Virus record (IMG/VR): IMGVR_UViG_3300020429_000539 | Coordinates: 172,263 to 236,262 of that record | Reading direction: 5' to 3' (one strand) | Length of the DNA: 64,000 nt | From: a virus | Taxonomy: Duplodnaviria; Heunggongvirae; Uroviricota; Caudoviricetes | Shown: positions 1-64,000 of the stretch, in pieces | How the letters are laid out: every line of letters begins with the position of its first letter | How positions within the stretch are numbered: the stretch's first letter is position 1 | The notes under the pieces: model-generated | Database searches by the model: none | What the model saw: the letters and a program-made list of their open reading frames with translations, nothing else | Told to the model about the DNA's origin: nothing | Program-made: the position numbers and the translations under genes

Positions 1-136
1 CAATCGCTTTGATACTGAATCTGCCAGGCTCGTGGCGTCGCTTCTGTCACAGGCTCGCCATCTGGGGATTCTGCAAAGGCCCGCGCCCGACACGCCTGCC
101 GAATGCCGCCAGAACGAGTTGATGGCCTGCATTTGA

Positions 137-143
137 CCACATA
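137..143 (+). promoter_or_regulatory. First of ~60 CCACATA (some NCACATA) elements between 137 and ~39900; putative phage-specific promoter
   Basis: Exactly 25 nt to ATG 169; same spacing at dozens of other sites (see findings). Confidence 0.75.
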
Positions 144-168
144 CTGAAGAGCGGCGGTCTCAGCGTGC

Positions 169-621
169 ATGAACAACGCACGCTTTCTCCAAAACGTTGA
201 TGTCACCGAGGCCAGCCTTGGTTCGACATCTCTCGCCGTCTTCGAGGACCAGCAAGGCTGCGTCTTCGCAGTAGAAGAGTCCTTCGTGGACCAGGTGGGA
301 TGCATCGTCTCTTCGCCGATGCAGCACGGCGAACTGACGCTCCTGGCTGATGCCACCCCGACAGACGACGACCTCGCCGAGGTTGACCGAGAGGCTCTCG
401 CTGAGTTCGGCGAGAACCCCTTTGCTGTTCCTCAGTTCGTTCTGCTGACAATCCTCAACCTGATGGCCAGTGCCCATGAGTCTGCGTGGACGCGGGGTGC
501 CCTGAAGACGGTCCTCGTGCGTCGGGGTTGTTCTGAAGAGCAGTTCGAGGAAGCTCTTCGGCTCGCGACAAGCCAATACCAAGAGACCGTGGCAGGCACT
601 TCTTTGGCGAAGAAGGCGTAA
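169..621 (+). CDS. hypothetical protein
   Basis: 150-aa ORF, start 25 nt after CCACATA, abuts next ATG. Confidence 0.8.
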   Translation: MNNARFLQNVDVTEASLGSTSLAVFEDQQGCVFAVEESFVDQVGCIVSSPMQHGELTLLADATPTDDDLAEVDREALAEFGENPFAVPQFVLLTILNLMASAHESAWTRGALKTVLVRRGCSEEQFEEALRLATSQYQETVAGTSLAKKA

Positions 622-1047
622 ATGGGCTACACCATTACCATCAAGTCTAAAGACGATGCTGAGCGCCAGAAGATGTATGCATTCCTTCTTCGCGAGTTTC
701 GCGAATGGAAAGACATCTTCCCTGTCTACGAAGGCCACATGACAGGCTGCTCAGTGGTTGAAGAGGAAGACGGAAGCGTTGGCTTTCACTACAAGTCTTG
801 GATTGATGCTGCTGAGCGTCGCTACATCTATATGATCATGGTACTGCTTCATGACCTCGGCTTTGGCGATGGCATCTGGCTGTATGACGGCGCGTCTGAC
901 GGCGATGAACAACCTGACAGCTACAGAGAATACAGCGATACCTGGCGTCATTTTGCCAGTTTTTCGTGTCATGATATCGATCAAGTCATTTCCACCATCG
1001 AAGGAGAAGTCGAGCGGCTGAAGCAGTCGTGGGAAAGCCAGTCATGA
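622..1047 (+). CDS. hypothetical protein
   Basis: 141-aa ORF, ATGA overlap with next gene. Confidence 0.8.
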   Translation: MGYTITIKSKDDAERQKMYAFLLREFREWKDIFPVYEGHMTGCSVVEEEDGSVGFHYKSWIDAAERRYIYMIMVLLHDLGFGDGIWLYDGASDGDEQPDSYREYSDTWRHFASFSCHDIDQVISTIEGEVERLKQSWESQS

Positions 1048-1379
1048 ACAAGTTCCTCTATACGTATCGAGGCGTCGAGCTTTTGTGGGAGGTCGTTGCG
1101 GACCATGGTTCGAAAGGCCTGCTGTGCAAGACCATCAGCGGGATTTTCGGTGGGATGCAATATTACTCCTGCAATGCATCAGCGTACTTTTCGCCGTCGC
1201 ATGTCAGCAGGTTGGTCTCTGATGCTGAGTCGCGACGCTTGAGGCGGCTGTCCTCTCATCGAACAAGTGAACTTGGGACTGGGTATACTCTCCTCCATGG
1301 ACGAAAGACCCTATCGGAAGACCAAAAAAGAGAAGACCCCCAAGACGCAGTACATGCTCTACTACAGGACCAAGCCTGA
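1044..1379 (+). CDS. hypothetical protein
   Basis: ATGA-coupled start (MNKFLYTY); 3' part overlaps next ORF so end uncertain. Confidence 0.55.
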   Translation: MNKFLYTYRGVELLWEVVADHGSKGLLCKTISGIFGGMQYYSCNASAYFSPSHVSRLVSDAESRRLRRLSSHRTSELGTGYTLLHGRKTLSEDQKREDPQDAVHALLQDQA

Positions 1380-1542
1380 CTCGAAATACATAGAGTACGG
1401 CCCAATTCACTCGAAGAAGGCTGTGGTACAAACAGTGGCTAGATACAAGGGGATGTTCGGCGAAGAGGCTGCCTACTGGGAAGTCTATGACCCGAACGCG
1501 AGAAAGAAGAGCTATGGCAATCGACGGAGACATCCTGATTGA
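1297..1542 (+). CDS. hypothetical protein
   Basis: Basic ORF MDERPYRK...; start uncertain. Confidence 0.55.
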   Translation: MDERPYRKTKKEKTPKTQYMLYYRTKPDSKYIEYGPIHSKKAVVQTVARYKGMFGEEAAYWEVYDPNARKKSYGNRRRHPD

Positions 1543-1993
1543 ATTCATTCGCGAGTCGAATGCAATCGAGAACATCCATCGTGCGCCTCGCCAGACTGAG
1601 ATCGACATCCACGAGAAGCTTCTCGCGCGAGATGAAATAATCATCGCCGACCTCGTGGAGTTCGTATGGACCGTTCAACCTGGCGCGAACCTGCGCAACA
1701 GGCTCGACATGGATGTCTGGGTTGGGCGTCACACTCCGCCGCCTGGCGGACCGGATGTTCAAGAGATGCTTGACGGTTTGCTTCAGCGCATCTCGCTCCG
1801 TGACATCTCTCCTTGGGAGGCTCATGCCACCTACGAGACGATTCATCCCTTCATGGACGGTAATGGTCGTAGCGGACGGGCACTCTGGCTGTGGCATTCT
1901 ATCCGTGATGGCGAGTTTGTTCCAGGTCGTTCGTTTCTACAGCATTGGTATTACTCAACCCTTGACCGATTCCGACTGCCGAAAAGGATTTGA
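1514..1993 (+). CDS. fic: Fic/Doc family protein
   Basis: Fic motif HPFMDGNGRSGR; N-terminal ESNAIE. Confidence 0.9.
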   Translation: MAIDGDILIEFIRESNAIENIHRAPRQTEIDIHEKLLARDEIIIADLVEFVWTVQPGANLRNRLDMDVWVGRHTPPPGGPDVQEMLDGLLQRISLRDISPWEAHATYETIHPFMDGNGRSGRALWLWHSIRDGEFVPGRSFLQHWYYSTLDRFRLPKRI

Positions 1994-1995
1994 GC

Positions 1996-2286
1996 ATGAA
2001 GTTTGATTGCGAGAAATGCGGAGATGTCGATTCTGTCATCGTTGATGGCTACGGCTTTGGTGACCGGCTGCTCGAAGGCGTGATGTTCAAGGTCTTCTAC
2101 AAGGATGGAAAGCTTGTTGCTGAAGTCACGCCTGATAGCGCTGACTACTTCAATGACCTGAACACGAAGAAATGGCTCAAGGCCTGTGTTCAGCATGTCG
2201 AGGATATGGAGGATGATGTCGAGGGGCAATGCCCTTGCTGCAACGAAGACATCTACCTTCGACCCGACAATAAGCCTCGCGACTGA
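1996..2286 (+). CDS. Zn-ribbon hypothetical protein
   Basis: CEKC ... CPCC pairs. Confidence 0.75.
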   Translation: MKFDCEKCGDVDSVIVDGYGFGDRLLEGVMFKVFYKDGKLVAEVTPDSADYFNDLNTKKWLKACVQHVEDMEDDVEGQCPCCNEDIYLRPDNKPRD

Positions 2287-2326
2287 AAAGAATCTGACTT
2301 TTTGGAGTGAATTACTGAAGGAGTTC

Positions 2327-2354
2327 TTGACAAGGCTCCGAAAAGGGTTAGTAT
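2327..2354 (+). promoter_or_regulatory. sigma70-type promoter upstream of tRNA-Leu cluster
   Basis: TTGACA-N16-TAGTAT. Confidence 0.6.
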
Positions 2355-2521
2355 CATGACTATGCAGAGCGTCACGCTCCATCTCGGCTTGCTGTTACTC
2401 GCGTGAGGGGACGAACCCCACCAACGCTTGCAGTACGGCAAGACCTCACCATCAAAAACTGAAGAACATACTCGCTGAACCGCTCGCTTTATAGCTGACG
2501 TTCATAATGGGCGAGTTTTAT

Positions 2522-2603
2522 GGCTCCATGGCGGAACTGGCAGACGCGCCGGATTCAAAATCCGGTTCCGAGAGGAGTCCCGGTTCGACCCCGGGTGGAG
2601 CTA
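2522..2603 (+). tRNA. trnL: tRNA-Leu(CAA)
   Basis: Cloverleaf, ccgga-ttCAAaa-tccgg, long variable arm, no CCA. Confidence 0.95.
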
Positions 2604-2636
2604 TTGACTCTCGTCAACAGATGAGAGCTACTTTTA

Positions 2637-2718
2637 GGCCCTGTGGCGGAATGCAGACGCGCCTGCCTCAGAAGCAGGTTCCCGAAAGGGAGTGAAGGTT
2701 CAAATCCTTCCAGGGTCA
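2637..2718 (+). tRNA. trnL: tRNA-Leu(CAG)
   Basis: cctgc-ctCAGaa-gcagg, long variable arm. Confidence 0.95.
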
Positions 2719-2720
2719 TT

Positions 2721-2888
2721 ATGAAAAAAGAGAAGGAGGTCAAACGAATTGTTCGAGATAGGCTTCTTACCAAAGAAGAGGCCGAAAAAGACGAGCAAGT
2801 CAGACAGCAGGTTGAGAAAGAATCCGATGATCTGATTCAGGGTCATTTACAACGTGGGTGTGGCGGAATGGCAGACGCGCCACCTTGA
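2721..2888 (+). CDS. small charged ORF between tRNAs, runs into tRNA-Leu(GAG)
   Basis: MKKEKEVKRIVRDRLLTKEEAEK...; may be a gene remnant. Confidence 0.35.
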   Translation: MKKEKEVKRIVRDRLLTKEEAEKDEQVRQQVEKESDDLIQGHLQRGCGGMADAPP

Positions 2889-2936
2889 GGTGGTGGTTCC
2901 CGAAAGGGAGTGGAGGTTCGAATCCTCTCATCCACA
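2854..2936 (+). tRNA. trnL: tRNA-Leu(GAG)
   Basis: ccacc-ttGAGgt-ggtgg. Confidence 0.95.
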
Positions 2937-2944
2937 TTACATTT

Positions 2945-3026
2945 GGGGATATGGCGGAATTGGCAGACGCGCCGGCTTTAGGTGCCGGTGGGGAAACCCG
3001 TGCAGGTTCGAACCCTGTTATCCCTA
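2945..3026 (+). tRNA. trnL: tRNA-Leu(TAG)
   Basis: ccggc-ttTAGgt-gccgg. Confidence 0.95.
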
Positions 3027-3031
3027 TTGAT

Positions 3032-3113
3032 GGCTCCATGGCGGAATAGGCAGACGCGAGGGATTTAAAATCCCTTTCCTTCGGGAGTCCCGGTTCGAGC
3101 CCGGGTGGGGCTA
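3032..3113 (+). tRNA. trnL: tRNA-Leu(TAA)
   Basis: aggga-ttTAAaa-tccct. Confidence 0.95.
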
Positions 3114-3148
3114 CTTCCACATAGCCTGAAGCTGCCGCGTCATGCAAC

Positions 3149-3532
3149 ATGACGGATGAGGCGTTCATCTCTTTCTTGACGGCTCTGCGAGACCGCTGCG
3201 GCGCGAAGCTGTGCGGCTCGTGGGCTGAAGGCACCCAGGACATGAAGCCGGGGATGTTCTCGGACATCGACCTCGTGGTCCGCTACACAGACCGAGAAGA
3301 AGGCAAAACACGACCCATCGAGGAGGCCATCAAGGTCTTCGACGAGTTCGGGGTTCCGTGGGACAGCCATATCGTCGGTCAGATTTCCTCTCCGCGCGAT
3401 TTGCAGACGCTCCCTCGGCCTGTAGAAGTGATGGAGTCGTCGTGGATTGCACCCAAACCTGAATACAAGCCCGAGGTCAATGTCTTTGGCGTAACGTTTC
3501 AATCGTTTCGTCGTTCGTGGAGACAGAGATGA
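3149..3532 (+). CDS. minimal nucleotidyltransferase (Pol beta superfamily)
   Basis: LCGSWAEG...SDIDLVV motif (hG[GS]x9-13DxD). Confidence 0.75.
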   Translation: MTDEAFISFLTALRDRCGAKLCGSWAEGTQDMKPGMFSDIDLVVRYTDREEGKTRPIEEAIKVFDEFGVPWDSHIVGQISSPRDLQTLPRPVEVMESSWIAPKPEYKPEVNVFGVTFQSFRRSWRQR

Positions 3533-3933
3533 GTAGTGAATACAACTGGCATATGCCATCCAATCCGAATCGTTTTGAGTTTCAACGTGCTGTCGAGGAA
3601 TGCCAGAAGGTCTGCGAATATTTGAAGACGGCAGCCACGCCGGTTCATCTTGGAGGCTGGGACGGCAGTGGAGAGCCTCTTTTTACCCCAAGCCTCATCT
3701 CCTTCAACGGTCGTCACGATTCGGCGCAGACGTTTCAGATCAGGTTCGACGGCTCGGGTCCGAACTCGTGCGACACGGACTCGCTGCAATACGACATCGC
3801 GGTTCGCTGCTGTCTTCTCATCTTCGAGGAGCAAGTGAACGGGTTCACTTACACAGGTGGTCCTAGCCGCGAGGCGTGGGAATATAGTCGGGCACTGATT
3901 GAAAATGCTCGAACTAATGCAAGTGATAGTTAG
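3529..3933 (+). CDS. hypothetical phage protein
   Basis: ATGA-coupled 134-aa ORF. Confidence 0.8.
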   Translation: MSSEYNWHMPSNPNRFEFQRAVEECQKVCEYLKTAATPVHLGGWDGSGEPLFTPSLISFNGRHDSAQTFQIRFDGSGPNSCDTDSLQYDIAVRCCLLIFEEQVNGFTYTGGPSREAWEYSRALIENARTNASDS

Positions 3934-3980
3934 ATGCTGTAGAATATATCCTTCTATCCGTTTGAAGGAGCTACAGCGTT

Positions 3981-4253
3981 ATGAGTCACGAATCAGGCAC
4001 CCACGAGCAACGTAAACCAGCTTTTCACATCAATGATCCGAATCCACTGATGGGGAACCGAATCATCGTCACGATGAACCCACTGATGGCTCGGGCTTTG
4101 TGTGACTTGCTCGACAGTGTGGAACTCGGTGAAAACGAGAGCCATATCTACGCGATGAAAAAGCATATCCGTCGCTATTATCACAAGCTCAAAGAGCAAC
4201 GCGGCGGAGTTGAGGCATCGGAGGATGTCCGCGAGGTTGTCCTCAGCGAGTGA
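3981..4253 (+). CDS. hypothetical protein
   Basis: SD GAAGGAG upstream; 90 aa. Confidence 0.75.
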   Translation: MSHESGTHEQRKPAFHINDPNPLMGNRIIVTMNPLMARALCDLLDSVELGENESHIYAMKKHIRRYYHKLKEQRGGVEASEDVREVVLSE

Positions 4254-4297
4254 ACCTATAATAACAGGTTCATCTTTTTGCCGATAATAAGAAGCTT

Positions 4298-4371
4298 GGG
4301 CGATTAACTCAGTTGGCCAGAGTGCAACCTTTACACGGTTGAAGTCGGGGGTTCGAGTCCCTCATCGCCTA
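4298..4371 (+). tRNA. trnV: tRNA-Val(TAC)
   Basis: caacc-ttTACac-ggttg, canonical D and T arms. Confidence 0.95.
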
Positions 4372-4374
4372 CGT

Positions 4375-4447
4375 AGGCCCTTAGCTCAGCGGTCAGAGCA
4401 GGGAACTCATAATTCCTTGGTCGTCAGTTCGAATCTGACAGGGCCTA
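4375..4447 (+). tRNA. trnI: tRNA(CAT), probably Ile2 (lysidine) rather than Met
   Basis: gggaa-ctCATaa-ttcct; body resembles bacterial tRNA-Ile2 (GGCCCTTAGCTCAG...CTCATAAT..TTGGTCG). Confidence 0.8.
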
Positions 4448-4563
4448 TTTTAGGGGAGCCTCGTGGAACAGGCACTTCGCGGAAGATGGGTGCTATCTCT
4501 CCGCCCACATACGATTCCGCGACAACCCCATGAGGCGTGGACGATCGGAACCTCCTGCTCCTA

Positions 4564-4634
4564 GGGGCGTTGGTTTACAGAGATGCACGATGCTTCAATC
4601 GTCGTGTGAGGGGTTGCAATCCCCCTCCGTCCCA
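4564..4634 (+). tRNA. atypical tRNA with UCA anticodon (opal suppressor/Trp-like)
   Basis: Acceptor ggggcg/cgtccc, cgatg-ctTCAat-cgtcg, T arm agggg-ttgcaatc-cccct (8-nt loop), weak D arm. Confidence 0.55.
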
Positions 4635-4637
4635 TTT

Positions 4638-4760
4638 GCGAAAGTAGCTCAACTGGTAGAGCATCTTGCCCCATGATGGAGCGTACGCGAAGTCACAGCC
4701 AGTCCGGAACGGCTGCGGGGATCAACAAGAAGGTTAGGGGTTCGACTCCCTTCTTTCGCT
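4638..4760 (+). tRNA. Gly-like tRNA with 50-nt structured insertion in anticodon loop
   Basis: gcgaaag/ctttcgc acceptor, U73, perfect D and T arms, anticodon stem tcttg/caaga enclosing 57 nt. Confidence 0.8.
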
Positions 4761-4767
4761 TTCAGGA

Positions 4768-4836
4768 CTAGGGATGGTGTAATGGTAACACAGTCCTTCG
4801 GGACAGTCTATCGAGGTTCGATTCCTCGGCCCAAGG
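4768..4836 (+). ncRNA. tRNA-like RNA whose anticodon loop is a cUUCGg tetraloop
   Basis: D arm gtgt-aatggta-acac, gtcc-TTCG-ggac, T arm cgagg-ttcgatt-cctcg; acceptor has 2 mismatches. Confidence 0.7.
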
Positions 4837-4843
4837 TCCGTAG

Positions 4844-4981
4844 CTGCTGACAAGGCCCGCAAGGGAGGGTAACAGGAACCACCCGGAGTTGAAGCCAATG
4901 TTCCAAAGCCTCTTCGGACGCGGAGAGGCAATCTGGTCAGGCGACTGACTGGAACGGCAAAGAGGCACTCGCGGTCAGCAG
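4844..4981 (+). ncRNA. multibranched structured RNA, unknown class
   Basis: ctgctgac/gtcagcag closing helix; gttcca/tggaac; gcctct/agaggc; GCAA and GCGA tetraloops; no ORF. Confidence 0.65.
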
Positions 4982-4983
4982 AG

Positions 4984-5013
4984 GCCCTCGTCTTTCGGGA
5001 CGGGGGCTTTTTT
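4984..5013 (+). terminator. intrinsic terminator of the RNA island
   Basis: gccctcgtc-tttcgg-gacgggggc-TTTTTT. Confidence 0.85.
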
Positions 5014-5143
5014 CGTGTCCCTGCTTGATTCCGCCGAGATGCTCCTGTACCGTTACCACATACGTTGCAGGACTGGCTTCATGGGCCGTGAGACGGGACG
5101 TTCCCTCTTACACAGTCAACCGCCAGCATCAAGGAGATACATC

Positions 5144-5731
5144 ATGGCGAAGAAGGCATCCACCAAGAAGACCGGCTCGAAGGCCAAACGGACTCGTCGC
5201 GTGCGGTCCACCACCCGCTCGTCCATCATCCCCGTGTGGAGCGAGGGTCGCGAGGGCAGCAACAAGAACACGACCAAGCACAACCCCGAGGCGGGCAACC
5301 CCGATTCGCTCGTGGCGCACGTCAAGGAGTTCTTCGGCACGGTCGCCAAGCGGTTCGAGGCCAACAAGGGCTACGGTCGCCAGCACATCAACAGCAACGG
5401 CGTGGTCCATCCTGACGCGGCCCTGACCAAGAGCAATCGCGCCTGCACCAAGACGGCGATTCAGTTCATCGAGGTTCTCGCGCAGCGTGCTGCCCTCGCC
5501 GGCAACAAGGAAGCCGAGGCCATTTTCGAGGGCTCGCTGGCGACGCCCGCCGAGGCCAAGAAGTTCCTCGCCGACATCGCCAAGTTCGCCCGCGAACGCG
5601 CCAACCAGATCAAGGCCGATGAGAGCCAGGCGATTCTCGATGACATCGCCAAGGACATCGGCCTCGAAGACGGCTCGTCGCTCGTGCCCGCGTCGAAGGC
5701 CAAGGCCAAGCCGAAGGCCAAGGCTGGGTGA
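5144..5731 (+). CDS. Lys/Arg/Ala-rich putative nucleic-acid-binding protein
   Basis: SD AAGGAG, MAKKASTKKTGSKAKRTRRVR N-tail, KAKAKPKAKAG C-tail, strongly biased codons. Confidence 0.85.
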   Translation: MAKKASTKKTGSKAKRTRRVRSTTRSSIIPVWSEGREGSNKNTTKHNPEAGNPDSLVAHVKEFFGTVAKRFEANKGYGRQHINSNGVVHPDAALTKSNRACTKTAIQFIEVLAQRAALAGNKEAEAIFEGSLATPAEAKKFLADIAKFARERANQIKADESQAILDDIAKDIGLEDGSSLVPASKAKAKPKAKAG

Positions 5732-5757
5732 CAGGCACCTGATTCCCCTCACAAAAG

Positions 5758-5786
5758 GCCGCGCCTGTAATGGGCGTGGCTTTTTT
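5758..5786 (+). terminator. intrinsic terminator
   Basis: gccgcgcc/gggcgtggc hairpin + T6. Confidence 0.75.
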
Positions 5787-5823
5787 CTATCCACATACGA
5801 AGATCCTGCCGATACTATTAGGT

Positions 5824-6168
5824 ATGAACGCAGACGACATTCGTAGCGCGGTCGATGAGAAGTGGTCCCCAGAGGCACGGCTGCTCATCGAGAAGGCAGC
5901 ATCAACGGTTCACGAACACGCGGAAGCCCGTGTGGAACGTGAGCGAGAACTGATTGACGCGCTCGATGTTGCTCTGAAGGAAGCGACGACTCCGTGGTAT
6001 CTGAGTCTGTGGCCGAGCAAGAAAAGGTTCCGAGCGCTTGCGCATGCGTGCAGGATCGGAGATGAAGCTGAAGAAGGAATGATGGCGTTCGCCGAGGAAC
6101 AGGGAATCCATGTCGAGGGAACGGGATATCCGGCTGATGAAGAAGGTAGCCCGCGAACAGCGTCTTGA
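5824..6168 (+). CDS. hypothetical protein
   Basis: ATG 26 nt after CCACATA 5791. Confidence 0.75.
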   Translation: MNADDIRSAVDEKWSPEARLLIEKAASTVHEHAEARVERERELIDALDVALKEATTPWYLSLWPSKKRFRALAHACRIGDEAEEGMMAFAEEQGIHVEGTGYPADEEGSPRTAS

Positions 6169-6243
6169 ACGCGAACGCGAGCATGGCCGTCTCCGTGCCA
6201 AGTCATTCGGAGGCAAACCCTCGCCCAGGGCTGACCGTCGCAA

Positions 6244-6954
6244 ATGGAAACAGAACCGCGACGACCTATGAACAGACCAAGACTCAAACTCACAATCGAA
6301 GTCCCATTTGATGCGCCGTTGAGCGGCGAGACTGTCGAGGAGAAGACTGACAAACTCCTCGATGAGGTCCGTCGTGTTTTGCCTTCCGCCGAGATGTTGG
6401 GTGCAAGGGTCGAGGCAACGACTCTGTGGGAAAAGAACGAGGCGTCTGATTCGGACGACGTTTTGCGTCTGATCGATACGGCCTTTCTTCGTCTCGTGGC
6501 TATCGCTGACATCATCGGGGTAGACACGGCAGACGTGCGACGTGACCTGACTGTGGTTCCTCACCTTGATAATCACACTTCCAAGCCCGACCCGGGTGAG
6601 GCCCACGTTGTCCGGGTGGGCAGGCTCCTTCTTTACCGCTCCTTGTTCAACGGCGTGCGAGTATGGGTCGTGAGCGGTCAGCGTCGAGATGTCGAGCCAG
6701 GCACTCATGGTGGAGATGCTTTTCTGTCTGAACAGGTACAGGTTTGCAGAGATACGGAGTTCAGGGGTGTGCTGTCAGTTCTGCTCAATGCGCTGTCCAG
6801 CGAGAAGATCAACAGCCATTTTCGCGCGCAAGTTGACGAGTCTGAATACCTGATTCAAGTCGCGGAAGATTCCTCGGCGGCGCAGACCAAGGATTGTCAA
6901 GGGTTTATGAAGGGCGGCGAAAAAAGTCGCCCAAAAACAACCCCAAGCGGTTGA
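6244..6954 (+). CDS. hypothetical protein
   Basis: 236-aa ORF. Confidence 0.7.
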   Translation: METEPRRPMNRPRLKLTIEVPFDAPLSGETVEEKTDKLLDEVRRVLPSAEMLGARVEATTLWEKNEASDSDDVLRLIDTAFLRLVAIADIIGVDTADVRRDLTVVPHLDNHTSKPDPGEAHVVRVGRLLLYRSLFNGVRVWVVSGQRRDVEPGTHGGDAFLSEQVQVCRDTEFRGVLSVLLNALSSEKINSHFRAQVDESEYLIQVAEDSSAAQTKDCQGFMKGGEKSRPKTTPSG

Positions 6955-6979
6955 CGGTCGCGAGGGAGCGGTTTATACT
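6951..6979 (+). promoter_or_regulatory. sigma70-type promoter for the large ncRNA
   Basis: TTGACG-N17-TATACT. Confidence 0.8.
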
Positions 6980-6985
6980 TCCCCC

Positions 6986-8130
6986 ACGAGCCAAGGAAAC
7001 GAGGCACGCAACTGAGAGCTAACCAAGGAAACGAGGAAAGCTCAAAGTCGAATCGAAACTAAGGTCGCAAGACTAAGTTAAGATTCATCATCTTCAAACC
7101 AGAAATGGGATGAAGATGATTAGGAAAGCCAAGCTGCGAGGCCCATACTTTCCGACATATGCTGCGACCCAACCCTGCTTGCAGAAAGGGTCAAAAGCGC
7201 TAGGCTGAGCCAAATGCCAACCGGAAGGCGGGCATGTAACTCAAGACGCTCAACTCTTAGGTCTTGACCTGATTCTTGAGCGAGCGAGGAAGCGAAAGCA
7301 AAACTCGCCTAGAGCAGAAGGGCTTGAAACAGCCCCAAGCATGTGACCGAACCCACGCTCGACGCAGCGATGCGTAGAGAAATGGACGGTAACTGCTCAG
7401 CCAGTTTCGGCTGACTGAGTGGTTTAGAGCGGACTGAAAGGAAAGCTCGACTGCTAGAGGATGGCAAGCGGAATGCCCTATTCCAAAAGCAGATAGGCAA
7501 GCGCCGACGCGGATACCCGTCTTCGACCGCTGAGGATACTAGCCTATATTCTGCTGAGACGTAAAAAGCTCAGTAGGATTTAGACCAACCCGAAAGGGAG
7601 GTCGAGCCAGAAGGAAAGTCCATGCTTGGGCATGACGGCTACCTCTGGTATGTCAAAGCGAAGGACAGTTCCCAAGACTAGTCCCCAAGCTCACTGGCAT
7701 CAACCTGCTGGGTCTGAAAAAGCCCAGTAGGTTTTAGACCAAGGACGACCTGTAAAGGAAGCACCTAGTCGAGTAGACGGAGAGTCTCGAAGGCAACGGA
7801 GAGACAAACCGACATCTGGAGACTAAACTCATCGGTGACGATGAGGTAAACCTCCAAGGCAACATGAGTAACCTGTTCCCGCTTCGGCGAGAAAAAGATG
7901 CTCACGAGCCTCCAAGGAAGCGAAAGCAACACTTGGGATGGCGGAGAGGGCTTAGCCTCGGCAGCCCAAACCGATGCGTTCAAGAAGCAGGTCAGTAGAA
8001 ATACTGACACGAACCATTGAACAGGCAGCCCTGCGGGTAAAACCGTAGGGCTGTCTTCGTTTAACGACACAGGCACCTGACCTGTCCCAAAAACATTTCG
8101 GATGGCTTGCGGGTGAAATGTGGACGGCGT
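6986..8130 (+). ncRNA. ~1.1-kb highly structured RNA with RNase P-like core signatures in its 3' half
   Basis: No credible ORF; many GNRA/UUCG hairpins; duplicated modules with compensatory changes; GAAGGAAAGTCCATGC (7610), GGTAAACC (7845), CAAAAAC..ATGGCTT (8088-8108). Confidence 0.75.
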
Positions 8131-8217
8131 ATGATGGCGTCTTCCACATACGATTTCGCTACGAGATCGTGTGGCAGTCGCATCTTGTTCCGAGAACCCT
8201 TTTACGGAGAACCCCAA

Positions 8218-8730
8218 ATGGCTGATGAGCAGAACACCACGCCCGAGACCGAGGCCACCGAATCCACTGGACGGGCCACCGTCCCCGAGATCAACTCCAT
8301 CGAGGAACTCGGCGCGTACGTCGCCGAGTTGGAGGCCAACGAGACCGAGGGGCCGAGCGCCCGTGGCTACACCATCAACGGCGGCCTCCGTGCCGTGTCG
8401 CCGCTGTACTCCCTCTCGCCGAACGTCCTCCTCTCGATGGCGGGCTGCATCAACACGGCGCTCGCCACCCACATCAGCGAGGGAACCGAGGGCGCGCAGG
8501 AGGCTCTCGACCTCTCGATGGCGCACGCTCAGAACGCCGTCACCGTGACGCGCCACACCGCGCAGTTCAACAAGTTCCTCGACATGGCGATCGACCTCGG
8601 CTACGCCCCCGATGGCGCGAACACCGAGGCCCTGACCCACGAGCAGCAGGTCGCCACCGTCGATGCCTTCCTCGCCTCGCAGAAGGGCAAGGTCAACTCG
8701 TGGGCGGCGTGGCAGAAGGCCAACGCCTGA
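8218..8730 (+). CDS. hypothetical protein with highly biased codon usage
   Basis: SD GGAGA, CCACATA at 8144, terminator follows. Confidence 0.85.
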   Translation: MADEQNTTPETEATESTGRATVPEINSIEELGAYVAELEANETEGPSARGYTINGGLRAVSPLYSLSPNVLLSMAGCINTALATHISEGTEGAQEALDLSMAHAQNAVTVTRHTAQFNKFLDMAIDLGYAPDGANTEALTHEQQVATVDAFLASQKGKVNSWAAWQKANA

Positions 8731-8748
8731 ATCACGAACTCCCCCTCC

Positions 8749-8784
8749 GCAGCGTCGCCCTTTACGGGGCGGCGTTGCTTTTCA
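8749..8784 (+). terminator. intrinsic terminator
   Basis: gcagcgtcgccc/ggggcggcgttgc + T-tract. Confidence 0.8.
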
Positions 8785-8803
8785 TTTTCTTCGAGGATAT
8801 AAT
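8775..8803 (+). promoter_or_regulatory. sigma70 promoter giving a probably leaderless mRNA
   Basis: TTGCTT-N17-TATAAT, 6 nt before ATG 8810. Confidence 0.7.
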
Positions 8804-8809
8804 CTAGCT

Positions 8810-9628
8810 ATGGCTGGAAACCGAATCGGCATATCCGAGGCCCAAGCCCACCGTCTCATAGAAGCAGGACTAAACGCAGTACGAGTCCGCTCTCAACGCG
8901 ACGCCAATGGACATTTCCATTCGGGCACACTACTAGCACTGGTTGGGGACAAAGGGCAAGTAAAGCTCGCTTTCCATAAAGGCTCAGAACTAATACCCTT
9001 GCGCGATATTTTTCCATGGCGCAAGGGTAATCTGCTGCGCGGTTGTAAAGACATCAACGAACTTGACAAGATAGTTGGTAAGGACCAAGAGGAAGAAGCT
9101 GCTGTGTATTACGTCAACTATGACCGCAAGAACAGCTTGGTATGGTGTGGAACGACAAAGGGATGGACTCAACATCTTGTTCATGCCAAGTTATATCAAA
9201 GCCCAGGTCGCGCAAGCCAAGGCATGACGCGCGTTCTTAACCAAGACCGCTGGGCCAACATCTGCGACCGTAAGGATATCGACCAGATTCCCTACGAAGA
9301 GGCCGAAGAGCTTTTGGGAACCCTCTTCGCTCAGAAGGCTGAGCAGCAGAAGCCCAAGGCAGAAGAGCCTAAGAAGCAAGCCGCGCCCGCTGAGCCCACC
9401 AAGAAGGCCGAGGCTCCGACCAAGAAGGATGAAGCTCCGACCAAGAAGGCTGAAGCTCCGACCAAGCCTGACAAGGCCGATGACCTCATCAATCGTCTTC
9501 TCCGCACCAAGAAGGATGTCCAGGACGCTCGCGAAATGCTCGTGCTGGCTCAGTCTGAGTTCGAGCAGACGTTGGCCGAGCTTCAGCGTACGATGGGCAA
9601 CGAGACGGCTCAGGCACTCTCGACCTGA
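8810..9628 (+). CDS. hypothetical protein with PTKK(A/D)EA repeats and C-terminal coiled coil
   Basis: 272-aa ORF; 21-nt tandem repeats 9395-9466. Confidence 0.8.
   Translation: MAGNRIGISEAQAHRLIEAGLNAVRVRSQRDANGHFHSGTLLALVGDKGQVKLAFHKGSELIPLRDIFPWRKGNLLRGCKDINELDKIVGKDQEEEAAVYYVNYDRKNSLVWCGTTKGWTQHLVHAKLYQSPGRASQGMTRVLNQDRWANICDRKDIDQIPYEEAEELLGTLFAQKAEQQKPKAEEPKKQAAPAEPTKKAEAPTKKDEAPTKKAEAPTKPDKADDLINRLLRTKKDVQDAREMLVLAQSEFEQTLAELQRTMGNETAQALST
9395..9466 (+). repeat. ~3.4 x 21-nt in-frame tandem repeat
   Basis: cc(c/g)accaagaagg(cc/at/ct)ga(g/a)gct. Confidence 0.9.
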
Positions 9629-9661
9629 CCCACATACGTTCCGAGCTTCGTGCTGAAGAGC

Positions 9662-10249
9662 ATGAGCAACACACCGAACGTCGTGAACTACGGCCAAGAC
9701 TGCGACGCCATCAAGCTGGCGCTGCGGTCTGGCGAGCAGCGAGCCAAGGGCAACCCCGAGACCGCTGACCGCCTCCTTGTTGAGGCCCGAGCCGCTCTGT
9801 CTTCCGAGTTCGAGCCTCGCGAGGGCGACCCTCCGATGACCGAGTTCAAGCTGGCTAGCGATTCGATCGCTGCCACGCATCGTCGCTACATCAACAACCT
9901 CTACTCGGCCACGGTCTCGCCTCCGATGGATTTTCCAGGCGTGCCGTGCAAGGTTATCCACATCAGCATCTCGCGAATCGACCGCTCGAACTACATCCCG
10001 TGGCGGCACAAGCAGATCATCAAGAACAAGCTCATCGGCCCGACGCACGAGGCGGCTGAACTTTTCCCCTCTCGTGACCGCGTGATCGATGGCGCGAACC
10101 AGTTCCATCTGTGGGCTCTGGCTGACAGTAATGTCAGCTTCCCGTTTGGCTACCTCGGTGAGCGAGATGTCCTCGACCAAGAAGAGGCGAGGCGAGATGT
10201 CCCAGGCGTTCATCAGGCACCTTTCGTGGACGACCCCGAAGAGCTTTGA
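9662..10249 (+). CDS. conserved phage protein (HISISR...W...IKN.L.G...EA.ELFP....ID.ANQFHLW family)
   Basis: Recognisable phage family motif; ATG 25 nt after CCACATA. Confidence 0.75.
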   Translation: MSNTPNVVNYGQDCDAIKLALRSGEQRAKGNPETADRLLVEARAALSSEFEPREGDPPMTEFKLASDSIAATHRRYINNLYSATVSPPMDFPGVPCKVIHISISRIDRSNYIPWRHKQIIKNKLIGPTHEAAELFPSRDRVIDGANQFHLWALADSNVSFPFGYLGERDVLDQEEARRDVPGVHQAPFVDDPEEL

Positions 10250-10282
10250 CCCACATACGTTTCGCGAAGAAAGACGACGACC

Positions 10283-10678
10283 ATGAACAGCGAACTGTCC
10301 CAAATCATTCAGAGTCTTCTCGATTCCGAGAGCAATGAGGGCTGCTCTGATGACCTCACCGTTGTCAGCAGCGAGCCCATCGCCAAGCTCCGCGAACTGA
10401 TGGAGCAGCGCAACCTCTATGCCAAGAGGGACAGCAGCGGCCCCTACGAGGACCACCGCCGAGAGGTCGGCAACATGGGCGCTGGCAAGATGTGGGTTGT
10501 CAGATGGTCTTGCGACTTCGAGACCCGCATCAAGCTCGACCCCGATTCGACCGAGCAGGATGCCCGTGACATGGCGTGCGAACTCGACATCCCCGAGGGC
10601 ACAGCCGTCTACGTCGATGAGACGTTCGACATCCGCGAAATCGAAACCGAAGCCGACTACAAGGAGAAGTACGGATGA
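10283..10678 (+). CDS. hypothetical protein
   Basis: ATG 25 nt after CCACATA. Confidence 0.8.
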   Translation: MNSELSQIIQSLLDSESNEGCSDDLTVVSSEPIAKLRELMEQRNLYAKRDSSGPYEDHRREVGNMGAGKMWVVRWSCDFETRIKLDPDSTEQDARDMACELDIPEGTAVYVDETFDIREIETEADYKEKYG

Positions 10679-11028
10679 GAACTGTGACCGCAAACGCTCA
10701 GTTCACCGCCGACGACATCGAGTTCTGGAACCATGCTCTTCAGCACAAGGGGCGCATGAGCGACCAGCCGGATGTCATCGACAAGAAGACGGCAAACTTC
10801 GGCGGAGGCGTCGAGGTCGATATCAAGCTCTGCAACACCGATGGCACGGACGATAACAACGCGGGCGATGCTTCGACCCCGTATCTCGACATCGTTCTCT
10901 TCATCGACGGCTGCGAGGCCGGATGTCTTGAGCCGCGATTCTTCGCCATCGACAACGGCTACGAGTTCGACTTCGGCGAAGTTGATGACTGCAACTTCCG
11001 CGCCGTGGCTAAGGTCGAGGTCGTCTGA
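10675..11028 (+). CDS. hypothetical protein
   Basis: ATGA-coupled. Confidence 0.8.
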   Translation: MRTVTANAQFTADDIEFWNHALQHKGRMSDQPDVIDKKTANFGGGVEVDIKLCNTDGTDDNNAGDASTPYLDIVLFIDGCEAGCLEPRFFAIDNGYEFDFGEVDDCNFRAVAKVEVV

Positions 11029-11044
11029 AGTCGATAAGACCTAG

Positions 11045-11335
11045 ATGGAACTGGTAGAACATCTCAGGCACTTGGAATCCACCCTCCCCGAGGGGGTGGA
11101 TATTTCTGCGCGGATAAAGAAAATCGAGCTTGCAGAAAAGATGGGTGCAAGCACCTTCGAGCTTCTGATGCAGCTACTCCTCGACTTCGAGCCCATACGC
11201 ATCGAGAACCCCACCAAATACGACGAAATCCGACAGTTTCTCGCTCAACTCGGCGAACATCTCGAAGGGAAGCAACGATTCGTCTGGGAGAGGATTTTCC
11301 CACATACGGAAGAGGGCTCCGATGATGAGGCATGA
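11045..11335 (+). CDS. hypothetical protein
   Basis: 96 aa; contains both AGATGGGTGC (11139) and CCACATA (11300). Confidence 0.65.
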   Translation: MELVEHLRHLESTLPEGVDISARIKKIELAEKMGASTFELLMQLLLDFEPIRIENPTKYDEIRQFLAQLGEHLEGKQRFVWERIFPHTEEGSDDEA

Positions 11336-11535
11336 GTAATATCCAAGGCAGAACAATCGAAACCGTGCGCCCTATGACCCCCGACGAGCAAGATGTCGAG
11401 GGCTGGAGCCGTCCCGCCATAGTCATCGTTCTCGACGACGGAACCAAGATTTATCCGTCACGAGACCAAGAGGGCAACGGACCCGGAGCCATCTTCGGCG
11501 TCAGCGCTGCGGGAGAAACTTTCGGTCTCGCATAG
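11332..11535 (+). CDS. hypothetical phage protein
   Basis: ATG 25 nt after CCACATA. Confidence 0.8.
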   Translation: MSNIQGRTIETVRPMTPDEQDVEGWSRPAIVIVLDDGTKIYPSRDQEGNGPGAIFGVSAAGETFGLA

Positions 11536-11630
11536 TCCTTACGAACCCGAATCGGCGTCGGAACCAGAAAAGAAACCCGAACAGGCAAAAGCCGCTTGCC
11601 ACATACGCAGGCGACGCTTAGTCTTTTCGT

Positions 11631-11909
11631 ATGAACACAACACTTCCCATTCCGAACATTGGTCAGCGAGTCCGCTTTGTCCGCTCCGATTGGGGCGACG
11701 CAGGCATGAACATGCCGGTGGGCGCTGAGGGCAAAGTCATCGAGGCGAACGAGGACCGCATCACCCTCGAAATGGACGACCAGTGGCGAGAGAACACCGA
11801 GGACGGCGCGTGGGCTTTCTACCCCGAGTGTGGACCCGTGCCACATACGAATGGGTTCGACATGACACCCATCGAACAGTTCCACTTCCTCTGCGATTAC
11901 ATCAGTTAG
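11631..11909 (+). CDS. hypothetical protein (SH3-like beta pattern)
   Basis: IGQRVRFV...GAEGKVIE; ATG 25 nt after CCACATA, no SD. Confidence 0.75.
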   Translation: MNTTLPIPNIGQRVRFVRSDWGDAGMNMPVGAEGKVIEANEDRITLEMDDQWRENTEDGAWAFYPECGPVPHTNGFDMTPIEQFHFLCDYIS

Positions 11910-11919
11910 GAGACGCAAT

Positions 11920-12444
11920 ATGCCCTGTCGAAGCGACCACATGGAAGCCCAGCCCCGCGAAATCGAATCGCGTGCTGTTGCCAAGCACCTCGTCTATCTC
12001 ATCCCAATCGTGGGACACCCTACTGCGGGTCGCAACATCCCTGACGATATCCGCCACGCATCTACCAACTACTACGGCAATCGCGACAAACTCGACGAAT
12101 GGACCGCGCTGCTGTGCCGCATGTGCAAGGTTCTCGAATCGGATGAAGAGCGGGCAGATGAGTACCTGTGGGATGGGCGAAACAAGGATGCCCGCGCACT
12201 CGCCGATTGGTGGGAGCGTCACAAAGAGTTTGACCGCCAGCGCGAAGCGGAAGAGAACAAGGAAGACCTCAAGCTCAAGGCGCTCTCTGTTCTTGTTCAG
12301 GCGCTGTCGCAGACCGACTTCGGTGTGTCGGACGCCACATACGATGGCGACAACGACTCGGGCTCTCTCATCTTCAAGCTCGATGGCATGGAGATTCTGA
12401 TCCGAAGCCGAGATGTCCAAGTCTCAGAATGGAAGGACGACTAA
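11920..12444 (+). CDS. hypothetical protein
   Basis: 174-aa ORF. Confidence 0.75.
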   Translation: MPCRSDHMEAQPREIESRAVAKHLVYLIPIVGHPTAGRNIPDDIRHASTNYYGNRDKLDEWTALLCRMCKVLESDEERADEYLWDGRNKDARALADWWERHKEFDRQREAEENKEDLKLKALSVLVQALSQTDFGVSDATYDGDNDSGSLIFKLDGMEILIRSRDVQVSEWKDD

Positions 12445-12719
12445 TGCCCGACCGCAAGGTTTACGCGAAAGTCAAGGGGACCATCAACATCCCCGTCATG
12501 TGCGAGAAGGAAGTCATCGTGCGCGTTGACGAGGGCGGAGATGTTGACGCCGCCATCCGCGCAGCAGCCAACGGCGAGACTGGTGGAGACTACTGGGACC
12601 TGGTGGACGACGGCTCTCCCGAAATCATCGAAGAACTCGACGCCATCGACGCGACGCTCTCGTGCGTGGACCCTGACATCGCCAACTGCACGAGCGTCGA
12701 GATCACGGACTCGAAATGA
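12444..12719 (+). CDS. hypothetical protein
   Basis: TAATG coupling. Confidence 0.75.
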   Translation: MPDRKVYAKVKGTINIPVMCEKEVIVRVDEGGDVDAAIRAAANGETGGDYWDLVDDGSPEIIEELDAIDATLSCVDPDIANCTSVEITDSK

Positions 12720-12733
12720 AAGAGGGATGACCG

Positions 12734-12952
12734 ATGCCGAAGAAAGAAAAGGGCGGTGACGACGGCATTTCACTGCGCCTCGGCATCAAGATGTTCGCGG
12801 CATTTCAGCCGGGCACTTCTAGGGTGCTGAACTCTTACGAAGGGCCAATCATCGCGCGGTCGAAAGATTGCGTACAGCGAGAACTTCGTTGTTCTCAAAT
12901 CACTGAAGCCGAAATTCGTGCTGTTCGCCTCATGCCAATGGACGGCGAGTAA
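12734..12952 (+). CDS. hypothetical protein
   Basis: 72-aa ORF, SD AGGGA. Confidence 0.6.
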   Translation: MPKKEKGGDDGISLRLGIKMFAAFQPGTSRVLNSYEGPIIARSKDCVQRELRCSQITEAEIRAVRLMPMDGE

Positions 12953-12985
12953 GCCACATAGCACTGCGCACAGGCACCGTACCGC

Positions 12986-13219
12986 ATGAAGCGAAACACC
13001 TGGACATATCGCGGTTGCACCATCACGCCTGAGTCTGGCGATATCCGTTACTTCGGACACGCCGACTACACGCCTGGCTCGCGTCTTCCTCTCTACCGCA
13101 CGACTTGGTGGAAGGTGACGTTCCCTGACAATACCTGGATTTACTGCGGCACAAAGAGAGACTGCCGCGAGTATATTGATGACCCGCGCAACCGCCACCG
13201 TGGATTGGAGGCAGCATGA
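12986..13219 (+). CDS. hypothetical protein
   Basis: ATG 25 nt after CCACATA. Confidence 0.8.
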   Translation: MKRNTWTYRGCTITPESGDIRYFGHADYTPGSRLPLYRTTWWKVTFPDNTWIYCGTKRDCREYIDDPRNRHRGLEAA

Positions 13220-13692
13220 AGATGACGCGCCCACAGCTTATTGATGCCATCGAACTTCTGCTCTCGTGCTGCATCTCGAAGCTGACTGACCACTTCCCCG
13301 ATTCGTTCGATGTTTCCGAGCGACAGAGGATGACTGGCGGCAGCGCCACCGACTTGAGCGAATACGAACGAGGCATCATTCAGCAGACCATCTGGTCTAT
13401 CGCCTGCCTCACGGCACAGACCATTGATGACGGCATCGGCGAAGGCGACGCGGATGACATGCTTGGGAGGTTCAGCGAGAAGTGCGCCAAGTTCGTGAAG
13501 GCGAACTGGGAAGGATACGGGCACCCTTATCGGGCTCGTATGAAGGAAGCCATGAATCAGTTGGGCGGCGCAAGCTACCGTGTGTTCTGCCTCAACCACC
13601 CCGATGCGAGGGATATGGCCGAAAAGTTCGTGGACATGCTCGAAGATGTCGAGTTCCCACATAGCATTGTGGACGAGGCACAGAAAGCATGA
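13216..13692 (+). CDS. hypothetical protein
   Basis: ATGA-coupled, SD GGAGG. Confidence 0.8.
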   Translation: MKMTRPQLIDAIELLLSCCISKLTDHFPDSFDVSERQRMTGGSATDLSEYERGIIQQTIWSIACLTAQTIDDGIGEGDADDMLGRFSEKCAKFVKANWEGYGHPYRARMKEAMNQLGGASYRVFCLNHPDARDMAEKFVDMLEDVEFPHSIVDEAQKA

Positions 13693-13991
13693 GCAATCTC
13701 CGACGAACATCTCGACAGACCACCGCGCCGGCACGGACAGGCGACCGATACCTTTACGGGTTCACGATTCCGAACAGCGCAGGCACCGCCAACTACAGGA
13801 TCAGTTTCGATGCTGCGCCTGGCGCGATGTATTGGACCTGTTCTTGCCGAGGCTGCATCGCTCATGGTCAATGCAAGCACCTTACGGCTGCCGGGCTGCA
13901 AGGCCGCAAGTTCGGCGCGCAGTCGCTTCCGACCCCCAATCAAGGCCGTCGCGCTCAGAGCAACGGTCGCGCTCTTCCGGCGGGAGGCTGA
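13689..13991 (+). CDS. SWIM-type zinc finger protein
   Basis: WTCSCRG....GQCKHL (CxC..CxH). Confidence 0.75.
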   Translation: MSNLRRTSRQTTAPARTGDRYLYGFTIPNSAGTANYRISFDAAPGAMYWTCSCRGCIAHGQCKHLTAAGLQGRKFGAQSLPTPNQGRRAQSNGRALPAGG

Positions 13992-13993
13992 AC

Positions 13994-14323
13994 ATGGGTA
14001 TCTTCGATGACGACAACTACAACGCTGACCGCTACGGCGTCCCCACTCGCGCTGGCACGCCTGATGACTGGAAGGCTGCCTACGAAGACCGCATGGGTCG
14101 TGACCAGTACGAAGAGGTTCTTGGTTCGACCAAGACGGCACAAAGCCGCGAGCAGGAAGCAATCGCTATCCTCGAAATCACCGAGACGACCATCGTTGAG
14201 GGCGTGATCAAGCGGAGCTACCGCAAGCTCGCAATGAAGGTTCACCCTGACCACGGCGGCACACAAGAGGCGTTCGAACGAGTCCAAGCCGCCTACTCGC
14301 TGCTGATGGACCTTTACGGGTGA
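13994..14323 (+). CDS. J-domain (DnaJ-like) protein
   Basis: IKRSYRKLAMKVHPDHGGTQEAFERVQAAY, HPD motif; SD GGAGG. Confidence 0.9.
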   Translation: MGIFDDDNYNADRYGVPTRAGTPDDWKAAYEDRMGRDQYEEVLGSTKTAQSREQEAIAILEITETTIVEGVIKRSYRKLAMKVHPDHGGTQEAFERVQAAYSLLMDLYG

Positions 14324-14350
14324 ATAGCACTGATTGGGTATCATACGGCC

Positions 14351-15049
14351 ATGAACGAAGCTCTCTTTAAAGGCGTCATTGAACTTGTCGAGAACGGCTG
14401 CGAAATCCGCAATGCTGACGACGTTCGCAACGCGGTACTCGAAGCACATGCCGCTGGCGTCAAGGCCATTGAGAGCGGCATCAAAAACGTGCTGCCGATG
14501 AAGTTCCTCTTCCTGACGCAATCAGGACCGAGCCTCACGTTCACGCCCACACCTGAACTGTTTCCTCTCAAAGAAATGATTGGGATGTTCCTTCCGACGA
14601 TCATGAGGGGGCGACCTGATATCACTGCCGTCGTGCAGTTGTCAGAAGCAACGGCTTGCATCGCTGAAGGCTTGGCGCAGAAGGCAACGCTTGAGAAAGC
14701 GATGGCTGAGGGCAGGCAACTGAGCGACCTGAATCTCGGCAAAGATGTCGTGATTGCGGCAGGCACCTGTCGCTTTGGCGATCAGCGATTTACTTTCACG
14801 CGCATGACGGAAGTGGTCGGCGAGTTCCCGAACCGTCGCGCTGTCAACGACCTCATTGAGGGTGGGGACTGGTGCGACCAGTCGGATGGATTGTTCGTTC
14901 CGCCGATGGAACTGTTTCTGCCTATGGAAGGCGAGAAGCCCAAGATCGATGAGAAGATGGGCGGTCTCGTCAACAATCCCGAGCGAGGTAGAACCCACCT
15001 GCCTCACGCTGGCGGTAAGCCACATACGGCCCGCGACTGGCAGACGTAG
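14351..15049 (+). CDS. hypothetical protein
   Basis: 232-aa ORF. Confidence 0.75.
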   Translation: MNEALFKGVIELVENGCEIRNADDVRNAVLEAHAAGVKAIESGIKNVLPMKFLFLTQSGPSLTFTPTPELFPLKEMIGMFLPTIMRGRPDITAVVQLSEATACIAEGLAQKATLEKAMAEGRQLSDLNLGKDVVIAAGTCRFGDQRFTFTRMTEVVGEFPNRRAVNDLIEGGDWCDQSDGLFVPPMELFLPMEGEKPKIDEKMGGLVNNPERGRTHLPHAGGKPHTARDWQT

Positions 15050-15052
15050 GGC

Positions 15053-15556
15053 ATGAACCTCGAACAACTCATCAAAGCGTTCCGTCTCGTTCGTGCTGAC
15101 AGCGGCAAGGAAGAGGCGGTTTGTTATTTGCGAGACATGGGCTGCGGACCTGCTGTTATCGGCGTCATCGTTGAGAACGACGGCGACCGTGACGCATGGG
15201 AGGTCCGATTTGTAGCACCGCGCTACGAAGACCCTCGCTACGCAATCATCACAGCTATCGTAACCAATCCAGACCTCAAGGAAGAGACAAACTTCCTGGC
15301 TGAGCTTCGCCGCGCGGTAACGGAGTGGGTCAAAACGACCGAAGATGGGCGAGCCTGTTACGAATACGCGGGCGGAGACCTCAACATCGGCGACCTGCTT
15401 TCGCATGGCGGAGTTGAGGATGTCGTGGCGCTGATGCCGGATGTCGTGAGCCTCGACCTCGACCAGATCGGAGCCATCCGCAGCGGCGACTGGACCTACG
15501 ATACAACTCTCGTGAACGGGGATGAACTCGATGACACCGAAGGAAGCCAGGGCTAA
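15053..15556 (+). CDS. hypothetical protein
   Basis: ATG 26 nt after CCACATA. Confidence 0.8.
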   Translation: MNLEQLIKAFRLVRADSGKEEAVCYLRDMGCGPAVIGVIVENDGDRDAWEVRFVAPRYEDPRYAIITAIVTNPDLKEETNFLAELRRAVTEWVKTTEDGRACYEYAGGDLNIGDLLSHGGVEDVVALMPDVVSLDLDQIGAIRSGDWTYDTTLVNGDELDDTEGSQG

Positions 15557-15718
15557 TGCAGCCCGTGACCAAGCGTGGGCCGCTCTTCGTGAAAAGCATT
15601 CTGACATCGATCGCATTATCAGAGATGGCCCGTCTTCTGAACGAGACATGCTGATCGTCAAGCAATGCATGCTCGTCGTGGCTGGCGACCTCGCAATGAA
15701 TGCTGCGCAAGGATAACC

Positions 15719-15904
15719 ATGCCTGGACCTCGCTCTGACAGTGACGGTAGATGGACTTGCGACTTCTGCAAGCAGGCCACGGGCGATATCCGTCCCGAGC
15801 CGAGCGCCTGGCGGACCTGGAAAACGAACTGGTTGTGTCGCAGATGCAGTCGCAACCAAGCCCGCCGTATCGGACGCTTGCTCAAGAACCTTTGTTCCAC
15901 ATAG
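15719..15904 (+). CDS. small Zn-finger protein
   Basis: CDFC ... CRRC. Confidence 0.6.
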   Translation: MPGPRSDSDGRWTCDFCKQATGDIRPEPSAWRTWKTNWLCRRCSRNQARRIGRLLKNLCST

Positions 15905-15928
15905 CATTGCGCACAGGCACCGTACCGC

Positions 15929-16339
15929 ATGAGCAACACGCAATACCATTCACTGAACGAGGCGGCAAACAACGCCAGCGTCCGCGAGCAGACGCGAGAT
16001 TTTCTGTCTTCGCCTGAGAGCGAAGATGCTCCTGCTATCGAGGTTTGGTATGCCATCAACCCCGACTTTTCGGGCGACGGCATGTTCGAGCCGTTCGACA
16101 GCGATATGGGGCCGACCCACGCCAAGCTCGGCGAGGTTGAGTATCGCGCCGATTGGCAGTCTCTTTACGGCGCGCTTCAGGGCGACTTCTGGAGCCCGAA
16201 CGGAGAGGCTCGCTCGCTGATCATGAGCAAGGGCCTTCGCCATACTTCGATGAGCGTCGGCGACGTACTTGTTGTTCGTCACCCCGACCGTCCGACCGAA
16301 ACCTGGATGTGCGCCAACACGGGTTGGCGTCAACTCTGA
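15929..16339 (+). CDS. YodL-like domain protein
   Basis: GLRHTSMSVGDVLVV resembles YodL-like GHSLSVSDVVV motif. Confidence 0.6.
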   Translation: MSNTQYHSLNEAANNASVREQTRDFLSSPESEDAPAIEVWYAINPDFSGDGMFEPFDSDMGPTHAKLGEVEYRADWQSLYGALQGDFWSPNGEARSLIMSKGLRHTSMSVGDVLVVRHPDRPTETWMCANTGWRQL

Positions 16340-16350
16340 TTGGAGCGAGC

Positions 16351-16650
16351 ATGGAAGCCGATTTGTTGCAGGCACCGTTCGTCGTCGCTGTTCTCGGCGA
16401 CGCTGAAAAGAAGCACCGTTCCGTCATCCTGTTCAGCGAGACAGGCGAGATGTTCGTGGCGGCTCATCGACTTCGCAGCCGTGAACTCGAAGTGGGCGAG
16501 ACGCTGAGCTTTTACACTGATTCGCATGGGAACCCGATTTCGTGGCCTTTCCAAGGGTTCGAGGACGGAAAGCACATAGGACATGCGCGCGATTCCAGGT
16601 TGAAGACGCTTTGGGAACAGTTGGCAGCAAGACTGGGAGTGCCTGCATGA
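16351..16650 (+). CDS. hypothetical protein
   Basis: SD GGAG. Confidence 0.7.
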   Translation: MEADLLQAPFVVAVLGDAEKKHRSVILFSETGEMFVAAHRLRSRELEVGETLSFYTDSHGNPISWPFQGFEDGKHIGHARDSRLKTLWEQLAARLGVPA

Positions 16651-16814
16651 GCATCGAGCGCAATCCTGCATACGACGGGCCGATGGGTGTTTTTACCGGC
16701 TTCGGCGAGTTTGACGATTTTGACATCGGGCCTCAGATCGAAGAAACGCCCGAGTTCGCCGATTTCGAGGCGCGCGAAGAAGAGGAGCCACATACGGAAG
16801 AGTCGGAAGGCTAA
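16647..16814 (+). CDS. small acidic hypothetical protein
   Basis: ATGA-coupled. Confidence 0.6.
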   Translation: MSIERNPAYDGPMGVFTGFGEFDDFDIGPQIEETPEFADFEAREEEEPHTEESEG

Positions 16815-16819
16815 CAGGT

Positions 16820-17194
16820 ATGTTTGGAGGAAACCGCATCTTGAAAAGGGGCAAGAAAGAGATTGCCCAACTCAACAAGGAGCAACCTGTGAAAGAGCCG
16901 CCCAAAATCGAGATGGTCGAGGTCAACTTCGGCAAGACCGACTGGCAAGAATCGGCGATGCAACTCGCTGACGCCTGCAATGACTTTCTCTTCGACGCCT
17001 ACTCTGACCGCGAACTCCCTCGCTTTTTCGTGATGGGAACGGTCCTCTACATTCCCGCCTATTTCCTCCACGCTGACACGGCGGCGCAAGCGATGGCGAA
17101 CACGGTCTGCACGAACATCCCCGCTGGCCTCGCTCTCCGCGTCTGGACCGCGATGGCGAACATCGAGGGGTTCCAGCCGTCACGACTTCCCTAA
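16820..17194 (+). CDS. hypothetical protein
   Basis: ATG 25 nt after CCACATA; terminator follows. Confidence 0.8.
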   Translation: MFGGNRILKRGKKEIAQLNKEQPVKEPPKIEMVEVNFGKTDWQESAMQLADACNDFLFDAYSDRELPRFFVMGTVLYIPAYFLHADTAAQAMANTVCTNIPAGLALRVWTAMANIEGFQPSRLP

Positions 17195-17353
17195 TCGTTG
17201 CTCCCCTTCGTCCGCTGCCTCTGGCGCGGGCAAGGGTTTTTTGGGCACAAAAGATGGGTGCTAGGCTGTGAGGCGGCTGCTTCCCACATACGATACAATC
17301 ATGGTTCCGAGGGCTGTAGCAACGACAACCCCTTAACGGCTGGGAGGCCAACA

Positions 17354-18085
17354 ATGGACCAGACTCAACTCATGATCGAACTCTCTCGGATTCAAGGCGC
17401 ACGCTTCCTGAGCGTGACGAGCGCGACCGAGACCCGCATGAACAAGACCAACGGCAAGCGCAAGGCTGCCGAGAAGCGGCTGAATCCGTTTCATGGTCGC
17501 GTTCTGAGCGTTCGCAACTCGACCTACCAGCCCTGCTATGACTACGGCGCGGCGGTGGAGCGGGCGCGTGCGAAGTCCGAAACCTACGATGGTCCCACCG
17601 AATTCGAAGTGGGCGAATCGTGGCACGAGCGCGTCATGGACGCGAACGGCAAGCCGACCGCGTTCGTTCGCCACCCTGAAACCGAGCGGCTGTACTTCTA
17701 CGGGCGCGAACTCGTCAAGGGCAAGACCACCTACATCGCTGCCGAGGATATCCCTGCTCTTGGGGATGATAACCTCCCGACTGGCGCGCTGCTCTACCGT
17801 GCGGGCGACGAAATCGCCTACGATGACCTCTCCCCGTGGATGCCCGAATACAAGCCGAGCGCGAAGCAAGGTCTGAGCGAGGACGAAGAAATCAAGCCGC
17901 GCACCCTTAAGATCGAAAGCATCCGAGGGCTGAAGCGCGACGGCGTTCGCAAGGCCGTGGCGGTTCCCATCGCACGGGCCGAGCCCGAGGCCGTGACGCG
18001 CGTCATGGCGGCGGCTCTGAGCGACATGCCCGATATCGACCTCTCGACCATCCCCGAGCGATACCGCAACACGCCGGCAGCCTGA
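17354..18085 (+). CDS. conserved phage hypothetical protein
   Basis: SD GGGAGG, 243 aa, terminator 18098-18128. Confidence 0.85.
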   Translation: MDQTQLMIELSRIQGARFLSVTSATETRMNKTNGKRKAAEKRLNPFHGRVLSVRNSTYQPCYDYGAAVERARAKSETYDGPTEFEVGESWHERVMDANGKPTAFVRHPETERLYFYGRELVKGKTTYIAAEDIPALGDDNLPTGALLYRAGDEIAYDDLSPWMPEYKPSAKQGLSEDEEIKPRTLKIESIRGLKRDGVRKAVAVPIARAEPEAVTRVMAAALSDMPDIDLSTIPERYRNTPAA

Positions 18086-18186
18086 GCCTCCCAGCCGAAG
18101 GGTCGCCCGATTCGTCGGGCGGCCCTTTGCGTCTTACAAGTGAAAAAGATGGGTGCTAGAATACGCTCAACCCAAACGGAGGAACC

Positions 18187-18822
18187 ATGAGCCTCAAAGA
18201 ACTCAATCTGGACGAATCGCAAAAACTGTTCGAGATGCTGGCTGGCGGCGCGAAGCCTGCTGATATCTTCGATACCTTCGCGCCCGATGACGACGATATC
18301 GACACGATCGAGGCTGGCGTCAAGTTCGACCCGAAGGACGAAAACAACATCGTCTACAAGATGCTGCGTACGCTCGGCAAAGATGTTCCCGACCCACCTG
18401 ACTTGGAGAAGATGGAAGAGCAACTTCCGCCGAATGCTCCGAAGGTCATGCGCGAACTCTTGAAGACCGAGCCTATTACGGCAATCGCAACCATCAAGGT
18501 TGGGCGTGACGGTTCGCTCGATGGATTCGGCTTCGACAGCGGCAAGAAGAAGAACGGCGAACGACTGAGCATCGAAGACCTCATCGGCAAACTTACGGGC
18601 GACAGTGGCGATGGCCCGAAGATGCCGAAACTGAATGGCTTGGGTGGCCTGCTCGGTTCGCTCGCGGAGGCCGCATCGAATGGCGTCGCTCCTAGCGGCG
18701 ACATGCTGACCATCAAGGTCGGGCGCATCAGCATCAAGGGTGGGAACGGCTCGCCTGTCAACATCGGCGTGGAGGATGTCGAAATCTCGGCTCCTGCCCC
18801 GAATGCCGAAGTCGAAGAATAA
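18187..18822 (+). CDS. hypothetical protein
   Basis: SD GGAGG, 211 aa. Confidence 0.8.
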   Translation: MSLKELNLDESQKLFEMLAGGAKPADIFDTFAPDDDDIDTIEAGVKFDPKDENNIVYKMLRTLGKDVPDPPDLEKMEEQLPPNAPKVMRELLKTEPITAIATIKVGRDGSLDGFGFDSGKKKNGERLSIEDLIGKLTGDSGDGPKMPKLNGLGGLLGSLAEAASNGVAPSGDMLTIKVGRISIKGGNGSPVNIGVEDVEISAPAPNAEVEE

Positions 18823-18997
18823 TCAAACCCACCAGTTCCGTTTGGGGAACGGGCACCGCCTAACTGACCTTGGGTGGTGCCTTTTTCTGCGCGCACAAAA
18901 GATGGGTGCTAAAGAGTCAGCATCGTGTTAGGCGGTGTACAAATATAGTAAGAGCCCTTTCTTCACCACATAGCATATTTTTCCGAATCCTTGAACT

Positions 18998-19225
18998 ATG
19001 AACAGAACACGATGCCTTTGTCTGAACGCCATGTTTGTCGCGGCATCAATGGAAGCGATTCCCGAGATGCCCGAACTGAGAGACACCGACCGCGCGCCGT
19101 GGGCTCGGAAGGGTCGCGGACCTGGACAGCGGCGAGGGTGGGGCGATACGAAGGCAAGCCGCAAGACGAGCCCGCGATTCACTCGCAACGGGCGTACGCT
19201 CAAGCGGAAGAAGCGGAGCCGCTAA
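18998..19225 (+). CDS. small basic hypothetical protein
   Basis: ATG 25 nt after CCACATA, no SD. Confidence 0.65.
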   Translation: MNRTRCLCLNAMFVAASMEAIPEMPELRDTDRAPWARKGRGPGQRRGWGDTKASRKTSPRFTRNGRTLKRKKRSR

Positions 19226-19258
19226 GCCACATACGCGCAGAGAACAAGGACGAGAAGC

Positions 19259-19645
19259 ATGAGCAACGACGACAAAGACATTTTCGCCGACGCCCCCATC
19301 ATCAGCAGTTATTCGACCGACGAGGCAATCGCTGATGGCGTTCTCATCCATTTCGTCAGCATCGCGCCTGGCAAGTGGTGTGTGACGCAAGGCGTGTACG
19401 CTGAGGTCGAGAAGAACGCCGGACCTGGTCGCACGCCCGAGCAGGCCCTTCACAACCTGATGAGCGATGTTCTCGCCTTTATCAAGGCGAACCGTGACGA
19501 GGTTGTGAAGCAGGCGCAAGACGGTATCCCCCTGTTCTGCGATGACTTCGCTAAGTGGATGGAGGGCAATGTCACGGGCAAGAAGTTGTGGCTCGGCGGC
19601 AACGAGACCGGCGGATTCACCGTCATGTTCCCGGAGGAACGATAA
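19259..19645 (+). CDS. DUF6573-like protein
   Basis: ISSYSTDEAIADGVLI ... TVMFPEE pattern. Confidence 0.6.
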   Translation: MSNDDKDIFADAPIISSYSTDEAIADGVLIHFVSIAPGKWCVTQGVYAEVEKNAGPGRTPEQALHNLMSDVLAFIKANRDEVVKQAQDGIPLFCDDFAKWMEGNVTGKKLWLGGNETGGFTVMFPEER

Positions 19646-20130
19646 TGGACGCCGAACGACTCGCCGCGCTCGAAGCGTGGGAAAACGAGATGATGCAGAA
19701 GCATGGTTGGTACGCCCACATGGTCGGCCCATCATGCGAGTGCGAAGCGTGTGGCGAGCATGACACAGAGGGCGATACCGACTCGCCTACCCTCGTCAAC
19801 TACCACACGCACGGGCTGACGACTCTCGGGCACACGGACCTGCAAATCGTTCTGCCTATCAATCCGAATCTGGCGATGAGCATTTTTCACACCATCGTCG
19901 GCAACATCAAGGATGGGCAGACCTACGAGCCTGGCGAAACCTATCACGATGTTCTCGGCGACAACCGCGAGGGTCACGAAGGCGGAAGTATGCCCGTGGC
20001 GTTTGCTCTTGCGTCCGAGGGCGCAGACCATCCTGTGCTGCGAGTTATCATTCCCGACGAAGCGGGTTGTGTTGACCGCGAGGCGATGGACGAACAGTAC
20101 GCGATTCAGTGGGAGGGCTTGACAGACTGA
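19645..20130 (+). CDS. DUF4262-like protein
   Basis: HGWYAHMV ... YHTHGLTTLGHTDLQIV. Confidence 0.6.
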   Translation: MDAERLAALEAWENEMMQKHGWYAHMVGPSCECEACGEHDTEGDTDSPTLVNYHTHGLTTLGHTDLQIVLPINPNLAMSIFHTIVGNIKDGQTYEPGETYHDVLGDNREGHEGGSMPVAFALASEGADHPVLRVIIPDEAGCVDREAMDEQYAIQWEGLTD

Positions 20131-20256
20131 GGGCGGCGGCGCGTTGAAGCGTGAACTTGTCACTCACGGCAAATCCCGGATAAGGTGGACAACAAAAAAC
20201 AAACCCCGGGCACGCCGCCCTTTTCCACATACGAAAAGGCAGCAACAACAGAACAC

Positions 20257-20448
20257 GAGCGGTAAAGCAGTAATCAATCCAAGGGGATGCTCTTGGGCGC
20301 GTCGAGGCGCTAACCTCGCTGGGCGGAGACATCCGCCACCGCTCTTTGCGAGATTGAAGCAAGGGCCCTGTATGCTTCAGACAGGAAGATGGACATGCCG
20401 GTTCGACTCCGGGCCTGTCGGGGAATGCGCATTCCCCTCTCGCTTTTT
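20257..20448 (+). ncRNA. ~190-nt structured small RNA with tRNA-like T-arm
   Basis: Starts at predicted +1 of CCACATA 20225; gagcggt/accgctc junction with 3 hairpins; ccgg-TTCGACT-ccgg inside gacagg/cctgtc; terminal ggggaat-gcgc-attcccc + T5. Confidence 0.65.
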
Positions 20449-20507
20449 CGCGCACAAAAGATGGGTGCTACTCGACCACATACGCTCGACATCAAGAGCC
20501 GATGACC

Positions 20508-20738
20508 ATGAAGATTCGACTCATCAAAGAATACGATGACCACGAACCCGTTGTTCTCGGCACGGTCACAACTCACAACTCTACGCTACACGAGAACGCG
20601 GCTCGTGCCCTCATCGATGTGGCATGGTCTGAGTTCCAGTCAACCGAGCCTGACTGCGATTCCGATTTTCCCGATTGGCTTGTCAAGAATCATCCATTCG
20701 AGATGGTTACTGACGACACGATGGATGTCATTCTGTAG
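20508..20738 (+). CDS. hypothetical protein
   Basis: ATG 25 nt after CCACATA 20476. Confidence 0.8.
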   Translation: MKIRLIKEYDDHEPVVLGTVTTHNSTLHENAARALIDVAWSEFQSTEPDCDSDFPDWLVKNHPFEMVTDDTMDVIL

Positions 20739-20785
20739 CCACATAGGTACGGCGGCTATAGTCGTGAAGCGAAAGGAGCAACGAC

Positions 20786-21616
20786 ATGGCAGCACGATAC
20801 ACTTCCATTTCCCGCGACGAGATTCAGGCGTTCTTCGACAGGCACCATCTCGATTGGACCCCGAACCGTTCGGGCGATGAACTCGTCTTCGACCACTCGC
20901 TTGCGCTCGGCTACACGCTCCGCGTCAACACCAGCCTGAGGTTCGACCGCGATACCTCGCGTCCCTCTGGTAGCGACGCCATCCGAACTTTTGCCTTTAT
21001 CGACGGCGGACGCGGACTCGTCAAGTCGATGGTCACGAAGCGCACGCAGAACTGGCGGCGCAACCTCGCTGACCGTATCGACGAGGTTCGCCAGTTGGCC
21101 GAGTTCCGCATCGAGGACCAGATGGAGCGTGAGGCCAACCGTGCCGAAGCCGCCCAAGCCGAGGAGGAGGTTCGCCCGAACCTGCGGCATATCCCCGAGT
21201 GTGTCGCCATCCACAACGGAACCTACACCATCAAGAACCGTTCGACGGGCGACCACCGCACGCTCGAAATCAAGACGGTCCTGCCCGACGACTCGTTGCC
21301 CGACAACCACTTCAAGAACCAGAACAGCGGACGGCGCACCGTGTCTCTGCTTACGGGCCCCGACAACACGAGCGACTACACGATGATCGGTTGGCTCGAA
21401 GAGCGCAACATCCGCATGACGCAGCGTTACCGCGACAGCCGCCCCACACGGGCTATTGCCTACATGCTGTTCGACCTCGCGCTCCACGGCGAGAACAGCC
21501 CCTACGCGGCGCAGTATGAACTTCTCAAGGAAGGGCGTTGCTTGCGCTGCAATCGCAAACTGACCACGCCCGAGTCGATTTCTAAAGGAATTGGACCGAT
21601 TTGCGAAGGACTATAA
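20786..21616 (+). CDS. DUF6011-domain protein
   Basis: C-terminal CLRCNRKLTTPESISKGIGPIC; SD GAAAGGAG. Confidence 0.8.
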   Translation: MAARYTSISRDEIQAFFDRHHLDWTPNRSGDELVFDHSLALGYTLRVNTSLRFDRDTSRPSGSDAIRTFAFIDGGRGLVKSMVTKRTQNWRRNLADRIDEVRQLAEFRIEDQMEREANRAEAAQAEEEVRPNLRHIPECVAIHNGTYTIKNRSTGDHRTLEIKTVLPDDSLPDNHFKNQNSGRRTVSLLTGPDNTSDYTMIGWLEERNIRMTQRYRDSRPTRAIAYMLFDLALHGENSPYAAQYELLKEGRCLRCNRKLTTPESISKGIGPICEGL

Positions 21617-22102
21617 GGCCCAACACCTGAATAGGAGGTATGGACCAACATAAATACTGCAACGGATGTAAGAAAACGCTGCTCTTAGATAAGTTTGGGC
21701 AGCGAATGAAACGAGGAAAGAAGACATATCGTGCGCGCTGTAAAAAGTGTGATGCGGATTCTGCTCGAAAATGGAGACAAAATAATCCTGAGAAGTTTCG
21801 AGAACAAAAAGCGAAATGGAACAAGGCAAACCCTCGCGCACGAACTCTATCAAAATGGAGATCATTTGCCCGTAAGCATGGGCTCGACCCTCAAGAAATA
21901 ACCGAGATGATTGAGGGACATTGTGGGAAATGTGATATTTGCGGAGAAACACAAAGTAAAAACGGAACTTCTTTGCATGTCGATCATTGTCATTCTACTC
22001 ATAGGATTCGAGGACTGCTTTGCGACCGATGCAACATTGCTATCGGTCACTTACGAAATGATCCCCAACTTTGTCGAAAGGCCGCAAAATATCTCATGTA
22101 AC
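21578..22102 (+). mobile_element. 525-bp homing-endonuclease insertion carrying a replacement 3' end of the DUF6011 gene
   Basis: Removal rejoins PES-IESGIGPVCAGR* and restores ATGA coupling to 22138; insert is AT-rich. Confidence 0.8.
21640..22101 (+). CDS. endonuclease VII-family (HNH) homing endonuclease
   Basis: CDICG...LHVDHCHSTHRIRGLLCDRCNIAIG; N-terminal Zn finger CNGC..CKKC. Confidence 0.9.
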   Translation: MDQHKYCNGCKKTLLLDKFGQRMKRGKKTYRARCKKCDADSARKWRQNNPEKFREQKAKWNKANPRARTLSKWRSFARKHGLDPQEITEMIEGHCGKCDICGETQSKNGTSLHVDHCHSTHRIRGLLCDRCNIAIGHLRNDPQLCRKAAKYLM

Positions 22103-22137
22103 ATTGAGAGCGGCATCGGACCTGTGTGCGCTGGCCG

Positions 22138-22572
22138 ATGAACTTCACGACCGCCGAACTCGACCACCAAGAGCGTATCGCTCGCCACCGTGACGGAGTT
22201 GCAGCACTGCAACTCGACCGCCCCTCAACCCTCGCCGAATGCGTAGAAGCACTTGTAGCCCTTTACGAGCAGAACTGGAACGCTGACGCATTTCAGATCA
22301 ACTGTGGCGATTGCGATGCCTTTGCGATGGAACTGATACAGATTTGGACGGGCGAGGACCGCGAGACAGATGACGCTGTGGTGCTGTGGGGCGAAGACCT
22401 CGAAGACGACGAAGACCGTTCCGAGGATATCGCGGGTCTTCATGCTTGCGCGAAGATTGAGGGACGCTACTACGACAGCGAGTGTCCGGAGGGCGAAGAT
22501 GATTGGCGGGCACTTCCATGTTTTGCCCGCTACTTTGGAAGCGTTCTAAAAGCGCAACCGCACACCGCCTAA
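22138..22572 (+). CDS. hypothetical protein
   Basis: MNFTTAELDH..., coupled to displaced original stop. Confidence 0.75.
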   Translation: MNFTTAELDHQERIARHRDGVAALQLDRPSTLAECVEALVALYEQNWNADAFQINCGDCDAFAMELIQIWTGEDRETDDAVVLWGEDLEDDEDRSEDIAGLHACAKIEGRYYDSECPEGEDDWRALPCFARYFGSVLKAQPHTA

Positions 22573-22892
22573 CAGACAATGAAACTGTTTAAGGTAAAAT
22601 ATGCACGATACCTAATACCCATAAGTCGCCGACTGGCTTGGGTTTAGGTTCGTTTTTTAAAAGGAATGACACTCACACCACCGAACATCGTCATCGGGGT
22701 TTGTTTTTATTAAACACACGCTGCCTAACACGCACAAGTCATTGAAAACAAAGAGTTTATGGTTTATTATTTATAATATAAATGCACACCACCGAACAAA
22801 AAGATGGGTGCATGATTCACGCCATGACAGTTGCGCGCTAGTCGAGCCACATACAAGTGAACGGTGGCGTGGTAGACTAAAGGAGCAGCAAA

Positions 22893-23096
22893 ATGTTTGA
22901 TTCCAACTTCAAGCCGTCACCCAACTCGACCGCCATTTGCATCGAGATTCCCGAGGACTTGCCGCCCGAGCGTCGCCGTGATTTGGCGCAGCGTCTTGCC
23001 CGCGCAGCGGCTCAGGAGGGAGCGCAGGGAGCCCGCGTTCTGTGGAGCGAGGTCTACGATGACCGCCTTGGGCCGCCAGTCTTCTACCAGCCGTGA
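22893..23096 (+). CDS. hypothetical protein
   Basis: SD AAAGGAG begins at predicted +1. Confidence 0.75.
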   Translation: MFDSNFKPSPNSTAICIEIPEDLPPERRRDLAQRLARAAAQEGAQGARVLWSEVYDDRLGPPVFYQP

Positions 23097-23175
23097 CCCA
23101 CATAGCGTAGTGGTTTGATGCTGATGTCTGAGCAAAGCAGCGCATCTCTGAAGCGCTCAGCGAGGAGCAACGACA

Positions 23176-23655
23176 ATGGCAGTCAAAATCACCATTCGCC
23201 GCCGAGGACGGTTCTCTGTTCCGAATCTGACTTTCACCAACCAGTGTGGCCGCGAGGGTCAGCGAGAGTTCGACTTTTCGTGCCGCATCACGGTTGCGCG
23301 GCTCGATGACCAAGGCTTCGTGTGCGACAACTTCAAAGTAGTGCCCGCCCTTCAGAATAAGTTTGGAAGGGGCCGATGGCTCGCGTCGTGCGAGCAGTTG
23401 GCTGGCGCGGGCGTGTGGTTGATGCACGAACTCTGCGGAGGTCGCGCCACCCGCATCGAGTTCGAGGTCAGTCCCATCGCTGAGGCCGGCGTGACTGTTG
23501 AGTGGGAGTCAGGCGACGAGTTGCCCGACTTCTACCCCAGGCAACTCGACCGTGTTGAGCGTCAGCGAGGGATGCGCAACCATCGCACAAACACAGGCGC
23601 GAATCAGTGGGAGAGGATGAACCCGCGAGAGGTTCTGGCGGCGGCTCCGTTCTAA
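23176..23655 (+). CDS. hypothetical protein
   Basis: SD GAGGAG, 159 aa. Confidence 0.8.
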   Translation: MAVKITIRRRGRFSVPNLTFTNQCGREGQREFDFSCRITVARLDDQGFVCDNFKVVPALQNKFGRGRWLASCEQLAGAGVWLMHELCGGRATRIEFEVSPIAEAGVTVEWESGDELPDFYPRQLDRVERQRGMRNHRTNTGANQWERMNPREVLAAAPF

Positions 23656-23687
23656 CCACATAGGCACTTTGTCGGAGAACGAGAGAC

Positions 23688-24077
23688 ATGGGATACATGG
23701 ATATTTCAATGGGAGGTTCGGATTTTGCGGCTGGTCTCGCCAGCAACGCTTTCGATGCCCTCGCAAAAGTCTTCCGCAAGCACATGAAGGAAGAAGACGG
23801 CAACGCCTACAACACGAGCGGCGTGGTCAATGTCGCGCTGTGGTTTGAGGGGTGTGTTTCCGAAGCCCTCGAAGGGTGGTGCGAACTCTGTGAGAACCCG
23901 CTCTACAATGTCGCCGTCGAGTGTCGTGACCGCTTGATCGAAGAAGAAATCAAGCCCGCGCAGAAGAAATCGCTTTGGGAAAACGAAGACAACCGCATCT
24001 ACCACCTGACCCGCTACCGCGAACTCCGCAACGCGCTCAACAAGTTCATTCGTGCCTATGAGCGACAGTGGGACTAA
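23688..24077 (+). CDS. hypothetical protein
   Basis: ATG 25 nt after CCACATA. Confidence 0.8.
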   Translation: MGYMDISMGGSDFAAGLASNAFDALAKVFRKHMKEEDGNAYNTSGVVNVALWFEGCVSEALEGWCELCENPLYNVAVECRDRLIEEEIKPAQKKSLWENEDNRIYHLTRYRELRNALNKFIRAYERQWD

Positions 24078-24109
24078 CCACATACAGCAACGAAAGAAGA
24101 CCGACAAGC

Positions 24110-24580
24110 ATGAGCAAGACCATCAGCGAAAGCGAACGCCGAGAGACTCTCAAGAAGTTCTCTGACCTCCACAAGCGAGACTTCCTGCTGCCTGAGGCCG
24201 CGACCCTCGATGACATCTTCACGGAGGTCGGTAAGGACATTGAGGAGCAGGTTCTCGGCTCGTTCTGCGGCGAGACATACCGCGACCCCAGCACCCTCCG
24301 CGAGCGAGTGGACCGCTGCCAGGTCGGCAACGGCATCTGGGCCTTCCGCACTCGTCTGAACGGGCACTTCCGCTGCGGCGGACTTCAAGAGGGCGTGCTG
24401 ACGAAGATTCGTGAGAGCATGCTGCCCGTTGATAATGATCGGCTTTACTTCGAGATTGTCGAGTGGTCGTCGGACAACCTCGCCCTCGTCATCGTCAAGC
24501 ACAATGCCATCCTCGGCTCCCGTTACCTCGCGCTGATCGATGCTTCGAGTCTTGATAAGGTCAAGACGGGCACCACATAG
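24110..24580 (+). CDS. hypothetical protein
   Basis: ATG 25 nt after CCACATA. Confidence 0.8.
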   Translation: MSKTISESERRETLKKFSDLHKRDFLLPEAATLDDIFTEVGKDIEEQVLGSFCGETYRDPSTLRERVDRCQVGNGIWAFRTRLNGHFRCGGLQEGVLTKIRESMLPVDNDRLYFEIVEWSSDNLALVIVKHNAILGSRYLALIDASSLDKVKTGTT

Positions 24581-24604
24581 CATTTTTGCGCGGAATCAAA
24601 AAGC

Positions 24605-24901
24605 ATGAGCAACAAGAGTTACAGCCATGTCACGGACGGAATCATCCACGGCGTAAAAATGCGAAGCGGTATCACTGGATGGCGCACGCGGCTTCAAAAC
24701 AGTTATGACAGCCGCGCTCAGTTTCGTGCGTATTCCGAAACCCACGGACTTCTCGAACGGATGGACGGTTTTGATTATGTCAGCGATGCGTGGGAAGCCA
24801 ACCCCATCATCGAGGGCAGCGTCAATCCTCTCGACTTCCGCGTGGTGCCCGAGGATGAGGTTCCCGCAGACCAACGGGCGCTGCTTGGGCTTTCCACATA
24901 G
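24605..24901 (+). CDS. hypothetical protein
   Basis: ATG 25 nt after CCACATA. Confidence 0.8.
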   Translation: MSNKSYSHVTDGIIHGVKMRSGITGWRTRLQNSYDSRAQFRAYSETHGLLERMDGFDYVSDAWEANPIIEGSVNPLDFRVVPEDEVPADQRALLGLST

Positions 24902-24925
24902 CCAACAAGCAAGGACACACGAAGT

Positions 24926-25249
24926 ATGAGCAACGAAGCCAAGTTTGCCGCCTGCCTGCCTGATGGAAGCATGATGCGCCCGAGCCGTTCGGAGGAGGTC
25001 TATACCTTTCCGACGCCCGACGACGCTCTGATGGCTCTCCGCAAGGCGTATCCCGACCAGTTTGACGAACGGTGGCACGCCGTTCAGTTGAGCGGGCCGC
25101 CCGAGCCGAAGCGACTCGATACGGTGGAGCGGTTCTGCAAAAAGCACGGTATCCCGCTTCCCGAGGACCACCCGCGCCACGGACTGCCTATCACTGAATG
25201 GGGCTTCTACCCGACGAAGAACGGCGAAGCCTACGCCAAGACCGCTTGA
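24926..25249 (+). CDS. hypothetical protein
   Basis: ATG 25 nt after CCACATA. Confidence 0.8.
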   Translation: MSNEAKFAACLPDGSMMRPSRSEEVYTFPTPDDALMALRKAYPDQFDERWHAVQLSGPPEPKRLDTVERFCKKHGIPLPEDHPRHGLPITEWGFYPTKNGEAYAKTA

Positions 25250-25349
25250 TCGTTGCTCCCCTCCGTCCGTCCATTCGTGGGCGGCGAGGGTTTCCGCGCA
25301 CAAAAGATGGGTGCTAACCACATAGCACCGAATGGGGAGGACGGTTATC

Positions 25350-25604
25350 ATGATCAAAGGCACAGTCACGGAACACGGCAACTTTATCATCAGCGGCGAC
25401 GAACCTTTCAGGTTGGAGATTGGGCACGCCCAAGATTCGCACCTTGACCGTCATGGAGTCATCGTCGATGTTTATACGGGTTCAGAAATCGACCCGAATC
25501 AGGAGCCCATCGGCGGCTTCGATAGCGTTCATATGAGCGCGGACGAGAACAAGTCGTGGGTTTACCCTCCACATAGCGAAGTCGGCGACAACCAAGAAGC
25601 ATGA
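25350..25604 (+). CDS. hypothetical protein
   Basis: ATG 25 nt after CCACATA. Confidence 0.75.
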   Translation: MIKGTVTEHGNFIISGDEPFRLEIGHAQDSHLDRHGVIVDVYTGSEIDPNQEPIGGFDSVHMSADENKSWVYPPHSEVGDNQEA

Positions 25605-26104
25605 CACAACTCCAAACAACGCTCGACCCCGCCAACCTTCCCGACGAAGCATGGATGATGCGTCTGCGAGAGCGATGCTTTACGGCTGACACAAACTTTT
25701 GTGTCAACGAGCGCGTCGGCGGCAAGATCGACCCCCGCATCGAGCAACTGAAGCAGAAACTCATCGGCGCGCTCGGTGTGGCTGCGGTCATGCCCGTCAT
25801 CGAGGAAGACATCGTTCCGCTCTTGGAGCGTGGCGAGTTTCTGGAGATGATGCGAGTCACGAAGGCTCCCGGCGAAGCGAGCCGATGCCACACCAACAGC
25901 GCGTTTATCTGGGAACTCGACCCCGACCGCTACGAACTGATGACGGGCTACGGACTGAGCAAGGATGGGGTTTGGCGGCAGCACTCGTGGGTCTACGACA
26001 CGAAGGAAGGCGAGATCATCGAGACAACCGAGGAGCGCGTGGTTTACTACGGCTTCCGCATGACCAAGGACGAGGCGAACAAGTTTTACTGGGACAACTG
26101 TTGA
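25601..26104 (+). CDS. conserved phage hypothetical protein
   Basis: CHTNSA...TGYGLSKDGVWRQHSW motif. Confidence 0.8.
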   Translation: MTQLQTTLDPANLPDEAWMMRLRERCFTADTNFCVNERVGGKIDPRIEQLKQKLIGALGVAAVMPVIEEDIVPLLERGEFLEMMRVTKAPGEASRCHTNSAFIWELDPDRYELMTGYGLSKDGVWRQHSWVYDTKEGEIIETTEERVVYYGFRMTKDEANKFYWDNC

Positions 26105-26153
26105 CCCACATACGATTCGGGCACTCGGTCATGCTCTGAAAGGAGCAACGACC

Positions 26154-26414
26154 ATGACTCGCGAAGAAGCAGCAAACCTCATCCGCCGCATCGAGCCGAA
26201 CGACCGCGTGACCATCAATGTCCCGAACGGGCGCGGGCGCAACGGCATCGAATACAAGGAGAAGACGGGCCGCGCGGTTATCTGCAACCACAAGCGCGAC
26301 CCGAACAACCTCACCGTTGCCCTGAACATGGGCGGACCTCACGGAACCCCTGGCGTCGCCACTGTCGAGAACATCGTCAAGGCTCCCGCCGCAGCACGGA
26401 GGAAACTGGCATGA
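26154..26414 (+). CDS. hypothetical protein
   Basis: SD GAAAGGAG at predicted +1. Confidence 0.8.
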   Translation: MTREEAANLIRRIEPNDRVTINVPNGRGRNGIEYKEKTGRAVICNHKRDPNNLTVALNMGGPHGTPGVATVENIVKAPAAARRKLA

Positions 26415-26614
26415 AGATCCGCTGACCGCATTCACTGAATGACCGAACACACGCCACAACCATCAACGGAGCCGGAACTGAAATGGATTGTATGAGAGGG
26501 GAAGAACCCCACCACGCACAAGAAAGTTGAAAGCGGCCCCCTGATGGCGTGGGGCCGTTTTCTTTTGTCCACATACGATAGTTTTCTGCGCACGAGGATA
26601 GAAGGGAGGCAATC

Positions 26615-27028
26615 ATGCCTGAGACCAGCATCCAGCAACACACCGACGCAATCGCCGCCATCGAGGACTTCATGGGCTACGCCGCTGATGACGGCATGAT
26701 GGCCCGCCTGAGCAACGAAGGTTATACCTACAACCTGGACACCTTCCACCTGAACTACAAGACCTTCCCTCTACCGATGGGCGTGGCCGTTCGTGTTCTG
26801 GCGCAGTTTGCGCAGATGCGACTCGCCGAACTCGGCCACCGCATCATGGACCTGCGCCACGAAGGAAACTACCGTTGGACCGGCCAACTTCTCCGCGACC
26901 GATTCGATACACCGCGAGAGATGACCGTCACAACCGATTCGCATGACTACTCATCCGCGCTCGCCTCTCTTATCCTTCACACTCGCATCCTCCGCGAACT
27001 GTTCGATGAGATGATGCCGAAAAACTGA
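26615..27028 (+). CDS. hypothetical protein
   Basis: SD GGGAGG. Confidence 0.8.
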   Translation: MPETSIQQHTDAIAAIEDFMGYAADDGMMARLSNEGYTYNLDTFHLNYKTFPLPMGVAVRVLAQFAQMRLAELGHRIMDLRHEGNYRWTGQLLRDRFDTPREMTVTTDSHDYSSALASLILHTRILRELFDEMMPKN

Positions 27029-27134
27029 CCCTCCTTTCCCTTGCTCCCCGATTCATTTCGGGTCGAGCGAGGTTCTACATAGAAGATGGGTGCTAACTCA
27101 ACCCACATACGACGCTGCATCGAGGACACGCGGC

Positions 27135-27359
27135 ATGAGCGACACAATGACCGTTGGAGAACTGATCGCAGAACTCCAGAAACACGACGCGAACAAGCCC
27201 GTCTTTGTCTACGACGAGGGCGAGCCCGAATCCATCGGCCTTCTCTCCATCGACGAGGGCGAGGAAGATGGCGGGCTATTCGTGGACACGGCTTGCGACG
27301 GCGTGTATTCTGGACGCGAGCGGCCCGTGGTTCAGATTCGTGTTTCCATCCCCACATAG
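27135..27359 (+). CDS. hypothetical protein
   Basis: MTVGELIAELQKHD phage-type N-terminus; ATG 25 nt after CCACATA. Confidence 0.8.
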   Translation: MSDTMTVGELIAELQKHDANKPVFVYDEGEPESIGLLSIDEGEEDGGLFVDTACDGVYSGRERPVVQIRVSIPT

Positions 27360-27383
27360 CATCCCAAGGAAGGACCATCGACC

Positions 27384-28073
27384 ATGAGCAACAACACCCA
27401 ACCGTTTGAACCTGCCCGGTTTACTCCGACGCAGTTTAGCACTGCCGAGGTCAAGGCCAGTTTCGGCAATGACCTTGTTCGGTTCATGCTCAACGGCTTC
27501 AAGTGGGCCGACTTCTCGGATTTCGTGTACAAGAACCTGAGCAACTGCTTTGGGCACATCGCCCACTACAACCGCAGCGGCTTCTTTGACACATGGTTCA
27601 GCGAGCCGAATCAGATTCGCGCGTGGCTCGATCATGTCGCCAGCGCGACGCCCGTGGGCTCGCCTTCGCACACCTTCAGCGATTTCGAGCGAGCGTTCCA
27701 GGTCTGGCTGAGCGAGAACCGCAACGAGATTCGCGCCGCCATCGAGGGCAAGGGCTCCGAGCAGCAGGCACTCGCCGACAACGCTGGCGAGAAGGTCGAG
27801 TTTATCATCGTCGCGGTCAGCAAGAACACGGGGCCGTTCGGCCACAAGCAGCACATCCTTGTCGGTCGCAACGGCGTGGGCTTTAAGGGCGAACGCCAGC
27901 CGTCCGCGCATGTCCCCGGCAACGAGGACTTGGCCGAGGGTCGCGTGTTCGAGTGGACGGTGGACGCCGAGGGGATGCCCGTCGAGCGTCATCAGTGGTT
28001 CGAGACGACGAGCAAGATGCCCGACAAGGCTCCCGATGAAGTCATCGAGGAAGCCTTCGCAATCGCAACCTGA
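27384..28073 (+). CDS. conserved phage hypothetical protein
   Basis: LSNCFGHIAHYNRSGFFDTWF motif; 229 aa. Confidence 0.8.
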   Translation: MSNNTQPFEPARFTPTQFSTAEVKASFGNDLVRFMLNGFKWADFSDFVYKNLSNCFGHIAHYNRSGFFDTWFSEPNQIRAWLDHVASATPVGSPSHTFSDFERAFQVWLSENRNEIRAAIEGKGSEQQALADNAGEKVEFIIVAVSKNTGPFGHKQHILVGRNGVGFKGERQPSAHVPGNEDLAEGRVFEWTVDAEGMPVERHQWFETTSKMPDKAPDEVIEEAFAIAT

Positions 28074-28165
28074 TTCCTCCTTTCAACCCCCGCAAGGGGG
28101 CCGTCCCACGAAAGATGGGTGCATATACCTGTCCCACATAGGATGCAGTTATGATACCAGTCAAT

Positions 28166-28369
28166 ATGAAGATGTTTGCTATGACAACTGAGCAAGGGAC
28201 AGCCGCGTCTGAAACGGCTTTGTGCGAGATTTGCATAAAGAGCAATTCAGCAGTGCAAATTGCCCGTGATGCGGCTAGGCAATCAACAGACCTACAACCT
28301 GATCAAGAGTTTGCAGATTGTACCGGAAATGAATCTCTCTCGTGTTGCGCGTGTGGCAAATCCACATAG
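28166..28369 (+). CDS. small Cys-rich protein
   Basis: CEIC ... CCACG; ATG 25 nt after CCACATA. Confidence 0.7.
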   Translation: MKMFAMTTEQGTAASETALCEICIKSNSAVQIARDAARQSTDLQPDQEFADCTGNESLSCCACGKST

Positions 28370-28411
28370 CATAGTTTCTTCGTGCCGAGAGATAACGAAA
28401 GGAGCAACGCA

Positions 28412-28759
28412 ATGCCAATCGAATCACACAACGGAGGCGGAATGACAATCACGGGCAAGGGAGACCTGCCCAGCGGTGGGCTGAGTTTCTTCACGCTCAT
28501 CAACGCCTACCAAGCGGCCAAGATGCATGTGCAGACTGGCGGACGGATGCGGCTGACGAGGACCGCGACTCCCTCGAATCTCGTCCGCGTCCTCAACCAA
28601 CACTACCCCGACCGACCCGATGGGCCGTTCAAGGGCCGCACGATGTCCGTTCTGTTGAAGCAGATCAAGGCCGAGGTTCAGCGACAGAACGACCTCCACC
28701 GAGCCAGCCTTGACGAGGCGCAGCGAGCAGCCTTCGACCGAATCCTCAACGAATCGTGA
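28412..28759 (+). CDS. hypothetical protein
   Basis: SD GAAAGGAG. Confidence 0.8.
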   Translation: MPIESHNGGGMTITGKGDLPSGGLSFFTLINAYQAAKMHVQTGGRMRLTRTATPSNLVRVLNQHYPDRPDGPFKGRTMSVLLKQIKAEVQRQNDLHRASLDEAQRAAFDRILNES

Positions 28760-28852
28760 ACCAGCAATAATCCCCCTTATGGGGGATTTTCTATTCTGCG
28801 CACGAAAGATGGGTGCTAACCCACATACGACAACCAAGACGAACCAAGAGAC

Positions 28853-29362
28853 ATGAGCGACACAACCATCGGCCACACGAACCACGACGAAGAAACCGCA
28901 ACCGAGAACCTCCGCGAGTTTGTCGAGAACACGGCAGATGCCGACGACCTCGCCCGACTCGTCAGTCTGGTACTCGATGGCGACATCGTGACGGTCACGA
29001 TGAACAACGGCGCAACGAGCCAGCCGTTCCACGACGGGCACCTGCTGACCGCTGGCTGGCGCATCGTGATGGTTGGCGAGAAGGGCATCGAGGGCGAGAC
29101 TCTTTACTGGTCGAACGATGAAGGATGGGTGGGCCGCGAATCCGCCACGCTTTTCACGAACGACGAACGGGAGATTTATCCGTCTATCCCGCAGGGAGGC
29201 AAGTGGGAGTACGCCCATTCACTGAACGACCGCCCCACATACGATGAACTCGCGTCGGCCCTAGAGGGAATGGTGGTTGAATGGGGCAGCCGACGCGACC
29301 AGCAGAAGGCCCTCGACAACGCAATCGAAATCCTCAAGCGACTCGGAAGGGACCACGAATAA
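28853..29362 (+). CDS. hypothetical protein
   Basis: ATG 25 nt after CCACATA. Confidence 0.8.
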   Translation: MSDTTIGHTNHDEETATENLREFVENTADADDLARLVSLVLDGDIVTVTMNNGATSQPFHDGHLLTAGWRIVMVGEKGIEGETLYWSNDEGWVGRESATLFTNDEREIYPSIPQGGKWEYAHSLNDRPTYDELASALEGMVVEWGSRRDQQKALDNAIEILKRLGRDHE

Positions 29363-29574
29363 TGACCGATACATGCGAGCGGTGCGGAGCGCGAGGCCGC
29401 GCGATGACCATGAGCAAGTTCAACACGGAGATGATCTGTACGAGCGGCGACAACAACTGCAAGCAGCGCGAGCGCGAGCATCCGAAGTACGCCGAAGCAG
29501 ACAAGGCAGAATGCGAGGCCGTGCGGCGAGGGGAAACCAACTTCCCCGGCATCGGCAAACCCTCAGACCTCTAA
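29362..29574 (+). CDS. small Zn-binding phage protein
   Basis: CERC..MSKFNTEMIC...C. Confidence 0.7.
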   Translation: MTDTCERCGARGRAMTMSKFNTEMICTSGDNNCKQREREHPKYAEADKAECEAVRRGETNFPGIGKPSDL

Positions 29575-29586
29575 CGGAAGGAGCGC

Positions 29587-29823
29587 ATGAGCGACAAAGA
29601 ACCCGACACGCCCAACATGGAAGAAATCACGGTTCACGGCACGAAGGCATGGACCTACGCGACCGTGGGAGGCCGAGACTTCAAGGTCCACCAAGACGAA
29701 GAAGGCGATATCGAAATCCAAGAGCGGACAGGCGAAAACACCTGGGTTCACCGCTACGACAGCGGATACGACACGCTGGCCGAGGCGATTCTAAACCACG
29801 CCGCAATCAACGACGAATTCTGA
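29587..29823 (+). CDS. hypothetical protein
   Basis: SD AAGGAG. Confidence 0.75.
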   Translation: MSDKEPDTPNMEEITVHGTKAWTYATVGGRDFKVHQDEEGDIEIQERTGENTWVHRYDSGYDTLAEAILNHAAINDEF

Positions 29824-29949
29824 TTCCTTTCTCCCCGCAAGGGGGATTCTTTATAGAAGATGGGTGCAAAACTCACGCTATGACAGTTGCGTGCGGTCCC
29901 ACATACGAAAAACTCCGAGCATCAACACATAACGAAAGGGGCATGAAAC

Positions 29950-30339
29950 ATGCAAAGGCACGAAGTCAACGCAATCAGCGAAGAAATCATGGGCATTCTT
30001 GAGGCGGCGCAGGCCGAGGGGAAACTCCAGGGCTACGACATCAAGCGCGGCAGCGGTCGATTCGGCGCGAGCGGATTCGACATGAAAATCAGCATCACGC
30101 CCCAGCGAACCGATGCCGACCGCGCACGCATCGCCAACACGCAGACCGATGAGTTGGTCCGCCGTGGGCTCGCGGCACCAGGCACCCCTATCATCAGCGG
30201 AACGCAGCGAGGCGAAATCGTCAAGGCTCGGCGGAGCCGCTACCTTGTCAAGGGGTTCGGCGGCAAGTTCGATGGTCAGCAGTTCACGACGCTGTTTACC
30301 GCCTGCCGACTCGATGCGCCCGCCACCGCGAACGCATGA
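29950..30339 (+). CDS. hypothetical protein
   Basis: 129 aa cassette gene. Confidence 0.75.
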   Translation: MQRHEVNAISEEIMGILEAAQAEGKLQGYDIKRGSGRFGASGFDMKISITPQRTDADRARIANTQTDELVRRGLAAPGTPIISGTQRGEIVKARRSRYLVKGFGGKFDGQQFTTLFTACRLDAPATANA

Positions 30340-30417
30340 CCCAAACCCCCGCAAGGGGGATATCATAGAAAAGATGGGTGCCTGACCACATACGAAAACT
30401 CGCATCGCCCGATGACC

Positions 30418-31026
30418 ATGAAAACAACTTTCCTACCATCGTTTGAGGTTTGCGACATCGAGGGCAACGAGCATATCGTGGACATGCTGCTTGCCGAGGC
30501 GGACGACGACAGCCGCATGGTTCTCATGTTCGTGCCCGGCACGACTGAGACAGCCCCCGCCGATTCGTTGGAGTTTCACGACAACGAGATTCAAGGGTGG
30601 TGGGACCACGCAATGCCACACATGAGAGAGGCCCCGTGCGTCTGCGAGCCCTGCACAACAGACCCCGGCGGTAACTGCGTCAACTGCCTGCGACCCGCTG
30701 GGCCTGTGACCAATCTCGACCGATTCGTTGAACTCGCGGGCGACCTTATCCGCGCCGACGAGAGGCGAGAGGATACGGGCAACGCCGCCCGTGCGCTCCG
30801 CGAGTTTATCGTGGACACGCTCAAGCGACCCGACCCGCTCGGGCTCATCCCTTCCGACATGCCAACGCTTGCGACCGTCACGGAGCAGGGCGAACTTATC
30901 GGACAATCGCCGTGCGGAAGGGACAACAACGGGTGCGAAGAAGAATACGAATACGAGGGGCATAGGTACATCGTCGGATGGGAGCCGGGCAAGGATTCGT
31001 GGTTCTATCGCAAGGAGGAAGAATGA
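30418..31026 (+). CDS. hypothetical protein
   Basis: ATG 25 nt after CCACATA. Confidence 0.8.
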   Translation: MKTTFLPSFEVCDIEGNEHIVDMLLAEADDDSRMVLMFVPGTTETAPADSLEFHDNEIQGWWDHAMPHMREAPCVCEPCTTDPGGNCVNCLRPAGPVTNLDRFVELAGDLIRADERREDTGNAARALREFIVDTLKRPDPLGLIPSDMPTLATVTEQGELIGQSPCGRDNNGCEEEYEYEGHRYIVGWEPGKDSWFYRKEEE

Positions 31027-31241
31027 CCCTCAAGGAAATACTCGAAGCCCTCGACGGCTACGGGCTCATCCTGACAGATGACGAACTCATCGAAGAAAGG
31101 TTGAAGGAACTGGGTATCGACATCGCCAAGCCCGTGCAGTAAGCCAATAGAGCCCAGAAATGGGTTCTTTTCCGCGCACAAAAGATGGGTGCTAGCCACA
31201 TACTACTGCGTGCTGCTATCATTCACTGATTGGAGGCAACG

Positions 31242-31538
31242 ATGCAAGTAAAGCAGGCCGTGGATTTCGCTGAGCAGTTTCTACGCAAGGTCGTCGGACC
31301 TGGCATGTTGCACCGAATGGCCCCCGAGCCGTGTCCCGAGGGGACTTTCATCGGGCAGTATGACAGCAAGGCGCAACTCTACAGCGTCGCCATCAAGCCG
31401 ACGCACGACAGCCGTGGCACGCCCTACATCTCTGTTCACATTCAGACCGCCGACGATGCCGAGAAGCGCAGCGGCGACTGGCGGATTTACAGCGAGGCGG
31501 GCGATTGGGATTTGCCGCGCCGTCCGCTTTGCCCTTGA
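31242..31538 (+). CDS. hypothetical protein
   Basis: SD GGAGG. Confidence 0.75.
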   Translation: MQVKQAVDFAEQFLRKVVGPGMLHRMAPEPCPEGTFIGQYDSKAQLYSVAIKPTHDSRGTPYISVHIQTADDAEKRSGDWRIYSEAGDWDLPRRPLCP

Positions 31539-31586
31539 CCCACATACGAATACCTGCCCGTCCCGTAGCATGAAAGGAGCAACGAC

Positions 31587-31934
31587 ATGCGAACCGCTTA
31601 CCACTACAACGGGCACCTCATCGACATCTGGGAGGACCGCGAGGACGATAACATCAAACTGTTTCATGATGTGTTCCCGCCCGGCGCGTGGACCGGCAAG
31701 GGCGAAGTCACGGGCCGCGACTGCCGCGCCTGCAAGATGCTCGACCTATCACCGTACGGCACGAACGACCTCACGCTCTGCGCCGCGATGATCGACCTCG
31801 GATTCCCGACCCGCGAGGACATTCTGCCGAACGGCAGCATCGGCCCGCTCCACCGCGAGGATGTGGAAACCCTCTGGCGGGCGAAGTTCGGCGACAAGCC
31901 GATGCCGACGATGGACGACCTCACCCAACTCTAA
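31587..31934 (+). CDS. hypothetical protein
   Basis: SD GAAAGGAG at predicted +1. Confidence 0.8.
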   Translation: MRTAYHYNGHLIDIWEDREDDNIKLFHDVFPPGAWTGKGEVTGRDCRACKMLDLSPYGTNDLTLCAAMIDLGFPTREDILPNGSIGPLHREDVETLWRAKFGDKPMPTMDDLTQL

Positions 31935-32037
31935 CCAAACGGAGCCCCCGCAAGGGGGATACTTCATAGAAGATGGGTGCATAGTCGTTGACCACATAGC
32001 ATAGTTGCGCCTCGTCATGCGATGAAAGGAGCAACAC

Positions 32038-32397
32038 ATGGCAAAGTTTCAGCGAACCCCGCAGCCCCACCACCGCGAAGTCACCGAGGCCGAGATGGAC
32101 CGTCTCGTGGACTGGATCGCGGAAATGAATCGACGGTATTACGAGGCCAACTTCCCGCGCCTCACGCCGCCGACCTTCCGCTACCAGATGGGTCCGACGA
32201 ACATCAAGGTGATCGTAGTCGGCGACGACGGCAAGGACCGCAGCGTGTGGTGCTTCGTCGAGAAGGCGAGCGGCGCGATCATGAAGGCCGCCGGATGGAA
32301 GGCCCCCGAGCCCAAGCGGTACGAGCGCGGAAATGTCCACCTGCCCGAGGGTTGGGCCAAGTGGCTCACCCCCAACGGTCCCCAGTATCTCAACTGA
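32038..32397 (+). CDS. conserved phage protein (SV..FV.K..G.I.KAA.WKAP family)
   Basis: Motif familiar from myovirus hypotheticals; SD GAAAGGAG. Confidence 0.75.
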   Translation: MAKFQRTPQPHHREVTEAEMDRLVDWIAEMNRRYYEANFPRLTPPTFRYQMGPTNIKVIVVGDDGKDRSVWCFVEKASGAIMKAAGWKAPEPKRYERGNVHLPEGWAKWLTPNGPQYLN

Positions 32398-32653
32398 GAC
32401 CAGGCACTCCCCATTCGTGGGGAGTTTCTTTCGCGCGCACAAAAGATGGGTGCAACCCCACATAGCTACCAGCTTCGGCGTCTTCAAGCATGGACACCGA
32501 TAGCCTCAAGTTTGAAGTCTTCCAGCTTCGGCAGCGAATCGAGCGAATCGTCCGGCGTCGGGGGATTGTCGAGTCGCACATAGCTATCCGCGCGGTCGCC
32601 ATTCTTAGCGTTCGCGTTCGGCTGCTTGAGGTTCAGATCAGAAAGGGCAACAC

Positions 32654-32986
32654 ATGAAAAGCGTACACGGCAAGCTCGGCAACATGCGGAAGGCGGTTAG
32701 CTGGACCGTTTACCCCAACAGCTACAACGAGAGCAAGAGCGAGACAGCGGGCGCGCGGACCATCTTCATCCAGAGCGACAAACGAGCCTGCGCTATCAAT
32801 GTCGAGACCGGCAAGGGTATGCTCAGCAACGGGCGCGGACACCCCGGATTCCATTCGACGATGCCCGCGCTCGGGGCCAAGGAGGTCGATGTCCCGCGCG
32901 AGTTCATCGACGAATGCCTGAAAGCTCAGCCCAAGAGCGGCGACACCATCGGACGCGCGGGCACCGCCGTTGTTCGCATCGCATAA
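32654..32986 (+). CDS. hypothetical protein
   Basis: SD GAAAGGG. Confidence 0.75.
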   Translation: MKSVHGKLGNMRKAVSWTVYPNSYNESKSETAGARTIFIQSDKRACAINVETGKGMLSNGRGHPGFHSTMPALGAKEVDVPREFIDECLKAQPKSGDTIGRAGTAVVRIA

Positions 32987-33080
32987 CCAAACGCCCCACA
33001 AGGGGCAACTGCTACAAAAGATGGGTGCTAGAACACATACGGTAGAAGCGGGCGACCATGCCATGAAAGGAAGGCAAACC

Positions 33081-33506
33081 ATGACCGCAACCACGACAGC
33101 ATTCAAGTACCGGGCCGTTTATCTTTCCGCCGACACGGAAGAGGACAAGTGGGGCGACGGATGCCAGCCCGGCACGCGCTGCTGCAAGATGGACCAGAAA
33201 ATCAGTGTCGAGTCCGATTCGCTCAAGGGCCTGCTTGAAACTCTCGCGCAAGAGTGGGGGTTCAGCGAAGAACCCAGCGACGGCTGGATCATGATGCGTA
33301 ACCATGACGACACGGTGCGCCTCATCTATCAGCAGAACGAGAACGCGGACGGGCACCCCCTGACCGACAGCGAGCGCGAACGCTGGAAGAAGAACGAGAT
33401 CAAGGTCTGGCTCGCGGATTATTCGTTCACGGTCGAGAAGGCCCCCGCCGAGACATTCATCATCGGCGACGACGAGGCCGAGAGCATCGGGCTGGAAGTT
33501 AGTTGA
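33081..33506 (+). CDS. hypothetical protein
   Basis: SD GAAAGGAAGG. Confidence 0.8.
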   Translation: MTATTTAFKYRAVYLSADTEEDKWGDGCQPGTRCCKMDQKISVESDSLKGLLETLAQEWGFSEEPSDGWIMMRNHDDTVRLIYQQNENADGHPLTDSERERWKKNEIKVWLADYSFTVEKAPAETFIIGDDEAESIGLEVS

Positions 33507-33588
33507 CGCCAACTCTCCCCATAAGGGGAGGGCCTCGCAAAAGATGGGTGCTACTCGCACATAGCACCGCGCGACAGCCCCGTAGGGC

Positions 33589-33702
33589 ATGAACCTACTC
33601 ATGCTCATCATAAGCATCATCATCCTCATGGTCAAGTACTGGTACATTTCCGTGCCCGTGCTTGGCATCATCGCATTCCTCTGGGCGAAGGCGCAGGACT
33701 GA
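33589..33702 (+). CDS. 37-aa membrane micro-protein (not in ORF track)
   Basis: MNLLMLIISIIILMVKYWYISVPVLGIIAFLWAKAQD; ATG 25 nt after GCACATA. Confidence 0.7.
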   Translation: MNLLMLIISIIILMVKYWYISVPVLGIIAFLWAKAQD

Positions 33703-33750
33703 CCACATAGGTTAGTTTCAGGCACCCGTGGCATGAAAGGAAGGCAAACC

Positions 33751-34155
33751 ATGACACGCGACGACCTGACCCCATTCGCCCGAGGATACATTCAAGGGCT
33801 GCTCGCCACCAGTCTCGATGACGACCAGGAGCCGCTGGACGCCAACTACGATATCGAGGACATTCACCCCGATTCGCTTGAGAAGATCGCCGACGATTGC
33901 GCCAAGTTCGTCGCGGCGAATGAATCGCACTACGCCGATGCCGAGAATCTTTCCTGCTCGGACGGCATCTGGAAGCCCGCCGAATCCGCTGGCCTTGATT
34001 TCTGGCTGACGCGCAACGGCCACGGAAGCGGATTCTGGGACCCCGACCGCAAGCGGCACTATGGCGAGGCGAACGCGGAAGCGATGAACGCCTACAGCGA
34101 AGCCGCCGGCGGATGCGACGCCTACATCGGCGATGATGGCAAGGTCCACATCTGA
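33751..34155 (+). CDS. conserved phage protein
   Basis: AGLDFWLTRNGHGSGFWD motif. Confidence 0.8.
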   Translation: MTRDDLTPFARGYIQGLLATSLDDDQEPLDANYDIEDIHPDSLEKIADDCAKFVAANESHYADAENLSCSDGIWKPAESAGLDFWLTRNGHGSGFWDPDRKRHYGEANAEAMNAYSEAAGGCDAYIGDDGKVHI

Positions 34156-34306
34156 TCCTTTCCCCCTCCCCGCCGCAAGGCGGGTTGTAGGGGTGCATAG
34201 ATAAAGATGGGTGCTATCACTGTTTGGCATGCGCAAGTTAGTAGTTGCTATTTTCGTGCCACATAGTTTATATTCTGCGCGCCGAGGATTGAAAGGAAGG
34301 CAACCC

Positions 34307-34819
34307 ATGACAATCACAGCCGATAGCAACACGATTTTCCACGCCAAGAAGATCAGCCGCTCGCGGTGGGGGTTCGAGTTTCATCCGAATCTCACCGAGG
34401 TCGAGCGCGTCCGTTGCGTCGTGGAGTTCAACTACAAGCGCGGCACGGTATTCGTGACGACCGCCGAGAATCGAGACCTGAAAGCCCCCGGCGACGACTA
34501 CTACGAGTGGGACGCCATCGTGGAGGCGGGCAAGTCCTACATGGTCGGTTCGGATGTTCCGACCGATTCGTTCCTGAAGTCTCATTCGTCGTACATCCCC
34601 GCAGACCACTGGCTCGCGTTCGCCGTTGATTGGGCGTTCAAGAATCCCACGCAGCGGCTCATCGTCACCAAGCACAGCGGCCAGCCGCTCCACTACGAGG
34701 TCTACAAGCGCGGCGACTATGTTGAGATCGCGCTGCCCCACCACGGGCAAGGCGGAGAGAAGCACTGGGCGGTCCACGCCGACAGCCCCCGCAAGAAACT
34801 GCTCATCAATGTTGATTGA
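34307..34819 (+). CDS. hypothetical protein
   Basis: SD GAAAGGAAGG. Confidence 0.8.
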   Translation: MTITADSNTIFHAKKISRSRWGFEFHPNLTEVERVRCVVEFNYKRGTVFVTTAENRDLKAPGDDYYEWDAIVEAGKSYMVGSDVPTDSFLKSHSSYIPADHWLAFAVDWAFKNPTQRLIVTKHSGQPLHYEVYKRGDYVEIALPHHGQGGEKHWAVHADSPRKKLLINVD

Positions 34820-34923
34820 CGGGCACCTGCCCGACAGCCCCGCAAGGGGCAAGCCCTATAGAAGATGGGTGCAAGGCCACATAGCATAGTTGTTGCGGCT
34901 CGTCGATTATAAGGAGCAACACA

Positions 34924-35163
34924 ATGGACGCCCAGAACATCAGCATGATTCAGCACCACGCCCAGACTCTTCTTCGCGAATCGGGCTATAACGCCTCGAT
35001 TCTCAAGGGCGAGGGACGCAAGGGCGAGGATTATAGCCGCGCCATGGGGCTCTGGAAGGATTCGTGCAAACTCGTCCGCGAAGTGTTCCCCGAGGATGAG
35101 GCCGAGCGCATGATCGAAGCCACCTGGAACCCGAATAAGGTTGCGTTCCTGGAGAAGGCCTAA
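34924..35163 (+). CDS. hypothetical protein
   Basis: SD AAGGAG. Confidence 0.75.
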   Translation: MDAQNISMIQHHAQTLLRESGYNASILKGEGRKGEDYSRAMGLWKDSCKLVREVFPEDEAERMIEATWNPNKVAFLEKA

Positions 35164-35195
35164 CCACATACAGGCACCGCGCGAGGACGATGAAC

Positions 35196-35375
35196 ATGAG
35201 CAACACGAAGCAAACCAAGACCGATGGACCGACTCTTTGCTGCCCGTTTGGGCGCACGCCCGGCTACCCCTGCCGCATCTGTCGAGGCTCAGCCGTAACA
35301 GCCTACAACGGCATGAGCCGCGAGGAGCGCGACAAGCGTGACGCGCAAGCCCGATTCTCACAGTCCTGCAAGTAA
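35196..35375 (+). CDS. small Cys-containing protein
   Basis: ATG 25 nt after CCACATA 35164. Confidence 0.7.
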   Translation: MSNTKQTKTDGPTLCCPFGRTPGYPCRICRGSAVTAYNGMSREERDKRDAQARFSQSCK

Positions 35376-35459
35376 CCCCGAAAGGGGAACGACGCGAAAG
35401 ATGGGTGCAAGGCCACATAGGTTAGTTGTCCGCTCTCGTGCGATGAAAGGACAGCAACC

Positions 35460-35819
35460 ATGAAGACCCTGAAACTGAAAGACTTTCCGACTCTCGCGGC
35501 CCAAGTCAAGCGGTGGGTGCCCGGCTACCGTAAGCACAGCGTTATGGTGGCGGTCGCCGAGCGCGAAACCCCGTTCGGGTGGTGGTGGGACGAGGGCAGC
35601 AAGAGCGACTATGCTACGGCCCGCATCGGCGGCAGCGGCACGACTCCCTGGTACCCTCCGCAATACCCCGAGACGAAGGCCCAGCCGATTCCGACCGGCG
35701 GCGAGACTGTCGTGGTCGAGACCGGGGTATTCTGCGGCAAGCCCGCGACGATGCAACTCACCATCCACCCCAACGACCTCGCCCGCCTGGGCCTGAGCCC
35801 CGAGGACACGAAGCGATAA
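35460..35819 (+). CDS. hypothetical protein
   Basis: cassette gene, SD GAAAGGA. Confidence 0.8.
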   Translation: MKTLKLKDFPTLAAQVKRWVPGYRKHSVMVAVAERETPFGWWWDEGSKSDYATARIGGSGTTPWYPPQYPETKAQPIPTGGETVVVETGVFCGKPATMQLTIHPNDLARLGLSPEDTKR

Positions 35820-35914
35820 GCAAGGAGACCCCCGAAAGGGGGATATCATAGAAAAGATGGGTGCTAACGCACATAGGTTAGTTTGTTCGTGCCGAGGAAT
35901 GAAAGGAGCCAACA

Positions 35915-36124
35915 ATGGCATGGAACAAACTCCCCAAGTCTCGACCCGCGAAGCCCAAGCTCGACAAGTTTGACCTCGAAGCCGAGGCCGAGGGCAACGC
36001 AATCCGCACCGGCCCCACCGTCATCGGGCCCGTGGGCAAGCGCATCGCCCGCACGCGACGCGAACACGACCGAGGCAACGCCATCGCCGAGCGCGCCGCC
36101 ACCCGCCACATCCAAGTTGCCTAA
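35915..36124 (+). CDS. small basic protein
   Basis: cassette gene, SD GAAAGGAG. Confidence 0.75.
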   Translation: MAWNKLPKSRPAKPKLDKFDLEAEAEGNAIRTGPTVIGPVGKRIARTRREHDRGNAIAERAATRHIQVA

Positions 36125-36221
36125 TCGGGCACCCTCCCCAAGAGGGAGGCGTCGCATAAAAGATGGGTGCTAGAACACATAGGTTAGTTTCCTTTGCCCG
36201 TGGGTTGAAAGGAAGCCAACC

Positions 36222-36470
36222 ATGACCGAAATCGCTTACCCCCGTCGAACGCTCCAGAGTCTTTCACCGTTCCGCGAAATCATCGCCGTGGAGCCCCACA
36301 TGACGGCCATCCCCGCGTACTCGGACAAGCCGACCATGACGCTCGACGAAATGCGGACGCACGCCAAGAAGAATGGCGGAGGCACGATCATGCAGCAAGA
36401 TGATTCGATGCTCCCGCCGTTCGTGCTGACCAAGTACGACGCCGAGGGCAATGTCGCCAGCGTTTCCTAA
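36222..36470 (+). CDS. hypothetical protein
   Basis: cassette gene. Confidence 0.75.
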   Translation: MTEIAYPRRTLQSLSPFREIIAVEPHMTAIPAYSDKPTMTLDEMRTHAKKNGGGTIMQQDDSMLPPFVLTKYDAEGNVASVS

Positions 36471-36639
36471 ACTACCAGGCACCTCCCCTTGAGAAAGGGA
36501 GGATGCCTCGCAAAAGATGGGTGCTAAGTTATCAACCGCTATCAATCTTTATCCCACATAGGATAAGTCTTTGATATCGTGGGACAGTTGAGCGAGTTGC
36601 TCAAGTCAGAAACGGAAACCCTTTTTCAAGGAGATTCAT

Positions 36640-36858
36640 ATGTCCGCCAACAGCATCGAGATCGCCCTGCTCCACCCCCGCGCCGCCAAGCCCCTCGGCA
36701 AGATCAACCGCGTGCCGACCGTGGCCAGCGACGGCTCGATGACCGTCAACTACAAGGGCCGCAAGTTCTCGGTCCTCAACCTCGACGGCAAGAGCGTCCT
36801 GTACGTCAACCGCCCGCTCGGCTCCGAATACAAACAGCGCGAGGCCGTGGCCGCGTGA
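36640..36858 (+). CDS. hypothetical protein
   Basis: SD AAGGAG, terminator after. Confidence 0.75.
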   Translation: MSANSIEIALLHPRAAKPLGKINRVPTVASDGSMTVNYKGRKFSVLNLDGKSVLYVNRPLGSEYKQREAVAA

Positions 36859-36988
36859 CCACACAGCAAACCGTCCCCTCCCGGTGTTTGGACTCCGCCG
36901 GGAGGGGCGGTTTTTCCGCGCACAGAAGATGGGTGCTAACGCACATACGATGAACTCCGCCGCCCGTGGGTTGAAAGGAAACAAACCC

Positions 36989-37255
36989 ATGAACATCGGA
37001 AACCTCATCGTTCAGACCATCGACCGCTCGCGCCTCTGCATCGACGGCGAGATCGACACGGGCGAGAACAACGGTTCGGGCGAAATCATCGTCCGCGCAA
37101 CAGGCGCGACGCCCATCACGGCCCGCTCATTCCAGTTTACGGGCGTGACCGTCGAGACAAGCGGCGACTACGCCACATGGAGCGAGGACAACCTTAAGGA
37201 CGAGGCCGCGCAGATGCTCGCCCGCGACTACACCGAAGAAGTGGACGAGGACTAA
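36989..37255 (+). CDS. hypothetical protein
   Basis: cassette gene. Confidence 0.75.
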   Translation: MNIGNLIVQTIDRSRLCIDGEIDTGENNGSGEIIVRATGATPITARSFQFTGVTVETSGDYATWSEDNLKDEAAQMLARDYTEEVDED

Positions 37256-37304
37256 CCCACATAGGTTAGTTTCAGGCACCCGTGGGTTGAAAGGAACCCA
37301 AGCC

Positions 37305-37532
37305 ATGACCGAAACCAAGAATGAAACCGTCTACGATGCCCTGAAGAACGCGGGCTGCAAGTTGGACAATCACGAATCGGACCTCTATGTAGAGGACACC
37401 GCGACGGCCCGCGAGATCATCGCCCGATTCGACCTCAAGGCCAAGCCGTTCCGAAGCCAGATCGACCAGGCCATGTGGCTCGAACTCCCCTTCATGCACC
37501 AGCCGTTCTGGGACCGCAAGGCGAGGGGATAA
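37305..37532 (+). CDS. hypothetical protein (DNHESDLYV motif)
   Basis: cassette gene. Confidence 0.75.
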   Translation: MTETKNETVYDALKNAGCKLDNHESDLYVEDTATAREIIARFDLKAKPFRSQIDQAMWLELPFMHQPFWDRKARG

Positions 37533-37685
37533 CGGACCTTTCAGACCGCTGACCCGCCCGAGCGCAACCGCGAGGCGTTCCACCCCGAGACGCCTGGCGG
37601 GCGCGGTCTTTAATATCGCACAGAAGATGGGTGCATGAACACATAGCATAGTCCGCCATCCCCGAGCGATGAAAGGAAGCAAACC

Positions 37686-37886
37686 ATGAGCGACCCACGC
37701 ACGACCCCCGAGCAGCCCTTCGATGACTTCGACACGCAGAGGCAGGTGGAAGAAGAGTATCCCGACCCGCCCTATGATGGCGCGGACGAGGACGGGCTCA
37801 CGGACGTTGAAGCCGACGCCATGACCCTCCGCGACTGCGGCATGGGCACGGACGAGGACTATGGCTTCGCGGCGGACATTATCTAA
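37686..37886 (+). CDS. small acidic protein
   Basis: cassette gene. Confidence 0.75.
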   Translation: MSDPRTTPEQPFDDFDTQRQVEEEYPDPPYDGADEDGLTDVEADAMTLRDCGMGTDEDYGFAADII

Positions 37887-37981
37887 CCTCAACACCCCGC
37901 AAGGGGGGCAGCATAGAAAAGATGGGTGCCTGACCACATACGAAATACTGCCAGTCCCGAGCGATGAAAGGAACCCAAGCC

Positions 37982-38260
37982 ATGAACATCAAGCCCGTAG
38001 CCAAGCGATTCTATGATGACCTCATGCTCGACTCGATGCCGTCGTCGCTCGCCGTTCTCGTGGACTTCGGATTCAATCACGCCCACCCGCAGAAGCGGCT
38101 TTATGAGGCCTATCAGAAGGGAGCCCGCGCGGGCACCTTCACGCTCGAAGAAATGAGCGAAGCCGTTGGCGACGGTCCCGCCCTGACCCGACTCATTCAG
38201 CGCGTCGATTCGTCCCTCGAAGTTGTGACCGACTACGACTTCCTGGACGAGCCGATGTAA
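37982..38260 (+). CDS. hypothetical protein
   Basis: cassette gene. Confidence 0.75.
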   Translation: MNIKPVAKRFYDDLMLDSMPSSLAVLVDFGFNHAHPQKRLYEAYQKGARAGTFTLEEMSEAVGDGPALTRLIQRVDSSLEVVTDYDFLDEPM

Positions 38261-38374
38261 ACCACCCAAGCCCCCTCCACCGAGAGGGGAGCGGTCATAT
38301 AAAAGATGGGTGCATAACTCACATTCCCACATACAAACTTTTCCGCGCGCCGAGAAATGAAAGGACGCGGAACT

Positions 38375-38737
38375 ATGAAAGCCTCAGAACTCGAAAAGCA
38401 ACTGCCGCCCATCGCCCGTGGGCTCTACAACCTGAAACGGTGCTTTGGCTCGAACGCTACCATCGGCATCGTGCTAGGACCCGGCTGTAGGACCGGCCAC
38501 TATCGAACCCTCGCCGAACTTGAGGACGCGGGCCACATCCCACCAGGCTACAGGCACCTAGACCCGTATCTGGCAGCCGTTCCGACCGTCTACACATGCA
38601 CGACGGAAGAAGTCGAACTCATCCCCAGCCGCAACCCAGAAGGCCCAGAGTGCCCGTGGGTCGAGGCAAACCGCAGAGCAGCGGAAGCCCGCGCACGAGT
38701 CGCCCGCAAGCGAGAAATCGCCCGCCTCAACACATAG
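38375..38737 (+). CDS. hypothetical protein
   Basis: cassette gene. Confidence 0.75.
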   Translation: MKASELEKQLPPIARGLYNLKRCFGSNATIGIVLGPGCRTGHYRTLAELEDAGHIPPGYRHLDPYLAAVPTVYTCTTEEVELIPSRNPEGPECPWVEANRRAAEARARVARKREIARLNT

Positions 38738-38777
38738 GATAATCTCACGCGCCCGAGGCATGAAAGGACGGGCAACT

Positions 38778-39236
38778 ATGACCGAGGCAGAAACCAAAAT
38801 CCTCCCCAACCCCTCAATCGTGCAAATCAGAGAGGACTTCAGCCGCGAATGGCTGCGCACGAACCGAATCGACCGCGTGATGGGGCAGTACGCCTACGAT
38901 GCTGCAAAGCAGGTCCACTGCTGCGAAATCACGCCGAGTTATGAACTCACCTTCATCCGATACGAGGCCGTCTACGCCGAGGGATACGAGCCCGACGACG
39001 AGACCCGCGAGCATATCGAGGTCGAACTGACCGAGGCCAGCGCAATCGACCAGGGCGTCATCTATATCCACTGCCGCTCGGTCGATGCAATCGCCGAGGT
39101 CGCCGAACTGTCAGACATCCCAACGGGCGAGCCGTGGCGCATGGCTTGGAATAAGGAGGACGAGAGGCACGACCGCGACGACTCGGACGAGCAGGTCGAA
39201 GAGGTCCGCGAATACTTCAACTGCAATCACCACTGA
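38778..39236 (+). CDS. hypothetical protein
   Basis: cassette gene. Confidence 0.75.
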   Translation: MTEAETKILPNPSIVQIREDFSREWLRTNRIDRVMGQYAYDAAKQVHCCEITPSYELTFIRYEAVYAEGYEPDDETREHIEVELTEASAIDQGVIYIHCRSVDAIAEVAELSDIPTGEPWRMAWNKEDERHDRDDSDEQVEEVREYFNCNHH

Positions 39237-39336
39237 CCAACCCCTCCCCCTTGAGAAAGGGGAGGCCACGCACAGAAGATGGGTGCTAGAACACATACGA
39301 TATCTTTCCGCGCACGAGACGAGAAGGGAGCCGACA

Positions 39337-39588
39337 ATGAGAATCACGATCGATACCGACGAGTCATACGCCCCAGGCTGCTTCCTGCTCTGCCAGGTCG
39401 ATGACTCGGACAACTGGGATACGCGCGACGAATCGCGTACCATCCTCGTCCAGCGAGATACAGACTTTCCCGCGATGGCCCGAAACTTCGGCTGGACCGG
39501 CGAGGACTCGGATATCGAGCAAGCCGTGGACTATCTTCACGATACCGCGTGCGGAGAGATCATCGACGACCCCGGCTATTTCAACTGA
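39337..39588 (+). CDS. hypothetical protein
   Basis: SD GAAGGGAG. Confidence 0.75.
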   Translation: MRITIDTDESYAPGCFLLCQVDDSDNWDTRDESRTILVQRDTDFPAMARNFGWTGEDSDIEQAVDYLHDTACGEIIDDPGYFN

Positions 39589-39635
39589 CCCACATAGGTT
39601 AGTTTCTGCCGCCCGTGGCATGAAAGGAGTCAACA

Positions 39636-39833
39636 ATGACTTGGGAAGAATTCGTCAAGGCGTGCAACAAGGCCGTGGAGCGCAAGATCGGGATGCATCG
39701 GGACGACCTCCCCGATACCATCGACCTGGCGGACTACTGGGACGAGTCAATGAGCCGCGAGGACTGCGAGCGCGCCGCCAAGGAATTCGCCGACGACCTC
39801 GTGAGCGAGCAAATGGAAGAAATGGGATTCTGA
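39636..39833 (+). CDS. small acidic protein
   Basis: SD GAAAGGAG. Confidence 0.75.
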   Translation: MTWEEFVKACNKAVERKIGMHRDDLPDTIDLADYWDESMSREDCERAAKEFADDLVSEQMEEMGF

Positions 39834-39936
39834 ACGGAGCCCCCGAAAGGGGGATATCATGCAAAAGATGGGTGCTACTCGCTCTCGCTCCCACATAGTT
39901 TATCATTCGCCGCCCGTGGGTCGAAAGGAGCAAACA

Positions 39937-40404
39937 ATGCTTAGCCACCTGACCCGCCTCATCGGAATCGTCAACGCCTGCAACGCCGCTCTCGCGAACC
40001 TCTCCGACCCCCGCAGCCTTGCCGAGGTTGCCACGATGAAGCAAACCGCCGAGATCCTGATGTCCTCGCTCGCGACCGATGACCCCAACCGCGACGCGAC
40101 GCTCGAACTCGTCTGGGCCAGCCCGCTCAACTTCGCCCTCGCCTGCCAGGTCGTCAACGAGAACCCCGCCGAGGATGTCGAGACGACGCTCTACCTCATC
40201 GCCGAACGCTGCTACCTTGTCGCCGATGCGACCGAGACGGGCACCCGCGAGACCGTGATGCACGAGCCGCACCCGATGGATCGCAAGGTCTCGCTCGCCG
40301 CCAGCATCCGCCGTGGGGCGTGGGGACCGTTCCACCGCCAGCAGAAGTACCCGAGCAAGCCCAGGGGCTCGACGCTCAGCGACAAGCGCAAGGCCGTGGC
40401 CTAA
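39937..40404 (+). CDS. hypothetical protein
   Basis: last cassette gene, SD GAAAGGAG. Confidence 0.8.
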   Translation: MLSHLTRLIGIVNACNAALANLSDPRSLAEVATMKQTAEILMSSLATDDPNRDATLELVWASPLNFALACQVVNENPAEDVETTLYLIAERCYLVADATETGTRETVMHEPHPMDRKVSLAASIRRGAWGPFHRQQKYPSKPRGSTLSDKRKAVA

Positions 40405-40654
40405 CTAACCACCTCACAGCACACACGAACTAACTAGCCCCTAACTTAGGGGTTATGTTAGCTTAACTAATATGCACGCCACCTAACATATGGTAGGCTG
40501 TATAGAAGATGGGTGCAAAACTGTTTTGGGGTAGCCCCCACCATACTCCCCATTTTCCTAAAACTAAGGTATCCATATTGGGGGTATGGGTTCCCTTTTG
40601 GTATATCTACCCTTTTTATGGAGGAGCTAAAACGCTTTTGGAACATTAGGAGAT

Positions 40655-41083
40655 ATGCCCACAAACGACCCAGAAAAACAGAAGCAATATAGGCGAGAAT
40701 ACTACCATCGTAATAAAGACAGGATTCTCAAAGAGCTAAAAGAGCAGCGTATCCGCGACAATGGTGGCGAATATAGAAAACCTGGCAGACCCAAAATAAA
40801 TGAAGAAGCTAAGCGTGCCGCGCGGAGAAGGTATAAAAAGCGGATAAGAGATGAGGCTTTATACTATATAGATGAATACAAAAAGCAACATCCGTGCATT
40901 CGGTGTGGTGAGACCCATGTAGGATGCTTACAGTTTCACCATACAGACCCTAATGCCAAAGAAGGCAACGTATCAGCCCTAGTTAAGAAAGGTATCAAGG
41001 CTGTCAAAGAAGAGATAAAGAAGTGCGATGTGCTTTGCGCAAACTGCCATATGAAACTACATTACGAGGAACGTCAGGCCTAG
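40655..41083 (+). CDS. HNH endonuclease
   Basis: CIRCG...LQFHHTDP...KCDVLCANCHMKLH. Confidence 0.85.
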   Translation: MPTNDPEKQKQYRREYYHRNKDRILKELKEQRIRDNGGEYRKPGRPKINEEAKRAARRRYKKRIRDEALYYIDEYKKQHPCIRCGETHVGCLQFHHTDPNAKEGNVSALVKKGIKAVKEEIKKCDVLCANCHMKLHYEERQA

Positions 41084-41382
41084 GCGGGCCATACTCCCCA
41101 TTAAACATATAGGGACTCCCATCGCTCCAGGGGATACCTTAGAGGCATCTCCTCGACGCTTTCTTCGAGAACGAGACCCCCACCCCCATAAAAACGCATA
41201 GGGACTCCTAGGCAAAATAAACCGCGCGAGGCCCGGAAAATTCCGGACACAAAAAATCGCGCAGAACAATCGATATCCTAGCGGTATTGCCGCTGACTGC
41301 ATCCCACTGCACGAAGCGGCGATGAATTCGCGCAAAAGAGAGTGAACTAATAGTATGGCTTCATCGCATTGGGCGATACGAA

Positions 41383-41958
41383 GTGCATAGCAACGCCGAT
41401 GGTGGCGTATGCAGCGAATGGAAGAACGAGATGGATAAAACCGCAGAAGAAATCATCAAGGGCAACGCCTGCTTCAAGACAGCATGGCGAATATTGAACC
41501 ACCCCGCCGTCAACGAGCATGGCTTCGCCGAGCTTCACGGAGCAAGAGGGCAGGCCTCTCGCGACATACGGAATAAATATGGCACGACCGAGATGTGCTT
41601 CGGAATGGCCGTCTGGTATCTCAATAAGCTCGGATACGTTGAGCGAGAAAGCAGCAAAAACTCGCGATACCGCCGCACTCGCCTTGGAACAGATGTATTG
41701 AATAACCTACAAAAGTTTGCGCACGAAATAAGAGAGCAGCAGCGAAGCTGCCAAAGCAGGTCAAAAAAGAAAAAAGAAGAGCAAGAGCGTCGCGAGAGGA
41801 CGCTGTTTCTCGAAAACGAGCAGACCCGTACCGTGGTCCCGCAGCCTTTGCAGCAGACACAGCCCGCTCAGAACGGATACACGAAAGATGAACTCATGAC
41901 CCTCGCTATCGAATCAAAAAGCTTCGAAGCCGTACAGTTCGTGCATTCGCTTTCCTAA
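41383..41958 (+). CDS. hypothetical protein, possible winged helix + coiled coil
   Basis: MAVWYLNKLGYVERES..RYRRTRLG; start uncertain. Confidence 0.6.
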   Translation: MHSNADGGVCSEWKNEMDKTAEEIIKGNACFKTAWRILNHPAVNEHGFAELHGARGQASRDIRNKYGTTEMCFGMAVWYLNKLGYVERESSKNSRYRRTRLGTDVLNNLQKFAHEIREQQRSCQSRSKKKKEEQERRERTLFLENEQTRTVVPQPLQQTQPAQNGYTKDELMTLAIESKSFEAVQFVHSLS

Positions 41959-42387
41959 ATACGAAAGGCTAAGCAATAACCCCCAAAGCTAGGCACTATT
42001 TACAATACCAAACACCCACCAACAAACACGGCCCGTCGAGGCCGTGTTTTTATGTTAGCTGTTTGTCCAGTTGCAGCTACGTGTAACTTATACAATAGCT
42101 AACCGATACCTAACTGCATCTGGTGAACGGTTATAAGGTGGTTTATAATAAACTATAAGACGTACAACGCCTAACAGCTAGCAAATAGTTGAGCCGTTGC
42201 AGCGGTTCTTGCATGCAAGCATTGGAACAAAAAAGCGCAAGACGGGTTGCTAAGTTAGTTTTGTTTACTAAAACCTTACGGTATACACACCCAAACACAG
42301 ATAATACAAACGCATATAAGAGGAGAATGGGCTATCACGAAGAAAAACATAAGCGTATCGCTCGACATCAGCTTCTAGGAGAAGAAC

Positions 42388-44871
42388 ATGGCCCGAATAC
42401 TTGCCGGAGGTTTTACAGCTTATACAGAAGACACAACTCAGACAAAAAGCGTGACCTCCCCGATAGGAACTCCGAATATCAGCGCTACGGCCATCACGCT
42501 GCCGCCCGGCGAGGACGCCAAGAACTTTGTAAGGGCCGACATATTCAACCTGTCGTTCTCGGCAAGCTCGGTCGTGGACGCCGATGGCTTGGCGACTTCG
42601 GCGTTCTGGACCTACGGAGACACGCAGGTAAACTGGACCATCGAGTACCGCGCCGACTCGGACTCCGCGTGGGCCACAGACACGAGCGACGCGCACACGC
42701 TTCCGTTCGAGGTCGGCACGAGCGACCAGATGAACCGCACGATTCATCAGCTAGGGCCGCAGTGTCTTATAACGGTCACGAAAACGGGGCAGTACCGAGC
42801 CAAGGCGACCGTATCGTGGCTCAAGGCATCGGGCCGCGACAGCACGACGTATACGACGCCAACGGTAACGGTGAGCGCGTTCTCGGGAACAACATACTAC
42901 ATCGACGCCGTAGACGGCGACGACCTCGCGGCAGGAACAAGCGAGGAAACCGCGTGGAAAACGGGTAACAAAGCGTTGACGCTCTTCGCGGACCTCGTTA
43001 CGGACACGGCGGTATTGTTCAAAAGAGGCGGTACATACGATTTCTCGGACAGAGCGACCGGCTTCAAAAGAAACGAGAACTTCCATGTCGGAGCCTACGG
43101 CACGGGGGCCAAGCCGATACTGCGGGCAACGGCGGGCTTGCAGAATCCGTTGCTCCGTGGCAACATCGACAGCGGAACATCGCCGAACGAAGAAAGGCTC
43201 GTGAACGTCACGTTCGGAAACTTCAAGTTCGATGGCAACGACCAGAGCAGAGGCTTCCTGAATCCGAGGTCTTCCGGTGGAGGAGAAACACGGATCGACG
43301 GCATCTCGGTCTACAACTGCGAGTTTGACAATATAACAGAGGGCAGCGTTGATACGCAATACATCAGCGTATCCGTGGGACAAGCGGACGATACATCAGC
43401 TTATAAGAACCTGTTTATAGTTGATAACATCTTTGGCTCTGCCGACCAACACGAAGTCAAGCAATATGTATACGCTCAGATGACTGGTGTTATTATATGC
43501 GGCAACAGGTTCGCGGGAACCGTGATAGGCGCTGCCCACGGCGAGACGAGCGAGAGTCAGGGCGACCTCGTGCTGAATCACCGCATCTATATCAACGGCG
43601 GAGAGCATATAACTCTGTTTGATAACGACCAGGACTACCTTGACCTCGGAAGCTCGACAGGAAACACGCAATGCAGCACGCTGCTCAACGCGGGTCTCGA
43701 TGACGGCGTTGGCAAAACCTATCAGGGAGTGTTCTGCTACTACAACAGAGCCTCTTCGTGCCTGAACGCATTCGACATAAGTCAATCTCAGTTTAGGCGA
43801 TGGTCAAACGTGTCCGATGTCGTTCAGTCGAATCCGACCGAGTTCAAAGACGTGGTTATAGAGCGAAACCTTGTCGAGGCAGCCTCGACCACGATGTCAA
43901 CGATGGCGTTTCTATCTACGATGACAACCTGGGCCTTCAGGCACAACGTATACATAGGTTCGGGCGAGGCAGCCGTTTCGCTCAGCATCAACGGAGAGGA
44001 CGTTGAACTCAAGTATGACGCCGATGAACTAGACACGCCAGGAAGCGGCGAGGACTTCGACCCTTATAGTCTGGGGCGGATACACAACAACATAATTGTT
44101 GGAGATACGTCGCTGTCGAGCGTAGATGTACTCAATACGGGGGCCACGAAGTACCGCAATAACGTGGTTATGAACGAGACGCCCGACTCGACCGAGGGTC
44201 TCGACCAGTTCTCGTTCGACCACGTAGCGGCGGGCTACAGAGCGGACAACGACTGGTATTCGGACAGCGTAAACTTTAGAAACCGAGTTCCGCCGTCTAC
44301 TCCTATATCGACGGTCAACTACGCAGCCGCTCAGAACACGTTCGAGACCGATGCGGACCAGTCAACCTATGCCACGACATACGCCAACGACTCGTTCGCG
44401 GCCTATGCAACAACGGCTCTCGTGGGCTTCGCCACCGATGACTACAGGCTTCTATCAGACTTGCCTGTCTCGGACGATGGCGGAGGCAACGGCTCGGGAG
44501 GCTCCTCTTTCAGAAGGTTGAGGAAGCCGGTTCAAGAAAACGCCGCCCCCGTTCCGCAACTCGCGGGAAGAAGCAACGTTCTAAGCACGGCGAGACTCGG
44601 AATAGACAACGTAACCGAGAAGACCGTGGGCAGTCCGCAGATACGCGGCCCGTTCACGTTCAGCTTCGGAGAGGTTCCCGCCGGTCAAGAGATTCGTTAC
44701 ACGACGAACAACAGGAACCCGAATAGCACCAGCAAACTGTATACAGGGCCGATACGCATAACCAGAAACCTGACCGGCTCGGACAATACTGTCATCAAGG
44801 CCCGCTATTTCGACCCAAGCAACCCAAACTTCAAGAGCAAGATCATACGGATCGAGTTCCGAGTCTTTTAG
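42388..44871 (+). CDS. large beta-helix (pectin-lyase-like) protein with C-terminal CHB_HEX_C/Fn3-associated-like module; probable virion/adsorption protein
   Basis: YYIDAVDGDD..AGTSEETAWKT, VLFKRGGTY, Asn/Gly-rich repeats; EIRYTTNNRNP..LYTGPI. Confidence 0.7.
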   Translation: MARILAGGFTAYTEDTTQTKSVTSPIGTPNISATAITLPPGEDAKNFVRADIFNLSFSASSVVDADGLATSAFWTYGDTQVNWTIEYRADSDSAWATDTSDAHTLPFEVGTSDQMNRTIHQLGPQCLITVTKTGQYRAKATVSWLKASGRDSTTYTTPTVTVSAFSGTTYYIDAVDGDDLAAGTSEETAWKTGNKALTLFADLVTDTAVLFKRGGTYDFSDRATGFKRNENFHVGAYGTGAKPILRATAGLQNPLLRGNIDSGTSPNEERLVNVTFGNFKFDGNDQSRGFLNPRSSGGGETRIDGISVYNCEFDNITEGSVDTQYISVSVGQADDTSAYKNLFIVDNIFGSADQHEVKQYVYAQMTGVIICGNRFAGTVIGAAHGETSESQGDLVLNHRIYINGGEHITLFDNDQDYLDLGSSTGNTQCSTLLNAGLDDGVGKTYQGVFCYYNRASSCLNAFDISQSQFRRWSNVSDVVQSNPTEFKDVVIERNLVEAASTTMSTMAFLSTMTTWAFRHNVYIGSGEAAVSLSINGEDVELKYDADELDTPGSGEDFDPYSLGRIHNNIIVGDTSLSSVDVLNTGATKYRNNVVMNETPDSTEGLDQFSFDHVAAGYRADNDWYSDSVNFRNRVPPSTPISTVNYAAAQNTFETDADQSTYATTYANDSFAAYATTALVGFATDDYRLLSDLPVSDDGGGNGSGGSSFRRLRKPVQENAAPVPQLAGRSNVLSTARLGIDNVTEKTVGSPQIRGPFTFSFGEVPAGQEIRYTTNNRNPNSTSKLYTGPIRITRNLTGSDNTVIKARYFDPSNPNFKSKIIRIEFRVF

Positions 44872-44896
44872 TAACGCACAAGCATAGGATATAACG

Positions 44897-45367
44897 ATGA
44901 AAGAATACTTCCGTCTCGTAGAATCGCAGAGAGGCTCCCGAAGACTAAAGCTTACCGATGAAGAGAAACAGCAGATGGCCCAAATGTATCAAGAAGGAAA
45001 GAGCCTGAGAGAAATAGGTTTTAACTTTCACGGACTATCGCCCAAGTATATCAGTCAGATACTCAAAGACCAGGGTATCGAGATGAGGCCCAGAGGATGG
45101 CCCAAGGGTAGGCCTTTTGTATCTGACTTCCATAGAGGAAACAAGATAACCCCACAAATCAAGGATGAGGTCGTAAGACTCTACACGCAATACAACCTGA
45201 ATCAAGAAGCTGTTGCAAGAGAAACAGGCGTATCGCCGCAGGCGGTGCTGAATATCCTCAGAGAGCGTGGCATACAGGTGGAACGCCAGGGCGTCAACAG
45301 AGAGCGTGGAGAGCCTGGCTCCTACGATGTCAGCCCTGATATCTTCCCCAAGTCGGCGGGTAGTTAG
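44897..45367 (+). CDS. tandem helix-turn-helix protein
   Basis: KSLREIG...SPKYISQILK; NQEAVARETGVSPQAVLNILR. Confidence 0.75.
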   Translation: MKEYFRLVESQRGSRRLKLTDEEKQQMAQMYQEGKSLREIGFNFHGLSPKYISQILKDQGIEMRPRGWPKGRPFVSDFHRGNKITPQIKDEVVRLYTQYNLNQEAVARETGVSPQAVLNILRERGIQVERQGVNRERGEPGSYDVSPDIFPKSAGS

Positions 45368-45376
45368 AAGAAAACG

Positions 45377-46015
45377 ATGGGCATGGACGAGAAACTGCAA
45401 AAAAGTCTCACAGAACAAGAAGAGCTTTACGACTATATCTACAAGAAGGACAACAAATATGGTATCAGCGGTTACAGGATACCCATACTCAGCAGAGCCG
45501 TGGCCTCGCTGCCCCGCAAGCACGTTACGAGCGTCCTCGACATCGGAGCGGGCAGAGGTCAGCTACTAAACTGGTTCAAGAAACACTATAATCCAGAAGT
45601 TCTTGCGGGAGTCGAGATAAGCAAAAAAGCTATCAAAAAAAGCCGCAGAGCAAAATGGATAAAACACGGCTCGGCGCAGCAGGTACCCTTCGACGACAGT
45701 TCCTTCAACGTGGTTGTCTGTACCGACGTTCTCGAACATGTACCCCCAAACGAGCTTGGGCTCTGTCTCGACGAGATGCTCAGAGTCGGACGGAAGTGGT
45801 GGATAGTCGAAACAGACAACGGCAAAGCAAGAGAAGACAAGCATCTTAGGAAAAGCCCCGTCAAGCAGAAGACCCTCCACCTGATACGCAAAGACATCAA
45901 CTGGTGGATGCTCCAGTTTCAGAAGCACGGCTTCAATGTCCGAAGAGCCTCGAAATATTACGATTCGAAGATGCTCTTCGTGATGACACGGGCACCCGTT
46001 GTCAAAAAGGACTAG
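45377..46015 (+). CDS. class I SAM-dependent methyltransferase
   Basis: VLDIGAGRG, GVEIS, FNVVVCTDVLEH. Confidence 0.9.
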   Translation: MGMDEKLQKSLTEQEELYDYIYKKDNKYGISGYRIPILSRAVASLPRKHVTSVLDIGAGRGQLLNWFKKHYNPEVLAGVEISKKAIKKSRRAKWIKHGSAQQVPFDDSSFNVVVCTDVLEHVPPNELGLCLDEMLRVGRKWWIVETDNGKAREDKHLRKSPVKQKTLHLIRKDINWWMLQFQKHGFNVRRASKYYDSKMLFVMTRAPVVKKD

Positions 46016-46056
46016 CGGCCCTTACGGGTGAAAAGAAAACGCGATAAAGTGAAGGC

Positions 46057-46602
46057 ATGAGAAATCGCGGAAAGAATCTCACGACACCCGAAGCCACCAA
46101 GAAGCTCGAAGCCCTGCCCGGCGTTGTCACGAAAAGGCGGTTCAGAGAACTGCTCAAAGAGTTCGGCGTCAAAGACGAAACGCTCCGCAAAAGGCTCAAG
46201 AAACTCGGAAAGAGCGTCGAACCGAGTAGCAGCGTCTACCAGAATGCATCGCTCAGACAGAAGGACATCGACAAGCTTCCGCAGGTTGTTGAGCCCTACG
46301 AGGTCGGAAGGCTCGCCAGAAGGCATGATGTCTCGGAAACCACCATCCGCAGAGACATTCGGCTCGCAGGTAAAGATATCCGAGCCAAGGAGCAGCCGAG
46401 GTCGCCGCGAGTCACGAAGATCGAAAAGATGCTCCTGCTCGGTATCGATGAACAAACCATCGAACGGCTCATGACAGCCACGAGCAGCGAACTCAAAGTC
46501 ATCAAGAAACGGCTCGACAAAGAAATCGAAGAAATCCTGGAGACCGCGATGCACGAGCCCGTCACGCCGGACAAACCCGTCAGGCACCTCGCTCAGGCAT
46601 AG
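46057..46602 (+). CDS. HTH-containing protein
   Basis: GRLARRHDVSETTIRRDI. Confidence 0.7.
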   Translation: MRNRGKNLTTPEATKKLEALPGVVTKRRFRELLKEFGVKDETLRKRLKKLGKSVEPSSSVYQNASLRQKDIDKLPQVVEPYEVGRLARRHDVSETTIRRDIRLAGKDIRAKEQPRSPRVTKIEKMLLLGIDEQTIERLMTATSSELKVIKKRLDKEIEEILETAMHEPVTPDKPVRHLAQA

Positions 46603-46614
46603 AGAAGAACCGTT

Positions 46615-47145
46615 CTAAATGCTCAACAGCGCCTTGCGCTGCTCGAATCGCAGAACAACCTCGGACGTAAGAATCGGCTCCCAGAGGCCGTTTGGATTTC
46701 TGGTCATCTCCTCTTCGTAGACCTCGATGAGGATATCCGACCAGAGCTTCGAGCGGCTGTTCTTCTGAGAAACCTGCTCATAGTAACTGCGGGCAAGGTC
46801 TCGATAGTTCGTGCCACACGTATCAGGTATGTCAACAATCTGCTGAGGCACGAAGTAGATATGGTTCTCGAACTCGATATTGAAGAACCAGCCATGGTAG
46901 CTGTCGTCGAGACCGAACTCGATGCAGCCGAGATTCGTGACAGAACCCTCAAGGTAGCCGCTGGTCATTTCGAGCATCGGACCATCGGTCGAGCAGAGGA
47001 TATCAGGATGAACCCGACGAAACCACTTGGGGTCATCGGTCGGCACAACGCGCTGACGATAGAACTGCAAATCCTCAAGCAAGCGGATACACTTGCCGAA
47101 AGGCTTCTGCATCTCCTGCTCTGACTTGATGCGGAACTTGGTCAT
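46615..47145 (-). CDS. hypothetical protein
   Basis: MTKFRIKSEQ start, 176 aa. Confidence 0.7.
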   Translation of the reverse strand: MTKFRIKSEQEMQKPFGKCIRLLEDLQFYRQRVVPTDDPKWFRRVHPDILCSTDGPMLEMTSGYLEGSVTNLGCIEFGLDDSYHGWFFNIEFENHIYFVPQQIVDIPDTCGTNYRDLARSYYEQVSQKNSRSKLWSDILIEVYEEEMTRNPNGLWEPILTSEVVLRFEQRKALLSI

Positions 47146-47212
47146 GCAAAACCCACGGCTACAGGAAGAATAAAAATCGCGCACAAAGGAACAAAGAATA
47201 TGGCCCTTGGCG

Positions 47213-48184
47213 TCAGCCTTGGGCCTTCTTTGCGTCTGCCAAGAGGACCGCCCACCGCTCACGCATGTCCGCCAACAAAGCCTTGCGGCACACGATAAAG
47301 TCCCGTGCCTCTCTGATATGGGAAACCCTACGCTGCTTCTCGTCTTCCAACAGTTTCAGGTAGGCATCGTCCTGCATCCGCTGCGGCTGACGCCCCTCGT
47401 ACATGGGCTGGTATCCATCAAGGCGGAGTCGCTCCCAGGCGATGGTCGTGTGGCGGACCTCCCAGATGTCGGCCAGGTCGTTGTTGCTGATACGCATGTC
47501 CATGTCGGGAACGGCGTGGGGGTCGATGGGGACAACGTAGTCGATGTATTCGCCAAGAATCTGCCCAACCCGCATTCTACGGGTATCCAAGGACTCTTCC
47601 TTGTCGGGGTCCGAGCAGATTTCGGCCCACTCGATGTAGCTGATGATGCCGTTGGATTGTTCCGCGAACTCGCTTGCGAGGTTGTGGATAGCGACGGTCA
47701 TTGGAACTCTGGGTCCGCGATGAACCTTCTTGGGGACGTTCTGCTTGTTGAGCGACTGCCGCTTGAGCGTCACCGCCCACCGCGAGCAGCCGAGTTCGTC
47801 GGCGATCTCGCAGTTGGGGCGGCTCCAATCGACCTTGGACCAATCATACCTGTCTTCTTGCGCGCGAGATTTTTTCTTTGTTTCGTACCCGAACTCTCTT
47901 GCGCGGGCCGAGGCCGTCGCTCTTGAGCAGTTGGCGAGGTTCATGATCTCGTCGATGGTGAGCGGGTCTTTGTCTGCAAGGTTCGCGAAGAACTGTTCCC
48001 AGAAGAACTGTTTGCGGTTCTTGGGCTTGTACCCGTGTTCGCGGCAGACGTTCGCTGCCGTCATGTAGCCGACACCGAGGGCATCGGCGACCTGTTCGAG
48101 CGTGAGACCGGGGCCGAGTTCTTTGAGCTTTCGGCGTCGTTCGGCTTGAAGAGTGTTGCGGGGCGGCTTGAGATTGGTTGTCAT
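47213..48184 (-). CDS. multi-HTH DNA-binding protein
   Basis: LTLEQVADALGVGYMTAAN; DWSKVDWSRPNCEIADELGCSRWAV. Confidence 0.75.
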   Translation of the reverse strand: MTTNLKPPRNTLQAERRRKLKELGPGLTLEQVADALGVGYMTAANVCREHGYKPKNRKQFFWEQFFANLADKDPLTIDEIMNLANCSRATASARAREFGYETKKKSRAQEDRYDWSKVDWSRPNCEIADELGCSRWAVTLKRQSLNKQNVPKKVHRGPRVPMTVAIHNLASEFAEQSNGIISYIEWAEICSDPDKEESLDTRRMRVGQILGEYIDYVVPIDPHAVPDMDMRISNNDLADIWEVRHTTIAWERLRLDGYQPMYEGRQPQRMQDDAYLKLLEDEKQRRVSHIREARDFIVCRKALLADMRERWAVLLADAKKAQG

Positions 48185-48335
48185 GGGCCTATCCTAGTCG
48201 CTCGGTTTTATTCGTCAAGCGGCGATTCGAGCTTTTCCGTAGATTGCAGCGGTCGCGTGGTACGTACGTGGGCTGCCACAAAAAATTTCAAGGCGGCGGT
48301 TACGGCGAGAGGCGGCATCAGCGAGCAGGGGCGGC

Positions 48336-48800
48336 TCAATGGTAGGTAGGCGGGTCAGGGTCATAGACTTTTTTGATAACCGAGAGTTTCTTTCTGGTCA
48401 TCATCTTCTTCTTGCTCCTTGGCTTTTTCGCAGGAACAGCTTCCGCTTCCGCTTCCTTTATCCAGCCCTGCCGAACCGCCCAACTCCGAGCATTTCTGCT
48501 CGATGCCGCCTCTTCGATTATCCACTCCCTGAAAAGAGTCCTCAAACGAGCCGTTTCTAGCCCCAAATTGTCGAATATATCCAGAACTCTGGCATGTTCT
48601 TCGGGAAACGGAGAACTTGGGCGAAACTCGATGATGGTTTTGATTTCGCGAATCTTCAGGTTATCCGCGAAATAGTCGCCCGCTTCATCAAGGGCCTTCA
48701 GGCACTCTTTTTCATACTCGGACGGGTCTTTGGGGCCAATATCAAGCTTTGTCACGGTTGTACTTCCGCGCTTGTGCGATATCTGCTTGCGGATGGGCAT
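48336..48800 (-). CDS. hypothetical protein
   Basis: 154-aa ORF with basic tail. Confidence 0.7.
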   Translation of the reverse strand: MPIRKQISHKRGSTTVTKLDIGPKDPSEYEKECLKALDEAGDYFADNLKIREIKTIIEFRPSSPFPEEHARVLDIFDNLGLETARLRTLFREWIIEEAASSRNARSWAVRQGWIKEAEAEAVPAKKPRSKKKMMTRKKLSVIKKVYDPDPPTYH

Positions 48801-48877
48801 GCATTGAGGATACTCGAAAGAAGTTTCACTTGAATGCAGAACTGTCTTCGCGGCCTTTGTTCCGCGAAGACTGAGGA

Positions 48878-50122
48878 TTAGAGGTCAGGTATATCTGATA
48901 GCTCGCCATTGATGAGGAACTTGTGTTCGCCTGGCTGTATCTTGTAAATACCTACATGGGCCTCTCGGTTTGAAAGGTTGCTGAAGAGCATGATACGGTG
49001 TCCCGCGACCTTGATGCCGGACCAGTTGAATCCGCTTCGTTTATCAGTTTCGAGGTTCATGGGCTCTTTCTCGACAGGAAGAGAGAATAGCCCATTGAGC
49101 AGGTTCCATGCGTTCATGGCTAGCTCGATGTAATCGCGCTGGAAGCTCTGTGCAAAAGCATAGAAGCAACGCGCTTTTCTCATGCGGAAGTGAAGCATGA
49201 GGGCTGTATTGTCCTCATCAGAAGGCTTAGGCGCATTATAGCTAGGACTTGGGTGGTAGATATATTCTCCAACCCAAGGCATAAGCATATGATTTTCGGG
49301 TAGCGCACGAGCAGCGACGCTGTGCCGTTCTAGAGCTTGCCAGAAGATAGCGGCCCTGCCATTCGGCGCAACGTTATCGCCCTGCGTGTATGCTGAAAGG
49401 TGCTGCGATGCGGTAGCATAGGGATATGCGTTGGGCATCGATACGTCCAAACAGTCGAGATAGAGCTTTGTCATGTCATGACCTTCGTGTCGAGTTCTTA
49501 GGTTTCTCCTGTCAGGCCAAATAACGGACTCATCGTATTCGGCAGCCGAATATGCGTAGTTACCGAGTCTTGCGCGGCTAAACTTGGGGTCAGGATGTTC
49601 TCTGACCATTCTATGAATCTCGCGAATATTGAGTTCGACCATATCTCGCTCGCCGCCTTCAAGGTCCATGAGGACATAATCGAGCTTTGGCAGGTTTTCT
49701 AGCGCAAGACGAAACGCATCTGGCGAGCCTCGCTCATCAGCGTCCGAGCCGTATGGGAACGGACAGTTGTAGTTGCGGATCATGAGAGCGATCTGACCAC
49801 CCGCGTCGGCGATGGCTTTCGCAAAGTCGATAGCATACCACCCATACCAGGAATCTTCTTTATACAGGGGACCGCCGTGACCTCCGCCCGAGTGCGGAAC
49901 GGGCGTATAACCGAGCGGATGAGGCTCAAACGTCAGCGACGGCCTTTCGTCTCCGTTTCTGATACGGTTTGGGTAATCCCGCATCGTGTCTCCATACTGA
50001 TAAAAGAAGTCCGCGAATATAGGCTCTTTCTGGTCAAATTTAGGCTTGTCTGTTCGGACCTTTTCCAGGCTCTTGTTGAGGTCGTCAACTATTCCCTTTA
50101 GTTGTGCTTCCTTAATTTCCAT
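48878..50122 (-). CDS. hypothetical protein, possible glycoside-hydrolase-like barrel
   Basis: 414 aa; YVLMDLEG, aromatic-rich; fold guess only. Confidence 0.65.
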   Translation of the reverse strand: MEIKEAQLKGIVDDLNKSLEKVRTDKPKFDQKEPIFADFFYQYGDTMRDYPNRIRNGDERPSLTFEPHPLGYTPVPHSGGGHGGPLYKEDSWYGWYAIDFAKAIADAGGQIALMIRNYNCPFPYGSDADERGSPDAFRLALENLPKLDYVLMDLEGGERDMVELNIREIHRMVREHPDPKFSRARLGNYAYSAAEYDESVIWPDRRNLRTRHEGHDMTKLYLDCLDVSMPNAYPYATASQHLSAYTQGDNVAPNGRAAIFWQALERHSVAARALPENHMLMPWVGEYIYHPSPSYNAPKPSDEDNTALMLHFRMRKARCFYAFAQSFQRDYIELAMNAWNLLNGLFSLPVEKEPMNLETDKRSGFNWSGIKVAGHRIMLFSNLSNREAHVGIYKIQPGEHKFLINGELSDIPDL

Positions 50123-50309
50123 GTTGGTCTCCGTTGTTGGGCAACCCTAGATTGGTTGCAATAGGTGTTAATATAGATAAAAACAGGAATATCATTCTAT
50201 TTTATCTACAAACAAAATGCTTCGTACAAAACTTTATTAGAATGCCTATTTTGGTCTTTATACGAAGGCTCTGCAAAGGACTTCGCTGATATTGGTCGAA
50301 AATCTTGAT

Positions 50310-51047
50310 ATGAAAACGGTTCATTCGCAAACTTCCGAAGACAAGGTTCTGTATATTATGCGCGGAATTTCTGGTTCCGGCAAGTCTACGCTAGCGAGAC
50401 AACTCGGAGAAGGCGGCGCTGTATTTTCTACGGACGACTTCTTCATGGTCAACGGCGAGTATCAGTTTGACCGTGACTTTATGAGCGAGGCTCATTTCTG
50501 GAACCAGACTCGTGCCGTTGAAGCGATGGATAAGGGAATCTCGCCCATCGTCATCGACAACACAAACGTAGAGGCTTGGGAGCCAAAGTTCTATGTAGAA
50601 GAAGCGATGAAAAGAGGGTATCGGGTTGAAATCAAGGAATCGCAGACTCCCTGGAGATTTGATGCCGAAGAACTCGCCCGCAGAAACACGCACGGAGTTC
50701 CCCTCGATGTCATCCAGGGAATGATCGACAGATGGCATCAAGATATGACCGTTGACGATATTCTAAACGCAGAAAAACCAAAACTATCAAACTCAAAGGT
50801 TAGAAACATGAAAGCAAACTGGTATGGCAAACTCAAACTAGCTTCTCGGTTCACAAACTATCCTCGCATGTCTGAAGAAGACAAGGAGTCGATTGTTCAG
50901 ATGATCAAGGGGCTAGGGAGCAGCAGAGGCGTTAGCGAGGGAACCCAAGAAAGCATTATCAATGAAGTCATGTCCAAACTTAATGCAGGATATGATGTAG
51001 AAGCGATTCGCAACTGGGCACGAACCGCCGTGCAGCAAGCAGCTTAA
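50310..51047 (+). CDS. N4BP2-like/AAA_33 polynucleotide kinase with C-terminal extension
   Basis: YIMRGISGSGKS, FSTDDFF, VIDNTN, RNTHGVP. Confidence 0.85.
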   Translation: MKTVHSQTSEDKVLYIMRGISGSGKSTLARQLGEGGAVFSTDDFFMVNGEYQFDRDFMSEAHFWNQTRAVEAMDKGISPIVIDNTNVEAWEPKFYVEEAMKRGYRVEIKESQTPWRFDAEELARRNTHGVPLDVIQGMIDRWHQDMTVDDILNAEKPKLSNSKVRNMKANWYGKLKLASRFTNYPRMSEEDKESIVQMIKGLGSSRGVSEGTQESIINEVMSKLNAGYDVEAIRNWARTAVQQAA

Positions 51048-51057
51048 GGAGGCATAA

Positions 51058-53172
51058 ATGGCTTGGCCTGCAACAACATTGGGCAGATGGTCAGCGGCAG
51101 GACTGTCTTCTCTGACTGGAGTTACCGAACTTACAGACAACACTGGCAACGGATACCCGTTGCAGTTTGGAGGCACTGCGCCAACTTTAGGCACAGATGA
51201 CAACGGAAACGGTTATCTTATTTTTGCAGAAGATACAACAAGCGCCCTCACGACGCCTTCGCCCGGTTCGACGCCGTTCTTTGATGCTTCTCGATTTGAT
51301 CCTGCCGAGTCTTGGGCGCTTCTGCTGCTTGTGGACGTTCTTGATTGTAGTCAGTTAAAAACCGGCTCGCCCGACCGTGTATTCGGTACAAATGGAAACT
51401 TCCGTGGAGCGCTGCGACTTAATGATGAAGGAAGCGGAACTTATGACTGCATATGGCAGACAACAAACCACTTGCCCGCTACGGCTTTGGTTAATAATCA
51501 GTCTACGGACACTGGTTACCCAATACTAATATCTGTATGGTTTAATGGTTCAAACGCAACAAAGCTCACAACATACAGGACATTTCCTGCGTTCCGAGAA
51601 GGTCACTCTTCTCTTTCATTTTCATCAACTACTACAATTACGAATGATGCAGCGAGTTCGAACTGGCAAGGAGAGACGCTCGCACTAAATGAGAACCAGC
51701 ATGGTCTAAGGTTCTATTCTGCTGCGGTTTTGGCAAAAACGGGAGCAACCGAAGTTACTCAACAGCACGTTGACGATGCGGCTCTTGAAATGATGGCAGA
51801 CGGCTGGTTCGGTTCTTACGAAGGCATCGTTATTTGGGGTCCGGGCGATTCGTTGACTAATGTCCGAGAACAAACCAACGAAGCCAGAGTGCCGGGCTGG
51901 GCCGAACGAATACAATCTCAGTGGAAAAGCTCAAGGGTGCGAACCTTTGACCTTGCGAATGCCGGCGCTCGAATCAATCAGACTCCCACAATAGGAAGCT
52001 GGTGGGATACTGATGCCCGCGATTACGCGGAAGAACTTTGCCGTCTTATATCTCAGGCTTATCCGGTTACGTTTTGCTCTATGATAGGAACAAACGACGT
52101 AGGAGATATCGAGGCTGAAGATGCGAATGCAATTACAGTGTCCGAAATAGCAGACGAGATACGCGCAGCAGCAACTTTGCTAAAGGACGCGGGCACCGCA
52201 GCAAATATCACGGGTGTTTGGCTTGGAACCTGTCCCGATTGGCAAGGCGACACTCTGAGCCCCCTGACTGGCCGTGTAGCTGTCAATGAAAACATCCTTG
52301 CCACGCCGGGAAATTTTGACCATACCCTTGATGTGCTGACAGACGATGACACCTGGTTCTATGGCAACAACTTGTCTAGCGAAGATTCGTTGATGGATGA
52401 CAATACTCATCCGAATACAGCAGGCAACTTAGATATAACTAATCTATTTTATCCTGAACTATCCAATATCATATTCTCGTCTACATATTTACCGCTTACG
52501 GTTACAGCTTCGGCGGGTGGAAGTTCAATAATCGTAACTTATGATGCAAGCGTTTCGTGGAGCAGTGACCCATCGTTTACGGTTACTAAATCGGGCGGTC
52601 CTTCGATTACTGTTGACTCCATTTCAGGCACAGGAACCAACACGGTTACTCTCTCAATATCGGGCGCATCGCCTGCTTCGGGCGAAACATGGACAGTTGC
52701 TCTTGATAACTCAGATGGAGAACTAACAGATACAACTAGCGGCTCATATATGGCTAGCTTTGAGAGCTTTTCAGTTGCGATTAGTTCTTCCAATCCAACG
52801 CCAATATTAGCCCCACGGCCACAGCTTCGTCCTGACATTGCTCCTGTTTCTGTTCCTTCGCCAAACTTTCTTGTCAATGCGCAAGGATATACAACTAGAT
52901 CAATAGACCCCAACATTGAAGCAACGGTTGAACCGATAGTTATGCGAGGCCCGGTGACTATTAGCCTACCCGCAACGTCTTCTAATAACGAAATTCGCTA
53001 TACAACAAACAATCGTAACCCTACGAGCAAGAGCCTTTTGTATACAGGTCCAATATCTATAACTAGAAACCTCACCGGCAGCGATAATACTGTTATCAAG
53101 GCTCGTATATTTAACAAAAACAATCCTAATATCAAAAGTAGGATATCCAAGATTGTTGTTAAGGTATTCTAA
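51058..53172 (+). CDS. SGNH/GDSL hydrolase-domain protein with the same C-terminal module as 42388
   Basis: GDSLT, IGTNDV, DNTHPN; C-terminal EIRYTTNNRNP..TRNLTGSDNTVIKAR. Confidence 0.8.
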   Translation: MAWPATTLGRWSAAGLSSLTGVTELTDNTGNGYPLQFGGTAPTLGTDDNGNGYLIFAEDTTSALTTPSPGSTPFFDASRFDPAESWALLLLVDVLDCSQLKTGSPDRVFGTNGNFRGALRLNDEGSGTYDCIWQTTNHLPATALVNNQSTDTGYPILISVWFNGSNATKLTTYRTFPAFREGHSSLSFSSTTTITNDAASSNWQGETLALNENQHGLRFYSAAVLAKTGATEVTQQHVDDAALEMMADGWFGSYEGIVIWGPGDSLTNVREQTNEARVPGWAERIQSQWKSSRVRTFDLANAGARINQTPTIGSWWDTDARDYAEELCRLISQAYPVTFCSMIGTNDVGDIEAEDANAITVSEIADEIRAAATLLKDAGTAANITGVWLGTCPDWQGDTLSPLTGRVAVNENILATPGNFDHTLDVLTDDDTWFYGNNLSSEDSLMDDNTHPNTAGNLDITNLFYPELSNIIFSSTYLPLTVTASAGGSSIIVTYDASVSWSSDPSFTVTKSGGPSITVDSISGTGTNTVTLSISGASPASGETWTVALDNSDGELTDTTSGSYMASFESFSVAISSSNPTPILAPRPQLRPDIAPVSVPSPNFLVNAQGYTTRSIDPNIEATVEPIVMRGPVTISLPATSSNNEIRYTTNNRNPTSKSLLYTGPISITRNLTGSDNTVIKARIFNKNNPNIKSRISKIVVKVF

Positions 53173-54188
53173 TGAACTGGTATCAAATACTTAAGTTTGC
53201 TAGTTTTTGGGAAAGCGATTCGGACGGGTCGTTCGAGGATGAGTTGCGCAGGCTTTATGAGTTAGAATACAAATACAACATGATGCGACAGTTGCCTTTT
53301 AATGGCAGAGAAGAGCGTAGAGCTAATATACTTGCAAGACTAGAATCGGAGCTTGGGAATATTATTGTCTATCTCAAAAGCGTCATAGAGCCTGTGTTTA
53401 GCCAGTGGCTCGCGAATCACGCTATTCTAGACCCTCAGCAGTGGGCTGAAGCAAGGGTCAATGGTATCGATGAATACTACTTTGATACAGGTAACACAGA
53501 AGAAGCTTTTGGCTATTTTACAGGCGAGTTTATGGACCTAACCAATCAGCAGCCCAGAGGCTTCGGGGTTCCAAACTTAGATTGTTCGATGGTCGTTCAG
53601 TATCTCAATAACAATGCCAAAGAGTTCGAGCCTTTCATGAATATGGTGCGGAATGACCGCAGAGAAATGGAATACAACGACATCCAAAGCGAAATGTTCG
53701 ACACCGAAGAAGAGCGAGAAGCCGAGCTTGAATCAAGAACTGCAAGACTTGATGAGATGACCATAGGCGACTGGATTACTGATTTTTTCGGTAGCTCGTG
53801 CAGCGATATATCAGAAGCTATGGAGACTATATCCATTCATATTCCGCTTCGCAATATCATGGTTGCCTTGTATCGCGATATTTTGTTCCCGATGTGGATG
53901 GACAGATGGAGGCCGCAAGGCATTGAGGATACACGAAAAGCTATCGAGGATATATATGCTCGTCTTCAGAATATTGAGAACCAAAGTATCGCCGAGGCAA
54001 CCGCGACCATTAACCTTGCTCTCCATGCATCGCATCAAACAGGCGATATGACAGACTATCTTCAAGAACATGAAGATGTTGACTGGGATATCAAATCGGT
54101 TCTCGATGAACTAACCGCCACAGACACAGAGGAAATTCGTAAATGGATGCAGGATCTTAAATCTGTCGGAGTGGAGATTGCAGCATGA
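53172..54188 (+). CDS. hypothetical protein with MNWY leader
   Basis: MNWYQILKFAS. Confidence 0.85.
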   Translation: MNWYQILKFASFWESDSDGSFEDELRRLYELEYKYNMMRQLPFNGREERRANILARLESELGNIIVYLKSVIEPVFSQWLANHAILDPQQWAEARVNGIDEYYFDTGNTEEAFGYFTGEFMDLTNQQPRGFGVPNLDCSMVVQYLNNNAKEFEPFMNMVRNDRREMEYNDIQSEMFDTEEEREAELESRTARLDEMTIGDWITDFFGSSCSDISEAMETISIHIPLRNIMVALYRDILFPMWMDRWRPQGIEDTRKAIEDIYARLQNIENQSIAEATATINLALHASHQTGDMTDYLQEHEDVDWDIKSVLDELTATDTEEIRKWMQDLKSVGVEIAA

Positions 54189-55105
54189 ACTGGTATAGAA
54201 TATTAACAGCTAGAGTCAAGAAGATTGCATCGGTCACGTTCTTTGTGAATGATTCGCATAAAATTGCTCAACCCAAAGACCTTCTTGGTCTTAGTTCTGA
54301 GTTGGCAAACTTCTTTTACTACAACTCGAAAAGTAATGAGCCGAAGCGGGCAGCGCCTACCATGAACGACATTGTTCCCGATACTTCTCACTCGGATTTT
54401 GATGGACATACAGGCACTATCAACGTGTATCCAAATCCACGCAAAATAGGCCCTCAAAACATGGACTGGCAGAAAGTCTACGAACTCAGTCCAGAAGAAC
54501 TTCGTGCGTCAGGTGGAGAATACTATGAAAACTCTCTCACAGATATGATGCCCGTTATTGATGAATGGATTCAAAACAAACAAGACGAGGGATACGCCAT
54601 CTCAAAGAGGATGGACAAGTCTAACATGACCGATGGGCCAGTTCTTAGGCTTGATATCAAGGATAATCCAAGCGCTGAATATCCTGAAATACCTGAAGTC
54701 AATTTGTCTAATATCAATGCGTATGCCATGTTCCGTATGCTAGGCTTGCCGCAAGAGCCATCTGGTTCCGTCAATGCCCAGGCGCTAAAAACTCGTATTG
54801 AGCAAGTTTCTCGCGAAGAAATGGAAAAAGAGATTCAGCCTTCTGGATGGGTTACTCCACCTGAAGACACAGGCGATCAGAACGCCGAAGACGATGCCTA
54901 TGAGAGCGTGTTTGGTGGAGACCACACTAGAGACCCATGGGAAACGCCAGAGCCCATACCTGTTCAACCTAATCAGCCTGAAGGTCAAATGGGCATGTAC
55001 ATGCAAGGAAGAGATGAGGCCTATATAGACCGTAGACTTCAAGACTTGTATCGAATCGCAGATTTTGCTGTTGAGCATGGTTTTCAGGAGATTGCATGGG
55101 CATGA
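54185..55105 (+). CDS. hypothetical protein with MNWY leader
   Basis: MNWYRILTARVKKIAS. Confidence 0.85.
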   Translation: MNWYRILTARVKKIASVTFFVNDSHKIAQPKDLLGLSSELANFFYYNSKSNEPKRAAPTMNDIVPDTSHSDFDGHTGTINVYPNPRKIGPQNMDWQKVYELSPEELRASGGEYYENSLTDMMPVIDEWIQNKQDEGYAISKRMDKSNMTDGPVLRLDIKDNPSAEYPEIPEVNLSNINAYAMFRMLGLPQEPSGSVNAQALKTRIEQVSREEMEKEIQPSGWVTPPEDTGDQNAEDDAYESVFGGDHTRDPWETPEPIPVQPNQPEGQMGMYMQGRDEAYIDRRLQDLYRIADFAVEHGFQEIAWA

Positions 55106-55716
55106 GTTGGTACAGAAGAATACAAGCGGCTACTTTGCCCATGAGAGACCTAGGCAAAGCTATACGTGAAACCTTGAAAAATATGATACCCGGAGTTTCT
55201 CAGGTTTATCTAGACTATGTTTTTGTTAATCAAAATCCTGGCGAACCAAGAAGAACAGTCCTTGAAGGCAAGGCTCCCTTTTTTAGTGCTAGGTTTCCAA
55301 TTATGTATGTCATATTTGTTCATGCCACCTATAATTATGGAACTGAAACCTTTGAAACAGATAGTGCGTCAGAAGGTATCACGTATACTGTTGGCTTTGG
55401 CATTAATATGGAGTGGACGCTAGCTGCTCTTGATAGCAGACCTCATTACAAAGAAAAGATACTATCTCTCGTTGATAAAATGAGAATAGGTAAGTTTAGT
55501 TCAGCAGACCTAATACACGAAGGCGAATATAGGTCTATTTATGAAGCGTCTACTAAAGCCGTAGAGTTTATGAACTATTTTGAATCTCTAATTGACCGAG
55601 GCGGCGATGGAGAGGATGATACTGAGCATGACCCCTGGTTCCCAGGCGACCCCGCTGCGGATTGGGAGTTTGAGCAAGAAGAACAGTCCATGATTCCTAA
55701 GAGCAGCTATTTATGA
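55102..55716 (+). CDS. hypothetical protein with MSWY leader
   Basis: MSWYRRIQAA. Confidence 0.8.
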   Translation: MSWYRRIQAATLPMRDLGKAIRETLKNMIPGVSQVYLDYVFVNQNPGEPRRTVLEGKAPFFSARFPIMYVIFVHATYNYGTETFETDSASEGITYTVGFGINMEWTLAALDSRPHYKEKILSLVDKMRIGKFSSADLIHEGEYRSIYEASTKAVEFMNYFESLIDRGGDGEDDTEHDPWFPGDPAADWEFEQEEQSMIPKSSYL

Positions 55717-56390
55717 ACTGGTATCGTAGACTAAAACTTGCACAGATTCATGGCGAATGGTGGATAGACGATTCGGGTTCTGCTATGTACGCAGACGGAG
55801 ATGTCGGTGACGCCAATCACGAAACGCACGTTATTGACGCTGTGCTACATAAATATCTTGATATTCCAGAGTTTACAGATGCAAACAGTAACGAGTTTAT
55901 CGATGGGTATATACAAGAAAACTGGGAAGAGGTTGTAGAATGGATGATAAACGTTGAGGGTCTTATCAGCGAAGACGAGAGGCAACTCGCCTATGCTGGC
56001 GCGCAGAACGAATCGCCAAGCAATCCAGGAGAAAACTTCTTTGAGTTAGCATCAAATAACATGGCGCTTTCTGATATCCTCAAGATGAACGGAGCCTCCG
56101 ATGAGGAGGCTAATATCGCTATAGGACAAGGCGATGTCAGGTTATACGCTGCCAAAAACTGGGGATGGGTAAGGGTTCAAGGAAGAGAAGTTGAAGCTTT
56201 TAGGTTAACTTCAGATGTCATAAGAAGAATAGCAAACGGCCTTTATGATGCCTATGGAGAAGACGCCGAATCAGCAACATACAACGTGTTTTCATACGAA
56301 AACAAAAAGTGGTTCAATGACGTACCCTTCCATATTCTAGAATCAGGCAATCCGGCTGCTTTGAGGCAGTATCAGTTCGTGGGGTGGTAA
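55713..56390 (+). CDS. hypothetical protein with MNWY leader
   Basis: MNWYRRLKLAQ. Confidence 0.85.
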   Translation: MNWYRRLKLAQIHGEWWIDDSGSAMYADGDVGDANHETHVIDAVLHKYLDIPEFTDANSNEFIDGYIQENWEEVVEWMINVEGLISEDERQLAYAGAQNESPSNPGENFFELASNNMALSDILKMNGASDEEANIAIGQGDVRLYAAKNWGWVRVQGREVEAFRLTSDVIRRIANGLYDAYGEDAESATYNVFSYENKKWFNDVPFHILESGNPAALRQYQFVGW

Positions 56391-56393
56391 AAA

Positions 56394-56603
56394 ATGAACT
56401 GGTATAAGAAAGCTCAGTTTGGCTTAGCTGTAATCAATGTAGATAAACCTCACAAGAACAAGATTAATCTACATCTCAATCGTGCAATGCGAGATGTCAG
56501 TAGCGTTCTTAGTAAATCACGAGACGAAGACGACCGCAAAAAACTCAGGCACGCTCTTGAGCAAATCGGACAGGCTCAAAGGAAAATAGACTTTGCGATA
56601 TGA
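56394..56603 (+). CDS. small protein with MNWY leader
   Basis: MNWYKKAQ. Confidence 0.8.
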   Translation: MNWYKKAQFGLAVINVDKPHKNKINLHLNRAMRDVSSVLSKSRDEDDRKKLRHALEQIGQAQRKIDFAI

Positions 56604-58630
56604 GATATCTACTAATAGGCAATGGACCATCTGTTCTAGACCAAGAACTAGGTACTGTCATAGATGATTTTGACGGCCTTGTTGTTCGTTTCAACGATTA
56701 TAGAACAAATGGGTGGGAGAGATATGTTGGGTCACGTACTGATGTTTGGTGGACCACAATCTTTTATCCTCATCCTCAAAAACTCAATGCTACGTATCGT
56801 GAGGTTTCCTTTGTTTCGATGAAGTCCGGTGCGCGTAGAAACGATTACGAGTCTCTCAAAGAGCATTTTCCTTCTCTGAACTGGATTGTCAAACACAAGG
56901 TCTTTGAGGAAATCGGAGAGCAGTTCAGGCACTTATCCGAAAGCGAAGCTTCTTCTACGGGCGCGGTTTGCGCCGCTTACCTGCTTGCCCAGGGTCATGA
57001 AGTATGGCTTCATGGCTTTGACTGTTTTGACCCAAATACTCTACACCATTACTATTTTACTGCTAACGCATTCAATGATAACCAGAAGAAAATATGTTCT
57101 CATAATCATGAATATGAGAAAAAGTTCTTTGACAATATACGACTGTCTGATAAAGTCTTTGACTTAGATAATAAGGCTCCTCAAGAAACTATAGAAGTAC
57201 CTAAAAAAATAGAAGTAGATTCAGTCCCCTTTTTCCGAGGAACAGGGCAGCACTTTTTGCTCATCGGTAATGGCCCTTCTGCTGTTCATAAAAAAGCAGG
57301 CGAACTTATAGATAGTTTTGATGGCACAATAGTTAGATTTAACAACTATCATATTGATGGATACGAAGATTTTGTAGGCACAAGAACAGATGTATGGGCA
57401 ACATGCAAAGAGATTAGCAAACCTACTAAAGCCAAACTAATTCTGTATCTGACTACTGAAAAAGCTAATTTAGAAAAACTTGCCTACAGAAGACTAAAGA
57501 AGATGTATCCCAAGAAAATGATACTTCCAATTGTCAAAGAACAGATTGCCTCGATGTCAAAAGATAAGAGTAACTTGTTTGATGAGAATGGAGCAAACTC
57601 TTCGGGAGCATATGTTGCAAACCTTCTAACAGGTCTTGGTCATAAGGTTCATCTTTACGGATTTGACCACTTTAGCAAGACGGTTCACCATTATGGCGAT
57701 GGAGTCCCCCTTATCTCACAGCACAACGAGGAGCGTGAGAGAAAGCTTTTTGATTCGCTTGAAAAGGAGGGCAGGGTCGTCCGCTTTGCCACCCATTTAC
57801 CCAAAGAAAGAATCCATCCTTTAGTCCACACGATTATTCCTAAATCTCTTGAAAAAGAAGATAAGGTAAAGAACATATTTGGCAATCATCACGTAGTAGA
57901 ATCAACTGACCAGTCTATTGAGTTACATGACAAACTCAGAAATGAAGGTAAAGAAGTTTGGATTTTTGGACAAACTGATGTTCCTTATTTTTTAGACTTA
58001 GCTATGACAAATGACTGTTTTTTCTATAAATACTTTACTACATACTTTGATATACCATCAAAAAGAACCATTCCTAATAGCTACAAGTTTCAGTATTGGC
58101 ATTCCTATGTGGCAGACAAGTGCGAGAACAAAAGCGTCCTGCTCGTGGGAAAAGGCTTGTCTCATGCCAAGCAAACTTTTGAGCAATATGGAGTATCTCA
58201 GGTCGAAACATGCGACCCCTATAAGGGTAACTCTCTGCTTGACTACAAGAGAAAAAGTTTTGACGTAGTGGTTTCAATAGGCTTTCCAAGCTATTTGTGT
58301 AATGACTTATTGATTCGGGATTATGGCTACAAAATAGCTCGATACGCCGTGTATATTGGATGCTATAACTCATGCTCTATGGAGATACCTATAGAGAACA
58401 AAGCAAGGCTTTTATCAGGAAGCAGGTTTTGGAATGCATGGTACCTAGATGAGCTTTGGTCCGGCAGAGCTTATGACGCCTTTGATGCCAGGCCTCATTT
58501 AGAGCGAAAAACACAAGGCGTTTTTTCTCATGCCTCTAATGTCTATTTAGAAAAAGGCCTCGGCAATCTCAGAGAGTATGACGGCAAGCCGTATGACCCA
58601 GAGTTTTGGCTAGGTGTTCGTTACGTATAA
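56600..58630 (+). CDS. tandem GT29 (sialyltransferase-like) glycosyltransferase with C-terminal extra domain
   Basis: Two copies of LIGNGPS...ID.FD..VVRFN.Y...G.E..VG.RTDVW and S[ST]G...LL..G..V.L.GFD.F...HHY...H..E. Confidence 0.85.
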   Translation: MRYLLIGNGPSVLDQELGTVIDDFDGLVVRFNDYRTNGWERYVGSRTDVWWTTIFYPHPQKLNATYREVSFVSMKSGARRNDYESLKEHFPSLNWIVKHKVFEEIGEQFRHLSESEASSTGAVCAAYLLAQGHEVWLHGFDCFDPNTLHHYYFTANAFNDNQKKICSHNHEYEKKFFDNIRLSDKVFDLDNKAPQETIEVPKKIEVDSVPFFRGTGQHFLLIGNGPSAVHKKAGELIDSFDGTIVRFNNYHIDGYEDFVGTRTDVWATCKEISKPTKAKLILYLTTEKANLEKLAYRRLKKMYPKKMILPIVKEQIASMSKDKSNLFDENGANSSGAYVANLLTGLGHKVHLYGFDHFSKTVHHYGDGVPLISQHNEERERKLFDSLEKEGRVVRFATHLPKERIHPLVHTIIPKSLEKEDKVKNIFGNHHVVESTDQSIELHDKLRNEGKEVWIFGQTDVPYFLDLAMTNDCFFYKYFTTYFDIPSKRTIPNSYKFQYWHSYVADKCENKSVLLVGKGLSHAKQTFEQYGVSQVETCDPYKGNSLLDYKRKSFDVVVSIGFPSYLCNDLLIRDYGYKIARYAVYIGCYNSCSMEIPIENKARLLSGSRFWNAWYLDELWSGRAYDAFDARPHLERKTQGVFSHASNVYLEKGLGNLREYDGKPYDPEFWLGVRYV

Positions 58631-58834
58631 AAAACAACCCCGCCCATCGTCTGGCGGGGTTGCCCCTCCGAAGAGGTAGCGGGAAGAATGAGACGGCGTG
58701 AGCCGCCTTCATTCTTATTATCGTCTTTGCTACCGTTTTCCTTTACTACGATTATTCTCTCAACATTGAAAGGTCTGGCAAGTGCTGCCAGAGTAGTACA
58801 ATTATCCTCTAACCACCTATATAGGAGACTGATA

Positions 58835-60133
58835 ATGTCTAGAGACTTTATTGTATACCTTGAACGGCGGCCTGATTTGCTGTCTGAAATGCTCGAACTT
58901 CTTGAGCCATACATTCAGTTTGACCTTTTTGAGCCACCCGAAAACAACGATGTCCGCTTCTTTGCATGGAGCGGCGGACCCGAGGACGACCACTGGCATA
59001 TAACTTTTGATTGGATAAGAAACAACTCTCAATGGCACCCGCCCGTTCAAGAAGCAGAACAAGCCGCTGAGCGGTTCGCGACCATGAAAGAGGGCGACAG
59101 ATGTCTGTTTATTTGGAAACCCAATGACAGCTACGGCTATGAGCCCGCCATAAGCAGCAGCGAACTATACAAGATGTTAACTAAAGGTCCAGACTTTAGC
59201 TCTAAAGCTTGGTTTATCGAATTCTTTGCTCATCTCAAAGAGCTTGGCGGACAACCAGATATCATTGTTTTAGACTACGAAGGTGGGCCTGTTCTTTGGA
59301 ACCTTGATGACGACACCAAGGCTGAGCAGATGAGACTTATTCTTGAAGAACCTGAAGCTCTAAAGAAGTTGCCTCCTATTTTTCGCAATATAGAACCCGA
59401 TGATATTCGTGTCGGCGCGGGTTCTCTTCGCAACGCGCTCCATAACGAATGGCAATCGTGGGCAAGGCCATTCATCGCGGATACGATGAAAAAGCTCATA
59501 TATGATGCCTACTTTGAGATTTATGGTAAAGAGATTCCTTTTTCTAACTATGGGTCTCAAGAGGTTTCTTTCCCAATCCGTCTTCAAAACGGGTTTATCC
59601 GTGATTACTCATCTTCTGAAACTGGATACTCTGCTCCTGTAAACTATATGCTTTCTCGCGAGCATAACTGGCGCGAAAAGGTAGTAGCGTGGCGGAACGG
59701 CGAGAGAAAGCATCCTCGTTGGGGCGTCTTTATCGACCGCATCAATAAAAACCGCTCAGCAGCAAATGTCAATGGAGGCAACCGTGTAATGCCTTGGATT
59801 GCCCCTCTTGGCTACCAACATCTGCACGATAAATACAACCTTGCTCCTGATTTCTTAGATGTTGAACTGCTTAAGCATTGCATTGCTATAGGCTGCAACA
59901 AGTTTCATTACTGGAATCCTGGCCCTCCATCTCAGTTTCCTGACAATATCCGACAGAGAAGCGATGTTATTTATGCTGAAACTATTGAGTTCATGAAGAA
60001 CTTTTCGCTACAAGAAAGGGCGGGCGACTTTAAATCTATTGACAGAGACGCAGACGTTGTAGACACGCTTGGTCTTAGGACTACTTATGAAGAGTTTGAG
60101 GCCACAGGCATTGACCCGAGAGACTTTGGCTGA
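58835..60133 (+). CDS. hypothetical protein, possible glycoside-hydrolase-like
   Basis: SD AGGAG; IIVLDYEG; 432 aa. Confidence 0.7.
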   Translation: MSRDFIVYLERRPDLLSEMLELLEPYIQFDLFEPPENNDVRFFAWSGGPEDDHWHITFDWIRNNSQWHPPVQEAEQAAERFATMKEGDRCLFIWKPNDSYGYEPAISSSELYKMLTKGPDFSSKAWFIEFFAHLKELGGQPDIIVLDYEGGPVLWNLDDDTKAEQMRLILEEPEALKKLPPIFRNIEPDDIRVGAGSLRNALHNEWQSWARPFIADTMKKLIYDAYFEIYGKEIPFSNYGSQEVSFPIRLQNGFIRDYSSSETGYSAPVNYMLSREHNWREKVVAWRNGERKHPRWGVFIDRINKNRSAANVNGGNRVMPWIAPLGYQHLHDKYNLAPDFLDVELLKHCIAIGCNKFHYWNPGPPSQFPDNIRQRSDVIYAETIEFMKNFSLQERAGDFKSIDRDADVVDTLGLRTTYEEFEATGIDPRDFG

Positions 60134-60152
60134 TAGAGCCGATACATAGGGT

Positions 60153-60923
60153 ATGTCGTTTATACCCAAGGTCTTTCATCAAATCTGGATAGGGACTGAA
60201 GACACAATTCCTGTAAGCTACAAAGTCCTCAGGGACCACACTCTAAACTTGCATCCTGATTGGGATTACAGGTTGTGGCTTCCTGAGGACTTTTTGCCTC
60301 TTATTAATCAGGACTCATACGACCTATACAAAGCTGCGATGTATCGAGCAGATATCGCCAGGTATGAGATTATGGCGATCAACGGCGGAGTCTACCTTGA
60401 TTGGGACTTCTATATTTTCCGCAATATTGAGCCGCTCATCCGTGAGACGGATAACTTTGTTATCTCGGAACCAATGGATTTGCCCGTGAACTCGATATTC
60501 GGTCTAAGCCCAAATCACTGGTTTGCTTGGCGGCTTGTCCGTGAGCTTCGCTCTAACGCGATTACGGAGCGAACACGGTTGATGGGTGGCGCAAAGAATC
60601 CTCTTCACGGCGTCGGCGCTCGTTATTTTAGCAAACAGGTTCTTGAATGCGAAGACCGTCTCAATATTTTACCTCGTTCGATTTTCACGCCGTATGCTTA
60701 TTCTTATTTCAAATGTGGAAACTGGGACTATAAAACAGTTCGTGGCGGTTACGGAATCCATCTTTGGAATTCTAATTCTACGCCAACTATATTCAATGAT
60801 TTTGTTCGCCGTCTTGACGAAAGCCAGAACTATACAGAAGAACTTGACGCTGAGGCTCGCTTGCTAGAAGAAGAGGCGGCTGTCAAGAAGCAGCTAGAAC
60901 TTAGAAAAGATGAACATGAATAG
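60153..60923 (+). CDS. GT32 (DxD sugar-binding, OCH1/SUR1-like) glycosyltransferase
   Basis: IPKVFHQIW, HPDWDYRLW, ADIARYE..GGVYLDWD. Confidence 0.9.
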   Translation: MSFIPKVFHQIWIGTEDTIPVSYKVLRDHTLNLHPDWDYRLWLPEDFLPLINQDSYDLYKAAMYRADIARYEIMAINGGVYLDWDFYIFRNIEPLIRETDNFVISEPMDLPVNSIFGLSPNHWFAWRLVRELRSNAITERTRLMGGAKNPLHGVGARYFSKQVLECEDRLNILPRSIFTPYAYSYFKCGNWDYKTVRGGYGIHLWNSNSTPTIFNDFVRRLDESQNYTEELDAEARLLEEEAAVKKQLELRKDEHE

Positions 60924-61464
60924 CATACCTAAAATCATTCATATCTATGAAAAGAGTGGGAAGATGCCCGAGTATGCTCAGAGGGCTGCTATTTTGCATC
61001 CAGAGTGGGAAATAATGGTCTGGAACGATTTCAGTTCTTTTGAGGCTGTCAACTGTCATCTTGTCAACGAAAAAATGCAAAACAGGCACATGCTGTCTTT
61101 GATGAAAATGGAGATTCTCTGCTACCACGGAGGGCTATGGCTTGGCGATTCAATCATGCTTACAAAACCTGTTGATAGCCTAATAGAGAACACAGATCAT
61201 ATCTTGCTCGATGCACCACGACATAGGATTGACCCTGATTTTATGGCATTCAAGCCTAACCATCGCATTGTCTGGCAATATCTATGGAAGATACAGTCGA
61301 GGTTTTTTAGTTTGCAAGATGAGGAGTGGGCATTTGACCCTGCTTTCATTCGAGAGCTAGCCGATGATTTCATACGTTACCCTCTTATACTTCCTGCGGA
61401 TTGCTTCTCTAGGAACGATTACACAGCTTCGATGGCATGTTTTGGCCAGAAAGTTTCATCATGA
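60910..61464 (+). CDS. degenerate GT32 glycosyltransferase
   Basis: IPKIIHIY, HPEW, GGLWLGDS (DxD altered). Confidence 0.75.
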   Translation: MNMNSIPKIIHIYEKSGKMPEYAQRAAILHPEWEIMVWNDFSSFEAVNCHLVNEKMQNRHMLSLMKMEILCYHGGLWLGDSIMLTKPVDSLIENTDHILLDAPRHRIDPDFMAFKPNHRIVWQYLWKIQSRFFSLQDEEWAFDPAFIRELADDFIRYPLILPADCFSRNDYTASMACFGQKVSS

Positions 61465-62192
61465 GTAGTATCCCGAAAATCATTCATCAAATTTGGATTG
61501 GAGATGAAGATAAGATACCGGCTTCATGTTTGGTTTTTCGAGACCACATGCTAAACCTGCATTCTGATTGGGAATACAAGCTGTGGACACAAGAAAACAT
61601 ACCAGAACTTGTTAACCAAGAAATCTTTGACGCCCTTCGAAGCCATGTCGTGTTTCAGTCTGATATCGCGCGCTACGAAATACTAGCGCACTATGGAGGG
61701 GTGTATATCGACTGGGATATGTGCCTAACAAAACCTATTGATGAGCTTATTGAAGGTACAGACCATTTCTTTATTGAAGAGAGCGGTCTCAATGTAACAA
61801 ATTCTATCTACGGAGTCTGTCAAAATCATTGGCTCTCCTGGAAGGCGGTAAGAGAAGCACAGCAGAGCTTTAAGCGACACAACAACTCGAATCTATTCTT
61901 CTATCCCTACAAGAACTACCTTGTTGGCGTGGGGGCTATATTCTTCAGTGACCTTGTTCTTGATGCTGCTAAGCGAGTTCCTATTAACATACTTCCTTGG
62001 CAACTTTTCAACCCATTCAAGCCCGTAGAGTTTAGGCGAGTCAATTTTGACCCTGATATTCCCGAATACTCGTTCGGTATGCATACCTACAATAGCGTTG
62101 TTGACCAAACAAAGATTGGCGCTCACAGGCGGCTGCCAGAATATGAGAGATACAGAAGCCTCGACGAGAGGCAGAAGGCGGAAGGTATCTAA
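61461..62192 (+). CDS. GT32 glycosyltransferase
   Basis: IPKIIHQIW, SDIARYEILAHYGGVYIDWD. Confidence 0.9.
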   Translation: MSSIPKIIHQIWIGDEDKIPASCLVFRDHMLNLHSDWEYKLWTQENIPELVNQEIFDALRSHVVFQSDIARYEILAHYGGVYIDWDMCLTKPIDELIEGTDHFFIEESGLNVTNSIYGVCQNHWLSWKAVREAQQSFKRHNNSNLFFYPYKNYLVGVGAIFFSDLVLDAAKRVPINILPWQLFNPFKPVEFRRVNFDPDIPEYSFGMHTYNSVVDQTKIGAHRRLPEYERYRSLDERQKAEGI

Positions 62193-62866
62193 TGCAGTCT
62201 ATTCCTAAAATAATCCATCAGATTTGGTATCAGGGAGAGGATGAGATGCCTGAATGCTATCGCTATTTTGCGAAGCATCTAAGAGAGCTTCATCCTGATT
62301 GGGAATACAGGCTATGGACAGCAGACAATATGATTCCGCTCATCAATCAGCAGATACACGATGAGCAGCCTCGCTATCTATTCAAGTCAAACATCTCTCG
62401 GTTTGAAATACTAGCACGATACGGTGGCGTTTATATAGACTCAGACTTCCTGATACTCAAGAACCTTGAACCGCTCATGCAGAACACTGACCACGTTTTA
62501 CTGGGGAACTTCCGCAAAGGAGCCTATCAGGTCTGTAACGGGTTTGTTGGTGCAACTGCAAACCACCCGCTATGCTGGCAGATGGTCCGTGGGCTTGCAA
62601 ATCGTTCGCGGGAGTTTCCTGAACAGAATCGGTATGCTAACTGTATTCCATACTTTGATGATACCGTCAAGAAGGTTATTGCTGAGCCGCTTATCATTCC
62701 AATGGAACTATTCTTTCCTGTGCATGCAAACCTGGTTATGGATAATCAGTTTGAGTATTCAGGCATGCACTACGCTACGCATATGTTCAACAACAGGCAT
62801 GATGGAGAAGGCATTGTGGCGCACAAAAAGTTACCCTGCTATTTGCGGGACCATCCTTGCGAGTGA
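62192..62866 (+). CDS. GT32 glycosyltransferase
   Basis: IPKIIHQIW, SNISRFEILARYGGVYIDSD. Confidence 0.9.
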   Translation: MQSIPKIIHQIWYQGEDEMPECYRYFAKHLRELHPDWEYRLWTADNMIPLINQQIHDEQPRYLFKSNISRFEILARYGGVYIDSDFLILKNLEPLMQNTDHVLLGNFRKGAYQVCNGFVGATANHPLCWQMVRGLANRSREFPEQNRYANCIPYFDDTVKKVIAEPLIIPMELFFPVHANLVMDNQFEYSGMHYATHMFNNRHDGEGIVAHKKLPCYLRDHPCE

Positions 62867-62920
62867 AGAATCTTGCTGTATACTATGGACTCGGAGTAGT
62901 CGATCTAGCGGAGGTCAGTC

Positions 62921-63217
62921 ATGCCGGTTGCGTTTGTTGTGATTGCAGGCGTTCTGATGGCGGTTGGCGTCTTTTTGGCGGCGGTGGTTGTCAATGAGAT
63001 GCCATCGATCAAGAAGGCAATCAGCAAAATGTTTCAGTCTCGCGCTGAACTGAAGAAGGCCAAGATTGAACTAGCCCGTCGCCGACTCGAAATCGAGCAT
63101 GAAGAGCGGATGGCTGCGTGGAGAGGTATCGATGACGAACCTGAGCCTATCAAAGGCGCTATGCCTACTTCATTAAGGCCCAAACAATCTGGTGACGAGG
63201 AACAGGTAAAGGCGTAG
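62921..63217 (+). CDS. single-pass membrane protein with coiled coil
   Basis: N-terminal hydrophobic helix; SD GGAGG. Confidence 0.75.
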   Translation: MPVAFVVIAGVLMAVGVFLAAVVVNEMPSIKKAISKMFQSRAELKKAKIELARRRLEIEHEERMAAWRGIDDEPEPIKGAMPTSLRPKQSGDEEQVKA

Positions 63218-63267
63218 TCGCTTTGCTGCATGCAGGTGAATGATTATGCCGCTACAATGACATCGTG

Positions 63268-64000
63268 ATGTTCAGTTCGGTTTTTGCAGAGAGACAACGC
63301 AGGGACTCAATGGTTGAAGCCGCCCTGAGCGGTCATTCTATCGCAAAAATTGCAAGAGATTTCGGTGTCACAGAGCGGGCGGTCAGAAAGGCATGCAATG
63401 ACAAAGGCGTCTCAATGTACGACGCCAAGGCTGCGCGTGAGCGACGGGTAGCCGATTGTGTCCAAAAAGGCATGACTCGTGCAGAAATCGAGAGTCAATA
63501 CGGTGCAAACCTGTCGTTTATTCGAACTGCATGCGAGAAGTATGGGGTGGCCTTTGAGCCATTGGGCCTCAATACGGACAAATCATTGAAAATTCTCTCT
63601 CTTCTGTGTAACACAAACAGAAGTTTGGCCGATATTGCATCTACAGAGGGTGTTTCAGAGAAGACGGTTAGCGACCTGCATATCAAAGCTATTCGGCATG
63701 GACTCCCAATCAAACAAAGGGAATTCAGGAGAAGAGAAGAAACACTAAAGATGAAGGTGGGATTGAGCTTTGAGAACACCATCGAAGCTTTCCCAGACCT
63801 TTTTAGACTCATTACAGGAAGGATTCGAGATGTCGCAGAACTCCATATTCTCACTTCTGGACAATGGAATGATGTTGCTACAGTCGAAGCTCGACTCGGC
63901 AGCCTCCAGATTGGATACGATTGCATCGCTTCTATCGATGCCGACCCCGGATACATCAACGAACAGGGCATCAAAGTCGTCATCTCCGATGAAGATGCGC
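63268..64000 (+). CDS. multi-HTH protein, truncated by window end (absent from ORF track)
   Basis: Open frame to 64000: HSIAKIARDFGVTERAVRK...RSLADIASTEGVSEKTVSDL. Confidence 0.75.
   Translation, partial: MFSSVFAERQRRDSMVEAALSGHSIAKIARDFGVTERAVRKACNDKGVSMYDAKAARERRVADCVQKGMTRAEIESQYGANLSFIRTACEKYGVAFEPLGLNTDKSLKILSLLCNTNRSLADIASTEGVSEKTVSDLHIKAIRHGLPIKQREFRRREETLKMKVGLSFENTIEAFPDLFRLITGRIRDVAELHILTSGQWNDVATVEARLGSLQIGYDCIASIDADPGYINEQGIKVVISDEDA

What the first reader, a model, noticed from the sequence alone, without database searches (positions are those of the whole stretch)
21578..22141. Homing endonuclease that supplies a recoded replacement C-terminus for the gene it invades
Seen: the DUF6011 gene now ends PES-ISKGIGPICEGL* in AT-rich codons (att tct aaa gga att gga ccg att tgc). 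Right after the EndoVII stop lies the orphaned GC-rich original IESGIGPVCAGR* (att gag agc ggc atc gga cct gtg tgc), whose TGA overlaps the next ATG (22138). Deleting 525 bp restores a seamless gene and translational coupling. Known: a comparable HEG plus foreign 3' exon arrangement was described in fungal mitochondrial atp6. Inference: intronless homing into a conserved Zn-binding motif, with the recoded copy preserving function and conferring cleavage immunity.
Basis: partly seen in the sequence, partly recalled or inferred. Interest (0 to 1): 0.75.

Follow-up and report, generated by a model that had tools for sequence, protein, structure and literature searches.

The report
Selfish nuclease carrying spare gene tail
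A selfish nuclease gene has inserted 12 codons before the end of a gene in a half-megabase uncultured phage, bringing a foreign copy of those codons and stranding the original ones behind it; this is known from fungal mitochondria and was seen elsewhere in this scan, so it is a clear example rather than a new principle.

Summary
A 525-bp block of low G+C (window 21578-22102) sits inside the 3' end of a DUF6011 gene. It holds a foreign 12-codon tail with its stop, a 23-nt spacer and a 153-aa Endo VII-type (DHHRN, beta-beta-alpha-Me) endonuclease gene. The native tail (22103-22141) lies just behind it and still overlaps the next gene's ATG.

Related phages show three states:
- Empty alleles with exactly the predicted seamless gene and ATGA overlap.
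- The occupied allele, apparently fixed in this phage lineage.
- A scar allele that keeps the foreign tail and 12 nt of spacer but lacks the nuclease gene, the orphan and the downstream gene.

All five nearest relatives of the nuclease that I could place also touch the 3' end of an otherwise unrelated DUF6011 gene. None of 80 more distant relatives does. None of 42 other DUF6011 loci carries such a nuclease.

Best reading: a free-standing homing endonuclease clade that targets the conserved DUF6011 motif and entered this lineage with part of its donor's gene end. Cleavage, immunity and zinc binding are untested. The tail is a foreign homologue (5 of 12 residues differ), not a synonymous recoding.

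This scan has reported the same layout in other phages (thyA, prohibitin, nadV, ligase, rIIA, gp10). I rate it a new member of a known kind.

The parts
20786..21577 (+). Native body of the DUF6011 gene (codons 1-264), G+C 0.62, GC3 0.81
   Evidence: ORF. It is 78-80% identical in protein to P0002, P0003 and P0004. Composition. The true left crossover may lie anywhere in about 21565-21577: the Ser codon TCG at 21575-21577 differs from the AGC/AGT of all relatives.
21578..21616 (+). Foreign in-frame replacement tail, ISKGIGPICEGL plus TAA
   Evidence: GC3 is 0.17. DNA identity is 54-59% to native tails and 85% to the tail of the scar allele L007. It keeps the invariant G, G, P and C of the motif, so the chimeric protein still passes the Pfam cut-off.
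21617..21639 (+). Spacer of the mobile cassette, with AGGAGG just before the nuclease ATG
   Evidence: GGCCCAACACCTG recurs as GGCCCAACGCCCG after the tail in the scar allele L007, and as GGGCCTAATCCTG between an unrelated DUF6011 gene and its nuclease gene in L098. No sigma-70-like promoter or terminator lies in the insert.
21640..22101 (+). Free-standing endonuclease gene, 153 aa: N-terminal 4-Cys ribbon plus C-terminal Endo VII (beta-beta-alpha-Me) domain
   Evidence: PF02945, E 2.5e-17. PDB sequence hits are Hpy99I (1e-5) and T4 Endo VII (4e-4). C7, C10, C34, C37, C98, C101, D115, H116, H118, R124, C128, C131 and N132 are invariant in 13 relatives. The AF2 model has pLDDT 92.5; the best folds are Hpy99I (probability 1.00) and T4 Endo VII (0.99). 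It is the only Endo VII-family gene in the 488-kb genome.
21578..22102 (+). The whole 525-bp insert relative to empty alleles, with ATT at both edges
   Evidence: Alignment with the empty alleles L002 and L011. G+C is 0.432 against 0.62 in the flanking gene.
22103..22141 (+). Orphaned native tail, IESGIGPVCAGR plus TGA, untranslated
   Evidence: Identical in protein to the P0002/P0180 tail. All 7 DNA differences from L011 are synonymous. Weak Pfam DUF6011 hit at profile positions 24-35. The frame upstream is closed, and it is out of frame with the nuclease gene.
22138..22572 (+). Downstream 144-aa gene whose ATG overlaps the orphan's TGA; no family found
   Evidence: In empty alleles the same gene starts in ATGA overlap with the DUF6011 stop. 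It is 97-99% identical in DNA to L002. It is absent from the scar allele. No Pfam match.

Best explanation
The 153-aa ORF is a free-standing homing endonuclease of the Endo VII-motif (DHHRN) class. It belongs to a small clade that lives at the 3' end of DUF6011 genes.

Inferred steps:
- The enzyme cuts nuclease-free DUF6011 alleles in or near the DNA that encodes the conserved motif C..CNRKLTTPESI..GIGP.C.
- The break is repaired from a genome that carries the nuclease gene.
- When the clade entered this G+C-rich phage lineage, only the motif region was homologous. The left end recombined inside the motif. Repair then copied the donor's last 12 codons, its stop, a 23-nt spacer and the nuclease gene.
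- The new DNA was joined illegitimately, at an ATT, to the right-hand break end.
- The start of the orphan therefore marks roughly where the break was, near the Ser264/Ile265 codons.
- The nuclease gene, which has no promoter of its own, is probably read from the upstream transcript.
- The site is split, and one half replaced, so the carrier is probably not cut.

Shown here:
- The gene is chimeric, and its DUF6011 domain still scores as intact.
- The native tail is kept as a silent orphan that still carries the start region of the next gene.
- The insert appears fixed in this lineage.
- A sister lineage keeps the foreign tail and part of the spacer but lacks the nuclease gene, the orphan and the downstream gene.
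For: 1. Anatomy and composition are as described.
2. Empty alleles in three sub-lineages have the native tail, and the ATGA overlap wherever the downstream gene is on the contig.
3. The orphan clusters with native tails (77-82% DNA identity). The in-frame tail does not (54-59%).
4. All DHHRN residues and both zinc-ribbon Cys sets are intact. The motif is C-terminal, as in the endonuclease clade of Fang et al. 2018. The fold matches Hpy99I and T4 Endo VII.
5. Target association. The five nearest relatives whose contigs I could read all touch the 3' end of a DUF6011 gene, and those genes differ in size and background: P0025, P0027, P0028, P0031 and P0051 (43-48% identity). None of 80 more distant relatives has the motif within 1.5 kb. 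None of 42 other DUF6011 loci has such a nuclease (positive controls).
6. The spacer is conserved between the window, L007 and L098.
7. The scar allele is seen on four contigs (L007-L010). It has a low-GC3 tail (0.25, against 0.71 in the gene body) and lacks about 965 bp (window 21630-22594).
8. Scar and empty alleles occur in the same samples.
9. There is no intron signal and no promoter or terminator in the insert.
Against: - No cleavage or mobility data exist, and the phage is uncultured.
- No donor was found. Nothing lies between 50% and 99% identity to the nuclease in 1.84 billion representatives.
- No empty allele of this exact lineage was found, so recent mobility here is not shown.
- The other clade members whose DNA I could read (L013, L098, L103) show no orphan. 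The usual insertion is therefore simply behind the stop codon, and the tail duplication may be a one-off accident of an illegitimate event.
- AGGAGG sits only 1 nt before the ATG, which is an unusual spacing.
- A variant with the invariant Cys37 changed to Gly circulates (L014, L015). This could mean decay has begun.
Confidence: 0.8

Rival explanations
1. The Endo VII ORF is a working phage gene, either the genome's Holliday-junction resolvase or a functional partner of the DUF6011 protein. On this reading it sits beside DUF6011 genes because the two proteins act together, not because one targets the other.
For: It is the only Endo VII-family gene in the 488-kb genome. It lies next to DUF6011 genes in six backgrounds. 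It looks fixed in this lineage.
Against: - Syntenic relatives lack it at this locus and keep the DUF6011 gene intact.
- Its composition differs sharply from the neighbouring DUF6011 gene (0.43 against 0.62 here; about 0.38 against 0.54 in L013).
- None of 42 other DUF6011 loci has one.
- The catalytic motif is C-terminal behind a zinc ribbon, the layout of the endonuclease and restriction clade (F-CphI, Hpy99I). T4-type resolvases have it N-terminal.
- A partnership does not explain the duplicated tail.
Confidence: 0.06
2. The cassette arrived by ordinary illegitimate or homeologous recombination between phages, and the nuclease played no part. Alternatively it has been inert since arrival, so the layout is a fossil rather than a working homing system.
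For: The whole region is highly mosaic among relatives. The donor is unsampled. No empty allele of this lineage was found. A C37G variant exists.
Against: All catalytic and zinc ligands are intact, and the protein is identical on 13 contigs. The clade-wide position at DUF6011 3' ends is hard to obtain from random recombination. The left junction falls inside the one stretch that is conserved between otherwise unrelated DUF6011 genes.
Confidence: 0.1
3. The A+T-rich tail and spacer are native to an L007-like phage lineage. On this reading the window acquired them by recombination with that lineage, and the L007 allele is a donor-like state rather than a scar.
For: L007-L010 carry the tail and 12 nt of spacer without any nuclease gene. 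The two tails are 85% identical.
Against: - In L007 the tail is also compositionally foreign (GC3 0.25 against 0.71 in the gene body).
- The spacer recurs next to a nuclease gene in the unrelated L098.
- Homologous exchange with an L007-like donor would have removed the 144-aa gene instead of leaving an orphan in front of it.
Confidence: 0.04
4. The insert is a group I or II intron, or an intein-like element, that is spliced out so that the native tail is used.
For: Removing exactly 525 bp (a multiple of 3) restores the native reading frame.
Against: No Rfam family matches 21300-22400 at E up to 1. Tail, spacer and ORF fill all but 1 nt of the insert, which leaves no room for a ribozyme core. 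The in-frame tail is a true DUF6011 tail followed by a stop codon.
Confidence: 0.01

Closest known systems
Mobile endonuclease ORFs (mORFs) that make gene hybrids in fungal mitochondria: Allomyces macrogynus atp6; Glomus sp. atp6, atp9, cox2 and nad3; Rhizopus atp9; Mortierella cox2 (as described in Beaudet et al. 2013, PMC3630166)
   Same: The order is inserted foreign C-terminal in frame with the gene body, then the endonuclease ORF, then the native C*-terminal stranded downstream. The native copy is much closer to relatives than the inserted copy: here 77-82% against 54-59% DNA identity; in Glomus 91-98% against 64-81%.
   Different: The host is a roughly 0.5-Mb phage, not an organelle. The nuclease is of the Endo VII/DHHRN type, not LAGLIDADG or GIY-YIG. 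The replaced piece is only 12 codons. The nuclease ORF is separate, with its own stop, spacer and start, not fused in phase. The orphan still carries the overlapping start of the next gene. A scar allele without the nuclease gene was also found.
F-CphI of cyanophage S-PM2 and the DHHRN (Endo VII-motif) homing endonuclease family (Fang et al. 2018, PMC6083498)
   Same: It is a free-standing phage endonuclease with the Endo VII catalytic motif at the C-terminus. The D, H, H, R and N residues and the flanking CxxC pairs are all present.
   Different: I made no direct comparison with the F-CphI sequence. F-CphI targets psbA next to an intron-bearing allele, whereas this clade sits at DUF6011 gene ends. 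The activity of the window's enzyme is untested.
Free-standing phage homing endonuclease genes placed beside the conserved gene they cut: T4 mobE (nrdB; Wilson and Edgell 2009, PMC2790892) and T3 gene 5.3 beside the DNA polymerase gene (Bonocora and Shub 2009, recalled from memory and not read here)
   Same: The gene lies between or behind conserved genes. It has no promoter and depends on upstream transcription (mobE). It is present or absent among related phages. Flanking DNA is converted together with the nuclease gene.
   Different: Those genes sit in intergenic space and do not replace part of a coding sequence or leave a duplicated gene end.
Hpy99I, a beta-beta-alpha-Me type II restriction endonuclease (PDB 3FC3)
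   Same: It is the best match in the PDB by sequence (E 1e-5) and by fold (probability 1.00). The match covers both the N-terminal Cys-rich part and the catalytic domain.
   Different: No methylase gene lies next to the window's ORF. Identity is 22% and overall superposition is poor (TM 0.35). The context is a mobile cassette in a phage gene.

Membership tests
Endo VII-motif (DHHRN) homing endonucleases (Pfam PF02945 catalytic domain) | Pfam Endonuclease_7 match above the curated cut-off | tested here: met
   63 bits against a cut-off of 23.6, E 2.5e-17, residues 79-152.
Endo VII-motif (DHHRN) homing endonucleases (Pfam PF02945 catalytic domain) | Catalytic D, H, H, R and N (T4 D40, H41, H43, R54, N62) flanked by CX2-4C and CX2C zinc ligands | tested here: met
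   D115, H116, H118, R124 and N132, with C98xxC101 and C128xxC131. The residues are invariant in 13 relatives. The criteria come from PMC6083498.
Endo VII-motif (DHHRN) homing endonucleases (Pfam PF02945 catalytic domain) | Motif at the C-terminus (endonuclease clade) rather than the N-terminus (resolvase clade) | tested here: met
   The motif occupies residues 95-140 of 153, behind a 4-Cys ribbon and three helices. I built no tree that includes F-CphI.
Endo VII-motif (DHHRN) homing endonucleases (Pfam PF02945 catalytic domain) | Beta-beta-alpha-Me fold | tested here: met
   The AF2 model has pLDDT 92.5. Foldseek gives Hpy99I at probability 1.00 and T4 Endo VII at 0.99.
Endo VII-motif (DHHRN) homing endonucleases (Pfam PF02945 catalytic domain) | Site-specific cleavage of the nuclease-free allele | not testable with these tools
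   This needs an enzyme assay.
Free-standing homing endonuclease gene (intronless homing) | Present or absent at one and the same locus among related genomes, with foreign composition | tested here: met
   Occupied: the window, L014 and L015. Empty: L002-L006, L011, L100-L102 and the P0181 contig. G+C is 0.43 against 0.62.
Free-standing homing endonuclease gene (intronless homing) | Consistent association of the nuclease lineage with one conserved target sequence | tested here: met
   The window and its five nearest placed relatives all sit at DUF6011 3' ends. None of 80 distant relatives does, and none of 42 other DUF6011 loci carries the nuclease.
Free-standing homing endonuclease gene (intronless homing) | Super-Mendelian inheritance with co-conversion of flanks in mixed infection | not testable with these tools
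   The phage is uncultured. Only indirect signs exist: the foreign tail itself, and a possibly longer low-GC3 tract in L007.
mORF-type gene hybrid (Allomyces atp6 type) | Inserted C-terminal in frame with the gene body, then the endonuclease ORF, then the native C-terminal downstream | tested here: met
   21578-21616, 21640-22101 and 22103-22141.
mORF-type gene hybrid (Allomyces atp6 type) | Native copy closer to relatives than the inserted copy | tested here: met
   DNA identity is 0.77-0.82 against 0.54-0.59. In protein the orphan is 12 of 12 identical to P0002.
mORF-type gene hybrid (Allomyces atp6 type) | The hybrid, not the native tail, is expressed | not tested
It follows from the stop codon at 21614-21616 and the closed frame before the orphan.
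Group I or II intron, or intein | Ribozyme core, or an in-frame protein-splicing domain | tested here: not met
   No Rfam match at E up to 1. Stop codons separate the tail, the nuclease ORF and the orphan.

The most novel reading that the evidence does not exclude
A small DHHRN endonuclease clade is specialised on the DNA that encodes the DUF6011 motif, and it can jump between unrelated phages because that roughly 60-nt motif is the only homology it needs. When the recipient has no intergenic space (stop and start overlap), it survives by importing its donor's gene end.

On this reading the three natural states (empty, occupied, and a scar with a foreign, presumably uncuttable tail) record a full gain-and-loss cycle that ends in a resistant allele rather than a re-invadable one. 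The sharp local divergence at exactly the tail would be a footprint of repeated cutting and patch repair: window and L002 differ at 15 positions in about 52 nt, next to 53 identical nt on one side and 1 kb at 97% identity on the other.
Probability: 0.3. Interest if true: 0.65.

Novelty: new member of a known kind. Interest (0 to 1): 0.5.

Why it matters
- It shows how a selfish nuclease can enter the coding part of a gene without destroying it, and without an intron or intein.
- It does this in a huge phage whose genes are packed so tightly that stop and start codons overlap.
- It assigns a natural target, the DUF6011 motif DNA, to an uncharacterised branch of the Endo VII-motif endonucleases. 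It also predicts where the cut falls (near codons 264/265), which makes the specificity directly testable.
- The scar allele shows that short stretches of foreign codons at gene ends can be the only trace of past invasions. That matters when reading mosaicism and odd codon usage in phage genes.
- Such nucleases may also act in competition between co-infecting related phages. Several allele types do occur in the same samples.

Tried and rejected
- blastn of window 20500-23000 against 50,697 phage records found no match.
- The full DUF6011 protein used as a query against IMG/VR found no relative.
- An exact pattern for the foreign tail found nothing in IMG/VR.
- An exact pattern for the reconstructed empty junction found nothing in IMG/VR or in metagenome contigs. 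A pattern for the orphan plus the next gene's start found nothing in metagenome contigs.
- The donor search failed. Nothing lies between 50% and 99% identity to the nuclease.
I therefore could not look for reads that join 21577 to 22103, for mixed occupied and empty populations, or for expression.
- Intron reading: rejected.
- A promoter of its own for the nuclease gene: none found.
- 'DUF6011' occurs in no searchable paper.
They found no phage case. The library is partial, and Bonocora and Shub 2009 could not be opened.
- The other clade members whose DNA I could read (L013, L098, L103) and 42 further DUF6011 loci show no second orphan.
- I considered deriving the phylogenetic order of the three states from flanking identity. 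I dropped this because the locus is too mosaic.
Full report
**Observation**

- A 276-aa ORF (20786-21616) ends ...PESISKGIGPICEGL*.
- After a 23-nt spacer comes a 153-aa ORF (21640-22101).
- One base after its stop lies att gag agc ggc atc gga cct gtg tgc gct ggc cga tga (22103-22141), encoding IESGIGPVCAGR*.
- The TGA of that stretch overlaps the ATG (22138) of a 144-aa gene.

Pfam places DUF6011 (PF19474) at residues 249-274 of the first protein, at 42.9 bits against a cut-off of 26.6. It places Endonuclease_7 (PF02945, E 2.5e-17) in the second protein. The 144-aa product has no family.

G+C drops from about 0.62 to 0.41-0.45 exactly over 21575-22100. GC3 is 0.81 in the gene body, 0.17 in the in-frame tail, 0.36 in the nuclease gene and 0.58 in the orphan.

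The window is part of a 488-kb virus record with direct terminal repeats. That genome has one Endo VII-family gene. It also has one DUF6011 gene, plus a weak second hit that is the orphan.

**Relatives give three allelic states**

A protein search found three lineages 78-80% identical to the DUF6011 protein, and their contigs are syntenic with the window.

*Empty alleles.* In the P0003 lineage (L002-L006) and the P0002/P0180 lineage (L011, L100-L102), the gene ends IE(T/S)GIGPVCAGR*. P0181 ends IESGIGPICAGRA* and also overlaps the next gene by 4 nt. Wherever the downstream gene is on the contig, the stop overlaps its ATG as ATGA. These loci contain no Endo VII gene.

Alignment shows that the window differs from them by an insert at 21578-22102, with ATT at both edges.

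The orphan is 12 of 12 residues identical to the P0002 tail. It is 77-82% identical in DNA to native tails, and all 7 differences from L011 are synonymous. The in-frame tail is only 54-59% identical to native tails.

*Occupied allele.* Short contigs from two other assemblies (L014, L015) are identical to the window across both junctions apart from one SNP. The exact chimeric protein is on 76 contigs and the exact nuclease on 13. Every full-length member of the 90% cluster that I read, and the one fragment that reaches the C-terminus, has the foreign tail. The insert therefore looks fixed in this lineage.

*Scar allele.* The P0004 lineage (L007-L010, four contigs) ends ITKGIGPICEGM*. This tail is in A+T-rich codons (GC3 0.25 against 0.71 in its gene body) and is 85% identical in DNA to the window's foreign tail. 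It is followed by GGCCCAACGCCCG, which matches the window's spacer. The sequence then joins directly to the intergenic DNA that follows the 144-aa gene in the window, at about 22595. Relative to the window it lacks about 965 bp: the rest of the spacer, the nuclease gene, the orphan and the downstream gene.

The simplest reading is that the nuclease gene was lost by deletion from an occupied ancestor and left a foreign tail. The alternative is that this tail is native to L007. That is unlikely for three reasons: the tail is compositionally foreign there too, the spacer recurs beside a nuclease gene in an unrelated phage (below), and homologous exchange with such a donor would not leave an orphan.

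Scar and empty alleles occur in the same samples: 3300017987 holds L007 and L101, and ERZ27256778 holds L008 and L011.

**The nuclease**

Its sequence aligns with T4 Endo VII and with Hpy99I. It has:
- C98xxC101, D115-H116-C117-H118, R124, C128xxC131 and N132. These are the D, H, H, R and N residues and zinc ligands that Fang et al. 2018 showed to be essential in F-CphI and used to define the DHHRN family.
- An N-terminal C7xxC10...C34xxC37 ribbon.

All of these residues are invariant in 13 relatives. The motif is C-terminal, as in the endonuclease and restriction clade of that paper and unlike the resolvases. An AF2 model (pLDDT 92.5) finds Hpy99I and T4 Endo VII as its only convincing folds.

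The family is very large: 96,616 representatives at E up to 1e-3. Nothing lies between 50% and 99% identity to this protein, so the donor is unsampled.

**Target association**

All five nearest relatives that I could place are in contact with the 3' end of a DUF6011 gene, and those genes are otherwise unrelated.
- P0025 (47% identity): its ATG directly follows the TAA of a gene of at least 275 aa that runs off the contig end (L013).
- P0027 (47%): 13 nt behind a 135-aa gene.
- P0028 (43%): 35 nt behind a 137-aa gene.
- P0051 (48%): behind a 131-aa gene. Its true start is 33 nt after the stop, and its spacer GGGCCTAATCCTG resembles the window's (L098).
- P0031 (46%): convergent, overlapping the end of a 171-aa DUF6011 gene by 55 nt, with an aberrant C-terminus (L103).

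In contrast, none of 80 more distant relatives (28-46% identity) from IMG/VR has the motif within 1.5 kb. None of 42 other DUF6011 loci has an Endo VII gene or a second motif fragment (positive controls).

The motif C..CNRKLTTPESI..GIGP.C is nearly invariant across very different proteins. This is the kind of sequence that homing endonucleases favour. The nuclease genes are also A+T-richer than their neighbours, which argues against a co-inherited functional pair.

**Mechanism (inferred)**

The enzyme cuts nuclease-free alleles in or near the motif DNA. Between close relatives, repair would simply copy the gene into the space behind the stop codon, as in L013 and L098.

In this lineage there is no intergenic space, and only the motif was homologous to the donor. 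One-sided homologous invasion within the motif, followed by illegitimate joining at ATT, would give exactly what is seen. The order is recipient body, donor tail, donor spacer, nuclease gene, then the recipient's right-hand break end, which begins at the Ile265 codon. This predicts a cut near codons 264/265.

The Ser264 codon TCG differs from the AGC/AGT of all relatives, so the left crossover may lie a few bases further upstream.

The insert has no promoter or terminator, like T4 mobE. No intron signal is present.

The chimeric domain still scores well above the Pfam cut-off, so function is probably kept. Immunity from cleavage is plausible, because the site is split and one half replaced, but it is untested. 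'Zinc-binding' is also untested, since only three Cys are conserved.

**Comparison and novelty**

The layout is that of the mORF gene hybrids of fungal mitochondria (Allomyces atp6; Glomus atp6, atp9, cox2 and nad3). There too the native C*-terminal matches relatives and the inserted one does not.

My literature searches found only organellar cases and no phage case, but the library is partial.

This scan has reported the same layout in other phages: thyA, prohibitin, nadV, ligase, rIIA and gp10. I did not check those notes.

Four things are particular here:
- the nuclease class (DHHRN);
- the clade-wide tie to one short motif;
- the very short replaced piece;
- the natural scar allele.

I class it as a new member of a known kind.

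**Unexplained**

Between the window and L002:
- the 53 nt left of the tail are identical;
- the 1 kb to the right is 97% identical;
- the roughly 52 nt of the tail itself differ at 15 positions, almost all synonymous;
- the rest of the gene differs by about 20%.

A conversion patch or repeated break repair at the target would explain this pattern, but ordinary mosaicism cannot be excluded.

Noticed in passing
window 21748 (L014:234, L015:234): In two independent short assemblies of the same occupied allele, T is replaced by G. This turns the invariant Cys37 of the nuclease's N-terminal zinc ribbon into Gly (protein P0024). A second variant, R68Q (P0185), also exists. This may be early decay of the nuclease after fixation.
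   Followed up: partly
window 21512-23137 compared with L002: There are no mismatches in 21512-21564 and about 3% over 22136-23137. In contrast, the roughly 52 nt of native tail (21565-21577 plus 22105-22135) carry 15 mismatches, and the gene left of 21511 differs by about 20%. This is a sharp divergence patch exactly at the presumed target site.
   Followed up: partly
window 23176-23655: The 159-aa gene here is shared with L007 and L100. In L002-L006 it is replaced by an unrelated 137-aa gene at the same position, and identity to L002 drops to 0.37-0.55. This is a cassette swap two genes downstream of the insert.
   Followed up: no
L103:561-1633: The nuclease relative P0031 lies convergent to a DUF6011 gene and overlaps its 3' end by 55 nt. 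Its C-terminus departs from the family after the catalytic domain, as if the ORF now runs into the antisense of the DUF6011 tail. It may be an inverted or decaying copy.
   Followed up: partly
window 22847-22854: CCACATAC lies 40 nt upstream of the 67-aa gene (ATG at 22893) and is conserved in L002 and L007. L007 also lacks 27 nt (about 22810-22836) just upstream of it.
   Followed up: no
L007:4700-4825: In the scar allele, GC3 is already low (0.40) over the last roughly 110 nt before the tail. Identity to L002 falls from 0.90-0.98 to 0.62-0.73 from gene position about 631 onward. This suggests a longer foreign tract than in the window.
   Followed up: partly
L098:1435-1500: The gene caller started the nuclease relative P0051 at 1501. 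The in-frame ATG at 1435 adds 22 residues that include the conserved CNGC of the zinc ribbon, so the true protein is 161 aa.
   Followed up: yes

Follow-up and report, generated by a model that had tools for sequence, protein, structure and literature searches.

A one-way block of putative promoter-led gene units in a marine megaphage, with a shared intergenic module that probably doubles as a recombination site

The window, a stretch of 64,000 nucleotides, is part of the complete genome of a 488-kb marine megaphage (488,051-bp contig); searches of the GenBank phage collection with its DNA and with the ATPase protein returned no similar record. Positions 1..40516 (+ strand) belong to a high-GC, one-way block of ∼50 kb (contig 162.9–212.8 kb), made up of about a hundred small, mostly orphan genes. 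Median GC3 is 0.72 in the block, whereas the two arms have medians of 0.53 and 0.44. Two short motifs recur in the block. With at most one mismatch, AGATGGGTGC has 32 matches in the window (31 exact; 3.97 ± 1.95 in shuffles), all on the + strand and all within the block (4484–40507); the contig as a whole contains 36 exact copies, all + and all within contig 162,946–212,769. The box CACATA[CG] has 71 of its 91 + strand contig copies inside the block but only 7 of 32 on the minus strand. Outside the block, it occurs at chance level and is followed by an ATG at +31 in only 1 of 45 sites. The array under study (27030..40404, + strand) is the last 13 kb, or distal quarter, of the block and contains 34 predicted ORFs, 22 copies of AGATGGGTGC, each in a full module, and 32 boxes. 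A cassette array had been predicted from position 27030 onward; the array is real, but it begins about 36 kb further upstream. In a scan of genome contigs, the composite pattern was seen elsewhere only as 7 singletons.

Each of the 22 modules lies between the stop codon of one gene and the Shine-Dalgarno (SD) sequence or start of the next, in the order GC hairpin, AGATGGGTGC, CCACATA(C/G), exactly 24 nt, and then ATG or GAAAGGA plus ATG. The spacer is thus fixed, as had been proposed, with a length of 24 nt after the 7-nt box rather than 25. The hairpin is found 9–29 nt upstream of AGATGGGTGC in 22/22 copies, and a hairpin score of at least 12 was reached at 21 of 23 copies (27030–40600); of 500 windows of 48 nt drawn at random from the array, 154 scored as high. 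The stems are perfect, GC, and 12–20 nt long, and the loop is of the GNRA type in 11 of the 22 modules. A T-rich tail is present in only 4 of 22, which indicates that most are not canonical intrinsic terminators; the number of hairpin-plus-T terminators (17) is close to that expected (14.8 ± 3.5). The hairpin predicted to follow the genes therefore exists at every module, but not, for the most part, as a terminator of that type. The box follows AGATGGGTGC by 4–45 nt in all 22 modules (4 to 57 nt overall), and such a variable gap is odd for one composite promoter. With 34 predicted ORFs and 22 full modules, the units hold one to three genes, the inner genes of multi-gene units having a box-only promoter, so that the repeated modules of the original prediction are confirmed but its ∼30 single-gene cassettes are not. 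Nearly all of the intergenic DNA of the array is module sequence.

All of the following elements are on the + strand, and where three numbers are given they are the positions of AGATGGGTGC, box, and start. An ATG at +31 follows module 1 (27047..27134; hairpin 27047–62; 27084, 27104, 27135), module 2 (28087..28165; hairpin CCCCC-GCAA-GGGGG; 28113, 28135, 28166), module 3 (28769..28852; T-rich-tailed hairpin; 28807, 28822, 28853), module 5 (30346..30417; 30372, 30387, 30418), module 8 (32406..32489; T-rich-tailed hairpin; 32444, 32459, 32490), and module 10 (33513..33588; 33542, 33558, 33589), the ORF of which is short and doubtful. The same distance is seen in two box-only promoters, 27353..27383, within the end of the upstream gene (ATG 27384), and 35165..35195 (ATG 35196). 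The start lies further from the box in module 4 (29830..29949; hairpin; 29858, a 32-nt insert, 29900, SD, 29950), module 6 (31149..31241; 31183, 31197, 31242), module 7 (31945..32037; 31971, 31993, 32038), module 9 (32993..33080; 33019, 33034, 33081), module 11 (34169..34306; 34205, a 45-nt insert, 34260, 34307), module 12 (34820..34923; 34863, 34878, 34924), module 13 (35376..35459; 35399, 35414, 35460), module 14 (35829..35914; 35855, 35870, 35915), module 15 (36133..36221; 36161, 36176, 36222), module 16 (36486..36639; 36515, a 30-nt insert, 36555, 36640; atypical in its downstream part), module 17 (36895..36988; hairpin with a T-run; 36927, 36942, 36989), module 18 (37591..37685; 37625, 37640, 37686), module 19 (37895..37981; 37920, 37935, 37982), module 20 (38272..38374; 38304, 38328, 38375), module 21 (39247..39336; 39277, 39292, 39337), and module 22 (39840..39936; 39866, 39892, 39937). 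Box-only promoters of the SD type are located at 28363..28411 (start 28412) and 31541..31586 (start 31587), and further box-only promoters at 33704..33750 (start 33751), 37258..37304 (start 37305), 38731..38777 (start 38778), and 39591..39635 (start 39636). The last AGATGGGTGC (40507..40516), with neither hairpin nor box, marks the right edge of the block.

Across the 71 block sites, the box is followed by two kinds of start. In 27 of them an ATG stands at +31 without a Shine-Dalgarno sequence (class 1, leaderless type), and in 22 the motif [AG]A[AG]GGA stands at +31 with the start at +45..47 (class 2, SD type). A C-A dinucleotide at +30/+31 is conserved in both classes, and the element cCGTGg at +22..+27 in class 2 only. 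Spacers identical at 14 or more of 22 positions were found in 55 pairs of modules, compared with about 8 in shuffles. Two pairs standing before unrelated genes reach 21/22; the promoters at 33704 and 37258 are near-copies at this level, with relatives at 36176, 39591, and 35870, in agreement with the near-identical modules reported earlier.

The array was compared with one diverged relative, G001 (104-kb record), which uses the same module grammar (9 + 15 motif copies, all on the + strand and all in its first 8 kb) and also carries cassettes of its own. A backbone of ∼90 kb is collinear between the two phages, with 83% covered by alignment blocks of 700 nt or longer. In contrast, the aligned part of the array amounts to only 37%, with 11 of its 34 ORFs held in common, so that the relative is far from fully syntenic here. 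The array differs from G001 in five places (three indels, one moved gene, and one 6.3-kb block). In 5/5 the switch point falls inside an identical AGATGGGTGC or CCACATA core of 8–23 nt, that is, within the modules and not away from them, and each difference leaves one intact chimeric module. Event A (28143..28362, +) is a low-GC3 (0.42) gene absent from G001, with CCACATAG on both sides. Event B (28829..29899, +) comprises three genes absent from G001 (28853–29362, 29404–29574, and 29587–29823), with CCCACATACGA (11 nt) at both ends. Event C (31982..32443, +) contains a gene absent from G001 (32038–32397, DUF7717) and is bounded by AAGATGGGTGCA; the G001 locus shows a 13-nt duplication scar. 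In event D, the gene at 39337..39588 (+) has an 85%-identical G001 homologue located between the homologues of 32654–32986 and 33081–33506. Modules 9 and 21 have a 23-nt identical core in common, and module 9 is duplicated in G001 around the moved gene. Event E (34215..40506, +) covers 6.3 kb and 18 ORFs between copies of AAGATGGGTGC at 34205, in module 11, and at 40507, in the last AGATGGGTGC; 17 of the 18 ORFs are without a homologue on the 104-kb record of G001, and the 18th is the moved gene. Just beyond the block, an HNH endonuclease gene (40655..41083, +) is also absent from G001; its insertion is flanked by a 14-nt repeat, CCATACTCCCCATT, and is not module-mediated.

The core switch points and chimeric modules support, on one relative, the proposal that the modules are sites of gain, loss, and shuffling of genes, and with a single relative the events are without polarity as to gain or loss. 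The same 8–23-nt cores are repeated at intervals of a few hundred bases, always in the same orientation, which suggests that they act as recombination sites. Through them, genes would be lost by excision, gained by insertion, or carried from one module to another; a chimeric but working module would remain after each event, and a captured ORF would be expressed at once. We consider it probable, at roughly 70%, that the locus is a one-way block of promoter-led units whose shared module doubles as a recombination site, similar to the promoter-early stem-loops (PeSLs) of T4-type phages but with a different promoter code.

The modules could instead be regulatory signals only, with illegitimate recombination or slippage occurring anywhere and module-ended events being selected, so that modules mark breakpoints rather than cause them. 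Since viable indels must be intergenic, and the intergenic DNA is here almost entirely module, some of the association of breakpoints with modules is bound to arise in any case. The common cores are merely 8–23 nt long, and the adjoining HNH insertion used an unrelated repeat. Near-identical populations are also without variation: no cassette polymorphism was seen in two DNA runs or in protein matches on contigs, the DNA runs gave assembled contigs 100% identical that bridge many modules without joints, and 10/10 array proteins were matched exactly on 42–116 contigs. However, the five switches lie in the identical core itself, beyond merely being intergenic, and each yields one intact chimeric module; the moved gene changed places between modules that have a 23-nt identical core in common; the spacers show copying between unrelated genes; and the backbone of the same genome pair is far less rearranged. 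For these reasons, the signals-only explanation seems rather unlikely, and modules that double as recombination sites are preferred.

A promoter role for the module is suggested by its position, spacing, and conservation. The number of sigma-70 consensus promoters (4) is as expected from shuffles (4.1 ± 2.3), and on its motifs the module promoter is not of the sigma-70 consensus type. The megaphage encodes four sigma-70-family ORFs with region 4. Pfam family searches of the genome detected no RNA polymerase (RNAP) subunit, and tests of large ORFs gave no RNAP domain; a divergent phage RNAP may be present in a 2,769-aa ORF without a family match. Between orthologous promoters of the megaphage and G001, the distance from the box to +31 is unchanged in 11/11 pairs, with spacer identity down to 10/24 (11/24 at promoter 27353..27383). 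The SD-to-ATG distance, on the other hand, drifts by 1–2 nt in 5 of 7 SD-type pairs. The ATG exactly at +31, without a Shine-Dalgarno sequence, makes the class-1 genes look leaderless.

Taken together, a lineage-specific composite module would divide the block into about 70 promoter-led mini-units. The short GC hairpin after the stop codon may be an RNA 3′-end or attenuator element; several RNA-library contigs run across whole modules. AGATGGGTGC and the A-rich sequence on its 5′ side may act as an upstream promoter element or as a second promoter. Transcription most likely begins 24 nt after CCACATA(C/G). In about a third of the genes the ATG would coincide with the start point, giving a leaderless mRNA, and in another third GAAAGGA would be found there, with the ATG 14–16 nt further on. 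The host core polymerase, with one of the four phage sigma-family proteins, probably recognizes the box as a −35-like element. Box plus cCGTGg would be a candidate for a −35-like and −10-like pair, such as sigma-70-family promoters have about 17 bp apart, in class 2 only, and with the box at −32..−25 the spacing to a sigma-70-type −10 element would be unusually short. That CCACATA(C/G)-N24 is a new class of phage promoter, read by a megaphage sigma factor and initiating on the A of the start codon, with the module as a universal “socket,” is put forward tentatively, from the motifs and their spacing.

The box could also be a single −10-type element, like the T4 late promoters read by gp55, with initiation ∼7 nt after it and no leaderless genes; class-1 leaders would then be 17 nt long without a Shine-Dalgarno sequence and class-2 leaders about 33 nt long with one. 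The box is a single strongly conserved block of 8–9 nt while the other parts of the promoter are weak, and at a 5-nt gap AGATGGGTGC and its flank would occupy the −35 and spacer positions. Such an element gives no reason for the invariant 24 nt to the ATG, seen in 27 genes and retained in 4/4 diverged class-1 orthologues in which the intervening sequence has changed, nor for the conserved C-A at +30/+31, and it would leave the 17-nt leader without a ribosome-binding signal. It is doubtful, compared with initiation 24 nt after the box.

Early promoters of phage N4 are of a hairpin type read by a phage-encoded or virion RNAP, and their recognition is sequence-specific. That hairpin and AGATGGGTGC form such a promoter, the hairpin not being a terminator, is improbable. 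The nearly fixed distance of 9–21 nt between the two, the 18 of 22 hairpins without a T-rich tail, and the unmatched 2,769-aa ORF would fit, but the RNAP searches were negative, in the large ORFs tested and genome-wide in Pfam. The hairpins directly follow stop codons; in half of them the sense-strand loop is GNRA, a sign that they function in RNA; and although a hairpin is kept at 7/7 orthologous junctions with G001, stems and loops vary freely between orthologues. An integron-like system, in which promoterless cassettes are placed by a site-specific recombinase at structured sites, can practically be dismissed, and with it the integron analogy of the original prediction: for all the likeness of a one-way array of small unrelated ORFs with variable content and hairpins in between, tyrosine recombinases (PF00589), and with them IntI, are absent from the complete 488-kb genome (control positive in 14/14 genomes), the 12–20-nt perfect GC stems are unlike attC sites, every unit is equipped with a promoter of its own whose box stands at a fixed distance from the start, and the crossovers appear homology-based rather than site-specific and lie in promoter motifs, not hairpins.

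The shuffling mechanism is already published for T4-type phages, in whose hyperplastic regions about 50 PeSLs per genome are described; these combine a sigma-70 consensus promoter and an AT-rich upstream region with promoter and terminator activity shown by reporter assays, and the system includes excised mini-circles (Arbiol et al., 2010, PMC2839356; Comeau et al., 2014, PMC4122927). Both systems have composite modules of stop, stem-loop, promoter, SD, and start in tens of repeats (here 36 and 71 copies of two motifs), mostly before ORFans and concentrated in variable regions, and in both a cassette between two modules in one phage corresponds to a single chimeric module in a relative. The array thus shows the composite module, the ORFan-rich variable region, and indels bounded by two modules (in one relative), but not the sigma-70 consensus promoter with its AT-rich upstream region. 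The megaphage version differs in its promoter code, a lineage-specific box pair in which the spacer is always 24 nt and one class lacks a Shine-Dalgarno sequence; its stem-loop is always upstream of the promoter; its copies are confined to a single high-GC block, 50 kb long, in a phage of 0.49 Mb; and its identical cores are 8–23 nt, in contrast to conservation over about 100 bp in PeSLs. Its promoter and terminator are predicted, whereas PeSL activity was assayed.

Other systems share single aspects. Promoter classes obtained through phage sigma factors or sigma appropriation include T4 middle promoters, with a MotA box near −30, and T4 late promoters (TATAAATA). As in these, a short phage-specific box would replace host promoter elements, and with a start at +31 the megaphage box is centred near −28, like the MotA box; its sequence differs, no sigma-70-type −10 element is visible beside it, and it is a predicted element. 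Thermus phages, with leaderless middle and late mRNAs, offer a precedent for leaderless phage messages. The morons of lambdoid phages (Hendrix and colleagues) are single extra genes with their own promoter and terminator, likewise inserted between resident genes; unlike the ∼70 megaphage units with one module, they occur one at a time, at scattered places in the late regions of prophages, each with unrelated signals of its own.

Among 87 genes there were no non-self matches that would indicate paralogues, and no Pfam family was found for 29 of 34 array products tested. A suggested role of these products in anti-defence or host takeover is unsupported by the searches, with 0/32 matches in PADLOC, no PDB sequence matches, and no structural match for two confident structure models. 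By its layout, the block resembles an early or host-takeover region.

If the reading as a new promoter class and socket is correct, an ORF recombined between two sockets would be transcribed and translated at once, and the phage would have a leaderless-mRNA regulon of 27 genes as well as a related class whose SD leaders are 15 nt long. The block's unusually high GC3 (0.72 versus 0.44–0.53) may then be a by-product of frequent recombination through GC-biased conversion, or may reflect matching to host codons before phage tRNAs are made. A half-megabase phage would thereby be able to exchange two thirds of the genes in a 13-kb set without loss of collinearity in its backbone.

The 27030–40404 interval is a real, strongly non-random, lineage-specific array of terminator-promoter modules, each running from a GC hairpin through AGATGGGTGC and a box, (C)CACATA(C/G), to a 24-nt spacer followed by ATG or a Shine-Dalgarno sequence (SD). 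The repeated modules of the original prediction, with their hairpin, AGATGGGTGC and CACATA, are upheld by counts, strand and confinement beyond chance. The contig has 36 exact copies of AGATGGGTGC, 31 of which fall in the window; every one lies on the plus strand within contig 162.9–212.8 kb, and about 4 matches with one mismatch would be expected by chance in the window. The box is more pervasive than AGATGGGTGC, with 71 of the 91 plus-strand sites of the contig in this block. Outside the block it occurs at or below the chance level, and just 1 of 45 such sites has an ATG at +31, counted from the C of CACATA. The interval itself contains 22 copies of AGATGGGTGC, 32 boxes and 34 predicted ORFs (including two short, doubtful ones). 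A GC hairpin lies 9–29 nt upstream of AGATGGGTGC in all 22 cases (within 21 nt in 21), with a GNRA loop in 11, and a T-rich tail (five or more T among the following 8 nt) follows the hairpin in just 4. The box follows AGATGGGTGC by 4–45 nt in 22 of 22, most commonly by 5 nt. Genes that have no full module are preceded by the box alone, sometimes within the end of the preceding gene. The cassettes are thus self-contained units as predicted, though of one to three genes each and not strictly of one; nor does the array start at 27030, since it begins ∼36 kb further upstream.

The record is classed in its collection as a complete virus with direct terminal repeats, a single contig of 488,051 bp that encodes a gyrase, a ribonucleotide reductase, a portal-like protein, many tRNAs, and tail and fibre proteins that reach 3,258 aa. 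It is divided into three compositional domains, a left arm, a right arm and the 50-kb block between them, with median GC3 values of 0.53 (read on the minus strand), 0.44 and 0.72, respectively. The GC content of the block is 55%–59%, and the interval under study forms its last 13 kb. Each arm carries a separate class of oriented repeat that is absent from the block: ∼10 copies of GAACCACCTACAGA(A) run in the direction of the genes on the minus strand at 1–160 kb, and its reverse complement occurs ∼10 times on the plus strand at 214–488 kb. At the left edge of the block, ∼8.7–9.0 kb before the window start, six minus-strand CACATA[CG] boxes spaced 43–93 bp apart (contig 163,244–163,532) are interleaved with CTAGCACTGAT-type repeats in non-coding DNA adjoining the first AGATGGGTGC copies. 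Such a cluster may represent an origin, a divergent control region, or an array of decoy sites or iterons. The block also includes a tRNA cluster (2521–4760; five tRNA-Leu, Val and Met), and a search of window positions 1–42000 against Rfam returned tRNAs only. A full AGATGGGTGC-CCACATAC module at 4484–4512 precedes an element called tRNA-SeC by ARAGORN (4564–4634), next to which Rfam places a 123-nt tRNA match (4638–4760), indicating that the module grammar also drives RNA genes.

Alignment of the 71 boxes of the block revealed two regular promoter classes. In the first (27 boxes), an ATG lies exactly at +31 with no Shine-Dalgarno sequence between; in the second (22 boxes), GAAAGGA lies at +31, often preceded by AT, and the start codon follows at +45 to +47. 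The remaining 22 are irregular and include those before tRNAs or inside genes. Both classes have C-A at about +30. A conserved cCGTGg at +22 to +27, found in the second class only, sits where a −10 element would be expected on the assumption that CCACAT serves as a −35 element and the spacer is 17 bp. Neither sigma-70 consensus promoters (4 versus 4.1 ± 2.3 expected) nor hairpin-plus-T terminators (17 versus 14.8 ± 3.5 expected) are enriched. The genome encodes four sigma-70-family proteins with region 4, and we infer that a phage sigma factor reads the box as an upstream promoter element specific to the phage, with transcription starting at about +29 to +31. The mRNAs of the first class would then be leaderless, and those of the second would have leaders of ∼15 nt with the SD at the 5′ end. 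No RNA polymerase subunit was detected by Pfam family searches of the genome or by Pfam and PHROG scans of the large ORFs; PF00562 and PF00623 were absent while their controls were positive, and PF00940 gave no match with a control that was also silent. The fourteen large ORFs have lectin, kelch, tail or protease domains, or none. A very divergent polymerase might have escaped these scans.

The spacing of these elements was compared with that in G001, a 104-kb record from a diverged relative. The distance from box to +31 is unchanged in all 11 orthologous promoter pairs, even where the 24-nt spacers match at no more than 10 or 11 positions, and the SD-to-ATG distance has shifted by 1–2 nt in five of seven SD-type pairs. 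The fixed first distance and the drifting second one indicate that +31 itself is the constrained landmark, as expected for a start site. A stable hairpin stands just before AGATGGGTGC in both phages at seven of seven orthologous junctions, with different stem sequences at four or more of them; it is the structure that has been retained. At G001 5140–5160, an orthologous module whose element is degenerate, AAAATGGGTGC, lacks the GC hairpin but retains the box and its spacing; the box is thus the more indispensable part. AGATGGGTGC may belong to the box promoter as an upstream element, act as a second promoter for a different time class, or work together with the hairpin. In two modules (22812–22846 and 29868–29898), a shared insert of ∼21 nt, TCACGCYATGACAGTTGCGYGC, separates AGATGGGTGC from the box; it is a possible operator, and the G001 module ahead of the 29950 homolog does not contain it. 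Taken as a whole, the module array very probably represents the transcription grammar of an early-type gene block and plausibly gives rise to leaderless mRNAs.

Parts of the array are covered by contigs from RNA libraries (X18 and X19). Contig starts at 39323 (box + 31) and 26596 (box + 26) were considered as transcript starts and set aside: an assembled contig does not reveal where a transcript begins, whole modules are spanned by several of these contigs, and DNA may have been carried over into the libraries. In X19, the summed contig depth reached 1,894 in the bin 33514–34014; the aligned X19 contigs are mostly only 90%–95% alike and so probably derive from other organisms.

G001 came to light when the viral collection was scanned for the composite module, of which it has four exact copies. 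It is a genuine relative: beyond its first 13 kb the record runs collinear with contig 219–305 kb of the present genome, and alignment blocks of 700 nt or more, at 74%–87% identity, cover 83% of this backbone. Its first 8 kb are the homolog of the array and follow the same grammar with an identical box sequence, with 9 copies of AGATGGGTGC and 15 boxes, all on the plus strand, all within this stretch and with ATG or SD at +31. Synteny is not preserved here: just 37% of the 27030–40404 interval aligns. Homologs with 58%–89% amino acid identity were found for 11 of the 34 ORFs; the remaining 23 have none anywhere on the 104 kb of G001, which in turn has private stretches with their own modules and no homolog in the present genome.

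The breakpoints map to the modules. Five differences (events A–E) were resolved between the two arrays. Event A is a low-GC3 gene (28143–28362) with CCACATAG at both sides and event B a set of three genes (28829–29899) with the 11-nt CCCACATACGA at both ends, both absent from G001; event C is a DUF7717 gene (31982–32443) bounded by AAGATGGGTGCA, and here the G001 joint has a 13-nt duplication. At all three, G001 has one chimeric module whose left half resembles the upstream module of the window and whose right half resembles the downstream one. Event D concerns the gene at 39337–39588, whose G001 homolog (85% amino acid identity) lies between the homologs of 32654–32986 and 33081–33506; each of the two modules that flank it there can be traced to the single window module at 33019. 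Modules 33019 and 39277 have a 23-nt identical core in common. In event E, 6.3 kb with 18 ORFs including the moved one (34215–40506) lies between copies of AAGATGGGTGC at 34205 and 40507. Within the present genome, 55 pairs of module spacers are alike versus ∼8 in column shuffles, and two module pairs before unrelated genes have spacers identical at 21 of 22 positions, showing that copying or conversion of modules proceeds separately from that of the genes.

Crossovers at the motifs and chimeric modules thus bear out, on one relative, the prediction that modules would allow gain, loss and shuffling, and provide good sequence evidence that they serve as sites of gene exchange. The evidence comes from this single relative, with the direction of events unpolarized, and part of the association between breakpoints and modules is forced, as viable indels need non-coding DNA, which here is nearly all module. 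The ORF at 28151–28369 is the sole low-GC3 member of the array (0.42 versus ∼0.75 in its neighbors); missing from G001, it is possibly a recent arrival. Just past the array, an HNH endonuclease gene (40655–41083; GC3 0.44) lies in a separate insertion (40545–41103) that is flanked by a 14-nt direct repeat, CCATACTCCCCATT, and absent from G001; this looks like a presence/absence difference of a homing endonuclease.

At the population level the array is stable. Contigs from DNA runs of different studies (X9 and X11) are 100% identical to the window and bridge many modules in the same order, with no joints or indels over the covered bins. Loose contig ends at 31169/31202 and 31589 turned out to be cross-matching sequence from the paralogous modules at 25305 and 20740. 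Exact copies of every array protein queried (10 of 10) were present on 42–116 assemblies, and variants with >90% identity co-occur on contigs of 17–200 kb. This lack of movement in near-identical populations indicates that cassette turnover is slow relative to strain-level divergence.

Other searches for relatives were less productive. None was found with single proteins in the viral contig collection, or by alignment of the block ATPase in the viral or genome contig collections; homologs of this ATPase in the protein database fall at 88%–89% and 50%–54%, and GenBank phages gave no match by DNA or by ATPase protein. Variants of array proteins or of the ATPase do occur on contigs of 17.5, 40.9, 46.0 and 200 kb and, at about 50% identity, on contigs of 117–169 kb, and 72%–82% homologs lie on 1.3-kb contigs. 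Candidates retrieved through ORF 34307–34819 were rejected: a 35%-GC contig (L006) has 1 of the 36 tested proteins in common plus HNH matches and belongs to an unrelated phage, and three metagenome contigs of 1–2 kb have no module. Module-pattern matches in another record (G002, inside a 378-aa ORF) and at seven genome-contig loci were chance singletons.

The array products were proposed to be anti-defense proteins, a proposal that finds no support beyond position and size; 0 of 32 match a PADLOC defense-system model. There are no paralogs among the 87 ORFs of the block. A Pfam family is absent for 29 of 34 scanned products (the 32 larger array ORFs and two just downstream), and the few PHROG matches are all to families of unknown function. 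Sequence searches of the PDB with three array proteins and one profile returned none. Nor did structure prediction point to a function: the AlphaFold models of 38375–38737 (pLDDT 92.3) and 34307–34819 (pLDDT 80.6) had no Foldseek match in the PDB at E ≤ 0.001, and their best VIA-align Z scores were 2.5 and 3.9, respectively. ORF 38375–38737 belongs to a small, unnamed family (20 representative clusters) that occurs in proteins of 108–1,166 aa, one with nine repeats. Homologs of ORF 34307–34819 are found in unrelated genomes of 35%–51% GC without any module.

The comparison with an integron does not hold, as no tyrosine recombinase is present in the whole genome, attC sites are lacking and every cassette has its own promoter. 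A closer parallel is the promoter-early stem-loop (PeSL), the mobile regulatory cassette of T4-type phages. Arbiol et al. (PMC2839356) drew the ORF192 difference between RB49 and phi1 as a cassette versus a chimeric module, the same indel pattern as in events A–C, where the shorter genome has a single chimeric module. The array operates in the manner of a PeSL hyperplastic region, with three of four testable PeSL features; it lacks the sigma-70 consensus promoter and is therefore a variant of the PeSL rather than a member. Literature searches with the motif strings returned unrelated primer coincidences only, and among the matches listed for huge, mega or jumbo phages there was no leaderless, promoter-motif or hyperplastic account.

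The genomes of huge phages include orphan genes by the hundred, and little is understood of how these are acquired, expressed and discarded. The array offers a concrete, testable mechanism for gene turnover in an uncultivated 0.49-Mb marine phage, in which one short module would combine transcription start, translation start and recombination site, and the predicted products, namely chimeric modules, a moved gene and private cassettes, are seen in a relative. The PeSL idea, so far described in T4-type phages that use sigma-70 promoters, is thereby carried over to another lineage and another promoter code. The strict spacing from box to ATG is a sequence rule for annotating the starts of ∼70 genes, those with ATG at +31 form a candidate leaderless regulon, and the 23 genome-private ORFs are a defined set of recently exchanged genes.
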